Of a stretch of DNA of 32,000 nt, positions 1 to 32,000 are shown piece after piece. Source of the DNA: Desulfotalea psychrophila LSv54 (lineage in GTDB: Bacteria > Desulfobacterota > Desulfobulbia > Desulfobulbales > Desulfocapsaceae); the NCBI RefSeq assembly GCF_000025945.1, contig NC_006138.1, positions 30,001 through 62,000 on the forward strand, given 5' to 3'. Positions within the stretch are counted from its first letter, which is position 1, and every line of letters starts with the position of its first letter. Made by a program: the position numbers and the translations under genes. The notes beneath the pieces are model-generated. The model saw only the letters and a list, made by a program, of their open reading frames with translations. It was not told the DNA's origin and did not search any database.

Positions 1-300
1 ATAAGGACTCACCACAGCACGAGGGTGTACCAAGCTAACAAGATCAGCTTCCACAGACATCAAAACTTTTTGCTTTTGATAACGAATGATATTATCGCCA
101 ATAGCCACCACACAACCTTGATATTGAGCAAGGGACCCAATAAGATCGGCACTGTCTCCAACAATTTGCCAGGGGCCTAGGCTACTCTTTTGCGGCCATG
201 CATCATCAAAAAATACAACATCATCCCAACCGGAGCAGAGGGCAATATCGGCAACGACCTTCCCATGCCCACTCGCCCCTAATATGGCTAATTTTTTCAT
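1..300 (-). CDS. PglD/NeuD-family sugar N-acetyltransferase, N-terminal part only (gene continues beyond the left edge)
   Basis: Own minus-strand translation from the ATG at 300-298 gives MKKLAILGASGHGKVVADIALCSGWDDVVFFDDAWPQKSSLGPWQIVGDSADLIGSLAQYQGCVVAIGDNIIRYQKQKVLMSVEADLVSLVHPRAVVSPY. The GASGHGK N-terminal domain and the LVHPxAVVSP segment are typical of PglD/NeuD/WeeI acetyltransferases. ATGA start/stop overlap with the upstream gene. Absent from the ORF track because it is open-ended. Confidence 0.7.
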   Translation of the reverse strand, partial: MKKLAILGASGHGKVVADIALCSGWDDVVFFDDAWPQKSSLGPWQIVGDSADLIGSLAQYQGCVVAIGDNIIRYQKQKVLMSVEADLVSLVHPRAVVSPY

Positions 301-893
301 CTCTTTGAGCCTTGAAATTTTGTCATTGTCTCACAACCACCGCCACTGATCCCTTCCCGGACAAACACCTTCTTTACCGTCAAAAGCAGTATTTTGATAT
401 CAAGCCATAGTGACTGATTATCCACATACCAGACATCAAGCTGAAACTTTTCTTCCCAAGAGATAGCATTACGACCATTTATCTGCGCCCAGCCGCTTAC
501 CCCTGGACGCACCTCATGACGTCGCCTCTGCTCATCGGTATACAGCGGGAGATATTCCACAAGCAGAGGGCGTGGACCAACCAAGCTCATATCCCCCTTC
601 AAGACATTCCACAGGCCCGGTAACTCATCCAGGCTTGTGGAGCGCAACCTCTTACCAAAAGAGGTCAAACGCTCCTCATCAGCCAAAGGCCTACCGCTCC
701 CATCAAAGGCATCTCGCATGGTGCGAAACTTCACCATAGTAAAGAGATTACCATCTTTCCCTGGACGGACCTGACGAAACAATACTGGAGAACCCAGCTT
801 TTTTCGAATCTGCCAGGCAACAACAATAATCATAGGCAATAAAAAAAATAGCCCTGTACCTGAAGCAATAATATCAAATATTCTTTTAATCAC
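297..893 (-). CDS. Small monotopic phosphoglycosyl transferase (bacterial sugar transferase family, PglC/WbaP C-terminal type); initiating undecaprenyl-phosphate sugar-phosphate transferase
   Basis: 198 aa. KRIFDIIASGTGLFFLLPMIIVVAWQIRKKLGSPVLFRQVRPGKDGNLFTMVKFRTM matches the re-entrant helix plus catalytic core of PglC-like enzymes. GTG start overlaps the upstream TGA (GTGA). Confidence 0.85.
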   Translation of the reverse strand: MIKRIFDIIASGTGLFFLLPMIIVVAWQIRKKLGSPVLFRQVRPGKDGNLFTMVKFRTMRDAFDGSGRPLADEERLTSFGKRLRSTSLDELPGLWNVLKGDMSLVGPRPLLVEYLPLYTDEQRRRHEVRPGVSGWAQINGRNAISWEEKFQLDVWYVDNQSLWLDIKILLLTVKKVFVREGISGGGCETMTKFQGSKR

Positions 894-2017
894 TCTATTC
901 CCATTTCAGAAAGCATATGTGCATTTACCTTATGCACATCATATTTTTCTTCCGCGATTCTGCGCGACTCTGCACCCATCTCAGCAACCAATTCCGGATT
1001 TTCAATAAACTTCTGCATCACATCAACAAGAGCAGCCACAGACTTAACCGACACTAAATAACCATTTAAGCCATCGATAACTGTTTCACGGCAACCAGGG
1101 GCATCTGTAGTAATCACCGCTCGCCCCATAGCCATGGCCTCTAGCACGGTTCTGGGGGTACCCTCCCGGTAAGACGGTAGCACATACACACCGCAACCAG
1201 CAATGGCCGGCCGGACATCATCAAGTTTACCTAAATACTCCACAGTGCCTGCGGCAACCCAATCATCTAACTCCTGCCGTTTAATTGCATCCGGATTGTC
1301 ATCTATCCACCCCACGAGTTGAAATTGCGCCTGAGGATATATAATCTTTACTTGCACTGCCGCCTGGACATATTCGCGTACGCCTTTATCACCTAGCAAC
1401 CGGGCAATCAATAAAAAATGCGGTGATTTCGGCAAAAGAACTTGTTGGTACTCTGCCACATCCACTCCCGAGCCATTGACAATGCGGGACGCCACTTTGG
1501 CAGAAAGAATACCGAGCTTACGAAACAGCTCTTCATCATCTGGATTCTGAAAAAAGACCTTGTCCACCCTACCTAGGGCAAAGCGATATAACCGTTGGAT
1601 AAGCGTCTTAAGCAGCCCTCTCTTACCGCCGGCTTGGCCGGTAAATGCGTAACCAAGGCCAGTGATCAGCGCAAAACGGCGCGGCACTCTGGCCAACCAA
1701 GCGGCAAGACTGCCGTAAACAACAGGCTTGATGGTATAACCCAGCACAAATCTCGGCTTTATCTTTATCATCAACCGGTACAGTTCTAGTATAGTGCTAA
1801 GGTCTGCCACCGGATTCACACCGGTTCGCTGCAATCCAATAACATGCACACTTACCCCTTTGCCAGTAAGCGCCTGATGGATGGCATCACCCTCGGCCAG
1901 ATTTGGTACAGCAACATGCACCTCCAAACGCCTGGCCAACAGAGCGTCAATCAAAGGGCCGCGGAATTTAATCAACGAATCGGGAAAACTGGCAATCAGT
2001 AATACAGTATTGTTCAT
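890..2017 (-). CDS. Glycosyltransferase family 4 (GT-B fold)
   Basis: 375 aa. The C-terminal YREGTPRTVLEAMAMGRAVITTDAPGCRETV segment is the GT4 E-x7-E region. It sits next to the PglC-like gene, as PglA-type transferases do. Confidence 0.8.
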   Translation of the reverse strand: MNNTVLLIASFPDSLIKFRGPLIDALLARRLEVHVAVPNLAEGDAIHQALTGKGVSVHVIGLQRTGVNPVADLSTILELYRLMIKIKPRFVLGYTIKPVVYGSLAAWLARVPRRFALITGLGYAFTGQAGGKRGLLKTLIQRLYRFALGRVDKVFFQNPDDEELFRKLGILSAKVASRIVNGSGVDVAEYQQVLLPKSPHFLLIARLLGDKGVREYVQAAVQVKIIYPQAQFQLVGWIDDNPDAIKRQELDDWVAAGTVEYLGKLDDVRPAIAGCGVYVLPSYREGTPRTVLEAMAMGRAVITTDAPGCRETVIDGLNGYLVSVKSVAALVDVMQKFIENPELVAEMGAESRRIAEEKYDVHKVNAHMLSEMGIE

Positions 2018-2205
2018 TGTTTTTGATAGCCCATCTTATGTACTGCTTTATTATCTTCATCTCCCATTCCTCTCGAACGGCCAATCACAGAAATCAGCAG
2101 AAAAATCAGCATAGGCGCAAATATCTATTTCTGACACGCAGACACCCCTAAATTAGAGATAGTAATACCCTGCTGCGATTAAAAACCTCATCACGTAAAT
2201 AGGAT

Positions 2206-3348
2206 TTATTTAATACCCCGCCAACAAGTTTCATAAGCATGCACCATTCCCTGAAGAGAAAACTGTTCTGCTATGCGTTGTGCGCTAGCATCTTTTCGTG
2301 CTTGCCATGTATCCGGATGGCTCTTTCTCTCCTCAACCATGTTCATAATCACACCGGCCAAAGCTTCGGAGTTTCGCGCAGGGCAACAGGATTCTGGTTC
2401 ACCGATAATTTCCAGAGCATCACCAACATCGGTAGAAACACAGGGTGTGCCACAGGCCATGGCCTCAGCAATCACATTAGGAAAACCTTCAGAACAACTG
2501 GAAAGCACATGAAGATCGAGTGCATTCATCACCGCAGGAATGTTACCACATTGACCGGCTAACAACACGCTATCCTGCAAGCCTAGCTCAGCAATATATG
2601 ACATAAGAACATCATTATCAACAGATAAGCCTTTACCAACCAAGACACAGCGAATATGAGTGACTTGCTTAGTGACCAACGCGAAAGCTTGCAATAAATT
2701 CAAGTGATCTTTAAGAGGGTCAAAGCGCCCCACTGTACCAAGCACAAACTCATCTTGGCTCAGCCCTAGTTTTTGTCGCATGTATATGCTTGCACCAAAA
2801 TCTGGTTTAAAACGCGACAAGTCATAACCATTTTGAATAACAGACATATTTGATTTTTTATAGCCAATATCTGCATGCACAGCCAATGCCTTATTGGCAC
2901 AGCAAATAATTTTGTCAGGTATCCAACCCGACAAAAATGCACATAAGCGAGCGATCATGATCGTTGAACACTTGGATTTACCTTTTTCCAAGGTTGAATG
3001 GCGAATCCCCCAAAAAACGCTACGGACACCTGCTAACCGCGCGGCAATGCCCCCCAACAGATCGGCATGATACATCCATGTCTGGACCACATCCGGTTGC
3101 TCTACTCGAATCAGCTTTACCAGACGAAAGAACTTAAAGATACTAGGGCTCCCCGGGTTCATGCCTAAGCAATATACACGTACACCGGCCTCTTTTAACA
3201 CTGTGCCGTACTTCCCTTGATCCATTAAAGAGATGACAACATGGATAGCCGCCTTGCTGTGTAAACAAAGACGAGTCAATACGCCTTCTGCACCACCGTC
3301 ATTCAACCCGGTAATAATATGCAAGACTTTTTTTTGCTTTGTATTCAT
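2206..3348 (-). CDS. Glycosyltransferase family 4
   Basis: 380 aa. N-terminal KKVLHIITGLNDGGAEG and C-terminal SSCSEGFPNVIAEAMACGTPCVSTDVGDALEIIG are GT4 signatures. Confidence 0.8.
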   Translation of the reverse strand: MNTKQKKVLHIITGLNDGGAEGVLTRLCLHSKAAIHVVISLMDQGKYGTVLKEAGVRVYCLGMNPGSPSIFKFFRLVKLIRVEQPDVVQTWMYHADLLGGIAARLAGVRSVFWGIRHSTLEKGKSKCSTIMIARLCAFLSGWIPDKIICCANKALAVHADIGYKKSNMSVIQNGYDLSRFKPDFGASIYMRQKLGLSQDEFVLGTVGRFDPLKDHLNLLQAFALVTKQVTHIRCVLVGKGLSVDNDVLMSYIAELGLQDSVLLAGQCGNIPAVMNALDLHVLSSCSEGFPNVIAEAMACGTPCVSTDVGDALEIIGEPESCCPARNSEALAGVIMNMVEERKSHPDTWQARKDASAQRIAEQFSLQGMVHAYETCWRGIK

Positions 3349-3361
3349 TATTTCAAAATCA

Positions 3362-5266
3362 TCAGAGTGTTATCGAGTTCGCATCTTGCTCATCCAGCCA
3401 TGCTTGAAACATAAGCACACTCCACAGCTTACTTGCATTATCACGCTTGCCCTGCACATGTTGCTGCCATGCTTCACGTATTGGCGCTGGATAAAAGTAC
3501 CCTTCACCTCGCAAGCGTTTTTCATCAAGCAGAGCTTCGGCCCAGTCACGTAAAGGGCCGCGAAGCCAATTTGCCAAAGGAATGGAAAAACCTTTTTTAG
3601 GGCGTTCTATCAATTCTCGAGGCACATGACGATACAACACTTCACGCAATACCCACTTGCCTTTGCCATCTCGAATTTTCATGCTCAAGGGCAATTGCCA
3701 AGCCAATTCAATCACTCTGTGATCCAACAAAGGCACGCGGGTTTCCAAACTATTAGCCATTGCTGCACGGTCAACTTTAACCAAAATATCATCTGGCATA
3801 TACATCTGTGCTTCCATGGCCATCATCCAGTGCTCGAAGCTGTCCGTTTCTGGCCACAGATCCGAGCTATTTAAAACAGACGCAGGCTCTTTAGCACCAA
3901 TGACCACGTCTTCTGGCTGCCCCCAATGACTCATGATGCTCCGATAAAATGACTCTTTATTCGAAGCACCCATCACCTCGGCCAGTTTAAGAAACTTATC
4001 AGGTAATGGCAGTCTACTCATACTGGCAGCAAGTGCTGCCCGCAGTGGCTGAGGGTAGCATTTCAGCAAGTTCCAGTAACGCGGAGTAAACAGGTAGGGG
4101 GTATAACCGCCAAACAGCTCATCTCCACCATCGCCACTGAGCGCTACGGTTACATGCTGCCTGGCCATTTTAGTTACCAAAAATGTCGGCAACTGAGAAC
4201 TGTCGGCAAAGGGTTCGCAGTAAATCGATGGTAACTGCGGTACAAGTTCCAGTGCATCCTGAGCCGATACATACAGCTCGGTATGCTCAGTTCCCAAATG
4301 GCGAGCCACCGCAGCGGCATATTGTGCCTCATTGTAACGGGGATCATCAAAACCGATGGCATAGGTCTTAACCGATTGCTGCGCCTGCTTTTGCATAAGC
4401 GCCACAACCACACTGCTATCGACCCCACCACTTAAAAATGCCCCCAAGGGAACATCCGCCAACATTTGCCCACCAATACTCTGTGACAAGCGATGCTCTA
4501 GAAGGTCAACCGCTTCAATATCGGTACCGCTGAATGGCTGGGCGATGCCAGATTCAATCGCCTGATTCATTGTCCAGTAAGCTTTTGGAGTAGCAGTATC
4601 TATATTTGATACACTATTTAAAGTGACGTAATGCCCTGGTAATAGTTTATAAATACCTTCATAAATACTCTGTGGTGCAGAGATATAGTTATGACGCATA
4701 TATACGGCCAGTGCATCACGACTTACCTTGGCCTTAAAATCAGGATGAGCCTTCAGAGCCTTAAGTTCAGAACCAAATAACAGCGTATCACCTTGCCACC
4801 CCCAGTATAAGGGCTTTTCACCAGCACGATCGCGGGCAAGGGTCAAATTTTGCTCCTGCTTATCCCACAGGGCAAGAGCAAACATCCCCACCGTGACCTT
4901 AAGTGTTTGCTCTATTCCCCAGGCTACAAAACAGGCAAGCAAGGTCTCTGTATCTGAATGTCCACGCCAGGCTGGCGCCTGATTAGCCTGTTCCAGCTTT
5001 TGACGTAACATCAAATGGTTGTATATCTCGCCATTAAATGCAATAACATAACGATCACACTGCGAGTGCATTGGCTGGTGACCGGCGGAGGACAAATCAA
5101 CAATAGCAAGCCGCGTATGCACCAGACCAATACCTGTATCAGCATCGTACCAAGTGCCTGAGGCATCGGGACCGCGATGAGAAATTGATTTCCCCATTGA
5201 TTGTAAATGCAAGATAGTATTATCTGCAATGAATTGGTAATTAAAAAAACCTGCCAGACCGCACAT
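3362..5266 (-). CDS. asnB: Asparagine synthase (glutamine-hydrolysing) family amidotransferase, WbpS/WbtH-like; likely amidates a uronic acid carboxyl
   Basis: 634 aa. It starts MCGLAGFF (Cys2 Ntn glutaminase nucleophile) and carries the PP-loop FLSGGVDSSVVVALM. The polysaccharide-cluster context with a WbpO/WbpP pair supports the role. Confidence 0.85.
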   Translation of the reverse strand: MCGLAGFFNYQFIADNTILHLQSMGKSISHRGPDASGTWYDADTGIGLVHTRLAIVDLSSAGHQPMHSQCDRYVIAFNGEIYNHLMLRQKLEQANQAPAWRGHSDTETLLACFVAWGIEQTLKVTVGMFALALWDKQEQNLTLARDRAGEKPLYWGWQGDTLLFGSELKALKAHPDFKAKVSRDALAVYMRHNYISAPQSIYEGIYKLLPGHYVTLNSVSNIDTATPKAYWTMNQAIESGIAQPFSGTDIEAVDLLEHRLSQSIGGQMLADVPLGAFLSGGVDSSVVVALMQKQAQQSVKTYAIGFDDPRYNEAQYAAAVARHLGTEHTELYVSAQDALELVPQLPSIYCEPFADSSQLPTFLVTKMARQHVTVALSGDGGDELFGGYTPYLFTPRYWNLLKCYPQPLRAALAASMSRLPLPDKFLKLAEVMGASNKESFYRSIMSHWGQPEDVVIGAKEPASVLNSSDLWPETDSFEHWMMAMEAQMYMPDDILVKVDRAAMANSLETRVPLLDHRVIELAWQLPLSMKIRDGKGKWVLREVLYRHVPRELIERPKKGFSIPLANWLRGPLRDWAEALLDEKRLRGEGYFYPAPIREAWQQHVQGKRDNASKLWSVLMFQAWLDEQDANSITL

Positions 5267-5267
5267 T

Positions 5268-5480
5268 AATGCTTACTCCATAAATCCAGGTACTGTTCAG
5301 CAACCTTAATATGGCTATGAGTTTGTTCTGCAAACAGCCACAACTGATACCTCATTTCGCTTATCTTATTTTTTGATCTTTATACTAATTTGTTGAACCG
5401 CTTCAGCCTCGTTCGTAAATCCAGATTCTGCCGATCAATACGTTGCGTACACAGCTCACCACAACGTGCTTTTTCTTAGG
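5268..5480 (-). pseudogene. C-terminal remnant of a DDE transposase (IS1-family-like IER-x-N-x-x-LR motif), with in-frame stops
   Basis: Own minus-strand translation gives EKARCGELCTQRIDRQNLDLRTRLKRFNKLV*RSKNKISEMRYQLWLFAEQTHSHIKV. I recall the pattern I-(E/D)-R-x-N-x-x-L-R-x-x-x-x-R-x-x-(R/K)-K...S-K from IS1-type transposase C-termini. Multiple stops upstream and no N-terminal part. Confidence 0.3.
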
Positions 5481-5550
5481 TAACTCAGCATGATACACGT
5501 CAAAATTGTCAGTGCATAAAAACACCTTATACCATCATTTCAATAGATTG

Positions 5551-5559
5551 GCATCACAC
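5551..5559. repeat. Target-site duplication, left copy (GCATCACAC)
   Basis: These 9 bp directly abut the IS terminal inverted repeat and are identical to 6655-6663. Confidence 0.85.
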
Positions 5560-6654
5560 GGCCTTGTTGCATAAATCATGAGGAAAGAAAATCATCTTCC
5601 CTCTACTCCATTCCATCTTATTAACCCGGTGGACATCCTCCTACAAAAGAACAAGATGGTATGTCCATAATTTCAGCAATTTAGCTTGGTGATTTTAAAC
5701 CTAATTGTCCGCCGGTTTAATAGTAAACAACCTCTCGAACAGGCATCCCTAAAGAATTAATTTTGTTCAAAGCCTTGATCGCAGCCCTATCTGCTGGTAC
5801 CCAGTATTCGCGGAGGCTCAATTTATCATTAATCAACTGCTTGTAGCGATACATCGCTGTTTCAGCAAGAGACCTTTGATGATACCCTGTGCTTGCTTCC
5901 CACTCTTTCAACTCACCTTTTTGCAATGCTCCTACAGCTTCATTTCTTGGATGGCCTTCCTCCCACATAGCAGCATTTTTCCGTGGTGGATGAGCAGAGA
6001 CACCTTTGACTACAATATGATAGCAATCTTGTGTTCCACACCATCGCCTGATATCTGCTCTATGCGTCGATGAAGAGGTTTCAATACCTTGGAGTCATGA
6101 ACACGCTCTAGCGAGATTTCGCCACTTAGGTGATCGATCTCGGCATCGATTGCAAGGTGAATCTTACGCCAGGTTCTACGTTTGGAGGCCCCGTGTTTTC
6201 TGACGCTCCACTCTCCTTCTCCATGGTTTAGCCCCGTCGAATCGATATGCTTAATCGGCCCATGACTTGGCAGCCTATAATTCACCTTAACAGTTTGGGC
6301 ACGTCTGCCAACAGGTTTTTCAGGTGCCTGGAGGTCGATATCCATCAGTTCAAAAAGTGAATTCAGAAAACCTTCAGCTCCTCGGAGAGACAGGCCGTAA
6401 ATGGTTCCACATCAAACAAGTCGTGTATCATCAGTGTACTTGCGGCTACGGCCACGCTGTCCCGATGGTGTCGTGCTGTACCAACTTTTAATCGCTTTCT
6501 TGTCCACCCAAAATGTCAACGCCATTGCTTCAGCGCCCCACTCCGGCCAATTTTTGATCTTTCCCCTGCTCTCTCTCATGACTCCTCCAATGCTCCATGT
6601 TACAAGAAAACATCATCGAGCAATGCTAGCAACTTCTATTTGTGCAACAAGGCC
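5560..6654 (-). mobile_element. IS5-family (IS903-group-like) insertion sequence, 1095 bp, transposase inactivated
   Basis: Terminal inverted repeats are GGCCTTGTTGCATAAAT (5560-5576) and the reverse complement of 6638-6654, GGCCTTGTTGCACAAAT (16/17 match). They resemble the IS903 end GGCTTTGTTGAATAAATC. Flanked by a perfect 9-bp direct repeat, the IS903-group duplication size. The internal ORF fragments are IS903-type transposase pieces. Confidence 0.85.
5717..6579 (-). pseudogene. IS5/IS903-type DDE transposase, disrupted by one in-frame TGA and one frameshift
   Basis: The ATG at 6579 follows GGAGGAG. The translation is MRESRGKIKNWPEWGAEAMALTFWVDKKAIKSWYSTTPSGQRGRSRKYTDDTRLV, then TGA at 6414-6412. 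The same frame continues CGTIYGLSLRGAEGFLNSLFELMDIDL...DSTGLNHGEGEWSVRKHGASKRRTWRKIHLAIDAE...ISGDG to 6010. A frame change near 6035-6050 leads to ...CYHIVVKGVSAHPPRKNAAMWEEG...GYHQRSLAETAMYRYKQLI...LGMP. The order is collinear with IS903 transposase as I remember it. Confidence 0.8.
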
Positions 6655-6663
6655 GCATCACAC
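6655..6663. repeat. Target-site duplication, right copy (GCATCACAC)
   Basis: Identical to 5551-5559. It lies 11 nt downstream of the acetyltransferase stop codon (6674-6676). Confidence 0.85.
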
Positions 6664-6673
6664 CCATAAATTA

Positions 6674-7183
6674 TTATAAATTTCTAATTTTACTTGCTGG
6701 ATTACCCACGTAGATACCTGATTCAAATATAGATTTAGCAACTACACTCCCAGCACCGATAATCACTCTATCGGTAATTGTTATACCTGGCAAAATAATA
6801 GCTCTTGCACCTATCCAACAATCATTGCCAATTTTTATTGGCGCTGTAATTATATCTTGTTCACGTAAAAGAAGCTTAGTGTCAGTATATCCATGGCCTC
6901 CAGTTAGCATCATAACTTCTGGGCCAATCATAACATCACATCCAATTTCAACCTTTTCCATACAGACTATTCTAGAATTTTCACCTATTCCTGAGTTTTC
7001 ACCAATCGTTATATTATGCCCTCTACCAAAGTACACCCCCTTAGCTATGTTCACATTCTTCCCTACATATTTAAATATGTGAGCAACAACTAAACGACGA
7101 AGAAAAACACCAAAACTAACAAATGAAACTGATGGCAGATAAATCAAGAAAGAGTAATAAAAAAACAAAAACAAGTAATTCAT
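6674..7183 (-). CDS. Hexapeptide-repeat (left-handed beta-helix) O-acetyltransferase, WcaF/maltose-acetyltransferase-like
   Basis: 169 aa. A hydrophobic N-terminus is followed by hexapeptide repeats (ITIGENSGIGENSRIV, IGNDCWIGARAIILPGITITDRVIIGAGSVV). AT-rich gene. Confidence 0.75.
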   Translation of the reverse strand: MNYLFLFFYYSFLIYLPSVSFVSFGVFLRRLVVAHIFKYVGKNVNIAKGVYFGRGHNITIGENSGIGENSRIVCMEKVEIGCDVMIGPEVMMLTGGHGYTDTKLLLREQDIITAPIKIGNDCWIGARAIILPGITITDRVIIGAGSVVAKSIFESGIYVGNPASKIRNL

Positions 7184-7184
7184 A

Positions 7185-8348
7185 TTAACCCCAAATCTTA
7201 ATCTTCTTAAAAAAGAAATAATAAATAACAGAATACAGTGTAAAATCTAAAAAAGGCGCAAACCAACCATGAAATAAATACAAAAGAGAAAAAAGCGAAA
7301 AGAGTCTAACATACCTCGCGCCAAGATACCTTGCGCCAACAAAAAGCGGCACAAAATGTATGCAAAAAACAAACATAAAAAAGAACACTGAAGAAAAACC
7401 TAGCAGCCCAATCCATCCAGCCATACCTGGGTCTACATTATACACTTCTCCTTTTAAATAAGCTCCAGATAACACTAGATTAAGATCAGGCCTTGAAAAT
7501 GAAGGAAATATTTTTATGAAAATCTCGTATAGAATCCCATTTTCAAAAAAAGTTCTAAAGTTTCGATTTAAAAAAAGATCCCAATACATCTCTCTATTTT
7601 CTATTAAACTTGCTGAATAATTCAAATGTTGAAATCTACTTATAACACTGAAAATTATTTTTCCAAAAAAATCAAAATTATAATTACCAACAACATTTAT
7701 AATTATCTCATTTACAGCAATTCCTTTTCTTAACCCCCACTTAAGGCCATCAATAAAAGGAAGAGACAATATTAAAGCAATAAACAACAGAAAAAATTTT
7801 ATACTATTTTTAGCTTTAAAATAAATTTCATTTCGAACAAGGTACAGCAGAAAAACTATAAAAACACTTCCCATCCAGCCCCTGCTCATCAATGAAAATC
7901 CCAAAAATAATAAATTGTATTTGCAAACTTTATTATTTGAAATAAAAGGTATTGTTAGAATAGCAAGAAGGTCAGGTTTAACGATAACAAAAACATAGTT
8001 GAGTAAGTTAACCTCTGCAAATCTAAATTTAGAACCAGCGATACCCGAACCTGTATAAATACAAAACAGCCAGAAAGCCACTTGAATTATCAATACAACC
8101 AGCCCAGATCTTTTATTCACGAATAGCAAACTATCTCTTTCTAATTTTGTTTTAGCAACAAAATAGAAGAAAACAATATATACAATAGATAATAATTGAA
8201 ACATATAACTTAGTAAATATGAAATAGGTGATATCTTCACCCACTGCTCATCAAACAAAAAACCACCATTTGATATGCCTCTAACAAGAAAGAGTGCATT
8301 CACAACTGCATATACCAATGACAGCAAAAAAACTGAATCTATTTTCAC
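7185..8348 (-). CDS. Polytopic membrane protein, putative O-antigen polymerase (Wzy / EpsG-like)
   Basis: 387 aa, extremely hydrophobic with about 10 or more TM segments, F/Y/I/L-rich, very AT-rich. It lies between a GT2 and an acetyltransferase in a cluster that also has Wzx and Wzz. The call rests on topology and context only. GTG start overlaps the upstream TAG by 1 nt. Confidence 0.5.
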   Translation of the reverse strand: MKIDSVFLLSLVYAVVNALFLVRGISNGGFLFDEQWVKISPISYLLSYMFQLLSIVYIVFFYFVAKTKLERDSLLFVNKRSGLVVLIIQVAFWLFCIYTGSGIAGSKFRFAEVNLLNYVFVIVKPDLLAILTIPFISNNKVCKYNLLFLGFSLMSRGWMGSVFIVFLLYLVRNEIYFKAKNSIKFFLLFIALILSLPFIDGLKWGLRKGIAVNEIIINVVGNYNFDFFGKIIFSVISRFQHLNYSASLIENREMYWDLFLNRNFRTFFENGILYEIFIKIFPSFSRPDLNLVLSGAYLKGEVYNVDPGMAGWIGLLGFSSVFFFMFVFCIHFVPLFVGARYLGARYVRLFSLFSLLYLFHGWFAPFLDFTLYSVIYYFFFKKIKIWG

Positions 8349-9298
8349 TAAAAAAACCTTTTGAATTTCTCTCTCATTGATATTACTTTCCCAAATAGCC
8401 TAGGCCAAATAAAAATAAAAAGATTAACCCAGCCATATCTTCCAGCAATCATTGACTGTCTTGCAAATCTTGTAGCATCACTATATGCACCAATATACGA
8501 AGAAACAAATGCATACTTTGTCAATGATTTACCATACAAATTCTGTATATCTATTTTTTTATCGGGGAAGATTAACTTAGCCGATGCATACACCCTTTTG
8601 TTTGCTTCAACTACACTTTTATTAATGACACCTCCTTCAACAGCTACACCCGAAAACGCTCTATAACTTCCCAACACTTTATCTAAATGATAACTACACC
8701 CTAACAAAGAATGTTCAAAGTGCATCTCTATATCTACCATACCATCGAAATACAATCTATCCCAACAGTCTTCAGGTACATTGTTTCTGAACATTTTTGA
8801 TGAGTGAGCAAAAAAAGGTAATTGGGATAATAACTCAAAAGTAGTATGCATTCCTTCAGGCCAACGACGATAAGAATGTCTTAGTATATTTCCTTCACTG
8901 CTTATAACATTTACATCATGAGTACAAAAAAACACATCAGAGTGAGAGTCAAGCACCTCAACCTGCCGTAAAATCTTATCTGGTGATAATATATCATCAC
9001 CATCGACATGGGCAATATATCTACCTCGTGCTTCTTTATAGAGATCAATAATATTTTTTGCTGGTCCCAAATTATTTTTTCTTACAATCAACCTGATTAG
9101 CGTTGGGTATTTTGCTGCTAACTCGGTTATAATAGATTTTGTTGAATCAGTAGAGGCATCATCCGCGATTAATATCTCATAATTAAAACCAACATCTTGG
9201 TTTACCGCACTCATCACGGCATCGCCAATATATTTTTCTTGATTATAGGTAACAACACACACCGAAACTTTAATTTCTGAATTCATGCTATCCATCAC
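8348..9298 (-). CDS. Glycosyltransferase family 2
   Basis: 316 aa. VSVCVVTYNQEKYIGDAVMSAVNQ...YEILIADDASTDST...HVDGDD is the GT2 (GT-A, DxD) signature. The start is ambiguous: GTG 9298, ATG 9295 or ATG 9286. Confidence 0.85.
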   Translation of the reverse strand: MMDSMNSEIKVSVCVVTYNQEKYIGDAVMSAVNQDVGFNYEILIADDASTDSTKSIITELAAKYPTLIRLIVRKNNLGPAKNIIDLYKEARGRYIAHVDGDDILSPDKILRQVEVLDSHSDVFFCTHDVNVISSEGNILRHSYRRWPEGMHTTFELLSQLPFFAHSSKMFRNNVPEDCWDRLYFDGMVDIEMHFEHSLLGCSYHLDKVLGSYRAFSGVAVEGGVINKSVVEANKRVYASAKLIFPDKKIDIQNLYGKSLTKYAFVSSYIGAYSDATRFARQSMIAGRYGWVNLFIFIWPRLFGKVISMREKFKRFF

Positions 9299-10832
9299 TC
9301 TTTAGCTTTAACTTAATGGCATTACGCAAACTTGACGACAACATCATGGATATCGACAAGGCGGTCAAGCCAACACTTGCTACATAAAAAAACATTACCC
9401 AACGGTTATCACTCTCAATAGGCAACCACAGTGTTGACAGTCCCACTAGAAAAGCTGGCATATAAATAGCTAAACCATCTTTTAACAACCACTCAAGATG
9501 AAGCCCTGGTTCAAGCTTATGGTGCACATAGGCGGTCCAAGTTAATAAATATAAAAAATTAATTATCATCCAAACATAACCAGCACCGACACCACCGTAA
9601 TGGGAGGCGGCAAAGATAATAGCAGGTATCAAGAAAATAACCATGATTACATTACCAATAAGGTGGTAACGAAGATTCCCCTTAGCATACTGCAGATAGT
9701 ACGGGAAAGCTGACACCGCAAGAAAGCCATTGCCTACTGCATATAATCGCAATATAGGAGATGCATTAATAGCAAGCCCTCTATCACCTGTCCAGGCGAC
9801 CAGCAAAGGTTCGGCGCAGAAGGCAATGGTAATCGCGGCCGAACCGGCAATCACACTTACCAGTTGAGTAGCGTTGCGATAAACCTGAATTAATTCTTCG
9901 TGTTTACCTTCGGCATGTAGCCTAGCCATACGTGGCATAATCGCGCTGCTAATAGGGCCGCTTATTACCATAATGCCCCCCGCTACCAATACTGCAAGGG
10001 TAAAGTAACCGTATTCCGCTAAGGGTAGAATACCAGAGAGGATCAGTTTATCTGTCTGGGTAACCAGCACCCATACTGATGAGGTGAAGGCAATGGTTAA
10101 GGCAAATTTCAATACCGGTTTTACAGGATTGAATGACCAGCCGATCGATTGTGGCAATTGGCTAGCTGACGGCAACAACCTGCCACTCATCAGCCATAAT
10201 CCTGTCACCTCAAACACTGCAACCAACAGCTGATGGACAAAAAAGACAACGGGCGTAAAACCATAAATCCACATGCTGAGGAATACGGCAATAAAACGCA
10301 GGGTGGCGACCAACGCATTAAAACAACTTAGCCAGACCAATCGCTCAGAGCCCGTTATCACCCCTCGGTATAAGCCACCCATCCAACGCAGGGCTACACT
10401 GATAGCCATAATTTCGACCGCCAAGACCACTTCGCTCAAGGGCAAGCTAGTCACTTTAAGCCAACGAGTGGCAACAAACTCTGAGAATAGCCATAGTCCA
10501 CCTCCACCCGAGATAGCAATACCTGCAAAAATCAGACTAAGGGCCCGAAATAGTTGGCGATAGGCTAGCGCCGACATAGAGCCGCCGTGATAACGCGCGG
10601 TTTCGCGACCAATAGTCGGAGTTAAGCCCAAATCAAGCAAGGAAAACCAGGCTTGCAGCATGGTAAAAAAGCCTACAAGCCCATAGGCCTCTGCACCCAT
10701 ATATTTAATATACAAGGGAAGAATAAGGATTCCAACACCAGTCACATAAACCTGACTAATATAGTTGGCAATAATATTTTTTTTAAGAGACAAAGATACT
10801 TTTACAAAGTTAATTTGATAAGGAGAATTCAT
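9288..10832 (-). CDS. wzx: Wzx-type O-unit flippase (MOP/polysaccharide biosynthesis protein family)
   Basis: 514 aa with about 12-14 TM segments. The N-terminal LKKNIIANYISQVYVTGVGILILPLYIKYMGAEAYGLVGFF matches the Wzx/RfbX N-terminal pattern. It overlaps the upstream GNAT gene by 23 nt. Confidence 0.75.
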   Translation of the reverse strand: MNSPYQINFVKVSLSLKKNIIANYISQVYVTGVGILILPLYIKYMGAEAYGLVGFFTMLQAWFSLLDLGLTPTIGRETARYHGGSMSALAYRQLFRALSLIFAGIAISGGGGLWLFSEFVATRWLKVTSLPLSEVVLAVEIMAISVALRWMGGLYRGVITGSERLVWLSCFNALVATLRFIAVFLSMWIYGFTPVVFFVHQLLVAVFEVTGLWLMSGRLLPSASQLPQSIGWSFNPVKPVLKFALTIAFTSSVWVLVTQTDKLILSGILPLAEYGYFTLAVLVAGGIMVISGPISSAIMPRMARLHAEGKHEELIQVYRNATQLVSVIAGSAAITIAFCAEPLLVAWTGDRGLAINASPILRLYAVGNGFLAVSAFPYYLQYAKGNLRYHLIGNVIMVIFLIPAIIFAASHYGGVGAGYVWMIINFLYLLTWTAYVHHKLEPGLHLEWLLKDGLAIYMPAFLVGLSTLWLPIESDNRWVMFFYVASVGLTALSISMMLSSSLRNAIKLKLKSDG

Positions 10833-11337
10833 TTTTAAGGATAGACATCTGAATCATATTCATATATTTTCCCTCCTTAAAAACTGCTTGTCGATGCTTA
10901 CCTTCTTCAGAAAATCCTACCTTTTTGTAAAGCGCACGTGCAGCTTCATTTTCTTCCAAGACAGTCAGATAAACTCGATTTAGATTTAAATCCAGAAAAG
11001 CATGTTTAAGCGCACCTTCAGTGGCAAAAGTACCAACGCCATTACCTCTAAATTCAACATCACCAATCCAAATTGCAAATTCACAACTCCGAGAAATCCA
11101 ATCGATTGATAATAAGTAAACCGCACCAATTATGTCATTACTGCCATGTTGACATACCGCTAGGCGCACACAGTTAGATCTATTTGAAAAATAGTTATCC
11201 AACCAAGCAGAATCAATACTTTCATCAATATATCTAAAAGGTGCCCCCAGTAAACTGATCAAATCATTATTATTCCGCCACTCATTAATCGTTTTTTGGT
11301 CCTGCCTAGATATCTCTCTGAGATAAAAATCTCTCAT
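10810..11337 (-). CDS. GNAT-family N-acetyltransferase (candidate amino-sugar N-acyltransferase)
   Basis: 175 aa. IWIGDVEFRGNGVGTFATEGALKHAFLDLNLNRVYLTVLEENEAARALYKKVGFSEEG contains GNAT motif A. ATGA overlap with the upstream gene. Confidence 0.75.
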   Translation of the reverse strand: MRDFYLREISRQDQKTINEWRNNNDLISLLGAPFRYIDESIDSAWLDNYFSNRSNCVRLAVCQHGSNDIIGAVYLLSIDWISRSCEFAIWIGDVEFRGNGVGTFATEGALKHAFLDLNLNRVYLTVLEENEAARALYKKVGFSEEGKHRQAVFKEGKYMNMIQMSILKNEFSLSN

Positions 11338-12308
11338 ATCCCTATCCTATTCATCACAGACAATATTATTCTAATTTCCTCAAGAGCGTAACGCTGATCA
11401 CATGGTAACGGGACCAACATATTCACCAGTTTCTGTTCAAAACAGCCATCTTCAACTTTATCAATACATTCCGCCCAGTATGTTGAAATAAAAACTCTAC
11501 TTTTAATTAATATATCTTTAAGGCCTTCTTGAGCATACAGGAATGGATAGACCATTGGCCCATCGACAAACGACAAATTTATATTTATTTTATTGCTACC
11601 GCCAAGGATACTATGGATATATAAAAAATTTTCATTCCTTGCAGTTCTAACAGCATCATAATCAACAACTGACAGGAGCCTTTCTGTCAACTTGGACATT
11701 TTTTTAGGCACGAAATCCATCAAAGTTTTTTCTGCCAACTGATAATCTAAATATCCAAATTCTGCTGAATCTGCAAGTCGTTTTAATAAATGAATAGATC
11801 GTTTAATCGAGTCTTCGTCAATTTCTTCTGGTTCTACCATAGATACGTTCGTTACCAAAAAACCACCATCAGGCACACCAAAAAATTTTCTTGGTGAATA
11901 TATTGTTGCCAAACAATCCAAAGGTGCTTGAAAGAATGCCTGTGAATGATCGAAGACAATCTGATCAGAGTTATATTTCTCAAGTATCTTTAATTGCTGC
12001 TTTCCGCAGACACCAAAGTAATTAACATATAATAACAAATCATTCTCTTGAAGTTTCAAGTCTTCTTTAATTGAAAAATCATCGTTCAAAGAATAAAAAG
12101 AAACTTCGACACCCGCCTTATGCACTGGAGCCAACATTGCATCGCAAATATAAAGAGGCATCCAAATCCTCCGTGGATTCACGTATAGTATCAATGCATA
12201 AAATGCAGATCGAGCAGATTGATACCTCAAAGCCTGTGGGTACAGGCTTTGTTTAGCCACTGGAAGCTCAAGTTCAAAATAACCACCTATAGCTTCAGAA
12301 TTCATCAC
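11334..12308 (-). CDS. Uncharacterised protein, possibly a divergent DegT/WecE-like PLP-fold enzyme
   Basis: 324 aa. YSPRKFFGVPDGGFLV resembles the S-x-x-K...GG PLP-lysine segment of DegT-type enzymes. The N-terminal GGYFELELP is not assignable by me. It is translationally coupled within the amino-sugar block. Confidence 0.35.
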   Translation of the reverse strand: MMNSEAIGGYFELELPVAKQSLYPQALRYQSARSAFYALILYVNPRRIWMPLYICDAMLAPVHKAGVEVSFYSLNDDFSIKEDLKLQENDLLLYVNYFGVCGKQQLKILEKYNSDQIVFDHSQAFFQAPLDCLATIYSPRKFFGVPDGGFLVTNVSMVEPEEIDEDSIKRSIHLLKRLADSAEFGYLDYQLAEKTLMDFVPKKMSKLTERLLSVVDYDAVRTARNENFLYIHSILGGSNKININLSFVDGPMVYPFLYAQEGLKDILIKSRVFISTYWAECIDKVEDGCFEQKLVNMLVPLPCDQRYALEEIRIILSVMNRIGI

Positions 12309-12312
12309 AATC

Positions 12313-13002
12313 TCATACCATTTTATATGATTTTAGCATTTCAACAACTCTCTCTTTTTTGCACCACATTAACACGTCAATCATAGAAAGATACGGGACA
12401 AACTTATTATTTGCCTGTGTATAGCTAACTTCATCCATTTTAATAAATGACAGTTCAATACCGTTAGATTGAAAATAATCTTTATTATAAAGGCTCTGCC
12501 CACCTATACTATTTATATATTTATTTGCCCCAAAACGACGTGTTATATCTATCAGTCTATCCGCTGCAGACAAGCTATGATCATAGTCAAGTTCACTTGA
12601 TTTAATTATTTCTTTTTCTACCCCTAAATAAGCAAACACTTGCGAGAGGCTCTGTTTACAAACTTCAGCTAGAGACCTGTCCTCATAAGTCAGAATCGCT
12701 TCTACAATCGGGAAAATTTCGTTGAAAAAAAGTGCTTTTGAATATGACTGTTGAATAGTCGACAACACCTTTTTGACATCACTTGAAAAAGACAGTTCTT
12801 TAATTTTTTTGTTTGAGGATGCACCCGGCACAGGCACTGTAAACCGCTGAGACTGACCTTTAACGAGAATATTATTCCTATTAATGTAACCGCCTTTTAT
12901 ATAATTAACATCATCATAAACAACAAATTTATCCGCACAGTTGACTAACTGATAGTAACCAAAATATGGGAAGAGATAAGGCTGCATAACAGCTATAACC
13001 AT
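12313..13002 (-). CDS. WbqC-like family protein (function unknown, O-antigen cluster associated)
   Basis: 229 aa. The N-terminus IAVMQPYLFPYFGYYQLV is what I recognise as the WbqC-like family (Pfam PF08889) start. Confidence 0.6.
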   Translation of the reverse strand: MVIAVMQPYLFPYFGYYQLVNCADKFVVYDDVNYIKGGYINRNNILVKGQSQRFTVPVPGASSNKKIKELSFSSDVKKVLSTIQQSYSKALFFNEIFPIVEAILTYEDRSLAEVCKQSLSQVFAYLGVEKEIIKSSELDYDHSLSAADRLIDITRRFGANKYINSIGGQSLYNKDYFQSNGIELSFIKMDEVSYTQANNKFVPYLSMIDVLMWCKKERVVEMLKSYKMV

Positions 13003-13004
13003 TT

Positions 13005-14111
13005 CTACACCTTCTTAAAAAAACTAACAACTCGTTGCAAACCATTTAAGTCAAGAGTCGGATAAATAGGCAAGCACAAAACCTTACTTGCTACCTCTGT
13101 TGCGACAGAAAGGTTCTCTTTCTTACTTGAAGGTTCCCCCCTATACATAGGAAAATCACTCATCAGCGGATAAAAATAACGCCTGGCATAGATATTATTA
13201 TCTTTAAGTTTCTGATACAACACATCACGCGTAAGCGGATACTCTTCCTCCACCAAAACGGGAAAATATGAGTAATTTTGTTTCAGTGCTGAAGAAGATG
13301 GGACGGTAATTCCCTTCACATCCCTTAATTGTTCGCGATAATACTCATCAACCAAGCTACGTTGTTTTATTGCTTCATCAATATAATTAAGCTGCACCAG
13401 ACCAAAGGCACCATTAACCTCACTCATCTTGCCATTGATACCTGCAAGAGCCACCGTTGTCTCATCGACAAAGCCAAAGTTTTTCAGCTGATCAATACGC
13501 TGCTTAATCTCAGCATTTTTACAGACAATGGCTCCCCCCTCAAAGGTATTAAAGACCTTGGTGGCGTGAAAGCTCAACACACTAAGATCACCGTGGCGTA
13601 GTATGCTGCCACCCTTATCCTGCACGGCAAAGGCATGGGCTGCATCGTAAATAACTTTTAACTTATGCCTCTGAGCAATCTCATTAATGGCTTTCACATC
13701 ACAAGGATTGCCATAGCAGTGCACGGGCATAATAGCAGTCGTCGCTGGAGTGATCGCCGCTTCAACCTTAGCAGGATCGAGGTTTAGAGTCTCAGAATCA
13801 ATATCGACAAAAACAGGTTTAAGCCCATTCCAGACAATTGAGTTAGCCGTTGCAACAAAGGAGTAGGGGGTCGTAATTACCTCACCAGTAATTCCTAGTG
13901 CTTGAAGCGCAGTGATAAGCGCAATTGTTCCGTTATTAAACAAACAGATGTGCTCAACCCCAAGATAATCACAGAGGGCCTGCTCAAAACGTTGATGCAT
14001 AGGGCCACAATTTGACAAGATCTTACTCTCCCAAATTTCCTTGAGCAGAGGGGTGAACTCTTCTAAGGGTGGTAAAAAAGGTTGCGTTACATAGATATTT
14101 TTCTCTTTCAT
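13005..14111 (-). CDS. DegT/DnrJ/EryC1/StrS-family PLP aminotransferase (dTDP-4-keto-6-deoxyhexose aminotransferase, VioA/WecE/WbtI-like)
   Basis: 368 aa. [19 protein letters not shown] contains the PLP lysine. It lies directly downstream of rmlA/rmlB, with no rmlC/rmlD in the window. Confidence 0.85.
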
Positions 14112-14989
14112 TTTGCCTCCGCAATAAGGGTAAGAAGATATTTTCCATAACAGCCCTTGCTCAATCTCTGACCTACCTCCCGCACAGACTCAATAGAGAG
14201 CCAACCATTGTTGTAGGCTATCTCCTCCAAACAGGCCACCTTATAGCCCTGACGCTTCTCTATTGTCTCCACAAACTGGGCTGCTTCAAGCAGGCTCTCA
14301 TGGGTTCCCGTATCAAGCCAGGCAAAACCACGACCCAATAACTGAACATTCAGATCATTCAGGGCCAGATAAGCATTGTTGACCGAGGTTATTTCCAGCT
14401 CTCCACGGGAGGAGGGCTTAACCTCTTTCGCTATCTTAACCACCCTGTTGTCATAAAAATAGAGTCCTGTCACCGCATAGTTTGACTTAGGCTGAGCTGG
14501 TTTCTCCTCAATGGATCGTACCCGTCTCTCCTCGTCAAATTCAACTATGCCAAAGCGTGCCGGGTCTTTCACCTGGTAGGCAAAGACGGTGGCCCCTCTG
14601 CCAGACTGGGCTGTGACAACAGCCTGTTGCAACATGGGGGAAAAGCCTTGGCCATAATAGACGTTGTCACCGAGGATGAGACAGACATCATCATCACCAA
14701 TAAACTCTTCACCCAGGATAAAGGCCTGAGCCAAGCCATCGGGGCTTGGTTGCACCACATAGGAGAGATCAACACCAAACTGACTTCCATCTCCCAGGAG
14801 ACGTTGAAAACTGGCAAGGTCCTCAGGGGTGGTAATGATCAAAATCTCCCGAATACCAGCGAGCATAAGCACCGAAAGGGGATAATAGATCATGGGCTTA
14901 TCGTAGATAGGAAGGAGTTGTTTTGAGACACCCATGGTAATGGGGTAGAGACGCGTTCCTGAACCGCCTGCTAAAATAATACCTTTCAT
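14108..14989 (-). CDS. rfbA: Glucose-1-phosphate thymidylyltransferase
   Basis: 293 aa. [57 protein letters not shown] is canonical RmlA. Confidence 0.95.
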
Positions 14990-16047
14990 TATGCTCTTAC
15001 TCCTAAACGCTGACGATTATAGGAGCCATCAAGCACTCTGCTCCACCATCCTTTATTATCAAGATACCACTGAACTGTTTTACGGATGCCAGACTCAAAT
15101 GTCTCCTGGGGTCGCCAACCGAGCTCCCGTTCTATCTTGCCTGCATCAATGGCATAGCGCAGATCATGGCCGGGACGGTCAGCAACATGGCTTATCAAAT
15201 CTCTGTAGGAGCTACCCTCTTCACCAGGAACCATTTCCTGCAAAACATCACAGAGAGTATGAACAACCTCCAGATTACTCTTTTCGTTATGCCCCCCGAT
15301 ATTATAGGTCTCTCCAATTTTCCCCTGCCGAAGCACGAGAAGAAGAGCACGGGCGTGATCCTCGACATGAAGCCAATCTCGGATTTGCTGCCCATTACCA
15401 TAGATAGGTAGAGCTTTGCCTTCCAGGGCATTGAGGATCATGAGAGGAATGAGTTTCTCAGGGAATTGGTAGGGACCATAATTGTTAGAGCAGTTGGTGA
15501 TAATAGTTGGAAAACCGTAGGTCCGTTGCCATGCTCTAACCAGATGGTCACTGGCTGCCTTGGAGGCTGAGTATGGACTGCTTGGCGCATAGGAGGTCTC
15601 TTCGGTAAAGAATTCCTCAGGATCTGCAAGATCTCCATAGACCTCATCGGTTGAGACATGGTGAAAGCGAAAACACTCTCTCCTCTCTTCAGGTAGAGCA
15701 GACCAATATTTTTGAGCCACCTGTAAAATGGTGGAGGTACCCACAATATTGGTCTCTACAAAGGTTGCCGGGCCATCTATGGAGCGATCGACATGACTCT
15801 CGGCGGCCAGATGCATAACAGCATCGGGCTGGTGGATAGCAAAAACACGTACCAACTCTTCACGGTCACAGATATCCACCTGCTCAAAGAGGTAATGCTC
15901 ATTCCCGGCAACACCCTCTAGGGACTCAAGATTACCCGCATAGGTGAGTTTATCGAGATTAACGACACTGTCATCCGTATTTTCTAGTATATGGCGAATA
16001 ACCGCAGATCCTATAAAACCTGCACCGCCTGTTACTAATATTTTCAT
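14989..16047 (-). CDS. rfbB: dTDP-glucose 4,6-dehydratase
   Basis: [16 protein letters not shown]..., [15 protein letters not shown] (catalytic YxxxK), collinear with RmlB. I chose the ATG at 16047, giving 352 aa. The track ORF start at 16098 would overlap the upstream gene. The ATG at 16062 is an alternative. Confidence 0.92.
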
Positions 16048-16063
16048 AGCCCTCTGAGACATT

Positions 16064-17101
16064 TTATTTATGCCCGGAGACGGAAAGACTCTGCACATAC
16101 CAGCCCATAGCCTTCTCTATTCCCGCACCAATTTTATACTGTGGACTATATCCCAAAAGCCTTTTTATCTTAGTGGTATCTGCCTGAGAATGCCGCACAT
16201 CACCTGCACGAAAGTCACGATAGCTCGGATCTAGGTTATAGACTATGCCATGATCTGCAAGATTATGCTTTATGAGGTTGAACAGTTCATTGAGTGTTGT
16301 CCTATCGCCAACGGCAACATTGTAGACATTGTCCCTAGCCTCTTCTGTCGCTGTTGCAGCAAGGATATTTGCCTGTACTGCATTCTCTATAAAGCAAAAA
16401 TCACGGCTGGTCTCTCCATCACCATTGATAAAAACAGTTTCATCATTAATCATGGCCGCAGTCCAGAGGGGAATGACAGCCGCATAGGCACCATTGGGAT
16501 CCTGACGTTTACCCAGAATATTAAAGTAGCGAAGACCTATGGTCTTAAAACTATAGGTTCTGGCAAAGACAGAGGCGTAGAGCTCATTGACATATTTGGT
16601 TACAGCATAGGGAGAGAGGGGATTACCTATATTCTCCTCTACCTTAGGCAGGGCTGGGTGGTCACCATAGGTAGAGCTGGAGGCGGCATAGGTAAAGCTT
16701 TTCACCTCAGCATCACGAGCCGCCACAAGCATATTCAAAAACCCACTGATATTGGTATTGTTGGTGGTAATCGGGTCAACAATGGAACGAGGCACAGAAC
16801 CAAGAGCTGCCTGCTGGAGCACATAGTCAACGCCCTGACAGGCTTCTTGGCAGGCATCAAGACTACAAATATCCCCTTCAATAAAACGAAAGTTTTGCCA
16901 TTGAGCATCTGTCACCGCCCCTTCAACTTCATCAAGGTTATGCTGGTATCCTGTAACAAAATTATCGAGACCCACAACTTTTTGCCCCAGGCCAAGAAGA
17001 GTCTCTAAAAGGTTAGAGCCAATAAATCCTGCAACACCTGTGATAAGCCAGGTCTTGGGGCTATCTTTTAATTCCTGTTGTACCTCTTGGTATCTTGTCA
17101 T
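16064..17101 (-). CDS. wbpP: UDP-GlcNAc(A) C4-epimerase, WbpP/TviC type (SDR)
   Basis: 345 aa. The stretch [19 protein letters not shown]...[11 protein letters not shown]...NLDEV...[55 protein letters not shown]...[17 protein letters not shown] is near-collinear with P. aeruginosa WbpP as I recall it. Confidence 0.88.
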
Positions 17102-17109
17102 TCCTACAC

Positions 17110-18390
17110 CTATAGCCTTATATCAACAACTGCCCTGGGCAGTATATATTTAAGATCGTATACAACTGATTTTTCCCTCAGCAAATCTTGTAAACCGGAC
17201 TCTCCAAGGGCTACAAACTCATTATGAGCTACAGCCACAACTACGGCATCATACTTATTTTGCCCTGGTTTTTCTACAGGAGAAATGCCATACTCTTTTT
17301 CCGCCTCAATCTTAGAAACCCAAGGGTCATAGACATCTACCTGGATATTATACTGGGCGAGCTCCGAGATAATATCCACCACCTTGGTATTGCGCAGATC
17401 AGGACAGTTTTCCTTAAAGGTGAGACCAAGAAGGAGGACATTGGCACCTTCCACCTGAATTCGTTTCTTGATAAGCGCCTTTACAAGCTGCGAGGCAACA
17501 TAGCTTCCCATATTATCATTGATGCGACGCCCTGAGAGAATCACCTCTGGATGGTAACCCACGGATTGGGCCTTATGGGTGAGATAGTATGGGTCAACCC
17601 CGATGCAGTGTCCCCCCACCAGACCCGGTCTAAAGGGAAGGAAGTTCCACTTTGTTCCTGCTGCCTCTAAAACTTCTTCGGTATCAATACCAAGTTTATT
17701 AAAGATGATGGCAAGCTCATTGATAAGGGCAATATTCAAATCCCGTTGCGTATTTTCAATCACCTTAGCAGCCTCAGCCACCCGAATAGAAGAGGCCTTA
17801 TGGGTTCCCGCTATAATAATTGAAGAGTAGAGTTCATCCACAAAGTCGGCTATCTGCTCAGTAGAGCCCGAGGTAACCTTTTTGATCATGGTCACGCTAT
17901 GCTCTTTATCGCCGGGATTAATACGCTCTGGGCTATACCCCGCAAAAAAATCTTTATTATAGGAGAGACCTGAAACACGCTCTAAAACAGGCACACAGTT
18001 CTCTTCGGTGGCACCAGGGTAGACAGTGGACTCATATATGACAATATCACCCTTGGAGAGAACTTGGCCCAAACTCTCTGAAGCCTTTACCAGGGGAGAG
18101 AGGTCTGGACATTTATGCTCATCAATGGGGGTCGGCACAGTGACAATATAGACATTACAGTCCCGCAGATCTTCAAGGTTTGTAGAATACTGTAACTCAC
18201 TGGCCTTACTCAACTCTTCTGCTGAACATTCCAGGGTGAAGTCGCTACCAGCGACAAGATCACGGACACGGCTCTCATTTAGGTCAAAGCCAATCGTCGA
18301 GATTTTTTTACCAAACTCAACAGCCAGGGGTAAACCGACATAGCCAAGACCAACAATACCAATTTTAGTAGTATCAAGCGAATATTCCAT
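17110..18390 (-). CDS. wbpO: UDP-N-acetyl-D-glucosamine/galactosamine 6-dehydrogenase, WbpO/TviB type
   Basis: 426 aa. The N-terminal [18 protein letters not shown] is the NAD-binding motif of nucleotide-sugar dehydrogenases. It is paired with the wbpP-like gene. Confidence 0.88.
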
Positions 18391-18435
18391 ACACTGCCTT
18401 TTTCATAAATTTCTTATAATTTTTCGGATAATAGA

Positions 18436-20436
18436 CTACAGCGCCACCTTAACCAAAGCCTCGTTGACCTTGACCATCTCGGCATATTCGGGCATGAGCA
18501 CCTTTAATAAATCGCGGACCCGATCGCCATCAAAGGCCCGAGCCTCCTGTCTCAGCTCCATGACAATGGCAATGGCCTCGCTGTCGGTGAGGACCTTCTC
18601 TCCGGCCAGGACCATGATCTTGTCATGGCCGGTCTCGACAATGCCCTCGCCTTCGGTGATAAGCTCTTCATAGAGTTTTTCCCCTTCACGCAGACCACTG
18701 TACTCTATTTTTATATCCTGGTCCGGCACTAAACCTGCGAGGGCGATAAGGTTACGGGCAAGATCGGCGATAAGCACCGGTTTACCCATCTTGAGGAGAA
18801 ATATCTCCCCACCTTCGCCCATGGAAGCAGCCTGAAGGATGAGCTGGGCGGCCTCTTCAATGGACATGAAGTAACGGGTAATCTTAGGGTGAGTTACCGT
18901 AACGGGTCCACCGCGCTGGATCTGGCGGGTAAAGAGGGGAATGACCGAGCCGGAAGAGCCGAGGACATTGCCAAAGCGTACCGCCATAAAGATGGTATTA
19001 TGCTCTATCGACCTATCCTTTATAATCCTCTGCCAGATCGGGGAAAGATTTCCCTGCCAGTTCCTTTTCCGGTAGGCGGACATGAGGAGCTCTGTCATCC
19101 GTTTGGAGGCACCCATGACATTGGTGGGGCGCACAGCCTTATCGGTGGAAACCACCACAAAACGTTCTACCCCGTAGACGATGGCAGCCTCCATCAGGAG
19201 TTGGCTAGAGACAATATTATTGTCCACCGCCTGCCAGGCGTTATTTTCCACCAGGGGTACATGTTTATAGGCGGCTGCATGGAAGATCACCTGAGGCTTA
19301 TGCTGCTCAAAAACATTGATCAGCAGCTTATGGTCCTGGACCTTACCGAGAACGGGCACAATATTATCCAGATCATACTCGTGCAGGAGTTCCATCTGAA
19401 TATTATAGAGGTTCTCTTCACAGGCTTCAAAGATGATGATCTTGGCCGGGGCAAAGGTAGTTACCTGACGGACAAGTTCGGAGCCAATGGAGCCACCTCC
19501 ACCGGTGATGAGGATGTTTTTCCCGGCCAGACAGGAGCCGATCTCGTCTGTTTCCAGCTTTATCTCGGCCCGGCCCAGTAGATCCCGATAGGAGATATCA
19601 CGAATATCAGAGAGATTGGCATGGCCATCAATAATTTCGCCAAAGCTGGGGATAATCTTATAGGGCAGGCCTGTTTTCTGGCAGAGAGAGGCTATCCGTT
19701 GCATCTCCTCGCCAGTCAGCGATGCGATGGCAATGAGGAGCTCCTCAGCCTTGGTCTGCTGAGCACACTCGCCCACAAAGTCCACTCCACCCCAGATGGG
19801 GATGTTGTGAATACGCAGACCCCGCTTAGAGGGATCATCATCTACAAAGCCAACGATATCATAGCAGAGCTTGCTGTTTTCTCTGATCTCCCGCACCGTC
19901 TTCTCGGCAGCACTGCCGGCCCCAACAATGAGGAGCTTTTTACAGCTGTTGAAATAGGCCCTGCGACCAGTTTTATCCACCACATGGCGCAGGATAAAAC
20001 GAATACCCACCCGGACCCCACAGACAAGGAGAAAGGTGAGGATGGCATCAAGGACCAGAACACTTCGGGAAAACTGCATGCTGGTATCGAGGAGGAAGAG
20101 GATACCGACAATAGTCAGTGAAGAGGTAAGGACGGCCTTGATGATATTAAGCAGGTCCCTAAAGCTGGTATAGCGCCACATGCCACTGTAGAGGCCAAAG
20201 GCATAAAAGATTGGCAGGCGAACGAGGAAAATAAAGGGGATAAATACCAAAAAATGAGAGACATCTCCCGGCTGTTGCTGAAAGTCAAAGCGGATAAGAT
20301 GGGCCAGGAAGTGGGCCAGGACAATAGAGAGACAATCGGCAAGGACCAGAAACCAGGCATTTCTCTGCGAGAAACGTCTCCTGAGGAGGAGGAACTGGTG
20401 ACGCAAAAAAACTGCTATGCCGAGAATCTTTTTCAT
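18436..20436 (-). CDS. Membrane-bound polysaccharide biosynthesis protein CapD/WbpM/PglF family (UDP-GlcNAc 4,6-dehydratase)
   Basis: 666 aa from the ATG at 20436 (MKKILGIAVFL...). It has 4 N-terminal TM segments, then GKNILITGGGGSIGSEL and VVSTDKAVRPTNVMGASKR. The track ORF extension back to 20577 (MFSSSSVVN...) is a translated repeat unit and was discarded. Confidence 0.9.
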   Translation of the reverse strand: MKKILGIAVFLRHQFLLLRRRFSQRNAWFLVLADCLSIVLAHFLAHLIRFDFQQQPGDVSHFLVFIPFIFLVRLPIFYAFGLYSGMWRYTSFRDLLNIIKAVLTSSLTIVGILFLLDTSMQFSRSVLVLDAILTFLLVCGVRVGIRFILRHVVDKTGRRAYFNSCKKLLIVGAGSAAEKTVREIRENSKLCYDIVGFVDDDPSKRGLRIHNIPIWGGVDFVGECAQQTKAEELLIAIASLTGEEMQRIASLCQKTGLPYKIIPSFGEIIDGHANLSDIRDISYRDLLGRAEIKLETDEIGSCLAGKNILITGGGGSIGSELVRQVTTFAPAKIIIFEACEENLYNIQMELLHEYDLDNIVPVLGKVQDHKLLINVFEQHKPQVIFHAAAYKHVPLVENNAWQAVDNNIVSSQLLMEAAIVYGVERFVVVSTDKAVRPTNVMGASKRMTELLMSAYRKRNWQGNLSPIWQRIIKDRSIEHNTIFMAVRFGNVLGSSGSVIPLFTRQIQRGGPVTVTHPKITRYFMSIEEAAQLILQAASMGEGGEIFLLKMGKPVLIADLARNLIALAGLVPDQDIKIEYSGLREGEKLYEELITEGEGIVETGHDKIMVLAGEKVLTDSEAIAIVMELRQEARAFDGDRVRDLLKVLMPEYAEMVKVNEALVKVAL

Positions 20437-21226
20437 CCGATTTTTTTCCTTTACCTGCAGAAACACAAGAATATTATTAGATAGAACCTGCACTGTTATA
20501 GGGAAGATCGTTGGGGATTGCAAGAGGAAAAAAGCAAAAAAACAACTACAGTTAACCACAGAGGAAGAAGAGAACACGGAGAAGGACTTTTTTAATTAAA
20601 CTGCTTAAATAAAAACAACACCAACCAAAGGCAGAAAGAACAGCAGCAAGCGTAGCGACGTGGCGAGGACGGCTAACCACAGAGTAGGGGAGGACACTGA
20701 TCCCTTTTAGGTAAAGGACAGGGATTAAAAGTTAACCACTGCTTAAGAGAACACAGAGAAGGACTTTTTTAATTAAACTGCTTAAATAAAAACAACACCA
20801 ACCAAAGGCAGAAAAAGACAACTACAGTTAACCACTGCTTATGAGTACACTGATCTTTTTTAGGTAAAGGACAGGGACTAAAAGTTAACCACTGCTCTGG
20901 AGTACACTGATCCCTTTTAGGTTTAAAAGACCCTTATAGTTAGGTTTTCCCATTGCATCGATTGCAAGGCCTAAACTCACAACCAATGTTCCCAAAAGAA
21001 CTAGCCTTTTAAGCTTTACGCTTTTTAAATAATTTCCTCTGCGATCTCTGTGGTTAACAGTTTTTTTCTGCTTTTCTCGCTTTTAGGTCGTGGTTTTTTA
21101 CCCAAAAATCCTCTGTGTGCTCCGTGATCTCTGTGGTTAACTTCTTTTTTCTGCTTTTTCTCGCTGTTCCTCTCGCCTTTCGCCACTTCGCTGCTATCTT
21201 TTAGGCAGTGGTTGATGCAGTTGTCT
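20437..21226. repeat. Repeat-saturated intergenic region (5 forward units, conserved core, 3 reverse units)
   Basis: GTTAACCAC-type heads lie at 20551, 20672, 20731, 20827 and 20884. The core is at 20931-21010. GTGGTTAAC-type heads lie at 21050, 21133 and 21209 (the last degenerate, GTGGTTGAT). GC-rich companion units lie at 20641-20670 and 21172-21195. Confidence 0.85.
20635..21115. repeat. Palindromic module A, copy 1 (481 bp, carries an extra 153 bp)
   Basis: 20635-20743 is identical by eye to 22197-22305. 20897-21115 is about 95% identical to 22306-22524. The extra 20744-20896 is bounded by the 13-mer GTTAACCACTGCT (20731-20743 and 20884-20896). Confidence 0.8.
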
Positions 21227-21598
21227 TTACAAAACAAGACGTCGAACGCCATCCACCAAGCGAAGCACATTAAAATTGATCAATAATCCAGTATCTACCC
21301 CAGCAAGCTTCATATAGGTCAACACCTGAGCAGTATGAAGTGGCAATAAGGTATCAACCACCTTTAGTTCAACAATGAGTTCATCTGCGACAAGAAGATC
21401 AATACGATATCCCGCATCAATTTCAATATCCTTATACCGGATGGGCAATACAACCTGAGTACGCACAAAAATATTAAGACACTGCAATTCGTACAACAAA
21501 CAGCGTTCATAACTAGATTCGAGTAAACCCGGACCAAGCTGACGATGAACTTCTATAGCACAACCAATCACTGCACCTGTCAACTCTTTAGAATCCAT
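21227..21598 (-). CDS. GxxExxY-family protein (PD-(D/E)XK nuclease-like fold, PDDEXK_3 type)
   Basis: 123 aa from the ATG at 21598, which follows GAGGA. The sequence is MDSKELTGAVIGCAIEVHRQLGPGLLESSYERCLLYEL...IDLLVADELIVELKVVDTLLPLHTAQVLTYMKLAGVDTGLLINFN. The GPGLLESSY motif is the family-defining GxxExxY, and D-x(n)-E-L-K is a PD-(D/E)XK-like core. The track extension to 21679 is translated repeat. Confidence 0.85.
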   Translation of the reverse strand: MDSKELTGAVIGCAIEVHRQLGPGLLESSYERCLLYELQCLNIFVRTQVVLPIRYKDIEIDAGYRIDLLVADELIVELKVVDTLLPLHTAQVLTYMKLAGVDTGLLINFNVLRLVDGVRRLVL

Positions 21599-21702
21599 AA
21601 CATCCTCTATATTTTTGGTCCCAATAATTAAAAACAAAGAAAATTTAACCACAAAAAGAACAGCAAGGACAAAAAGCAAAAGTTAACCACTGCTCTGGAG
21701 AA

Positions 21703-22084
21703 CACAGAGAAGGACTTTTAATTAAAAAGCAGAAAACCTTAAAAATTTTAAACTACTAAGAAAAGACCCAGCCCCTCCATCAGTAGTTCACAAAAAATAA
21801 GGACAAAAAGAAAAAGTTAACCACAGAGGAGGAGGAGAACACTGATCTCTCTTTAATTAAAAAACCTAAAGCTGGAAAAAGAAGAGAATTTACGCACCTC
21901 ACTCCAGTAACACAGGAGTGTTCATCTTTTAGCTTTTTAGCAGTCGCCATTCCACTACGCTCCACTGCTGCTGTTCAGTAGTTCAGCTTTTTAAATAATT
22001 TCCTCTGTGATCTCGGTTGCAGTGGTTAGTCGCTGTTGCTTTAGCTTTTCACCAAAAATCTCTGTGTTCTTGGTGTCAGTGGTT
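21703..22084. repeat. 382-bp direct duplication, copy 1
   Basis: It aligns base for base with 22642-23023 at a constant offset of 939. I found only 3 mismatches, all in 22009-22019. Confidence 0.9.
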
Positions 22085-22196
22085 AACTTCTTTTTTCTGC
22101 TTTTTCTCGCTGTTCCTCTCGCTTTTAGGTCGTGGTTTTTTACAAAAAAAAATCTCTATATTTTTGGTTCCAGTGATTAAAAAAAGACAATAACAA

Positions 22197-22524
22197 AAAG
22201 AACAGCAGCAAGCGTAGCGACGTGGCGAGGACGGCTAACCACAGAGTAGGGGAGGACACTGATCCCTTTTAGGTAAAGGACAGGGATTAAAAGTTAACCA
22301 CTGCTCTGGAGTACACTGATCCCTTTTAGGTAAAAAGACCCTTATAGTTAGGTTTTCCCATTGCATCGATTGCAAGGCCTAAACTCACAACCAATGTTCC
22401 CAAAAGAACTAGCCTTTTGAGCTTTACGCTTTTTAAATAATTTCCTCTGTGCTCTCTGTGGTTAACAGTTTTTTTCAGCTTTTTCTCTCGCTTTTAGGTC
22501 GTGGTTTTTTACCCAAAAATCCTC
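22197..22524. repeat. Palindromic module A, copy 2 (328 bp)
   Basis: See copy 1. The left arm has two forward units (22234, 22293). The right arm has two reverse units (22458, 22541). Read as its reverse complement, the right arm aligns unit for unit with the left arm. Confidence 0.8.
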
Positions 22525-22641
22525 TGTGTTCTCGGTTCCAGTGGTTAGTCGCTGTGGCTTTTTAAATAATTCCCTCTGTGTACTTGGTTGCAGTGATTAA
22601 GTTGAAAAACAAATACTGCTTACCACAGAGGAAGAAGAGAG

Positions 22642-23023
22642 CACAGAGAAGGACTTTTAATTAAAAAGCAGAAAACCTTAAAAATTTTAAACTACTAAGA
22701 AAAGACCCAGCCCCTCCATCAGTAGTTCACAAAAAATAAGGACAAAAAGAAAAAGTTAACCACAGAGGAGGAGGAGAACACTGATCTCTCTTTAATTAAA
22801 AAACCTAAAGCTGGAAAAAGAAGAGAATTTACGCACCTCACTCCAGTAACACAGGAGTGTTCATCTTTTAGCTTTTTAGCAGTCGCCATTCCACTACGCT
22901 CCACTGCTGCTGTTCAGTAGTTCAGCTTTTTAAATAATTTCCTCTGTGTGCTCGGTTCCAGTGGTTAGTCGCTGTTGCTTTAGCTTTTCACCAAAAATCT
23001 CTGTGTTCTTGGTGTCAGTGGTT
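22642..23023. repeat. 382-bp direct duplication, copy 2
   Basis: See 21703-22084. Confidence 0.9.
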
Positions 23024-23096
23024 GGCGTCCTCACCACTCCGCCCTGCTCCGCTGCCGCCACTTCGCTACGCTTGCTGCTGCTTTTTAAATAATTTC

Positions 23097-23123
23097 CTCT
23101 GTGCTCTCTGTGCTCTCTGTGGT
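23097..23123. repeat. 9-nt tandem repeat, 3 units (CTCTGTGCT CTCTGTGCT CTCTGTGGT)
   Basis: Read directly from the sequence. It lies 16 nt from the stop codon of the 355-aa Wzz paralogue. The paralogous site at 25011-25046 has 4 units. Confidence 0.9.
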
Positions 23124-23138
23124 TGATGTGAGATTTTA

Positions 23139-24206
23139 TTACATTGCTTCTTTACGGCGCTGAAGGGCGGTGCGGAGAAGGGCGAGGACAATGGCCAGGA
23201 AGCCGGCAAAGAGGAGTGTGGCGGCAAGAATGAGGGCCTTTTTTGGTTTTATCTTTTCCCCCTCACCCAGAGGATGGGACAGGTACTGGAATCCTTTGAG
23301 ACCGGCAAGATCAGGACTAAAATTCTGCAGCTGTTGCAGACTCGACTGTAGTTGCGTCAAGCCATAGGCCAACCCAGCAGTAGCGGGCATAGAGGCTACT
23401 CCCGCATCCTGCCCCTTGCCAGCAGTTGAGTCCTTCATCGGCCCTACCTGATTCTGCAACTGGATCAAGCTTATCTGGTTTTCCACACTATCCCTATAGC
23501 CCTTGAGAATAATTTGCTGTCCCCCACTTACCTCTGTCACAACACGCTCGTTAACAAATTGCAAAAAGCCTTCAAGCTCACGGGCCAATTTCTCATCACC
23601 ACCACCCCTTAGGCTAATGCCGAGCACGGTGGGATTGGTAATGGATTGATTTTTCTTACCCTGAGGAGCCAAGACCGTAACGGAGAGAGCCCCTTTGAAT
23701 CTGCCTAATTCAGCCTGCAGGCCCTGCTCTGCGGAAAAGGTCTTACCTGTTTTTTTCTGGTAGGCCAACCACATATCACGGGATTTCAGGAGCTGATAGA
23801 CACGGTTAAAACGGTGCTGGGCTAAGAGAGGGTTACTGCCAACAGAGGGCGTGCGCAGAACAAAGGGAAGCTCCATATTGCCATCTTCACCAATCATTTC
23901 AGAGGGAACATTCTCTAGATTTTCCAATGTATCAATCTGCTGATAGAGGGCTGGCAAGAGGGGAGAGGAGACTGCTGAAGGAATCTCTATCTCGGCCGTC
24001 ACCTCATAGGTGGATGGCAGAGCGAGAAGAAGCACAAGGGCGAGGGCACCTATGACAGATACGGCTCCACCAATAAACCAGCGCTGCTGCCAGACATCGA
24101 CAAGCAGGGAGAGGAGGTCGATCTCATCGTCTCGATAATTACTTACCGACAGGGGACACAGGTTAGGTGCTTGGATACTTGAACCTACAGGCCTAGCTTC
24201 ACTCAT
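23139..24206 (-). CDS. wzz: Wzz-type polysaccharide co-polymerase (PCP-1, O-antigen chain-length determinant), paralogue a, 355 aa
   Basis: The start ATG at 24206 lies 5 nt after GGGGAGGA. The N-terminal DDEIDLLSLLVDVWQQRWFIGGAVSVIGALALVLLLAL gives the Wzz N-terminal motif plus TM1. The C-terminal KPKKALILAATLLFAGFLAIVLALLRTALQRR gives the KP-x-x-x-LI motif plus TM2. Confidence 0.8.
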   Translation of the reverse strand: MSEARPVGSSIQAPNLCPLSVSNYRDDEIDLLSLLVDVWQQRWFIGGAVSVIGALALVLLLALPSTYEVTAEIEIPSAVSSPLLPALYQQIDTLENLENVPSEMIGEDGNMELPFVLRTPSVGSNPLLAQHRFNRVYQLLKSRDMWLAYQKKTGKTFSAEQGLQAELGRFKGALSVTVLAPQGKKNQSITNPTVLGISLRGGGDEKLARELEGFLQFVNERVVTEVSGGQQIILKGYRDSVENQISLIQLQNQVGPMKDSTAGKGQDAGVASMPATAGLAYGLTQLQSSLQQLQNFSPDLAGLKGFQYLSHPLGEGEKIKPKKALILAATLLFAGFLAIVLALLRTALQRRKEAM

Positions 24207-25061
24207 TAAAATCCTCCCCAAGAAGTTCCGTACAGAAAAATAGCTTATCTCTTATGTGTATATCATTAACAGGGTGGAATACAAGAGAAAAAAAGACAAA
24301 GAACAGTTAACCACTGCTTAGGAGAACACTGATCTTTTTTAGGATAAAAGACAGGTACTAGATGCTAGCAGTGGAGCACCGCGGAATGGCGGATACTAGA
24401 AAAAGCTGACAAACAGCAGCGAGTAGCAGTGAGTGATAACGAGTGGCGTCAGCAGCGTAGCGGCGAACGAGTGGCGAGCGGAATGGCGAAAAAAGTTAAC
24501 CAGTGCTCAGGAGAACACTGATCTTTTTTAGGTAAAGGACAGGGACTAAAAGTTAACCACTGCTCTGGAGTACACTGATCCCTTTTAGGTAAAAAAAACC
24601 TTATAGTTAGGTTTTCCCATTGCATCGGTTGTAAGGCCTAAACTCACAACCAATGCTCCTAAACAAGTTAGGCTTTTGAGCTTTAGGCTTTTAAAATAAA
24701 TTTCCTCTGTGTCCTCGGTTCCAGTGGTTAACTGCTTTTCTCTTTTTTTTAATCTTTCAAGCAGTGGTAGTGGCAGTTTACAAAAAAAACCTCTGTGTTC
24801 TCATAAGCAGTGGTCAACTTCTTTTTTCTGCTTTTTCTCGCTGTTATTCTCGCTTTTAGGCAGTCGCCACTCCACTCTGCTTCGCTGCTGCTGTGGCAGT
24901 TTACCAAAAAACCTCTGTGAACTCGGTTCCAGTGGTTGGCGTCCTCACCACTCCGCCCTGCTCCGCTGCCGCCACTTCGCTACGCTTGCTGCTGCTTTTT
25001 AAATAATTTCCTCTGTGCTCTCTGTGCTCTCTGTGCTCTCTGTGGTTGATGTGAGATTTTA
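24207..25061. repeat. Repeat-saturated intergenic region including module A copy 3 (about 24495-24732)
   Basis: F heads lie at 24306, 24495 and 24552. A GC-rich companion array lies at 24367-24489. The core is at 24599-24680. R heads lie at 24724, 24810, 24932 and 25042. Confidence 0.85.
25011..25046. repeat. 9-nt tandem repeat, 4 units (CTCTGTGCT x3 + CTCTGTGGT)
   Basis: Read directly from the sequence. It lies 16 nt from the stop codon of the 434-aa Wzz paralogue. Confidence 0.9.
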
Positions 25062-26366
25062 TTACATTGATTCTCTTCGGCGCTGGAGGGCGGTGCGGAG
25101 AAGGGCCAGGGCAACAGCAAGAAAGCAGGAGAGTAAAACTGTGGTGGCAAGGATGAGAGCTTTTTTCGGCTTTATCTTATGCCCACTTCCCGTCGCGGCA
25201 GAATAAACCTGAAGAGCATGAACTCCCTGCAGATCATCGGTGTAAGCATCCAACTGTTGCAGGCGAGAGAGAAGTCCTGGTAGTTCAGCGATATAGGCAT
25301 CATCATCCTTACGAGCCCTGAGCCCGTTAAGCTCACTACTTCCCAGTAAGAGCTCTCTCTTTTCTAGAAGGGGTTGCAGTTGCTGTGCATAAAGTTTTTT
25401 ATCGGAGATCTCTCTTAAAATCTGTATACGCTTCGCCAACACCTCGGTACCCAACAAATATACAGGCATAGCGGTTTGATCAGTTACCATTACCTTGAGA
25501 TTAGAAACATTTCTTTCAGAAATATTATCCATGGAGGTGGGCAACTTTATGCCAAGAGACTCTGCTATAGCATAATTTTCCTGCAAGCGAGTCAAACGAA
25601 CAGCACGGGATCGTAGCACCGAGGCCTTGAGGGCTGAAATTTCCATATCAACCTGTTCAAGATCCTTTTTTTGCTGAGCCAATAGACGGGTAATTCGATT
25701 CCCGCGGTCAACTGAGGCAGCATGGCGCAACAGTCCAATCTTATTATTTATTTCTTTACCCGCTTTCTGAATAACCACCTCCATCTCTTGCTCCACATAG
25801 GCAGCAGCCTTTTTATCCACAAAGAGAACAAATCCCGTCAGTCGCTGTTCTACACTCGTATTATCTCCTCCTCCCCGATAAGAGATGCGCAGCACCGAGG
25901 GATCTGAGACAGCTTTTCCCTTGATAGGTTTTGGGGCCTGAACCTGCACAGAAAGACCAACAAACTCCCCCTGCAATCCCTGAAGTTCTTCATCGGTAAA
26001 CGCCCCCTCCCTATTCCCTTGACGAAAAGTGACCCAACTATCAAAGGATTTTAAGTACTGGGAGACGATGCCAAAACGGTATGATCTAGTCAGCAAGTCC
26101 TGACCTGTAGCCACAGGCACAACCAGGGCAACACTATCGGCTTGACCTATATCCATTCTGGCCTGATAGGTCGATGGAAGGACGAGTAGCACCAGAAAAG
26201 CCACCAAGGTTACGGCCAGAACAATCTTCATAAGAAATTTTCGCTGATCCCAGATATCATGCAACAAACCGAGAAGATCTATTTCATCATTTTGAAAATA
26301 AGGCGATTGTTCTTTATCTCTTCCTCGAAATTCTCTGGCCAATAGCGCTGTCTTATCTTCTTGCAT
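25062..26366 (-). CDS. wzz: Wzz-type polysaccharide co-polymerase, paralogue b, 434 aa
   Basis: The start ATG at 26366 lies 7 nt after AGGAAGG. It has NDEIDLLGLLHDIWDQRKFLMKIVLAVTLVAFLVLLVL and a C-terminal KPKKALILATTVLLSCFLAVALALLRTALQRRR. The central region is collinear with paralogue a but carries about 80 extra heptad-like, Q/L/E/R-rich residues. Confidence 0.8.
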   Translation of the reverse strand: MQEDKTALLAREFRGRDKEQSPYFQNDEIDLLGLLHDIWDQRKFLMKIVLAVTLVAFLVLLVLPSTYQARMDIGQADSVALVVPVATGQDLLTRSYRFGIVSQYLKSFDSWVTFRQGNREGAFTDEELQGLQGEFVGLSVQVQAPKPIKGKAVSDPSVLRISYRGGGDNTSVEQRLTGFVLFVDKKAAAYVEQEMEVVIQKAGKEINNKIGLLRHAASVDRGNRITRLLAQQKKDLEQVDMEISALKASVLRSRAVRLTRLQENYAIAESLGIKLPTSMDNISERNVSNLKVMVTDQTAMPVYLLGTEVLAKRIQILREISDKKLYAQQLQPLLEKRELLLGSSELNGLRARKDDDAYIAELPGLLSRLQQLDAYTDDLQGVHALQVYSAATGSGHKIKPKKALILATTVLLSCFLAVALALLRTALQRRRESM

Positions 26367-26844
26367 AAAATACCTTCCTTGCATGGTAATAACTCATAAG
26401 AACTACAAAATAAAAAGACAACTACAGTTAACCACTGCCTTGAGGACACGGAGAAAGACTTTTTAGGTAAACTGCTTAAAAACAGAAATAAAACCTTGAA
26501 CTTTAAAATCTTTTTATCTTTAAGTTTCTTACTCCGCTTTCCTGCTGCTTTTTAAATAATTTCCTCTGTGTTCTTCAGCCAGTGGTTAATCCATTCGATT
26601 TTCTCGCTATTTCTCTCGCCTTTCGCCACTTCGCTACTACCTTTTAGGTAGTGGCTTTTTACCAAAAAATCTCTGTGTGCTTGGTTGCAGTGGTTAGCCC
26701 TTTCCTGCTGTTATATTTTCTCGCTGTTGTCGTTGCTGTTGTAGTTACTTTTCGCTTTTCGCTTTTTAAATAATTTCCTCTGTGTACCTGGTGTCAGTGG
26801 TTAACCTTTTTGGGGCAGGCACTGCGGAAAGAGAAGAGCAGGAG
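26367..26844. repeat. Repeat-saturated intergenic region
   Basis: An F head lies at 26427. R heads lie at 26582, 26690 and 26797. CTTTTTAAATAATTTCC tails lie at 26548 and 26762. A companion unit lies at 26616-26639. Confidence 0.8.
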
Positions 26845-26874
26845 GCCCCTTCCCCTGTTGAGAGGGGAAGGGGC
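26845..26874 (-). terminator. GC-rich perfect hairpin immediately downstream of the 514-aa Wzz-like gene (candidate terminator or RNA stabiliser; no U-tract)
   Basis: CCCCTTCCCCT (26846-26856) pairs perfectly with AGGGGAAGGGG (26863-26873) across a 6-nt loop. It lies 12 nt from the stop at 26886. The following sequence on the minus strand is CCTCCTGCTCTTC, not a T-run. Confidence 0.4.
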
Positions 26875-26885
26875 TGAGGCAAGGC

Positions 26886-28430
26886 CTATTTAAAGCTTTG
26901 CCCTCTTCTTCTCAGGGCAGAAAAGAGAAGGGCGGCGATAAAAATCATACCTAGTGCCAACATGCCAAAGGCTACCTCCAGTAGAATTATTTTTTTCGCT
27001 TCGTAAACCCCGGCCTGCCTCTTCTGGACTGGCCCGACAATGGTATACATCGTCTGGGATGGCTTGAGGTAGAGTTGACAAACTTCTTTATAGATAGTGC
27101 TTACTCCCTCAACTACTGCGACAAGATTCTCCTGTATTTGTAAAATATCTCCATTAACAATGGCAAATTTTTCATCTGCACTCAGGCGCTTGGCCAGGTC
27201 ATTCTCCGGAGTATTCTTCATATTCTGATAAAAACTGATATCAGACTCTACCCCGGCAAGATCAGTTCCCTCGGCAATAATACGCTTCATCAAGCCCTGA
27301 CGAAACTGTGCTTCGGCACTTTCGTTGGTCAACTTCACCAGGCGATCCAAAAAGGCATCGCCAATTTGCGGGATCATACTCCCCCCACTAGCAGACAGAC
27401 TTGAATTGCCACCAGCTCCAGAGCGAGAACTTCTGGTTGCCCTATTTTGGATATAGGCCTCCATGGCGTCCTCAACAACCCTTATACGTTTTTCAATTTC
27501 AACTCTTTTCCGATTAAGGGCATCCAACCGATAATCAATATAGAGGAGGGCCTGGTTTTTTTCCTTGAAGACCCCAAGTCCCCAAATTTTTGCAAAGAGA
27601 TTTTTAAAGGCAAACAGCTGAATATCTTTTATCTCACTCTGCAAATCGGCAATCGTTCCACGGTCGCCACGCAACAAATCAGCCCCCGGGAGTGCCTCTA
27701 CCCCCTTGGCGAATCCTTCAACCCTCTGCAGCACCAAGCGGTAGCGATCGGCGATGATCATAAACTCACTCTCCGACATATCCCGTAAAATCGCACTAGA
27801 AGAGATTATTGGAATAGAGTATTGAAAAATCCCCTTACTCTCCTTCGAATAATTGGCCCACCCCTCCAATAATTGGGTCAGAACAATCTCTGCAATATCA
27901 TAGGGAATGGCATCGCCAGCCATCCTCAGGAAATAGGGCGCCGAGGCCATTAAAGACCGCTTATCGGCAAGATACTCCTTATGCAAAACACCCCACTGCT
28001 CCGAGGACATTTTTTTAGAGGCTGTTGCTGCTAAAAATCGTTGTTCTAAAATGAGCATGCCCCTACTATCCTTAAGTACAGTAAGAGAGGCCTGAAAATC
28101 TTTAAAGCTGAGATATTCAGCAAGTTGTTTTTCTTCATAAACGGCCCGAAGAATAGGCGTTTCCAGCAGGTCTCTCACCTTAAAGCTCATGCCATTGGGA
28201 TACTCCCCGCTAGCCGCCCCGGCAAAACTAAAATGAACAGGCAGATCAACCACGCGCATCTCTTTTTTACTGAGCAAAAAGGCTGCCGAGGAGGCCATGA
28301 GGAAAAAGAGACAGGCAATAGCAATGGTGATCCATCTGCGACAGGACCATAAGTCCCTAAATATGGTAGTTAAATCTATACAATCATCATCTGCATGCCG
28401 CACAACATCAAGGGCTTTGGACTGGTCCAT
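26886..28430 (-). CDS. PCP/Wzz-like membrane protein, paralogue c, 514 aa (divergent)
   Basis: The start ATG at 28430 lies 8 nt after GGAG (MDQSKALDVV...). DDCIDLTTIFRDLWSCRRWITIAIACLFFLMASSAAFLL gives a Wzz-like N-terminal motif plus TM1. A long helical middle region follows, then the C-terminal TM ILLEVAFGMLALGMIFIAALLFSALRRR. The track extension to 28550 (..FFSVFSSSSVVN..) is translated repeat. Confidence 0.6.
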   Translation of the reverse strand: MDQSKALDVVRHADDDCIDLTTIFRDLWSCRRWITIAIACLFFLMASSAAFLLSKKEMRVVDLPVHFSFAGAASGEYPNGMSFKVRDLLETPILRAVYEEKQLAEYLSFKDFQASLTVLKDSRGMLILEQRFLAATASKKMSSEQWGVLHKEYLADKRSLMASAPYFLRMAGDAIPYDIAEIVLTQLLEGWANYSKESKGIFQYSIPIISSSAILRDMSESEFMIIADRYRLVLQRVEGFAKGVEALPGADLLRGDRGTIADLQSEIKDIQLFAFKNLFAKIWGLGVFKEKNQALLYIDYRLDALNRKRVEIEKRIRVVEDAMEAYIQNRATRSSRSGAGGNSSLSASGGSMIPQIGDAFLDRLVKLTNESAEAQFRQGLMKRIIAEGTDLAGVESDISFYQNMKNTPENDLAKRLSADEKFAIVNGDILQIQENLVAVVEGVSTIYKEVCQLYLKPSQTMYTIVGPVQKRQAGVYEAKKIILLEVAFGMLALGMIFIAALLFSALRRRGQSFK

Positions 28431-28900
28431 AACAAAACTCCATATTAAAAAACAAAAAAAACTACGGTTAACCACAGAGGAAGAGGAGAACACAGAGAAA
28501 AACATTTTATGTAAACTGCTTAAAACAAAAAGACAAGAACTATTAATCACTGGTGGAGAACACTGATTTCATTTTATGTAAACTGCAGAAAAGACAGATA
28601 CTAGATACGACAGATATAAGATACTAGATGCGAGAAAGAGCAGAAAAAGCGAAGGACAGTTAACCACTGCTTAAGAGCACACTGATTTCAGTTTAGGCAA
28701 AGGACGAAAATCTAACAGCAACCAAGGGCACGGCAAAACATCTCTGGCAACAAATCGTTAAAACTAGAGCTATCTAGCAGTTATCTTTTTACCAAAAAAT
28801 CTCTGTGTACTCTGTGAACTCTGTGGTTAACTTTTTTCTGTCTCTCTGTTCTTGATTGCCAGTGGTTAACTTTTTTTTACATTTGGCAAGGAATTGTTTA
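28431..28900. repeat. Repeat-rich divergent intergenic region between the Wzz-like gene c and nfo
   Basis: F heads lie at 28467, 28542 (degenerate) and 28659. GATACTAGAT-type short repeats lie at about 28597-28630. R heads lie at 28823 and 28862. Confidence 0.8.
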
Positions 28901-28937
28901 AAGTGGGTTTTGGGAATAATTACCAACAAGCTGTCCT

Positions 28938-28943
28938 TATAAT
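28938..28943 (+). promoter_or_regulatory. Possible -10 hexamer (TATAAT) for nfo
   Basis: A perfect TATAAT lies 24 nt upstream of the nfo ATG. No convincing -35 is present at 17-bp spacing, so this is weak. Confidence 0.25.
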
Positions 28944-28966
28944 AAAATAGCCACAAGAGGAAGAGG

Positions 28967-29845
28967 ATGAAATATATCGGTGCCCATGTGAGTGCGGCGG
29001 GAGGGGTTGAAAATGCTCCGAAAAATGCGGTTGCAATAGGGGCCAATGCCTTTGCCCTTTTCACCAAGAACCAACGACAATGGAAGGCCAAGCCCTTAAC
29101 GGAGGAGAGTATTGCCGCCTTTAAAGAGAATTTGACAGAGGCCGGGATAGAGGCCAGACATGTCCTCCCCCATGACTCCTATCTGATCAACCTGGGGCAT
29201 CCCGAGGCCGAGGCTCTGGAAAAATCACGGGGAGCATTTATGGACGAGCTGGGGCGATGCGCCCAGCTTGGACTACCCCTGCTCAACTTCCATCCCGGCA
29301 GTCACCTAAAAAAAATTGATCCGGAGGCCTGTCTGGATCGTATTGCCGAGAGCATTAATCTGGCCCATGGGTCGGTGGCAGATGTGATAACCGTTATTGA
29401 AAACACGGCGGGCCAAGGAACTAATCTGGGCTATCGCTTTGAGCATCTGGCCAGGATAATAGCGGCTGTTGAGGATAAGTCGCGGGTGGGAGTCTGCATT
29501 GATACCTGCCACGCCTTCGCCGCCGGCTATGACCTGCGCACTGTAGAGGCATGCGAGAAGAGCTGGGCTGAATTTGACCGGATCGTGGGCTTTAAATATC
29601 TGCGGGGCATGCATCTCAATGATGCCAAGAGTGAATTTTTCAGTCGGGTTGACCGGCACCAGAGTTTGGGGGCGGGAAATATTGGCTGGGAGGCATTTCG
29701 CTATATTATGAAGGATGATCGTTTTGATGATATCCCTCTCATCCTTGAAACTGTGGACACTAGCCTCTGGCAGGAAGAAATTAAAAAACTACAGCAGTGG
29801 AGCGTAGTGGAATGGCGAGAACTAGAAAAAACAAAGACAAGTTAA
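28967..29845 (+). CDS. nfo: Endonuclease IV (AP endonuclease)
   Basis: 292 aa. [13 protein letters not shown]...[13 protein letters not shown]...LLNFHPGSH...[44 protein letters not shown]...[29 protein letters not shown] is collinear with E. coli Nfo. The last ~12 codons and the stop lie inside repeat units. Confidence 0.95.
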
Positions 29846-30060
29846 CCACAGAGGAAGAGGAGTACACAGAGAAAAACTCTTTAATTAAAAAACAAAAAAC
29901 CTTAAAGATTAAACAATTAGGAAAAGAAAAATGTTCCCCTCCATCAGTAGCTCACCCAAAGCCCTCTGTGTTCTTCAGCCAGTGGTTAACGCTGTTCGTC
30001 TTTAAGCAGTTAGCAGTTCACCAAAAAACCTCTGTGTTCTCTGTGGTGATGTAGTTGTCT
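29841..30060. repeat. 150-bp forward/reverse unit pair (29841-29990) plus one more reverse unit
   Basis: The left end reads GTTAACCACAGAGGAAGAGGAGTACACAGAG. The reverse complement of the right end reads GTTAACCACTGGCTGAAGAACACAGAGGGC. A degenerate R head lies at 30043 (GTGGTGATG). Confidence 0.8.
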
Positions 30061-30428
30061 TTACAAAACAAGACGTCGAACGCCATCCACCAAGCGAAGC
30101 ACATTAAAATTGATCAATAATCCAGTATGTACCCCAGCAAGCTTCATATAGGTCAACACCTGAGCAGTATGAAGTGGCAACAATGCTTCCACCACCTTCA
30201 GTTCAATAATGAGCTCATCAACGACAAGAAGATCAATACGATATCCCGCATCAATCTCAATTCCCTTATAGCGAAGAGGTAACATAACCTGAGTACGCAC
30301 AGCATGAGACCTTACAACTCATACAGCAAACAACGTTCATAGCTTGATTCAAGCAAACCAGGACCAAGCTCACGATCAACTTCTATAGCACAACCAATCA
30401 CTACGCCTGTCAACTCTTTGGCATCCAT
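30061..30428 (-). pseudogene. GxxExxY-family gene, inactivated (in-frame TAA at codon 39 plus a 4-nt deletion)
   Basis: The ATG at 30428 opens MDAKELTGVVIGCAIEVDRELGPGLLESSYERCLLYEL, followed by TAA (30314-30312). Relative to the intact copy, 24 nt are replaced by 20 nt, which shifts the frame. The downstream ORF 30061-30300 encodes the C-terminal two thirds. Confidence 0.85.
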
Positions 30429-30672
30429 AGCATCCTCTGTGTTCTTGGTCTCAATAATTAAAAACAAAGATAAGAACAGAAAAAACTACAGTTAACCACA
30501 GAGAAAAGGAGTTCACAGAGAAGAGCATTATAGATAAACTGCTTAAAGACAAAAAACAAAGATCAACTACTATAGTAGTTATCAATGTCCCCAAAAGAAC
30601 TAGGTATTTAATCTTTATTTTTACTACTTTTAAATAATTTCCTCTGTGTCCTCTTCTTCCTCTGTGGTTAAC
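30429..30672. repeat. Repeat-rich intergenic region between the GxxExxY pseudogene and ddl
   Basis: A degenerate R-like unit lies at 30431-30460. An F head lies at 30491. A 16-bp perfect palindrome lies at 30565-30580. The unit CTTTTAAATAATTTCCTCTGTGTCCTCTTCTTCCTCTGTGGTTAAC spans 30627-30672. Confidence 0.8.
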
Positions 30673-31636
30673 CCTTTTTGCCCTTGCTTTTCTCTAATCC
30701 AAGCTCGATGAGGGTATCAAGGAGGGAGGGGAAGTCCATGCCGGTGGCGGCGGCTTCCTGAGGGAGGATGCTGGTTTCGGTCATGCCGGGGATGGTGTTG
30801 GTTTCGAGCAGGTAGAGCTTACCGTCTTCACCGTAGATGAAGTCTGTGCGAGAGTAGCCGCGCAGCCGCAGGGCTTGGTGGGCACGAATGGCATGATCCT
30901 GCACCTGCTCACGAAGGGCATCGGCAATGAGGGCGGGACAGATCTCCTCGGAGGCACCGGGTTGGTATTTTGCCTCATAGTCAAAGAAGGCATATTTATC
31001 ACCGGGAACAATTTCCAGTACCGGTAGGGCCTGTAGATCGTCGTTACCGAGGACTGCACAGGTAAGCTCCCGGCCCTTGATAAATTGCTCCACCATGATG
31101 GCCCCGGCACTACAGTCTCGGGCATGGTTTATCCCGGCCAGCAACTCTTCTTCTGTATGGGCCAGAGAGATACCAATACTGGAACCTGCACAGGCAGGTT
31201 TGACCACCAAAGGCAGACCGAGATCCTCGATAAGTTCCTCTGAATAAAAGAAATCCCCTGCGGCAATGGTATGCCAATCAGCCACGGGAAGTTCAGCGTT
31301 ATAATAGAACTCCTTGGCCAGGTCCTTATCCATGGCCAGGGCACTGCCCAATACCCCGGAACCTTGGTAGGGAATGCCGAGCAGGTCGAGAAAGCCCTGG
31401 ATTGTACCGTCTTCACCATGCAGACCATGGAGGAGAATAAAGGCAAAGTCGATGGAGGCGGCATCGGCGGCAAGTCGGGGCAGATCGGTGGCCGAATCAT
31501 AGCGCGAGACCAGATACTTCTCTTTATCGAGGATCCTCTCGACACCGTCGGCCCCGGTCAAAGAGACCTCTCTCTCACCGGAGGTTCCACCAGCTATCAG
31601 GGCTATACGTAATCTTTCTGCTCTTTGTTCTTGCAT
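30668..31636 (-). CDS. ddl: D-alanine--D-alanine ligase
   Basis: 322 aa. IALIAGGTSGEREVS, HGLHGEDGTIQGFLDLLGIPYQGSGVLGSALAMDK and the C-terminal LLETNTIPGMTETS are Ddl/ATP-grasp signatures. Confidence 0.93.
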   Translation of the reverse strand: MQEQRAERLRIALIAGGTSGEREVSLTGADGVERILDKEKYLVSRYDSATDLPRLAADAASIDFAFILLHGLHGEDGTIQGFLDLLGIPYQGSGVLGSALAMDKDLAKEFYYNAELPVADWHTIAAGDFFYSEELIEDLGLPLVVKPACAGSSIGISLAHTEEELLAGINHARDCSAGAIMVEQFIKGRELTCAVLGNDDLQALPVLEIVPGDKYAFFDYEAKYQPGASEEICPALIADALREQVQDHAIRAHQALRLRGYSRTDFIYGEDGKLYLLETNTIPGMTETSILPQEAAATGMDFPSLLDTLIELGLEKSKGKKG

Positions 31637-31758
31637 TTATTTCTTTCTCCGTGGTATTCGATCTCTATATTTATGCATCCTCACTCCTTTTAAAATTTCC
31701 CGGGAAGGATGTTCATTTGCCTCAAACCTTTAAAAATATTTCTTCCAGCCACTCTATT

Positions 31759-32000
31759 ATGACTTCATTGAATTCGAATATCATTAAAAAAATATCTGCC
31801 ATTGTAGGAAAGGAGTACTGCACCACCCGCATGGCCGACCTCCACTGTTACTCCTATGACGGCAAGGGCATTATCTATCTCCCTGAAGCCGTTGCCTTTC
31901 CTCGCACCACAGAGGAGGTCAGCGAGATCATGAAGCTGGCCAGCCTACACCGCTTTGCCGTGGTTCCGCGGGGTGCTGGCACGGGGATGACCGGCGGCAG
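31759..32000 (+). CDS. FAD-binding (PCMH-type) oxidoreductase, GlcD/D-lactate dehydrogenase-like, N-terminal part (runs off the right edge)
   Basis: Own translation gives MTSLNSNIIKKISAIVGKEYCTTRMADLHCYSYDGKGIIYLPEAVAFPRTTEEVSEIMKLASLHRFAVVPRGAGTGMTGG. PRGAGTG.TGG after a P.T.EEV..I.K.A segment is the GlcD-type FAD-binding N-terminus. Open-ended, so not in the ORF track. Confidence 0.75.
   Translation, partial: MTSLNSNIIKKISAIVGKEYCTTRMADLHCYSYDGKGIIYLPEAVAFPRTTEEVSEIMKLASLHRFAVVPRGAGTGMTGG

Follow-up and report, generated by a model that had tools for sequence, protein, structure and literature searches.

Short-repeat arms in an O-antigen/EPS locus of Desulfotalea psychrophila and their proposed origin from a widespread family of palindromic elements linked to GxxExxY genes

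The chromosome of Desulfotalea psychrophila has a 10-kb stretch with 43 short-repeat arms, 20 on the + strand and 23 on the - strand, all of them within positions 20546-30676 of the window, the 32-kb piece of DNA analysed here. The arms and the elements that they form occupy the spacers of an O-antigen/EPS locus with wzz-like genes, nfo and ddl. GxxExxY is represented in the stretch by an intact gene and a pseudogene copy; the stretch also has one gene-less element that folds well, and many arms that have decayed. The arms were detected with an nhmmer profile built from 26 exact-head copies at a cut-off of E<0.05. In the following list of features, E values are from nhmmer unless another model is named.

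20546-20594, +, repeat arm with AGAG-type words (E=7e-10)
20674-20711, +, repeat arm, head GCTAACC (E=2e-6)
20727-20771, +, repeat arm (E=6e-12)
20822-20864, +, repeat arm with degenerate words CACTGCT / CACTGAT (E=3e-10)
20880-20921, +, left arm of composite element copy 1 (E=2e-11; alignment A3)
21025-21063, -, right arm of composite element copy 1 (E=4e-7; alignment)
21104-21145, -, repeat arm with three words (E=4e-9)
21227-21598, -, intact GxxExxY gene, 123 aa, PD-(D/E)XK, PDDEXK_3 (TIGR04256, E=1.2e-41; identical to P0121 of D. psychrophila)
21599-21640, -, decayed 5' arm immediately upstream of the GxxExxY start, reverse complement GTTTTTAATTATTGGGACCAAAAATATAGAGGATGTT-ATG (from sequence; homologous to 30429-30473, repeat D16)
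21678-21720, +, repeat arm (E=2e-12)
21698-22936, tandem duplication of 939-bp period that doubles several arms; 21698-21997 and 22637-22936 are 100% identical (repeat D6)
21811-21855, +, repeat arm (E=6e-9)
21991-22028, -, repeat arm (E=4e-8)
22053-22091, -, repeat arm (E=4e-9)
22236-22273, +, repeat arm (E=2e-6)
22289-22330, +, left arm of composite element copy 2 (E=2e-11; alignment)
22433-22471, -, right arm of composite element copy 2 (E=8e-8; fold of 22285-22475, z=-2.0)
22515-22547, -, repeat arm (E=1e-7)
22562-22600, -, repeat arm, head TTAATCAC (E=4e-6)
22622-22659, +, repeat arm (E=1e-4)
22750-22794, +, repeat arm identical to 21811-21855 (E=6e-9; repeat D6)
22930-22967, -, repeat arm (E=3e-8)
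22986-23261, patch shared with 24900-25184 at 84-91% nt, comprising arms and the last ~45 codons of two wzz-like genes (repeats D18, D20; BLASTP)
22991-23023, -, repeat arm (E=7e-6)
23085-23124, -, repeat arm with 2.8 tandem 9-nt words CTCTGTGCT, adjoining the first wzz-like gene at its stop (E=3e-5; TRF)
24301-24343, +, repeat arm (E=7e-12)
24490-24532, +, repeat arm (E=6e-11)
24548-24589, +, left arm of composite element copy 3 (E=2e-11; alignment)
24692-24737, -, right arm of composite element copy 3 (E=6e-11; alignment)
24780-24823, -, repeat arm, head GTTGACC (E=2e-8)
24902-24937, -, repeat arm (E=4e-6)
24999-25034, -, repeat arm with 3.8 tandem 9-nt words, adjoining the second wzz-like gene at its stop; the paralogous arm has one word fewer (E=3e-4; TRF)
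26422-26467, +, repeat arm (E=5e-11)
26552-26589, -, repeat arm (E=2e-8)
26661-26696, -, repeat arm (E=5e-7)
26766-26810, -, repeat arm (E=1e-9)
28462-28509, +, repeat arm with canonical words (E=6e-10)
28543-28574, +, repeat arm, decayed head TTAATCAC (E=1e-3)
28656-28693, +, repeat arm (E=9e-9)
28792-28836, -, repeat arm with three canonical words (E=3e-9; TRF)
28841-28875, -, repeat arm (E=1e-5)
29787-29845, +, 3' end of nfo made of repeat DNA, its stop codon being the TAA within a GTTAAC head (inverted repeats I4, I5; 80% match to 21925-21975 and 22864-22914)
29839-29884, +, repeat arm (E=2e-9)
29957-29993, -, repeat arm (E=1e-7)
30022-30047, -, repeat arm adjoining the 3' end of the GxxExxY pseudogene (E=3e-4)
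30061-30428, -, GxxExxY pseudogene, a frameshifted second copy (three-frame translation; 86-91% nt identity to 21213-21643, repeats D9, D16)
30427-30450, -, 5' arm belonging to the pseudogene, whose ATG follows 5 nt after the arm's last word and spacer (CACAGAGGA) (E=0.04; sequence)
30486-30533, +, left arm of the best-preserved gene-less element (E=1e-8)
30630-30676, -, right arm of the same element (E=1e-8; 94% complementary to 20551-20581, I19)
30486-30676, complete 191-bp gene-less hairpin element of arm, loop and arm (RNA fold -64.5 kcal/mol, z=-6.4; 0 of 200 shuffles as good)

The preliminary description had counted about 45 copies (21 and 25 in the two orientations), close to the profile's number, and its spacer lengths of 790, 1540, 855, 519, 536, 215 and 239 nt equal those given by the ORF boundaries of this analysis, which total 4671 nt out of 10.2 kb. 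Its statement that almost all of this DNA consists of repeat units requires qualification, because arms alone cover 1709 of the 4671 nt (37%), while 3852 nt (82%) are found at least twice in the window if the loops and a second GC-rich module are included. No base of 1-20437 has another copy in the window, and the profile finds no arm outside the stretch at E<1 in the whole window, as had been reported; the single further match close to this threshold (27995-28018, E=1.2) lies within the 26886-28430 gene. Allowing one mismatch, GTTAACCAC occurs at 34 sites, 32 of them within 20551-30672, compared with 5.1 +/- 2.5 in shuffled sequence (0 of 100 shuffles as high).

Each arm consists of a GTTAACC head followed by two to four tandem 8-9-nt words with the core CACNGAG, the words being direct copies of one 7-nt word, one per 8-9 nt. 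The aligned consensus in the window, AAAA-GTTAACCAC-(AGAG or TGnn)-(0-2 extra 9-mers)-GAGnACAC-(AGAG or TGAT)-T/A-rich tail, extends well past the GTTAAC hexamer and confirms a genuine modular family. The single unit is indeed non-palindromic, unlike CRISPR and poorly matched to attC. Copies on the + and - strands are not plain inverses of each other as first thought: 11 of the 20 + arms contain the word CACTGAT, against none of the - arms, and the two kinds have different tails. This asymmetry is common to many copies, indicating that whole diverged elements were copied. Nor are the units independent: in every spacer + arms precede - arms in a tail-to-tail order, with three such blocks in the 1540-nt spacer, and the two kinds pair into hairpin-type elements, of which one retains a strong fold.

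The repeats also reach into genes. The nfo protein has 292 aa, while its homologues have 280-286 aa and cover only 94-95% of it; judging from the sequence, the last ~19 codons of nfo and its stop codon come from the repeat. The purine-rich, Shine-Dalgarno-like stretch just upstream of the GxxExxY start is likewise repeat-derived. The two wzz-like genes are only 28% identical outside their shared 3' patch (BLASTP), which is read as gene conversion. In addition to the 939-bp duplication, the GxxExxY unit itself is duplicated (21213-21643 matches 30047-30473), arms stand at a 57-nt tandem spacing (repeats D1, D3), and the number of 9-nt words has changed between paralogous arms (2.8 and 3.8 copies, TRF). 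Part of the rise in copy number here came from local duplication and gene conversion, "local" being relative to the 32-kb window. The earlier notion of a locally amplified family is borne out in this respect, but the arm itself is not a local sequence.

A genome scan with an arm pattern, which 16 window arms match, recovered at least 120 loci in at least 14 bacterial phyla. In 110 of 123 scan matches the positions that the pattern leaves free read as one more word in register, and the arm in these phyla is often identical across ~30 nt. Across the family the head reads T-T/C-A-A/C-C-C and the word varies by lineage (CACNGAG here; CACGAAG, CGCAGAG, CACGGAG and others elsewhere). Within a locus the arms use a single word, which changes from locus to locus, giving 102 compensatory cells versus 44.8 +/- 5.9 after shuffling (0 of 500 as high), and in 9-11 of 24 loci the 2 nt separating successive words do not pair. 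The conserved unit of the arm is the word. Several arm-bearing contigs occur per MAG in Pyrinomonadaceae, and Aequorivita has a tandem array of 12.7 x 58 nt, a Bacteroidales MAG one of 4.9 x 112 nt. Arms are also present in at least 120 IMG/VR contigs, predicted to be viral, with no GxxExxY gene in 1.04 Mb of sequence from these contigs. Rfam holds no family matching the arm, and a literature search found no published description of the arm or cassette; the family therefore corresponds to no described repeat or MITE with a known transposase in these sources.

The preliminary description overlooked that the arms are terminal inverted repeats bracketing GxxExxY, of which this stretch has two genes. 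In six genomes from five phyla, a GxxExxY ORF lies between GTTAACCACAGAG..CACAGAG and CTCTGTG..CTCTGTGGTTAAC. Among independent metagenomic GxxExxY loci, 45 of 74 yield an inverted pair of arms with a score of 14 or more, compared with 16 of 222 cross-locus pairings. When small ORFs between strong inverted repeats were collected from ~200 loci, 25 of the 28 were GxxExxY and three were artefacts, so that the 123-aa protein (TIGR04256 / PDDEXK_3) is the sole recurrent cargo of a cassette of ~0.5 kb, whose ends are nearly the same across many bacterial phyla. Among the matches listed, the gene is present in only 8 of 120 genome loci and a tail-to-tail partner within 400 nt in 50 of 120; with the gene inside, the distances between partners group at 392-433 nt. 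On these matches, the gene-less hairpin is by far the commonest form of the family. The closest GxxExxY relative (locus L203, 71% identity) has a similar setting, a polysaccharide locus with five hairpin elements around the gene, and in both it and D. psychrophila the gene stands between elements and not within one. Some GxxExxY genes have no arms, for instance those at Colwellia loci L206-L208.

The function of GxxExxY has been entered as 'Unknown' (PMC3424549). The predicted structure (AF2 pLDDT 96) has as its best Foldseek matches in the PDB Cas4 SSO0001, lambda/LHK exonuclease, the AddB/AdnA nuclease domains and Hjc, and D67, E77, K79, Q91 and Y95 are invariant across 50 homologues. As modelled, the protein has a minimal RecB/Cas4-like PD-(D/E)XK nuclease fold.

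Based on this evidence, it seems somewhat probable that the ~45-nt units are terminal arms, now decayed, of widespread small palindromic elements, REPIN/RAYT-like or MITE-like, partnered with the GxxExxY nuclease. In this family two inverted arms enclose either a short loop or the ~370-nt ORF of the 123-aa protein. As the linkage between arms and gene suggests, the nuclease, probably multimeric, may recognise the repeated words at both ends and cut at or near the heads, and the gene-less hairpins may be non-autonomous copies served in trans. A few elements and one GxxExxY cassette would first have settled in the O-antigen/EPS spacers. Later multiplication would have been mostly local, through tandem or segmental duplication, unequal crossing-over between arms, slippage of 9-nt words and gene conversion, with decay following. 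No target-site duplication was detected, the distribution of flank matches equalling the shuffled control, so classical cut-and-paste DDE transposition is not indicated; a search for an empty site defining the element ends found none. The arm-less GxxExxY genes, the position of the gene between elements in D. psychrophila and at L203, and the lack of GxxExxY in the 1.04 Mb of viral-contig sequence also count against the partnership. Most window arms pair poorly, one composite element folding at z=-2.0, and activity here today is doubtful.

A less likely explanation, yet one deserving some weight, is that the arms act by pairing in the transcript, as cis-regulatory or stabilising RNA structures whose spread is secondary. 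A 5'-3' panhandle around GxxExxY and 3'-UTR hairpins in the spacers might mask Shine-Dalgarno-like purine words, stabilise or terminate mRNA, or make an RNase III site, for which hok-type fold-back mRNAs, REP hairpins and the intervening sequences of 23S rRNA serve as models. Consistent with this, the 5' arm stops 0-60 nt before the GxxExxY start with word and spacer reading AGAGGA, GAAGGA or GGAGGA, arms co-vary between loci, the transcript strand of 30480-30680 folds at z=-6.4, many gene-less elements begin 5-30 nt past a stop codon, and terminator-like sites in the stretch number 21 versus 10.8 +/- 3.2. However, mismatches in 62 arm pairs have no sense-strand G.U bias (76 G.U-type versus 64 A.C-type, p=0.35), and ORF starts lie on the tail side of gene-less arms without preference (33 versus 34). 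The spacers between words are often non-complementary, yet both arms repeat the same heptamer, which pairing alone does not need. Moreover, pairing is lost in most window arms, and Rfam lacks a matching family.

It is rather improbable that one or two ancestral repeats simply multiplied in situ, through unequal crossing-over and segmental duplication of the wzz region, with no mobile element and with GxxExxY merely adjacent. The 939-bp duplication with its 100% identity, the doubled GxxExxY unit, the shared wzz 3' patch, the 57-nt spacing and the arm-free remainder of the window all fit such a history. It accounts for copy number but not for origin, given that the arm is scattered at unrelated loci in many phyla, recurs on several contigs per Pyrinomonadaceae MAG, generally brackets GxxExxY genes and occupies seven separate spacers here, some between unrelated genes (nfo, ddl).

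Very improbable, finally, is a classical MITE swarm from a DDE insertion sequence, a RAYT-served REP/BIME array or an integron-like attC cassette array: the inverted repeats at the termini, the small size and the predominance of gene-less copies recall MITEs (a DDE_Tnp_1 fragment is present at 6010-6345), the alternating orientation in spacers recalls BIMEs and the gene with a palindromic site recalls integron cassettes, but target-site duplications are absent, the DDE_Tnp_1 fragment is 14 kb away with no adjoining arm, Pfam and NCBIfam identify no RAYT/Y1 transposase or tyrosine recombinase among the ~25 larger window ORFs run against them, the window unit is no 20-40-nt palindrome and carries neither a GTAG nor a CGTC tag, the head GTTAACC, as read from the sequence, is at odds with GTTRRRY / RYYYAAC, and the recurrent cargo is one protein family only, unlike that of integrons. 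The original suggestion of a MITE swarm or BIME-like array nevertheless pointed to the right neighbourhood.

The swarm of repeats between 20437 and 30672 is the visible tip of an element family that crosses phyla and is tied to an uncharacterised nuclease. Each repeat, here called an arm, is a unit of about 45 nt composed of a head (GTTAACC), two to four tandem words of 8-9 nt with the core CACNGAG, and a T/A-rich tail. The associated gene encodes GxxExxY, a 123-aa protein family (TIGR04256 / PDDEXK_3). The genes of the region are the following.

1-20437, minus strand: O-antigen/EPS cluster, tightly packed (Pfam/NCBIfam)
21227-21598, minus strand: GxxExxY gene (TIGR04256)
23139-24206, minus strand: first Wzz-like chain-length gene
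25062-26384, minus strand: second Wzz-like chain-length gene
26886-28430, minus strand: 514-aa gene without a family match
28967-29845, plus strand: nfo
30061-30428, minus strand: second GxxExxY copy, frameshifted
30668-31636, minus strand: ddl

The O-antigen/EPS cluster encodes sugar transferases, glycosyltransferases, an asparagine synthase, a Wzx-like flippase, a DegT aminotransferase, epimerases/dehydratases and UDP-glucose dehydrogenase. Its otherwise tight operon contains a 1.4-kb gap at 5267-6673 (ORFs 6010-6345 and 5717-5968, minus strand) with a fragment of an IS4/IS5-type DDE_Tnp_1 transposase (E=2e-7), apparently a dead insertion sequence, and no repeat arm is nearby. Three sizeable minus-strand ORFs in or beside the polysaccharide locus (26886-28430, 7185-8348 and 11334-12308) had no Pfam or NCBIfam match; the 514-aa protein encoded by the first is Wzz-like only in its terminal membrane segments and has weak BLASTP similarity to the second wzz-like gene (E=0.002). 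For nfo, the top homologues (71-79% identity) belong with few exceptions to Gammaproteobacteria such as Aliagarivorans and Sedimenticola, and for the window GxxExxY they come from cold-marine Pseudoalteromonas and Colwellia. This taxonomic pattern of sequence similarity hints that parts of the region were horizontally acquired. The loci of the closest nfo homologues are not syntenic with this one.

The spacer lengths reported in the preliminary description are exact and sum to 4671 nt. With at most one mismatch, GTTAACCAC occurs at 34 sites (expectation 5.1 +/- 2.5), all but two of them inside the repeat-rich stretch. An nhmmer profile made from 26 exact-head copies detected 43 arms at E<0.05 (20 plus, 23 minus), all within 20546-30676, and nothing better than E=1 in the rest of the window, which bears out the earlier count of about 45 copies on both strands and none outside the stretch. 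The aligned consensus is far longer than the GTTAAC hexamer. The statement that nearly all of the spacer DNA consists of repeat units stands only in part: the arms make up just 37% of it, and the part that recurs somewhere in the window reaches 82% when loops and a second, GC-rich module are included, compared with no base of the first 20 kb. Plus and minus copies had also been taken for inverses, but they are not mirror images; the word CACTGAT is present in 11 of the 20 plus arms and in no minus arm, and the tails differ.

In every spacer the plus arms come first and the minus arms after, (+)n(-)m, an order that yields tail-to-tail, hairpin-type pairs. The 191-bp element at 30486-30676 is still one long hairpin (-64.5 kcal/mol, z=-6.4), and the three copies of a composite element (from 20880, 22289 and 24548) keep only the terminal 9 bp (z=-2.0 for the fold of 22285-22475). 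The stretch has no excess of sigma-70 promoter-like sites (11 vs 13.0 +/- 3.8). Immediately beyond many of the heads is the second, GC-richer repeat module, of which AGCAGCAAGCGTAGCGACGTGGCGAGGACG and GCAGTCGCCATTCCACTACGCTCCACTGCTG are examples; it occurs in both orientations with 80-90% match and resembles a further word-type array joined to the arms.

20635-20665 and 22197-22227: GC-richer module
23056-23086 and 24970-25000: GC-richer module, inverse
21925-21975, 22864-22914, 24380-24490 and 29787-29837: further sites of the module

The copy number in the window has been raised in part by local duplication and gene conversion. A tandem duplication with a 939-bp period left 21698-21997 and 22637-22936 100% identical, and the GxxExxY unit at 21213-21643 recurs at 30047-30473 with 86-91% identity, the second copy now being a pseudogene. 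The two Wzz-like proteins are 28% identical overall, yet their last ~45 residues and the downstream arms are common at 84-91% nucleotide identity, a patch that reads as gene conversion. The number of words in the same arm is 2.8 downstream of the first wzz-like gene and 3.8 downstream of the second, which indicates 9-nt slippage, and arms are 57 nt apart at several places in the window. Since the plus/minus asymmetry is common to many copies, whole and already diverged elements were copied, and duplication plus recombination fits this better than repeated fresh insertion. Tandem arrays also occur elsewhere, with 12.7 copies of a 58-nt arm-plus-tail unit in Aequorivita marina and 4.9 copies of a 112-nt hairpin in a Bacteroidales MAG. 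In addition, the repeats affect neighbouring genes. In nfo, repeat DNA supplies the last ~19 codons (29787-29845), with an 80% inverted match to 21925-21975, the stop of the ORF is the TAA within a GTTAAC head, and the homologues, of 280-286 aa, cover only 94-95% of the 292-aa window protein. The start codon of the GxxExxY pseudogene is preceded, at a distance of 5 nt, by CACAGAGGA, the sequence of the final word plus spacer.

The proposal of a local repeat family did not survive comparison with other genomes, because matching arms are present in at least 14 phyla and in viral contigs. The window arms are homologous to these pan-bacterial arms. A scan of 185,579 species genomes with the pattern GTTAACCACWG-N(4-16)-GAGNACACWGA found at least 120 loci. 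The pattern is short, and by our own arithmetic ~200 chance matches are expected in 596 Gb, so the locus count alone proves nothing and the evidence lies in the content of the matches. Positions that the pattern leaves unspecified spell a further word in 110 of the 123 matches listed, GTTAACCACAGAG-n-CACAGAG-n-ACACAGAG, and single MAGs give many contigs among the genome matches listed. The hosts belong to the Acidobacteriota, Planctomycetota, Verrucomicrobiota, Chloroflexota, Bacteroidota, Pseudomonadota, Desulfobacterota, Nitrospirota, Bacillota, Actinomycetota, Chlamydiota, Lentisphaerota, Fibrobacterota and Cloacimonadota.

Most copies are gene-less. Among the 120 genome loci listed, 50 have an inverted partner within 400 nt downstream and are gene-less hairpins with loops of 5-200 nt. 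Another arrangement, with a head-to-head partner, was found at 26 of the 120, mostly in Pyrinomonadaceae. These arms read CTCTGTG..GTGGTGA, 4-40 nt, then GTTAACCACAGAG.., with a fourth word after a GTTG spacer (L001, L004, L007, L009, L013, L025 and ~20 more loci from Pyrinomonadaceae and other Acidobacteriota). Their near-identity at many unrelated loci indicates a distinct and apparently recently expanded sub-family. One Chthoniobacterales MAG locus (L094) has matches to the Acido-Lenti-1 RNA at 355-401 (-) and 504-550 (+), with 46 and 43 bits against a gathering score of 37. The two matches are inverted relative to each other and enclose a strong hairpin; a CACAGAG arm is a few hundred nt away. 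Acido-Lenti-1 was rejected as the family of the arms, these matches being a neighbouring, different motif, which may itself be a repeat element.

In IMG/VR viral contigs, a stricter 24-base pattern found at least 120 stretches, with a chance expectation far below 1 by our own arithmetic. Predicted viral contigs with the canonical arm number at least 120; in most cases the arm is solo, and no GxxExxY was found near the arms in the 1.04 Mb fetched. Nearly a third of the viral-contig arms (48 of 148) lie 35-44 nt before an ORF start. The three contigs that were read (L209, L211 and L212) have the same flank, GAAACCCGAACyTTrAAyTAACCACAGAG, and may belong to a single phage lineage whose conserved leader contains the arm. 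A general role of the arms as 5' leaders or ribosome-binding sites was rejected, as genomes have no tail-side excess of ORF starts (33 vs 34).

Where a gene is present between the arms, they are the inverted ends of a GxxExxY cassette of about 0.5 kb. Distances between an arm and its partner cluster at 392-433 nt among the matches listed, which corresponds to a GxxExxY ORF between them. The layout in six genomes of five phyla is a forward arm, 0-60 nt, an ATG with 121-126 codons and a stop, 10-20 nt, and a reverse arm ending GTGGTTAAC. Metagenomes scanned with a GxxExxY protein pattern served as an independent sample and provided 74 loci with both flanks. Of these, 45 had an inverted arm pair with a score of 14 or more, compared with 16 of 222 cross-locus flank pairings, and under a laxer mismatch penalty 62 of the 74 qualify (mean arm 32 nt, 84% Watson-Crick pairing). 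When every ORF of 70-260 aa in ~200 loci was checked for strong flanking inverted repeats, 28 passed, of which 25 were GxxExxY and three were antisense or neighbour artefacts. GxxExxY is therefore the only recurrent cargo in these loci. At 53 cassettes no target-site duplication was detected: the flanks matched over 0 nt in 38, 1 in 10, 2 in 3 and 3 in 2, the same as in a shuffled control. The idea that the loops of gene-less elements are deletion remnants of the GxxExxY ORF is not supported, the only match being 10 nt long (E=0.06).

There are exceptions to this layout. The GxxExxY genes of Colwellia polaris and relatives (L206-L208, 4001-4375) lie between rmlA and rmlC without arms. In D. 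psychrophila and in a TARA contig (L203), the gene is between elements and not inside one. The TARA gene (4001-4372) is the closest relative of the window GxxExxY, with 71% identity, and it is surrounded by five complete hairpin elements in a polysaccharide locus. It lies between epimerase genes and beside a pyruvyl transferase. A primer for a Bacteroides fragilis capsule locus contains CTCTGTGTTCTCTGTGGTG (PMC3090145). The location of the examined GxxExxY relatives, together with this primer match, suggests a possible preference for surface-polysaccharide loci.

The conserved unit of the arm is the word. Defined by a TTAACC/TCACC head, at least two identical heptamers every 8-9 nt, inverted pairing and flanking of GxxExxY, the word-array arm family includes both the window arms and those of other genomes. 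The heptamer varies by lineage (CACAGAG, CACGAAG, CACGGAG, CGCAGAG, CGCGGAG, CACCAAG, CGCAAAG, CACGGAT), while at one locus all words of both arms are identical. Across 24 arm pairs anchored at the head, both sides vary at 22 of 28 positions, and compensatory cells number 102 against 44.8 +/- 5.9 in shuffles (0 of 500 as high). Sliding the partner along lowers pairing from 83% to 37-50%, the former value being inflated because the 24 pairs were selected for complementarity. The word positions co-vary, and the 2-nt spacers between words are unpaired in 9-11 of the 24 loci. Hairpin stability alone neither demands identical words in an arm nor has a preferential tolerance for unpaired spacers; repeated recognition of the word does both. 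Mismatches in 62 arm pairs have no excess of sense-strand G.U over A.C (76 vs 64, p=0.35) and thus give no sign of selection on a sense RNA rather than on DNA.

The window GxxExxY protein scores 141.8 bits on TIGR04256 (cut-off 35) and belongs to Pfam PF13366. The family is among the large ones of bacteria, with at least 7946 clusters at E<=1e-20 among 8000 candidates. A survey of PD-(D/E)XK proteins listed its function as unknown and described multiple transfers between divisions (PMC3424549). No sequence match was found in the PDB. An AlphaFold model from 50 homologues (pLDDT 96) has the PD-(D/E)XK nuclease fold, and its closest structural neighbours are Cas4 SSO0001, the lambda and LHK exonucleases, the nuclease domains of AddB/AdnA and the Hjc resolvase, all weak matches (E 5e-3 and above, TM about 0.5). 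Residues D67, E77, K79, Q91 and Y95 are invariant in the 50 homologues, and D...ExK plus QxxxY is the signature of the RecB/Cas4/lambda-exonuclease clade. Searches of PADLOC and PHROGs for membership of a defence system or phage family gave no match to GxxExxY. Plasmid carriage was rejected, with only 8 of 72,556 plasmid records containing the gene.

In the mechanism we propose, GxxExxY would bind the words and cut at the heads, gene-less hairpins would be mobilised in trans, and phages, carrying arms without GxxExxY in the 1.04 Mb fetched, might help to spread the arms. Our broader proposal is tentative, and we give it somewhat less than an even chance. GxxExxY proteins would be the enzymes of an unrecognised pan-bacterial class of selfish palindromic elements, in which a minimal RecB/Cas4-like nuclease reads tandem heptamers at two inverted ends and propagates a ~0.5-kb cassette, plus a larger population of gene-less hairpins, without target-site duplication. 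Such elements would be REPIN/RAYT analogues on another catalytic fold, crossing phyla and, in the few cases examined, located in polysaccharide clusters. If this is true, GxxExxY / PDDEXK_3, annotated in thousands of genomes, gains a testable function, and a second type of enzyme joins the few systems that maintain populations of bacterial hairpin repeats. The arms create spurious ORFs, modify the ends of genes, here nfo, and favour duplication and gene conversion in surface-polysaccharide loci, here at the wzz-like genes, and through these effects they may contribute to the plasticity of O-antigen and capsule loci. Near-identical 30-nt arms across phyla and viral contigs could also mark horizontal transfer.

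Among known systems, REPIN/RAYT is the nearest analogue of the arm/GxxExxY family. REP sequences are lineage-specific, whereas the arm sequence is common across phyla. REPINs are REP doublets mobilised by a Y1 HUH transposase, and they share with the arms inverted pairs that form hairpin doublets, many gene-less intergenic copies, a single small gene with repeats on both sides, and the lack of target-site duplication (PMC3116915, PMC3337134). The intergenic doublets are evident in the (+)n(-)m order, the 50 of 120 listed loci with tail-to-tail partners and the z of -6.4. In contrast, the arm-linked gene encodes a 123-aa PD-(D/E)XK (RecB/Cas4-like) protein, which, unlike RAYT, is multi-copy and has undergone multiple transfers (PMC3424549). 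Furthermore, REP is one palindrome of 20-40 nt with a GTAG tag, and the arm is an array of two to four tandem 8-9-nt words. As previously noted for this repeat, the aligned unit has no internal palindrome; it begins GTTAACC and has no GTAG/CGTC 5' tag. No Y1 transposase was found among the ~25 larger window ORFs submitted to Pfam or NCBIfam. Membership of REPIN/RAYT fails on two defining features, a tagged palindrome as the unit and a Y1 transposase as the gene.

Bacterial MITEs such as Correia/CREE, RUP, ERIC and Chunjie resemble the gene-less elements in their size of 100-250 bp, terminal inverted repeats, gene-less majority, nested and clustered occurrence, and insertion in intra-operon spacers. 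The 191-bp element at 30486-30676 and the short loops elsewhere (5-200 nt) have the terminal inverted repeats and small non-coding size of a MITE. However, no parent element with the same ends and a known transposase was found: the only gene between arms is GxxExxY, and the DDE_Tnp_1 fragment at 6010-6345 has no arms. The arm family differs from MITEs in lacking target-site duplication and a related DDE transposase, which is why membership fails, and in that its gene-carrying form has a minimal putative nuclease.

Like GxxExxY, an integron cassette is a small ORF without a promoter that is linked to an imperfect palindrome, and arrays occur in both; the window GxxExxY gene is even flanked by same-orientation arms, like an attC-flanked cassette. 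The arm family nevertheless has one cargo family only, usually with two inverted arms around the ORF and not one site after it. On direct reading GTTAACC breaks the RRR of the R' core GTTRRRY (cores RYYYAAC...GTTRRRY), in agreement with the poor attC fit noticed earlier, and neither intI nor a tyrosine recombinase was found among the submitted window ORFs. The integron reading fails on three counts: the attC cores do not fit, no intI is among those ORFs, and the cargo is not diverse.

The intervening sequences of 23S rRNA carry an S23p / four-helix-bundle ORF and are inserted inside rRNA helices. They have in common with the cassette an ORF of ~120 aa of unknown function, inverted repeats forming a long stem, and multiple copies in many phyla. 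GxxExxY differs in fold, family and site, no S23p-type ORF was found between arms in ~200 loci, and we know of no word-array arms in these intervening sequences. A CRISPR array is ruled out by an irregular spacing of 52 to 3864 nt, as the preliminary description had argued, and by the presence of both orientations.

The suggested comparison with Rfam gave 0 window matches at the gathering threshold and, at E<=5, one chance match (E=2.8) in a coding region; likewise, canonical hairpins of 18 loci yielded no family for the arms at the gathering threshold. RepRanger counted only generic palindromes in D. psychrophila (PMC12306157). In open-access papers we found no description of the arms, of a role for GxxExxY/PDDEXK_3/PF13366/TIGR04256, of Desulfotalea repeats or of IVS-protein repeats. 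Overall, the system is of a known kind, a selfish palindromic repeat plus a partner gene, in a variant that appears new when set against the open-access literature.

Follow-up and report, generated by a model that had tools for sequence, protein, structure and literature searches.

Intergenic repeat modules upstream of the O-antigen cluster of Desulfotalea psychrophila as probable REP/MITE-like derivatives of GxxExxY-element arms

A preliminary description of this locus held that every gene between a wbpM-like gene and ddl is bracketed by inverted repeat units whose GTTAAC heads face the gene on its own sense strand. Is this order a property of the genes or of the repeats, and what are the repeats? 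The window, i.e. the whole stretch of 32,000 nt that was analysed, contains 19 occurrences of GTTAACCACAGAG at up to 2 mismatches against 0.59 expected. A looser head search gave about 50 units, all intergenic and all between 20551 and 30672 (wbpM to ddl), and none at 1-20500 or past 30672, i.e. in the other ~22 kb. Each of the head positions reported earlier was found in the window; degenerate heads read ATCAAC (21208, 23119 and 25042), TTTAAC (21644) and CATCAC (30043). Units on the plus strand are called F and those on the minus strand R. The genes, modules and arms are as follows, modules being given without strand.

18436-20436, minus strand: wbpM/pglF-like dehydratase gene (NCBIfam PseB/FnlA and sugar-transferase-like matches; in-frame ATG at 20434-20436), heading a long minus-strand polysaccharide cluster; the repeat field starts 115 nt upstream of its start
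20551-21216: module IG1, F heads at 20551, 20672, 20731, 20827 and 20884, core, R heads at 21058, 21141 and 21216; contains module-A copy 1
21227-21598, minus strand: intact GxxExxY gene (PDDEXK_3), 123 aa (TIGR04256 140.9 bits, cut-off 35; PF13366 141.9 bits)
21603-21632, minus strand: degenerate unit, read directly from the sequence, the 5′ arm of the intact GxxExxY gene; within an 88% duplicated block (21208-21643)
21644-22181: module B copy 1 (F F F, core, R R R), of which 21698-22084 is 99% identical to 22637-23023; right boundary directly after CAGTGGTT
22194-22601: module A copy 2 (F F, core, R R R), which matches 20632-20757 and 20843-21139 at 94-95% identity; right boundary directly after GTGGTTA, both flanks being gene-less head-to-head junctions
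22618-23127: module B copy 2, with a terminal (CACAGAGAG)x3 head 11 nt from the wzz a stop codon
23139-24221, minus strand: wzz a, Wzz family (Pfam Wzz 33.8 bits, cut-off 25.5), 28% identical to wzz b
24306-25050: module IG3 (F F F, core, R R R R), holding module-A copy 3 together with a (CACAGAGAG)x4 head; 24494-24857 and 20826-21180 share 82% identity; left boundary exactly before AGTTAACC
25062-26384, minus strand: wzz b, Wzz family (Pfam Wzz 34.4 bits); shares a duplicated 3′ end and downstream flank with wzz a (24882-25184, 84% identical to 22969-23261)
26427-26805: module IG4 (F, core, R R R); outer heads pair in the fold, z = -3.3
26886-28430, minus strand: 514-aa membrane protein (‘wzz c’), PCP-like in topology only
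28467-28870: module IG5 (F F F, core, R R), in the gap from which the 514-aa gene and nfo diverge; outer heads pair in the fold, z = -1.6
28967-29845, plus strand: nfo, endonuclease IV (NF002199, 503.6 bits over residues 1-279), the sole plus-strand gene in the region
29841-30046: module IG6 (F, core, R R); fold z = -2.7
30050-30430, minus strand: GxxExxY pseudogene, with tblastn matches in two different frames (30425-30315 and 30300-30064, 89-90% identity) and 5 stop codons on translation
30434-30470, minus strand: degenerate unit, also read directly, the 5′ arm of the pseudogene; within a duplicated block (30043-30473)
30491-30672: module IG7, the simplest F-core-R hairpin (fold -64.5 kcal/mol, z = -6.35, or -6.4 rounded; heads pair)
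30668-31636, minus strand: ddl (NF002378, 327 bits)

The intergenic gaps from wbpM to ddl each contain between one and three F..F-core-R..R modules, 190-770 bp long, built of 1-5 F units as left arm, a core that is non-coding and 1-4 R units as right arm, with the GTTAAC heads (unit termini in TAACCAC) outermost. Inside a module F always comes before R in the 8 intergenic regions, as seen from the strings FFFFF-RRR (IG1), FFF-RRR / FF-RRR / FF-RRR (IG2), FFF-RRRR (IG3), F-RRR (IG4), FFF-RR (IG5), F-RR (IG6) and F-R (IG7). The long palindromic layout and hairpin potential noticed earlier are thus present, and the outer heads base-pair with each other in all 4 modules folded. The two gene-less head-to-head junctions were also recovered (22181/22234 and 22601/22618), and the likeness of 22150-22180 to 21603-21632 is real.

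The head-faces-gene pattern itself was confirmed, but it is not centred on the genes. All modules have a single common chromosomal polarity, including those beside the opposite-strand nfo, and the F-specific and R-specific tail motifs are each on the plus strand in 8/8. As the polarity stays constant across gene strands, there is no rule on each gene's own sense strand. A gene of either strand that lies between two heads-out hairpin modules will have heads on both sides, and the 15 cases of ‘head faces gene’ depend on one another, since all follow from complete F..R modules in each gap. On counting the degenerate units 21603-21632 and 30434-30470, the nearest start-side unit of both GxxExxY copies is tail-to-gene and the rule fails there; nor does it hold in the homologous arrays of Pseudoalteromonas, where 3 of 4 gene flanks break it. 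In the wider repeat family it is the tails that face GxxExxY, the only gene family specifically bracketed. The orientation rule is therefore real, but a geometric by-product of module-filled gaps. Chain-length regulators seem to be chance neighbours of the modules; those that recur are GxxExxY and polysaccharide genes such as wbpM. The 514-aa protein, earlier counted as a third Wzz, has no match in NCBIfam or Pfam, Wzz included, and shows weak similarity to wzz a and wzz b at its two termini only (E = 0.001-0.016).

The window units are local variants of an inverted-repeat family present in many bacterial phyla, in which a T(T/C)A(A/C)CCAC terminus leads into about three CACRRAG heptads with a period of 8-10 nt. 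An HMM built from units of other genomes matches the window units (best E-value 4e-6). The head pattern gave 120 loci in Acidobacteriota, Planctomycetota, Verrucomicrobiota, Chloroflexota, Bacteroidota, Cyanobacteria, Pseudomonadota and others. Full three-heptad arrays make up 91 of these 120 seeds, and the array count is 270, with 8.4 expected. These arrays avoid ORFs (38% lie inside, vs 86% ORF coverage). The primary sequence of heptads and terminus is conserved across phyla, and the heptad variants CACAGAG, CACGAAG, CACGGAG and CGCAGAG shift in concert on both arms. The family is very widespread and apparently undescribed: no Rfam family matches the units and our literature search found no paper on them.

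Gaps between F and R in this family are bimodal (1-230 nt or ~370-460 nt), and the larger class encloses GxxExxY and no other family. Two forms are seen elsewhere, namely gene-less hairpins dispersed in many genomes, several per MAG, and arms set tightly around GxxExxY with heads outward, the F arm ~22 nt before the start and the R arm ~10 nt after the stop. Among 76 GxxExxY genes from metagenomes, a strong inverted repeat spans the ORF in 48, and in none of the 76 once shuffled. In 74 of them the flanks reach 100 nt or more on either side; here the closest upstream array was F for 41 genes, R for 9 and lacking for 24, and the closest downstream array R for 51, F for 4 and lacking for 19, on a background of 0.05 arrays per 100 nt. 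About one third of GxxExxY genes are armless, and no arms were found around the Colwellia copy between rmlA and rmlC. The intact GxxExxY protein of the window is 100% identical to a D. psychrophila protein in the database; its AlphaFold model (pLDDT 92) has a PD-(D/E)XK-like fold, confidently nuclease-like, and the D..ExK catalytic residues are retained. In both window copies the 5′ arm is a repeat unit with its tail toward the start codon (the former start in the pseudogene), and the arm at 21603-21632 matches the general arrangement of F arm, then gene; a canonical 3′ R arm is absent from the D. psychrophila copies. The closest homologues of the window GxxExxY, like those of nfo, are in Gammaproteobacteria. 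In Pseudoalteromonas the closest homologue is likewise found upstream of a wbpM-like gene, and an identical GxxExxY protein lies there within arrays that differ in length between strains, from 1 to ~7 modules. Our preferred reading, which we hold to be probable but far from certain, is that REP/MITE-like modules derived from GxxExxY-element arms saturate the 10 kb upstream of the O-antigen cluster.

Internal duplications reaching 90 nt or more number 16, every one of them direct and within 10 kb, with blocks of 99%, 94% and 88% identity among them. As they are all local and direct, much of the pattern could have arisen by plain duplication of segments, and the modules could be debris of segmental and slippage duplication in a recombination-prone polysaccharide locus, with no element biology and a resemblance to GxxExxY arms that goes back to one ancestral element copied in place. 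This would agree with wzz a and wzz b being tandem paralogues with a common 3′ flank, with the nonamer copies in paralogous heads (3 vs 4), with the unequal unit counts of the arms (e.g. 5 F vs 3 R) and with the absence of units beside ddl in the closest Desulfotalea relatives. Yet four duplicated-block boundaries coincide exactly with heads, where breakpoints had been expected, and the unrelated genes nfo and ddl are also flanked and have their stop codons replaced. The nfo stop is the TAA within the head at 29841-29846 and its last 13 aa are repeat-derived, a tail that homologues (279-286 aa; the closest gammaproteobacterial, 79% identity) do not have. The ddl stop is likewise the TAA within the head at 30667-30672, leaving a repeat-derived 7-aa C-terminal extension, KSKGKKG, absent from relatives on comparison of the C-termini. 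Both cases fit the earlier suggestion of elements at gene boundaries. With the same architecture found independently in Pseudoalteromonas, and the gene-less hairpins of the family dispersed over many genomes, we regard local duplication as an unlikely account of the locus.

The hairpins could also act in RNA, as processing, stabilising or terminating elements that punctuate transcripts gene by gene, the arms of GxxExxY forming a stem that insulates its mRNA. Hairpins processed by RNase III lie between consecutive genes in phage T7 early mRNA, as the modules do here, and 23S rRNA intervening sequences carry a small ORF (‘S23p’, a four-helix bundle) within inverted repeats that would form a long stem, much like GxxExxY and its arms; the T7 early-region sites and the stems that excise these intervening sequences would be the models. 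From wbpM to ddl a long predicted stem occurs within 0-20 nt after every gene, and the A-run outside the left head and T-run outside the right one resemble a bidirectional terminator. Arm complementarity is retained across lineages although the heptad sequence changes, and the last heptad of the 21603-21632 arm supplies a Shine-Dalgarno-like AGAGGA 7 nt before the GxxExxY ATG. However, arm mismatches have no sense-strand G.U bias (55 G.U-type vs 62 A.C-type, p = 0.58), so that no RNA-level selection was found by this test, and the context is not rRNA as for the intervening sequences. Conservation of heptad and terminus primary sequence across phyla far exceeds what a stem needs, while F and R arms are distinct subfamilies that pair imperfectly. 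A terminator or processing site has no obvious role in the 28467-28870 module between divergent starts, the number of modules in Pseudoalteromonas varies by strain, and Rfam has no match. An RNA role is improbable on this balance.

The preliminary description had favoured a cassette array, in which a site-specific recombinase catches mobile genes between heads and leaves occupied and empty slots as in integrons. Single genes of unrelated functions do lie between head-to-head junctions, two of which are empty, and imperfect palindromes with a GTT..AAC-like core separate single genes in attC arrays too, with some junctions empty. Acquisition is suggested by the gammaproteobacterial homologues of nfo and GxxExxY, and synteny with Desulfotalea MAGs stops at the ddl head. 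GTTAAC is one base off each attC R-box consensus, but the heads miss both RYYYAAC and GTTRRRY by one position. Neither an integrase nor another recombinase is present among the window ORFs, the modules are multi-unit and 190-770 bp long (attC, 57-141 bp), and the array boundary includes the essential housekeeping gene ddl. The empty junctions are merely two neighbouring modules, and the wider family encloses only GxxExxY, inside the F..R pair, i.e. within the palindrome and not between R and F. With the failure of the orientation rule in Pseudoalteromonas, these points largely refute the cassette array, which we consider very improbable.

Among the closest known systems are the REP/BIME and REPIN-RAYT repeats of Enterobacteria and Pseudomonas, also short, extragenic and hairpin-forming, with inverted pairs clustered as mosaic arrays in intergenic spacers and a sequence that varies in concert by lineage. 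REPIN-RAYT likewise has a small single-domain nuclease-type gene flanked by inverted repeats, but the partner here is PD-(D/E)XK (PDDEXK_3) and not a Y1 HUH transposase, and GxxExxY is present in many copies and not one per repeat family. Where REP has a GTAG-headed palindrome, the arm here consists of some three heptads in a row, with TAACCAC/TCACCAC as terminus, and this scheme of terminus and heptads recurs across phyla. Correia elements (CREE/NEMIS) of Neisseria and bacterial MITEs are similarly non-coding, 100-400 bp long and bounded by terminal inverted repeats; they lie at gene boundaries, sometimes changing gene 3′ ends, and can form long hairpins in transcripts. The Correia terminus TATAGTGGATTAAC appears to resemble CTCTGTGGTTAAC. 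The modules differ from them in having arms of tandem unit arrays, a coding partner, GxxExxY, with the same arms, and no detected target-site duplication. As, in addition, no filled/empty site pair was found, we infer how the modules move only from copy number, block identity and strain variation.

If the modules do derive from GxxExxY-element arms, the GxxExxY gene and its arms would together make a small selfish element, from which the gene-less modules would descend as non-autonomous or decayed forms. Whole blocks, ending at heads, would have been copied, while arm units and heptads were amplified in tandem. GxxExxY, as a predicted nuclease, may recognise or cut the heptad arrays or the hairpin, which are its putative targets. 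The modules would survive at sites of low cost, namely the spacers between genes, where they border stop codons or just take their place.

The sequence GTTAACCACAGAG occurs 19 times in the window with at most two mismatches, against 0.59 occurrences expected. A looser search for the GTTAAC-type terminus (the head, the tail being the opposite, heptad end) gives about 50 units, which are all intergenic and are found only at 20551-30672, between a wbpM-like gene and ddl. The products of nfo, ddl and the intact GxxExxY gene match D. psychrophila proteins at 100% identity, the window belonging to the chromosome of strain LSv54. The gene content of the window, in order, is as follows.

1-18.4 kb, minus strand: tightly packed polysaccharide cluster with glycosyltransferases, a Wzx-type flippase, an AsnB-like protein, DegT, RmlA, dehydratases and TviB
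18436-20436: wbpM-like gene, first in order upstream of the polysaccharide cluster
21227-21598: GxxExxY gene, next after the wbpM-like gene
Between the GxxExxY gene and the 514-aa membrane-protein gene: two Wzz-family genes, wzz a and wzz b
26886-28430: 514-aa membrane-protein gene ('wzz c'), no family match
28967-29845, plus strand, opposite to its neighbours: nfo
Between nfo and ddl: GxxExxY pseudogene
After the GxxExxY pseudogene, last of the ordered genes: ddl

The Pfam Wzz domain scores 33.8 bits in wzz a and 34.4 bits in wzz b (cut-off 25.5). The preliminary description had counted 'wzz c' as a third Wzz gene, which could not be substantiated: its product has no match in Pfam or NCBIfam, including Pfam Wzz above the gathering score, and it resembles wzz a and wzz b weakly and only near its two ends (an N-terminal IDL..LW motif and a C-terminal membrane segment). 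It could be a co-polymerase that has diverged very far, or a different kind of protein. Within the polysaccharide cluster we also noted a 111-aa remainder of a truncated DDE_Tnp_1 (IS4/IS5-type) transposase at 6010-6345 (and 5267-6680), near stretches at 7-9 kb and 11-13 kb in which G+C is very low (0.30-0.36), which suggests an IS remnant and a cluster of mosaic origin.

A module consists of F units (plus strand), a core and R units (minus strand), with the heads outermost, and each intergenic gap has one to three of them. In every module all F units come before all R units, and each gap therefore opens with an F head and closes with an R head. The inverted F..F-core-R..R layout described earlier is thus borne out for the whole set of units. 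Modules measure 190-770 bp and carry several heads per side, and the unit numbers of the two arms are unequal (e.g. 5 F against 3 R). The hairpin potential ascribed to these palindromes also holds in the predicted folds, where the outer heads base-pair with each other in all four modules folded, with z-scores from -1.6 (421-nt module) to -6.35 (simple 194-nt module). Also present in the sequence are the two head-to-head junctions that were said to enclose no gene, and the likeness of the first of them to the 5′ flank of the GxxExxY gene. The modules are polar, since the F-specific tail ACACTGATC..TTTTAGG and the R-specific tail TTTAAATAATTTCCTCTGTG are each on the plus strand in 8 of 8 cases, and this polarity is independent of gene strand, including in the modules that flank the plus-strand nfo.

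It had been claimed that every gene is bracketed by units whose heads face it on the gene's own sense strand. Heads do flank the genes in the gap-by-gap layout, but the rule is not gene-centred, as module polarity ignores gene strand. We regard it as a by-product, because the gaps hold complete heads-out modules that give any gene a head on each side, and because GTTAAC..CACAGAG and CTCTGTG..GTTAAC are symmetric, so that heads face a gene on either strand. Directly 5′ of the start codon of both GxxExxY copies (21603-21632 and 30434-30470) lies a degenerate unit with its tail toward the gene, and once these units are counted the rule fails there. In the arrays of Pseudoalteromonas described below, only one gene flank in four has a head facing the gene. 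It may be noted that palindromic modules can, by their geometry alone, give rise to so striking an orientation rule.

Internal duplications of 90 nt or more number 16, and every one of them is direct. The copies compared were the following.

21698-22084 and 22637-23023: copies of module B, 99% identical
20843-21139 and 22252-22547: copies 1 and 2 of module A, 94% identical
20843-21139 and 24494-24857: copies 1 and 3 of module A, 82% identical
21208-21643 and 30043-30473: copies of the GxxExxY block, 88% identical
3′ ends of wzz a and wzz b with flank: duplicated, 84% identical

Four boundaries of the duplicated blocks match unit termini to the base (directly after CAGTGGTT and GTGGTTA, directly before AGTTAACC and GTGGT); the heads therefore behave as ends of copied segments. 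The nonamer CACAGAGAG beside the paralogous stop codons is present in 3 copies at wzz a (23097-23121) and 4 copies at wzz b (25011-25044), which looks like a slippage-type change within a head, and this difference between paralogous heads points to tandem amplification being also at work. The stop codons of both ddl and nfo are a TAA within a head. Ddl carries KSKGKKG past the ..LIELGLE end of its relatives, and Nfo continues for 13 residues past the family model and past its 279-286-aa homologues. As both extensions end in the head TAA, the native stop codons have been replaced by repeat sequence. The reading of the units as elements at gene boundaries is supported, in a modified form. The closest relatives to hand are Desulfotalea MAGs, with a Ddl that is 68-70% identical at the amino acid level; they keep the FAD-oxidase/ddl pair, which is followed by fdhD with no units. 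Synteny stops at the first unit, these genomes being too distant for breakpoint analysis. A tblastn search of the module cores (E<=50) gave no GxxExxY remnants, the only matches being the gene and the pseudogene, and a search of PLSDB plasmids with the module of the first intergenic gap (IG1) gave no match and no extra copies from D. psychrophila plasmids. These direct copies are what a purely local-duplication origin of the repeat field would appeal to, an origin that we consider improbable.

Units of this kind are also found in other genomes. A genome-collection scan with the pattern GTTAACCACWG-N8-13-ACACWGA returned at least 120 loci from many phyla. Among the loci listed, 91 of the seeds have the complete three-heptad form GTTAACCACAGAG-R-CACAGAG-R-ACACAGAG, and three-heptad arrays number 270 against 8.4 expected, which shows that the loci are not chance matches. 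The partner arms, which lie outside the selection of the pattern, terminate in CTCTGTGGT(T/G)A, so that the conservation of the terminus, T(T/C)A(A/C)CCAC, does not stem from the selection. An HMM made from the units of these loci matches 14 units of the window (best E-values 4e-6 and 2e-4). In the other genomes, among the matches listed, the arrays avoid long ORFs, 38% lying inside them against 86% ORF coverage. Adjacent unit pairs at the listed loci are mostly inverted, 62 being F-R (heads outward) and 31 R-F (heads inward), and R-F pairs are frequent in Pyrinomonadaceae among these matches. Further array geometries of the family are a Verrucomicrobiales MAG locus with 13 strictly alternating units at 44-49-nt spacing, adjoining a GxxExxY gene (L105, ~2400-3200), and a Bacteroidales MAG locus with five units in direct orientation and gaps of ~85 nt (L116). 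No description of the repeat sequences, or of D. psychrophila repeats, was found in the openly accessible literature searched, and the family looks undescribed and of real interest.

The repeats are associated with GxxExxY genes in a polar manner. Among the matches listed, each F-R gap of 397-484 nt holds a GxxExxY gene. With a generic heptad detector the F-R gap lengths are bimodal (1-230 nt and ~370-460 nt), and GxxExxY is the sole family enclosed by the larger class. We retrieved 80 metagenomic GxxExxY loci, of which 76 entered an inverted-repeat test and 74, those with 100 nt or more on each side, a polarity count. At 48 of the 76 loci the 120 nt before the gene and the 120 nt after it form a strong inverted repeat, against 0 of 76 after shuffling. 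Going upstream from the start codon, the first array is an F array at 41 of the 74 loci and an R array at 9, and 24 loci have none; going downstream from the stop codon, 51 loci have an R array first and 4 an F array, with none at 19. The median distance is 22 nt on the upstream side and 10 nt on the downstream side, the background density of arrays being 0.05 per 100 nt. From this placement the canonical unit is head-heptads-ORF-heptads-head, with tails toward the gene. The heptad varies by lineage (CACAGAG, CACGAAG, CACGGAG, CGCAGAG, CACAAAG, CACAGAT and others), and within one element it is identical in all heptads of both arms. On three related metagenome contigs (L130, L131 and L138) the element occupies one site, between the end of a histidine-kinase gene and the start of a response-regulator gene, and L135 and L141 have another locus in common with differing heptad spacers; both sets may serve to trace how the element was gained and how its arms evolved.

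The closest homologues of both nfo and GxxExxY are in marine Gammaproteobacteria and not in Desulfobulbales, nfo with an identity of up to 79%, and GxxExxY with 60-72% to Pseudoalteromonas, Colwellia and Oleispira. Both look horizontally acquired. The contexts of the gammaproteobacterial-like nfo homologues (L121-L123) have no synteny with the window and no units. In Pseudoalteromonas the strains share a single GxxExxY protein (P0272), which is encoded just upstream of a wbpM-like gene and co-oriented with it, as in the window, and its gene is embedded in arrays of ~135-bp F-R modules that number from 1 to ~7 per side, varying by strain; one strain has a second GxxExxY copy. WbpM of D. psychrophila and Pseudoalteromonas are only 38% identical, so that the common GxxExxY-wbpM neighbourhood does not go back to a recent transfer of both genes together. 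Units also surround a TARA homologue. In Colwellia polaris and relatives (L214-L216, 4001-4375) GxxExxY lies between rmlA and rmlC with no heptad arms, where it splits a normally contiguous dTDP-rhamnose operon. One Pseudoalteromonas junction region (L208) collects several repeat kinds: beside the module arrays, a CTAGGT-like repeat follows the DegT gene (1910-2100) and a (TAGCTCC)x9 repeat lies 5′ of the wbpM-like gene (~4560-4625).

The GxxExxY protein of the window matches TIGR04256 with 140.9 bits (cut-off 35) and PF13366 with 141.9 bits (cut-off 22). G24, E27, Y30, D67, E77 and K79 are invariant across 48 homologues, and the GxxExxY and D..ExK residues are kept. No solved structure was matched in a sequence search of the PDB. 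The predicted model (pLDDT 92) has its best Foldseek matches in Cas4, lambda exonuclease and tRNA-splicing endonuclease, which are weak (E ~0.01). No relatives were confirmed in IMG/VR viral contigs. In a 2012 survey of PD-(D/E)XK proteins (PMC3424549) PDDEXK_3 is given the function 'Unknown' and multiple transfers between divisions; it is a large, heavily transferred family. A search of openly accessible literature found no later paper tying it to repeats.

On comparing with known systems, REPIN-RAYT and REP-BIME elements are the closest analogue in logic. In both cases short extragenic repeats are present in high copy (here ~50 units in 10 kb, all intergenic) as hairpin-capable inverted doublets (here F..R order in every module, with pairing outer heads), whereas nuclease fold, repeat anatomy and cross-phylum conservation differ. 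Two defining REPIN-RAYT features gave a different result here: the gene flanked by repeats is PDDEXK_3 and not a cognate Y1 (HUH) transposase, Y1_Tnp having no match among the window ORFs, and the terminus is T(T/C)A(A/C)CCAC and not a GTAG-type 5′ tetranucleotide. The modules are like MITEs, which are non-coding and roughly 50-800 bp with terminal inverted repeats, and resemble the Correia type, but without target duplication or DDE parent. On the outer sides of 52 arm pairs no direct repeat was found, the seeming TTAA/TCA..TGA there belonging to the inverted repeat, and no parent IS with the same termini and a transposase was found, the sole transposase trace being the DDE_Tnp_1 fragment, far from the units. 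Two observations speak against a classical transposon: no target-site duplication was found, and the conserved termini belong to the inverted repeat. The cassette array with occupied and empty slots of the preliminary description also had to be given up, since no scanned window ORF matched intI or an integrase family, attC sites are 57-141 bp and in one orientation whereas the modules are longer and multi-headed on each side, and AGTTAAC and GTTAACT are each one position off the attC boxes R'' (RYYYAAC) and R' (GTTRRRY). The repeat field is not an integron.

Hairpins of this kind could also act at the RNA level, for which the predicted pairing of the outer heads might speak. We find a purely RNA-level role rather unlikely, since the arm mismatches have no sense-strand G.U bias (55 G.U against 62 A.C), the primary repeat sequence is conserved across phyla, and modules are present between divergent gene starts too. 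Among described RNA families, the covariance models of Rfam 15 gave no match at gathering score in the whole window and none at E<=1 in 20400-30800.

The reading that we favour is at the DNA level, where the GxxExxY gene and its arms would form one selfish unit and the gene-less modules would be its derivatives or targets; the mode of action is hypothetical, and in it the nuclease would act on the heptad arrays. We propose, tentatively and with low confidence, that GxxExxY genes, together with their heptad-array inverted repeats, may constitute a hitherto unrecognised type of minimal selfish element present in most bacterial phyla, in which a ~125-aa PD-(D/E)XK nuclease would take the role of the REPIN HUH transposase or of a homing endonuclease, gene-less hairpins would be non-autonomous progeny or target sites, and the arrays at polysaccharide-cluster edges in D. 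psychrophila and Pseudoalteromonas would be fast-changing. The conserved polar inverted repeats around GxxExxY genes give a lead on an uncharacterised family in the form of a concrete candidate substrate. The bracketing repeats are also found without a gene, as hairpins, in groups ranging from Acidobacteriota to Gammaproteobacteria, and their pairing with GxxExxY suggests a REPIN/RAYT-like system on a different nuclease fold. The strain-variable module arrays next to wbpM-like genes could be hotspots of recombination or of expression variation.

Follow-up and report, generated by a model that had tools for sequence, protein, structure and literature searches.

Within the polysaccharide locus of Desulfotalea psychrophila LSv54, a small gene of the GxxExxY family is surrounded by copies of a short intergenic repeat. 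We asked whether the gene and the repeats belong together or merely share the same stretch of DNA. A sequence-only reading of this locus had described the arrangement as REPtron-like, with the encoded nuclease as the protein that might recognize or propagate the repeats. It had also offered an alternative, in which the gene is simply a passenger. We addressed the question in the window, by which we mean the whole stretch of 32,000 nucleotides that was analyzed, and among relatives of the gene in other genomes and on metagenome contigs. We find that gene and repeat are indeed linked, across the family and in a clade-specific way, as in REPIN/RAYT pairs.

The Desulfotalea window

The window covers a polysaccharide-synthesis locus with a Polysacc_synt_2 gene, a UDP-glucose dehydrogenase, an asparagine synthase-family gene (PF00733), a flippase-family gene (PF01943), two Wzz-like genes (23139-24221 and 25062-26384), and Ddl. 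Genes are closely spaced over about the first 20.4 kb. Between 20551 and 30672, a short unit with the head GTTAACCAC fills all of the intergenic spaces. When at most one mismatch was allowed, this head had 34 matches in the window compared to 5.1 expected, and 32 of the 34 fell within 20551-30672. The full unit has the form GTTAACCAC-AGAG-(degenerate 9-mer)-AACAC-AGAG, and many units carry a ACACTGATC variant. This unit is one arm of the kind that frames GxxExxY genes elsewhere, and we refer to it as an arm. The repeat-laden intergenic DNA contains about 30 arms, distributed over both strands, along with larger duplicated blocks.

Among these blocks, a 300-nt sequence is present twice at 100% identity (21698-21997 and 22637-22936); the copies are 939 nt apart, and each includes one arm and a 61-codon open reading frame. 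A 193-nt block containing ..CCTTATAGTTAGGTTTTCCCATTGCATCGATTGCAAGGCC.. occurs three times (20843-21035, 22251-22443, and 24510-24702) at 70 to 100% identity and had no Rfam match. The 3' ends of the two Wzz-like genes are also duplicated together with the adjoining downstream DNA (22986-23261 and 24900-25184; 84 to 91% identity), pointing to a segmental duplication within the repeat-laden DNA. A search for tRNA genes found none. A search of the window against Rfam 15 at the gathering threshold returned no match to arms or hairpins, and a search at an E-value threshold, which covered 10 loci and 20.4-31 kb of the window, returned no match. The core consensus of integron attC sites is GTTRRRY. 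We rejected an attC reading of the repeats because GTTAACC does not fit this core.

The GxxExxY gene occupies 21227-21598 on the minus strand. As the sequence-only reading had stated, it is intact, with an uninterrupted translation of 123 amino acids. The protein matches PF13366 (E = 1.4e-41; 141.9 bits against a cutoff of 22), which is its sole Pfam match, and TIGR04256 (E = 1.2e-41; 141.8 bits against a cutoff of 35). Its assignment to a family with a PD-(D/E)XK-type nuclease fold is confirmed by the PF13366 match, by the GxxExxY motif, which reads GLLESSY in this protein, and by E27, D67, E77, and K79 (the D...ExK catalytic residues), which were invariant across 35 and 45 sequences. An AlphaFold2 model of the protein had a mean pLDDT of 89. 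With this model, Foldseek returned only weak PD-(D/E)XK matches (E of 5e-3 or higher), including Cas4 SSO0001, lambda exonuclease, and the nuclease domains of AddAB; the match to I-Bth0305I was also weak. Neither sequence nor profile searches revealed a related solved structure in the Protein Data Bank, and the protein matched neither the PADLOC models for anti-phage defence nor the PHROGs models for phages. Exact-sequence look-ups with the protein and its 95% paralogue (P0002) found no record. The family is listed in a survey of the PD-(D/E)XK superfamily, where its function is given as unknown.

There is a second, decayed copy of the gene at 30061-30428 on the minus strand, also noted earlier, which carries a 4-nt deletion and stop codons. 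It lies in a duplicated block (30047-30473) that corresponds to 21213-21643 at 86 to 91% identity. Alignment with this copy identified a degenerate same-strand arm that abuts the start codon of the intact gene (21599-21629, minus strand). Within this arm, AGAGGA at 21603-21608, located 4 nt upstream of the ATG, acts as the Shine-Dalgarno sequence. Read on the gene strand, the start region is ..ATAGAGGATGTTATG in the intact copy and ..GAACACAGAGGATGCTATG in the decayed copy. Since the decayed copy still reads ACCAAGAACACAGAGGATGCTATG, the AGAGGA that precedes the start codon represents a unit's tail, just as had been proposed.

Arms lie on the other side of the intact gene as well. Just 3' of the stop codon is a degenerate arm head (21205-21225, minus strand; GACAACTGCATCAACCACTGC on the gene strand), which includes the degenerate head GTGGTTGAT at about 21208-21216 and a AGACAACTACA lead-in that also precedes the full units at 20551, 20827, and 26427. 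Beyond it are a full arm (21110-21141, minus strand; GTTAACCACAGAGATCACGGAGCACACAGAGG on the gene strand), which contains GTGGTTAAC at 21133-21141, and the arm GTTAACCACAGAGATCGCAGAGGA (21035-21058, minus strand). Upstream of the gene, and opposite to it in orientation, are the degenerate arm head TTTAACCAC (21644-21652, plus strand) and the full arm GTTAACCACTGCTCTGGAGAACACAGAGAAGGAC (21682-21715, plus strand), with GTTAACCAC at 21682-21690. The decayed copy has an arm directly 3' of its stop (30029-30052, minus strand; CATCACCACAGAGAACACAGAGG on the gene strand) and an arm tail directly 5' of its start (30430-30452, minus strand; GAGACCAAGAACACAGAGGATGC on the gene strand).

In both copies, then, the innermost flanks are on the gene's own strand and are direct, not inverted, repeats. 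The sequence-only reading had located every unit correctly, but its description of the gene as bracketed by inverted units applies only to the outer ones, the inverted pair of the intact gene being 21110-21141 (minus strand) and 21682-21715 (plus strand). This bracket is present, with an inverted-match score of 11 (GTGGTTAACTT). However, 10.7% of random 372-nt placements in 20.6-30.6 kb scored 10 or higher. The score is within chance for so dense an array, and therefore no association between gene and repeat can be concluded from the window alone. At this point, the passenger alternative could be entertained. According to it, gene and repeats coincide because they share the dispensable intergenic DNA of a variable polysaccharide locus, and it is favored both by a bracket that is not above chance and by units that occupy all intergenic spaces between 20.5 and 30.7 kb.

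Inverted arms frame GxxExxY genes in many phyla

A first lead came from a relative (65% identical) on an unrelated metagenome contig. This gene follows gyrA and has CCACAGAG/ACACAGAG motifs on both sides. To characterize the arrangement more broadly, we used 80 loci from species-level genomes that encode relatives with 51 to 68% identity, of which 78 were scored; no Desulfotalea locus was part of this set. Hosts include Planctomycetota, Verrucomicrobiota, Bacteroidota, Desulfobacterota, Gamma-, Alpha-, and Betaproteobacteria, Omnitrophota, Hydrogenedentes, and Chloroflexota, as well as one candidate-phyla-radiation bacterium and one archaeon. In most loci, an arm such as TTCACCACGAAGGACACGAAGGGCACGAAGG lies shortly 5' of the start codon, and its reverse complement lies shortly 3' of the stop codon.

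We scored such brackets as ungapped inverted matches within 130 nt of both gene ends. Of the 78 genome loci, 51 scored at least 12, 40 scored 15 or higher, and 26 scored 20 or higher. Among control placements in the same loci (n = 1,134), 0.5% reached 12 and none reached 15. Independent metagenome contigs gave comparable results, with scores of at least 12, 15, and 20 in 52, 40, and 21 of 74 contigs, respectively. Across about 1.1 Mb of genome loci, arm pairs enclosing 150 to 2,500 nt almost all enclosed a GxxExxY gene, and several loci had no arms other than the pair at the gene. The suspected link between gene and repeat thus holds well beyond the window. A passenger relationship accounts neither for a frequency of 65 to 70% against 0.5% in controls nor for loci that have no arms apart from the flanking pair. 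About one-third of GxxExxY genes, for example those of Colwellia, lack detectable arms. The framing of the other two-thirds points to a previously undescribed selfish cassette composed of a gene plus repeats, and literature searches that used the family names, the accessions, and the motif strings uncovered no account of this arrangement.

An arm usually consists of three copies of a 7-mer with a period of mostly 9 nt, and its outer end reads T-n-n-A-C-CAC. The 7-mer has the general form C-R-C-N-R-A-G, with a core that varies by locus (CACAGAG, CACGAAG, CACGGAG, CGCAGAG, CGCAAAG, and others) and that agrees between the two arms of one gene. The T-n-n-A-C-CAC end usually points outward; the orientation is reversed in loci L124 and L126 and in the window. 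Between paired arms, the cores were 95% matched, whereas the 2-nt linkers were matched at 50% compared to 39% for shuffled partners. What is conserved is therefore the repeated 7-mer, and not a continuous duplex. By this description, the window contains an intact cassette, atypically arranged, together with a decayed one and numerous leftover arms. Pseudogenised or tandem GxxExxY copies are common across loci, which fits a dispensable, selfish gene.

Some loci depart from the simple plan. In L178 (1408-3366), two GxxExxY cassettes stand in tandem, each with its own arms, and the reading frame of the first enters the downstream arm and stops at that arm's terminal TGA. In L126, a long tandem run of CTTTATCT lies just downstream of the gene's 3' arm.

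A frame of complementary arms could also serve the gene in cis. Under this explanation, the arms are control elements of a horizontally acquired gene that are read by host machinery, and the target of the nuclease is unrelated to them. Pairing of the arms would either mask the ribosome-binding site or generate a processing site by which insert and host operon are separated; fold-back inhibition in IS10 and the excision of rRNA intervening sequences are parallels. In many loci, the last core and an A-rich stretch lie about 4 to 30 nt before the start and read AGAGGA or GAAGGA. In addition, the gene is co-oriented with co-directional neighbors in 32 of 41 cases, at about 95 nt from each neighbor, and the cores of paired arms are complementary. 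Given this co-orientation and an upstream arm that acts as a ribosome-binding site, RNA-level roles are plausible. However, complementarity of the linkers is barely above chance, and mismatches on the sense strand did not clearly favor G.U (63) over A.C (49). Furthermore, no other gene family is enclosed in the same way within the genome loci, and the arms have no match to an Rfam family.

Arm type follows the protein

CACGAAG arms were found at 19 loci, 18 of which belong to a single protein clade whose hosts are spread over several phyla. For 95 cassettes, the core type required 19 Fitch steps on the protein tree, far fewer than in 1,000 permutations (mean, 40.6; minimum, 35). Meanwhile, both arm types are present within the Omnitrophota, the Hydrogenedentes, and the Desulfobacterales. 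Because the same phyla contain both types and the type follows the protein tree, a host-encoded reader is hard to uphold, and we consider cis control of this kind unlikely.

The match extends to arms that do not flank the gene. Dispersed arms up to several kb away agreed with the type of the local cassette by 53 to 2 and 12 to 0 (Fisher P = 1.5e-11). Together with the framing of the gene across genomes, the covariation of arm type with protein clade and the matching dispersed arms argue strongly against the passenger alternative, which we now regard as highly improbable.

A polymorphic insertion site in Bacteroides

In Bacteroides, the gap between radA and the gene for a FAD-dependent protein occurs in four states. 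In the empty state (L211), the two genes are separated by 13 nt, TGA tTCACCAtaagct ATG. Four loci (L206, L214, L215, and L217) contain a CACAGAG cassette at this position. Another (L216) carries a cassette of the CGCAGAG type. Its protein shares only 53% identity with that of L206, in contrast to 89% identity for radA. The remaining state is a geneless insert of about 80 nt with tandem CACTGAT repeats (L212:2868-2949), next to a radA with 98% identity to the B. finegoldii gene. The boundaries of the indels at this site are the outer ends of the arms. The empty site retains TTCACCA, the first bases of an arm, and comparison of filled and empty states at this single site revealed no target-site duplication.

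In a possible homing variant, dispersed hairpins would have come first. The nuclease would cut an empty hairpin, and repair would copy the gene into its loop, so that the arms are the two halves of a target site and not part of the element. The fetched loci contain 53 arm pairs with loops of less than 100 nt, and gene-filled and empty hairpins lie side by side in L154 and L129. Homing endonucleases of the PD-(D/E)XK type are known, one of which, I-Bth0305I, is among the weak structural matches, and the TTCACCA kept at the empty Bacteroides site also speaks for this variant. However, that empty site is only 13 nt long and has no hairpin, and several loci have no other arm. The variant also leaves the spread of the geneless hairpins themselves without an explanation. 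For these reasons, we find it distinctly unlikely.

Two sets of geneless hairpins share a feature of their own. In L129, where the hairpin lies 3' of the gene, and in L133, where hairpins lie on both sides of it, the arms differ in type and the loop ATATTGAGTCYTTT is common to both. The hosts are a Thiohalocapsa genome and a Planctomycetota genome. The common loop suggests that the short hairpin is a conserved element in itself.

Paralogues within a genome looked about 75 to 85% identical in nucleotide alignments; we saw no near-identical copies within a genome and no recent transposition among the sequences compared. A Colwellia protein (P0100) was encoded in the same context, between rmlA and rmlC, in all 23 contigs read, and thus gives no sign of recent movement. 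In Colwellia polaris and related contigs (L203 to L205), the gene resides in a polysaccharide locus, as it does in the window, and purine-rich GGAGGAA-type repeats are found downstream in place of CAC-type arms.

A candidate selfish cassette and known mobile systems

By analogy with REPIN/RAYT pairs, we propose that the gene and its arms constitute one selfish cassette in which the nuclease reads its own 7-mers, a proposal to which we give about an even chance of being correct. Gene and flanking arms would make up a single unit of about 450 to 480 bp that is inherited, lost, and replaced as a whole. The PD-(D/E)XK nuclease would bind the 7-mers specific to its clade, and the geneless hairpins and single arms elsewhere in the genome would be derivatives or targets of the same system. 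Operation of the cassette may be akin to that of REPIN/RAYT pairs or of a free-standing homing-endonuclease gene. The purine-rich upstream arm would also supply the ribosome-binding site, which the complementary downstream arm could mask in read-through transcripts. We observed the architecture of the cassette, the covariation of arm type with the protein tree, and a polymorphic insertion site; binding, cleavage, and propagation by the protein are what we infer. Several observations count against the cassette. A PD-(D/E)XK nuclease alone cannot rejoin DNA, and covariation would also be expected if gene and arms merely travel together. Recent transposition and target-site duplication were not seen in the comparisons above. 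In addition, about a third of the genes have no detectable arms, and the orientation of the arms is not fixed.

The earlier comparison to a REPtron (REP/REPIN plus RAYT) is apt in part. As in REPtrons, a small single gene is flanked by inverted copies of a dispersed intergenic repeat, the type of repeat is specific to the gene clade, and the gene seems to be mostly vertically inherited, with no near-identical paralogues seen. The resemblance does not extend to the components. RAYT belongs to the HUH/Y1 transposases of the IS200/IS605 type, whereas GxxExxY is a PD-(D/E)XK nuclease, and the cassette has no HUH gene. While REPs are single imperfect palindromes of 20 to 40 nt, the arms are purine-rich tandem 7-mers that lack internal dyad symmetry. 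Unlike in REPtrons, many of the fetched GxxExxY loci, which span about 20 kb or less, have no arms beyond the two at the gene.

Homing-endonuclease genes, including seg and mob of phage T4, I-Ssp6803I, and I-Bth0305I, are similar in that a small nuclease gene sits between conserved genes in the same orientation. They also vary in presence among close relatives and frequently decay, and for GxxExxY such presence and absence is seen at the Bacteroides radA site. In contrast, homing-endonuclease genes have no frame of inverted repeat arrays and leave no dispersed repeat family.

Insertion sequences and MITEs, including Correia elements, share with the cassette inverted ends of about 27 to 30 nt with multiple subrepeats, as well as short geneless derivatives. 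Like the ends involved in IS10 fold-back inhibition, the arms would be able to mask a ribosome-binding site in read-through RNA. However, the GxxExxY cassette has no recognized transposase class (DDE, HUH, serine, or tyrosine), and it differs further in showing no target-site duplication and no near-identical copies within a genome. The intervening sequences of 23S rRNA that carry an open reading frame (PF05635) likewise enclose a small reading frame by complementary arms in a host transcript. The GxxExxY cassette differs from them in lying outside rRNA, in having unmatched linkers, and in encoding another protein family.

Arms in viral contigs and in published sequences

Arms were also found in viral contigs. 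The 22-base pattern of three CACAGAG copies, CCACAGAGNNCACAGAGNNCACAGAG, occurs in at least 120 viral-contig stretches (IMG/VR; L003 to L122). None of these stretches contained a GxxExxY gene, and a protein-pattern scan of the viral-contig collection found no relative of the family. Arms therefore also exist without a neighboring gene, which is a further point against the cassette. In these contigs, arms often directly follow a stop codon, with the next start a short distance beyond, and they sometimes form hairpins. Single arms lean toward the sense strand (29 to 14), a bias that favors cis control. The same contigs contain sister motifs such as CACGAAG, CACGGAT, and CGCAGAT, among others. 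Geneless arms in viruses are consistent with an action in trans, with remnants of cassettes, or with a function of their own.

A broader version of the cassette proposal, which we put forward tentatively and rate as less likely than not, would cover these sequences as well. GxxExxY proteins may be sequence-specific nucleases, each clade with its own 7-mer, that drive minimal selfish cassettes not previously recognized across phyla. The intergenic and viral arrays of CACAGAG, CACGAAG, and CGCAGAG with a 9-nt period would then be footprints of such cassettes or derivatives mobilized in trans. The family (PF13366/TIGR04256) is very large, with at least 8,000 proteins at E ≤ 1e-10. The cassette reading would suggest where a short and widespread intergenic repeat comes from, one that gene callers render as spurious peptides. 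The family would also supply small sequence-specific nucleases, provided that its proteins read programmable 7-mers.

We also looked for traces of the arms in published work. The multicopy sequences described in a paper on Geobacter metallireducens are of other types and were set aside. In a study of Bacteroides fragilis (PMC3090145), the primer BF2782 ON-Rev, which is placed just upstream of a capsule gene, contains CACCACAGAGAACACAGAG, so the arm motif is present in the genome of this species too.

What the first reader, a model, noticed from the sequence alone, without database searches (positions are those of the whole stretch)
23139..28430. Three tandem, divergent Wzz/PCP paralogues of stepwise increasing length (355, 434, 514 aa), each in its own repeat-insulated slot
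Seen:
- Three consecutive minus-strand genes share PCP-1 topology. Each has an N-terminal D-x-IDL...W motif plus TM1, a helical periplasmic middle, and a C-terminal TM followed by a basic tail.
- Paralogues a and b are clearly related at both ends (DDEIDLLSLL/NDEIDLLGLL; KPKKALILAATLL/KPKKALILATTVL) and in a mid-segment (..PTVLGISLRGGGDE.. vs ..PSVLRISYRGGGDN..).
- Paralogue b has about 80 extra coiled-coil-like residues.
- Paralogue c is much more divergent and longer again.
- They are separated by 0.5-0.9 kb of repeats, so they do not form a tight operon.

Established: Wzz proteins set O-antigen modal chain length. Organisms with two Wzz proteins, such as P. aeruginosa Wzz1/Wzz2 or enteric WzzB/FepE, make two modal lengths.

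Inference:
- This may be a three-ruler set giving three modal lengths or condition-dependent switching.
- The graded periplasmic-domain size is suggestive.
- The repeats could provide independent regulation or recombinational shuffling.
Basis: partly seen in the sequence, partly recalled or inferred. Interest (0 to 1): 0.7.

Follow-up and report, generated by a model that had tools for sequence, protein, structure and literature searches.

The report
Three tandem polysaccharide chain-length regulator genes
Three neighbouring membrane-protein genes at the head of a Desulfotalea psychrophila O-antigen gene cluster all look like sugar-chain length regulators: two are ordinary Wzz relatives, and the third belongs to a large unnamed family of similar shape that may do the same job in many other bacteria.

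Summary
The window is Desulfotalea psychrophila LSv54, and the three minus-strand genes are DP0050, DP0051 and DP0052 (355, 434 and 514 aa). Each has one N-terminal and one C-terminal membrane helix, its own Shine-Dalgarno sequence, and 519-855 nt of repeat DNA between it and its neighbour.

- **a and b:** both are Wzz-family proteins (Pfam PF02706 above threshold; the model of a matches WzzE/WzzB). They are old paralogues. In their subfamily, length varies by coiled-coil modules, and a lacks a ~124-residue block that b has.
- **c:** it is not a detectable sequence paralogue. It belongs to a separate family with no Pfam model (1365 cluster representatives, typically 500-570 aa; the members checked are unnamed). 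Its model has moderate confidence, and its best PDB matches are all Wzc/Wzz. In other phyla its relatives sit beside Wzy-type and glycosyltransferase genes.
- **Repeats:** they are MITE-like inverted-repeat elements. They also bracket nfo, ddl and nuclease genes, so they are not specific to these three genes.
- **Context:** a Wzx/Wzy-type cluster lies directly downstream.

A three-ruler, multi-modal function is plausible but untested. Overall this is a new variant of a known kind, of moderate interest.

The parts
23139..24206 (-). Gene a (DP0050, 355 aa): a compact Wzz/PCP-1 protein
   Evidence: Pfam Wzz scores 33.8 bits against a cut-off of 25.5; GNVR scores 24.1, below its cut-off. There are two TM segments. 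The AF2 model (pLDDT 65.5) has a beta/alpha base, a 55-residue helix (204-258) and a short return helix. Foldseek matches WzzE 8p3p at E 1.4e-11 and WzzB 6rbg at E 1e-10, with TM-scores of 0.44-0.52. A GGGGAGG Shine-Dalgarno sequence lies 7 nt before the ATG.
25062..26366 (-). Gene b (DP0051, 434 aa): a Wzz-family protein with an extended coiled-coil region
   Evidence: Pfam Wzz scores 34.4 bits and GNVR 25.2. NCBIfam gives partial hits to FepE and Etk at E 8e-11 and 2e-10. In the profile search of the PDB, residues 217-432 align to Wzc 248-456. Homologues are 354-529 aa long and differ in the number of coiled-coil modules. An AAGGAAGG Shine-Dalgarno sequence precedes the ATG.
26886..28430 (-). 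Gene c (DP0052, 514 aa): member of a large PCP-like family that has no Pfam model
   Evidence: Pfam Wzz reaches only E 0.12. The family profile finds 1365 cluster representatives, 625 of them at E<=1e-30, mostly 500-570 aa. The AF2 model has pLDDT 70, and its secondary-structure order is TM, beta/alpha base, long helices, beta, TM. The top Foldseek hits are Wzc, WzzB and WzzE with probability 0.92-1.0. Neighbours in other phyla are Wzy_C, GT4 and Polysacc_synt_2 genes. A GGAG Shine-Dalgarno sequence precedes the ATG.
24207..25061 (.). a-b spacer: an array of MITE-like inverted-repeat elements
   Evidence: Repeat families D1, D2, D4 and D8 fall here, with cores at 24306, 24495 and 24552 (+) and at 24722 and 24808 (-). 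The element at 24545-24740 folds with z = -4.48.
26367..26885 (.). b-c spacer: one composite element bounded by terminal inverted repeats
   Evidence: Cores lie at 26427 (+) and at 26580, 26688 and 26795 (-). The fold has z = -3.26, with the two ends paired.
28431..28966 (.). Spacer between c and the divergently transcribed nfo gene, holding the same repeats
   Evidence: Shown.
22969..23261 (-). 3' end of a plus its downstream flank, homogenised with the matching part of b (24882-25184)
   Evidence: The two tracts are 84% identical over 303 nt. Third-codon-position identity is 0.67 in the last 30 codons, against 0.20-0.47 elsewhere.
24882..25184 (-). 3' end of b plus its downstream flank, the partner of 22969-23261
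   Evidence: Shown.
297..20577 (-). Downstream Wzx/Wzy-type O-antigen or surface-polysaccharide gene cluster
   Evidence: The cluster encodes a Polysacc_synt_2 (WbpM/PglF-like) protein, Ugd, an epimerase, a GDP_Man_Dehyd/Epimerase-family dehydratase (RmlB-like), an NTP_transferase (RmlA-like), a DegT aminotransferase, WbqC, a GNAT, a Polysacc_synt flippase (Wzx-type, 9288-10832), a GT2, a hexapeptide acyltransferase, AsnB, two GT4s and a Bac_transf initiating transferase. The ORF at 7185-8348 has no Pfam hit, about 8-9 hydrophobic segments and low GC, so it is a candidate Wzy.

Best explanation
DP0050, DP0051 and DP0052 are three kinase-less inner-membrane proteins of the polysaccharide co-polymerase (PCP) type. 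They sit at the head of a Wzx/Wzy-dependent surface-polysaccharide (O-antigen-type) cluster in Desulfotalea psychrophila.

**Lineages.**
- a and b are ancient paralogues within one Wzz subfamily. In that subfamily the periplasmic coiled coil is built of modules that are gained and lost.
- a is the minimal form, about the size of WzzB or WzzE.
- b carries an extra block of about 124 residues.
- c comes from a different PCP-like family that has no Pfam model. Its periplasmic domain is about the size of Wzc's, but it has no kinase.

**Proposed mechanism (inferred).** Each protein forms an oligomeric periplasmic chamber that associates with the Wzy polymerase, for which ORF 7185-8348 is the candidate. 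The three compete for Wzy. Because their chambers differ in size (261, 340 and 428 loop residues), they would favour different chain-length classes. The result would be a multi-modal or condition-dependent length distribution, by analogy with WzzB/FepE or Wzz1/Wzz2.

**Gene organisation.** The genes are probably separate transcription units. Each has its own Shine-Dalgarno sequence, and strongly structured MITE-like elements fill the gaps. Those elements are a regional feature of the genome, not a dedicated regulatory device for these genes.

**Shown:** family membership, fold, topology and genomic context.
**Inferred:** co-polymerase activity of all three, a shared substrate, and distinct modal lengths.
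For: - **Family of a and b:** Pfam and NCBIfam, the profile search of the PDB, and the model of a with its Foldseek matches.
- **Fold of c:** all of its best Foldseek hits are PCPs. hhalign gives 86% probability for the N-terminal motif plus TM1 against the a/b profile. It gives a weak but co-linear match of the C-terminal helices and TM2 to the Wzc periplasmic region, E 5e-4.
- **Context of the c family:** in Acidobacteriota, Thermoanaerobaculia, Phycisphaerales and Ignavibacteria its members have polysaccharide genes as neighbours. These include Wzy_C and a WbpM-like gene directly adjacent.
- **Topology:** two TM segments in each protein, with no cytoplasmic domain after TM2.
- **Local context:** a Wzx-type flippase, a candidate Wzy, glycosyltransferases and an initiating transferase lie downstream on the same strand.
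- **Tunable length:** coiled-coil modules are present in one to three copies among relatives of b, giving proteins of 426, 491 and 529 aa.
- **Published model:** periplasmic lumen volume has been proposed to set chain length (PMC13161533).
Against: - There are no expression or phenotype data, and no paper mentions these genes.
- c fails the Pfam Wzz threshold. Its model is only moderately confident (pLDDT 70, pTM 0.41), and TM-scores to PCPs are 0.2-0.35.
- a lacks a block that is present in most of the 16 other aligned subfamily members, and 88 of its 355 residues have pLDDT below 50. It could therefore be impaired.
- Sequence length is not a validated predictor of modal length. In the published case, lumen diameter mattered rather than outer size.
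- In the nine other loci examined, no a/b-type Wzz was found in the flanks held (up to 10 kb, much less in several loci), so cooperation between the two lineages has no precedent.
- The three proteins may serve different polymers. In enterobacteria, for example, WzzE serves ECA rather than O-antigen.
Confidence: 0.6

Rival explanations
1. Only one of the three, most likely c or b, is the working co-polymerase of this cluster. Gene a is a decaying or neofunctionalised remnant of an old duplication, kept in a repeat-ridden and recombination-prone stretch.
For: a lacks the ~124-residue coiled-coil block that b has and that most of the 16 other aligned subfamily members have in whole or part. It has long low-confidence segments at 94-123 and 255-278. 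The surrounding DNA holds a truncated PD-(D/E)XK copy, perfect 300-nt duplicates and MITE-like elements. An IS remnant lies inside the downstream operon.
Against: a has an intact 355-codon ORF and a strong Shine-Dalgarno sequence. It keeps the DDEIDL motif, both TM segments and the KPKK motif. Its size equals that of canonical WzzB and WzzE, and its model matches them at E 1e-11. The 3' conversion tract preserves the reading frame.
Confidence: 0.15
2. The three PCPs serve different glycans, so there is no three-ruler set acting on one polymer. For example, c would pair with the adjacent cluster, while a and b would pair with Wzy-dependent polymers encoded elsewhere. This would resemble WzzB for O-antigen and WzzE for ECA in enterobacteria.
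For: Relatives of c occur without any a/b-type Wzz in the flanks held (up to 10 kb), next to Wzy_C and glycosyltransferase genes. Relatives of b sit alone in a housekeeping context, LysE, deaminase, Wzz, FabG, FabD, far from any glycan cluster. The two lineages therefore normally work independently.
Against: All three lie together, on one strand, immediately upstream of a single Wzx/Wzy cluster. No second polymerase or flippase is seen in the 32-kb window.
Confidence: 0.2
3. c is not a chain-length regulator. It would instead be a Wzc-like periplasmic scaffold or export adaptor without a kinase, linking polymerisation to an outer-membrane export channel.
For: The best Foldseek hits for c are Wzc, including Wza-Wzc complexes. 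Its periplasmic loop of 428 residues is about as long as the part of solved Wzc that lies before its second membrane segment (the a/b profile's C-terminal TM region aligns to Wzc ~434-456), not WzzB-sized. The weak hhalign match is also to the Wzc periplasmic region.
Against: No Wza/OPX or BY-kinase gene was found in the window. None appeared among the 25 commonest Pfam families in neighbours of c relatives. The adjacent genes there are Wzy_C and glycosyltransferases.
Confidence: 0.15

Closest known systems
PCP-1 O-antigen co-polymerases that coexist in one cell: WzzB/FepE/WzzE of Salmonella and E. coli (PDB 6rbg, 9ski, 8bhw) and Wzz1/Wzz2 of P. aeruginosa
   Same: They have two TM helices at the ends, the N-terminal DEIDL-type motif, a periplasmic alpha/beta base with a long helical hairpin, and no kinase. 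They are associated with Wzx/Wzy pathways, and several paralogues act in one cell (established knowledge).
   Different: From my own knowledge, the enteric and Pseudomonas paralogues are at separate loci. Here three genes lie in tandem at one cluster. b (434 aa) and c (514 aa) are longer than any solved PCP-1, which are at most 392 residues including tags. c does not meet the Pfam Wzz threshold.
Wzc (PCP-2a), periplasmic and TM part (PDB 7nhr, 9r62)
   Same: It is the best sequence-profile hit for the a/b profile (E 2e-17) and the best fold hit for c. Its periplasmic domain is of similar size to those of b and c.
   Different: None of the three has the cytoplasmic BY-kinase domain and tyrosine-rich tail. 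Only about 12-15 residues follow TM2. No Wza is found nearby.
XrtA-system chain length determinant (TIGR03007, 498 positions); from my own knowledge also kinase-less long PCPs such as GumC and PssP2
   Same: These are kinase-less PCPs of about 450-500 aa that work with Wzy-dependent exopolysaccharide systems. They are similar in length to c.
   Different: c gives no hit to TIGR03007. a and b give only marginal N-terminal hits, at E 0.02 and 0.005. No PEP-CTERM or XrtA genes are seen in the window.

Membership tests
PCP-1 (Wzz) family | Two transmembrane helices, one near each terminus, enclosing a large periplasmic domain | tested here: met
   Hydropathy scan: a 45-63 and 325-343, b 45-63 and 404-422, c 34-52 and 481-499, with no other segments. 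The AF2 secondary structure agrees for a and c.
PCP-1 (Wzz) family | N-terminal Wzz domain (Pfam PF02706) above the gathering score | tested here: met
   Met for a (33.8 bits) and b (34.4 bits) against a cut-off of 25.5. NOT met for c (13.2 bits, E 0.12). Only 4 of 43 c-family members touch the model at E<0.01.
PCP-1 (Wzz) family | C-terminal Pro/Gly-rich (GNVR-type) motif overlapping TM2 | tested here: inconclusive
   GNVR PF13807 scores 24.1 for a and 25.2 for b, just under the cut-off of 27.7. c gives no hit. a and b carry KIKPKKALIL before TM2, whereas c has AKKIILL without the proline.
PCP-1 (Wzz) family | Periplasmic fold: alpha/beta base domain plus a long antiparallel helical hairpin | tested here: met
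   Met for a: Foldseek matches to WzzE, WzzB, FepE and Wzc have probability 1.0, E down to 1.4e-11 and TM-scores of 0.44-0.52.
PCP-1 (Wzz) family | No cytoplasmic tyrosine-kinase domain (this distinguishes PCP-1 from PCP-2a) | tested here: met
   The proteins end 12-15 residues after TM2. No kinase domain appears in any Pfam scan of the window.
PCP-1 (Wzz) family | Genetic association with a Wzx/Wzy-dependent pathway | tested here: met
   A Wzx-type flippase at 9288-10832, a candidate Wzy at 7185-8348 (polytopic, no Pfam hit), glycosyltransferases and Bac_transf lie on the same strand downstream.
PCP-1 (Wzz) family | Ring oligomer (octamer or dodecamer) and a measurable effect on modal chain length | not testable with these tools
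   This needs biochemistry or cryo-EM, and LPS gels of mutants.
c-type PCP-like family (unnamed) | Full-length match to the family profile, with its conserved motifs (G-x-Y-P-N-G after the first strand, LPGA, IPQ-G-SFLDRL, FRQ, NLNP) | tested here: met
   c matches the 43-member profile at E 5e-144 over positions 8-531. The invariant and near-invariant columns are listed. There are 1365 representatives at E<=1e-3.

The most novel reading that the evidence does not exclude
The c-type proteins are an unrecognised class of polysaccharide co-polymerase: kinase-less, with a Wzc-sized periplasmic chamber. They would act as the Wzy partner in phyla such as Acidobacteriota, Ignavibacteriota and Planctomycetota. 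In D. psychrophila one such protein has been combined with two classical Wzz paralogues of different coiled-coil length. The result would be a three-chamber set producing a tri-modal or temperature- or condition-switched O-antigen.
Probability: 0.25. Interest if true: 0.6.

Novelty: new variant of a known kind. Interest (0 to 1): 0.4.

Why it matters
- If c-type proteins are co-polymerases, a family with more than a thousand cluster representatives gains a function. Wzy-dependent clusters in several poorly studied phyla would also gain their missing length regulator.
- The a/b pair, together with relatives of b that carry one to three coiled-coil modules, forms a natural series. It could test the recent proposal that the periplasmic chamber size of a co-polymerase sets polysaccharide length (PMC13161533).
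- Beyond that, multiple Wzz proteins in one cell are well known, and RefSeq already annotates two of these three genes as Wzz-family.

Tried and rejected
- **Sequence searches of c and its family against the PDB:** these found nothing useful.
- **hhalign of the c family against the a/b alignment:** it aligned only the N-terminal motif and TM1. Against the Wzc N-terminal halves it gave a weak, co-linear match, E 5e-4 with probability 31%. Neither result proves homology on its own.
- **The search for related loci with the 43-sequence alignment:** The 4-sequence alignment was used instead.
- **Contigs carrying the closest c homologues (L001-L003):** they were short or uninformative.
- **Sigma-70 promoter scan:** 9 sites were found against 10.6 expected, so there is no evidence for individual promoters. 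Terminator-like hairpins numbered 17 against 9.8 expected, and several of them are simply the repeat units.
- **Rfam:** no family matched at gathering scores anywhere in the window.
- **Literature:** nothing was found on DP0050-52, on D. psychrophila LPS, or on the repeat core sequence.
- **'Recent tandem duplication' of a and b:** rejected. Third-codon-position identity is low, about 0.2-0.47, outside the 3' tract, and blastn finds nothing else between the two genes.
- **'Repeats as a dedicated insulator for the Wzz genes':** rejected. The same elements bracket housekeeping genes.


Full report
**Identity of the window and check of the observation**

The window comes from Desulfotalea psychrophila LSv54. 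Gene c is DP0052 in the protein database, b is a RefSeq D. psychrophila protein on the 3.52-Mb chromosome, and exact look-ups give DP0050, DP0051 and DP0052. The three minus-strand ORFs are 23139-24206 (a, 355 aa), 25062-26366 (b, 434 aa) and 26886-28430 (c, 514 aa).

Each gene has a good Shine-Dalgarno sequence 7-9 nt upstream of its ATG. Each protein has exactly two hydrophobic segments, one near each end. The loops between them are 261, 340 and 428 residues long. The intergenic gaps are 855 nt and 519 nt.

**Genes a and b**

Both pass the Pfam Wzz gathering score, at 33.8 and 34.4 bits against 25.5. Both fall just short for the C-terminal GNVR motif. NCBIfam gives only partial, end-restricted hits to the WzzB, FepE, Wzc and Etk models. 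A profile built from a, b and two homologues hits solved structures:

| Solved structure | E-value |
|---|---|
| Wzc | 2e-17 |
| WzzE | 1.7e-10 |
| FepE | 1e-9 |
| WzzB | 2.7e-8 |

The AF2 model of a has pLDDT 65.5. It shows TM1, an alpha/beta base, a 55-residue helix, a disordered loop, a 20-residue return helix, two short strands and TM2. It matches full-length WzzE and WzzB at E 1e-11 to 1e-10, with TM-scores of 0.44-0.52. RefSeq already names a and b as Wzz-family proteins.

a and b are 41% identical over 301 alignable columns. Third-codon-position identity is only 0.2-0.47 over most of the gene, so the duplication is old. The exception is the 3' end. The last ~123 coding nt, plus about 170 nt downstream, are 84% identical between the two genes (22969-23261 against 24882-25184). 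Third-position identity in the last 30 codons is 0.67. This is most simply explained by gene conversion through the shared flanking repeats.

The length difference between a and b is not simply 80 added residues. In a 17-member alignment of the subfamily (354-529 aa), length changes through the copy number of coiled-coil modules. The module 'AERDRLSxIExIKEEDAQKIRxINDQI...' is present one to three times, and a second module, 'DDDPFIPEIV...LKTLEARQ', one or two times. Gene a lacks the whole block, about 124 residues relative to b. It has its own insertion of about 33 residues in the base domain, and that insertion is predicted to be disordered. In this subfamily, then, a is the reduced form.

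**Gene c**

c is not a detectable sequence paralogue of a or b. BLASTP finds only the N-terminal DDxIDL motif with TM1, and the C-terminal TM with its basic tail. Pfam Wzz gives E 0.12.

The word-indexed search found only three relatives, at 25-27% identity. A profile of these against 1.84 billion cluster representatives found 1365 proteins at E<=1e-3, 625 of them at E<=1e-30. Nearly all of the best 150 were full-length matches of 500-570 aa. The members checked are named 'hypothetical protein' or carry no name. Only 4 of 43 touch Pfam Wzz at E<0.01, and no other Pfam family recurs among them. Conserved motifs include G-x-Y-P-N-G, LPGA, IPQ-G-SFLDRL, FRQ and NLNP.

The AF2 model of c has pLDDT 70 and pTM 0.41, from an alignment of only four sequences. 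Its order of elements is the PCP order: TM1, a strand, an alpha/beta base, several long helices (43, 51 and 37 residues), two strands and TM2. The top twelve Foldseek hits in the PDB are all PCPs (Wzc, WzzB 6rbg, WzzE), with probabilities of 0.69-1.0. TM-scores are only 0.2-0.35, so the match is local rather than global.

Profile-profile comparison supports the N-terminal motif and TM1 at 86% probability. It weakly supports the C-terminal helices and TM2 against the Wzc periplasmic region, at E 5e-4.

Genomic context adds independent support. In nine MAG loci, 65 neighbouring ORFs from six of them were scanned. The MAGs are Ignavibacteria, Acidobacteriota, Thermoanaerobaculia, Phycisphaerales and a gammaproteobacterium. 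The neighbours were rich in polysaccharide genes:

| Pfam family among neighbours | ORFs matching |
|---|---|
| GT4-type glycosyltransferases | 5 |
| Sugar dehydratases/epimerases | 4 |
| DegT aminotransferases | 3 |
| Polysacc_synt_2 | 2 |
| Wzy_C | 2 |
| AsnB | 2 |
| Flippase | 1 |

In two loci the immediate neighbours are a Wzy_C protein, or a WbpM-like gene followed by a Wzy_C protein. No a/b-type Wzz was found in the flanks held for any of these loci (up to 10 kb; several contigs give much less). Two loci carry a second c-type copy in tandem. I conclude that c is a remote, kinase-less, PCP-like protein from an undescribed family. Its co-polymerase function is inferred, not shown.

**Context in the window**

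Downstream on the same strand (297-20577) lies a typical Wzx/Wzy-type cluster:

- a WbpM/PglF-like dehydratase and Ugd;
- an epimerase, an RmlB-like dehydratase (GDP_Man_Dehyd/Epimerase families) and an RmlA-like nucleotidyltransferase (NTP_transferase);
- an aminotransferase, WbqC and a GNAT;
- a Polysacc_synt flippase (Wzx-type);
- a GT2, a hexapeptide acyltransferase and AsnB;
- two GT4s and a Bac_transf initiating transferase.

ORF 7185-8348 has no Pfam match, about 8-9 hydrophobic segments and about 30% GC. It is the candidate Wzy. No Wza/OPX or BY-kinase gene is present.

**The repeats**

The spacers are made of MITE-like elements. Each is bounded by imperfect terminal inverted repeats of about 35-50 nt that begin with GTTAACCACWG. 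The core occurs 32 times against 0.8 expected. All but one copy lie within 20551-30672, and the remaining one (a 1-mismatch match at 8007) falls in the operon.

Read on the plus strand, every gene in that stretch lies between '...CWGTGGTTAAC' on its left and 'GTTAACCACWG...' on its right. This holds whatever the gene's orientation. It holds for the three PCP genes, and also for nfo, ddl, the PD-(D/E)XK gene at 21227-21679 and its truncated copy at 30061-30300.

Three copies of about 180 nt are nearly identical. The elements fold into long hairpins well beyond shuffled controls, with z = -4.5 and -3.3. They could terminate or stabilise transcripts, but that is an inference. The promoter scan was not above chance, and Rfam has no match at gathering scores. 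The 'slots' are real, but they are a regional property of the genome and not specific to the PCP genes.

**Interpretation**

The best-supported reading is three PCP-type proteins from two lineages at the head of one Wzy-dependent cluster. A recent cryo-EM study proposes that the periplasmic lumen volume of the co-polymerase sets O-antigen length. It reports a FepE lumen 3.6 times that of WzzB, and it notes that lumen diameter rather than outer size makes the difference (PMC13161533). Graded loop sizes of 261, 340 and 428 residues fit that idea but do not establish it.

The rival readings cannot be excluded with sequence data:

- a is an impaired remnant.
- The three proteins serve different polymers.
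- c is a Wzc-like scaffold rather than a length regulator.

No paper mentions these genes.

**Verdict**

- Novelty: a new variant of a known kind.
- The most useful by-product is the recognition of the large c-type family as PCP-like.
- Interest is moderate, 0.4.

Noticed in passing
window 20551-30672: A family of MITE-like elements is bounded by imperfect inverted repeats that start with GTTAACCACWG (32 core hits against 0.8 expected). They fill nearly all intergenic DNA in this stretch and bracket every gene whatever its strand, including nfo and ddl. The operon at 297-20500 has only one 1-mismatch core match, at 8007. Near-identical copies of about 180 nt lie at 20884-21058, 22293-22466 and 24552-24732. 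The elements fold with z = -4.5 and -3.3. Genome-wide abundance could not be checked.
   Followed up: partly
window 21698-21997 and 22637-22936: Two 300-nt copies that are 100% identical lie 939 nt apart in the gene-poor stretch between the PD-(D/E)XK gene and gene a. This points to a very recent segmental duplication. Each copy carries the same 61-aa ORF, which is probably not a real gene.
   Followed up: no
window 21227-21679 and 30061-30300: A PD-(D/E)XK nuclease-family gene (Pfam PDDEXK_3, E 3e-41) is embedded in the repeats. A second, truncated copy 8.8 kb away (79-aa ORF) is 86-91% identical at the nucleotide level over about 420 nt.
   Followed up: partly
window 5267-6673: A degraded insertion sequence lies inside the polysaccharide operon, between the AsnB-like gene and the hexapeptide acyltransferase gene. 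Its fragmented ORFs hit DDE transposase domains: PF01609 at E 2e-7 and PF13737 at E 7.5e-5.
   Followed up: partly
window 7000-13000: The core of the polysaccharide cluster has low GC (0.29-0.38, against about 0.46-0.50 in the flanks). It contains the flippase, a GT2 and a polytopic ORF with no Pfam hit (7185-8348, candidate Wzy). This is typical of laterally exchanged O-unit processing genes.
   Followed up: partly
alignment A5 (relatives of b: P0159-P0162 and others): In the Wzz subfamily of b, protein length steps from 426 to 491/494 to 529 aa. The steps come from tandem duplication of a coiled-coil module of about 33 residues (AERDRLSxIExIKEEDAQKIRxINDQI...) and of a second module. This forms a natural length series of periplasmic coiled coils.
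   Followed up: partly
L013 1566-3050 and L014 1597-2922: Relatives of b from metagenomes sit in a conserved housekeeping context: LysE, cytidine/tRNA deaminase, Wzz, FabG, FabD, L27/L21. They are not in a glycan cluster.
   Followed up: no
L008 1-2927 and L009 9719-12897: c-type genes occur as tandem pairs in two of the nine other loci. One upstream copy is split across reading frames, and one downstream copy covers only the C-terminal 200 profile positions.
   Followed up: partly
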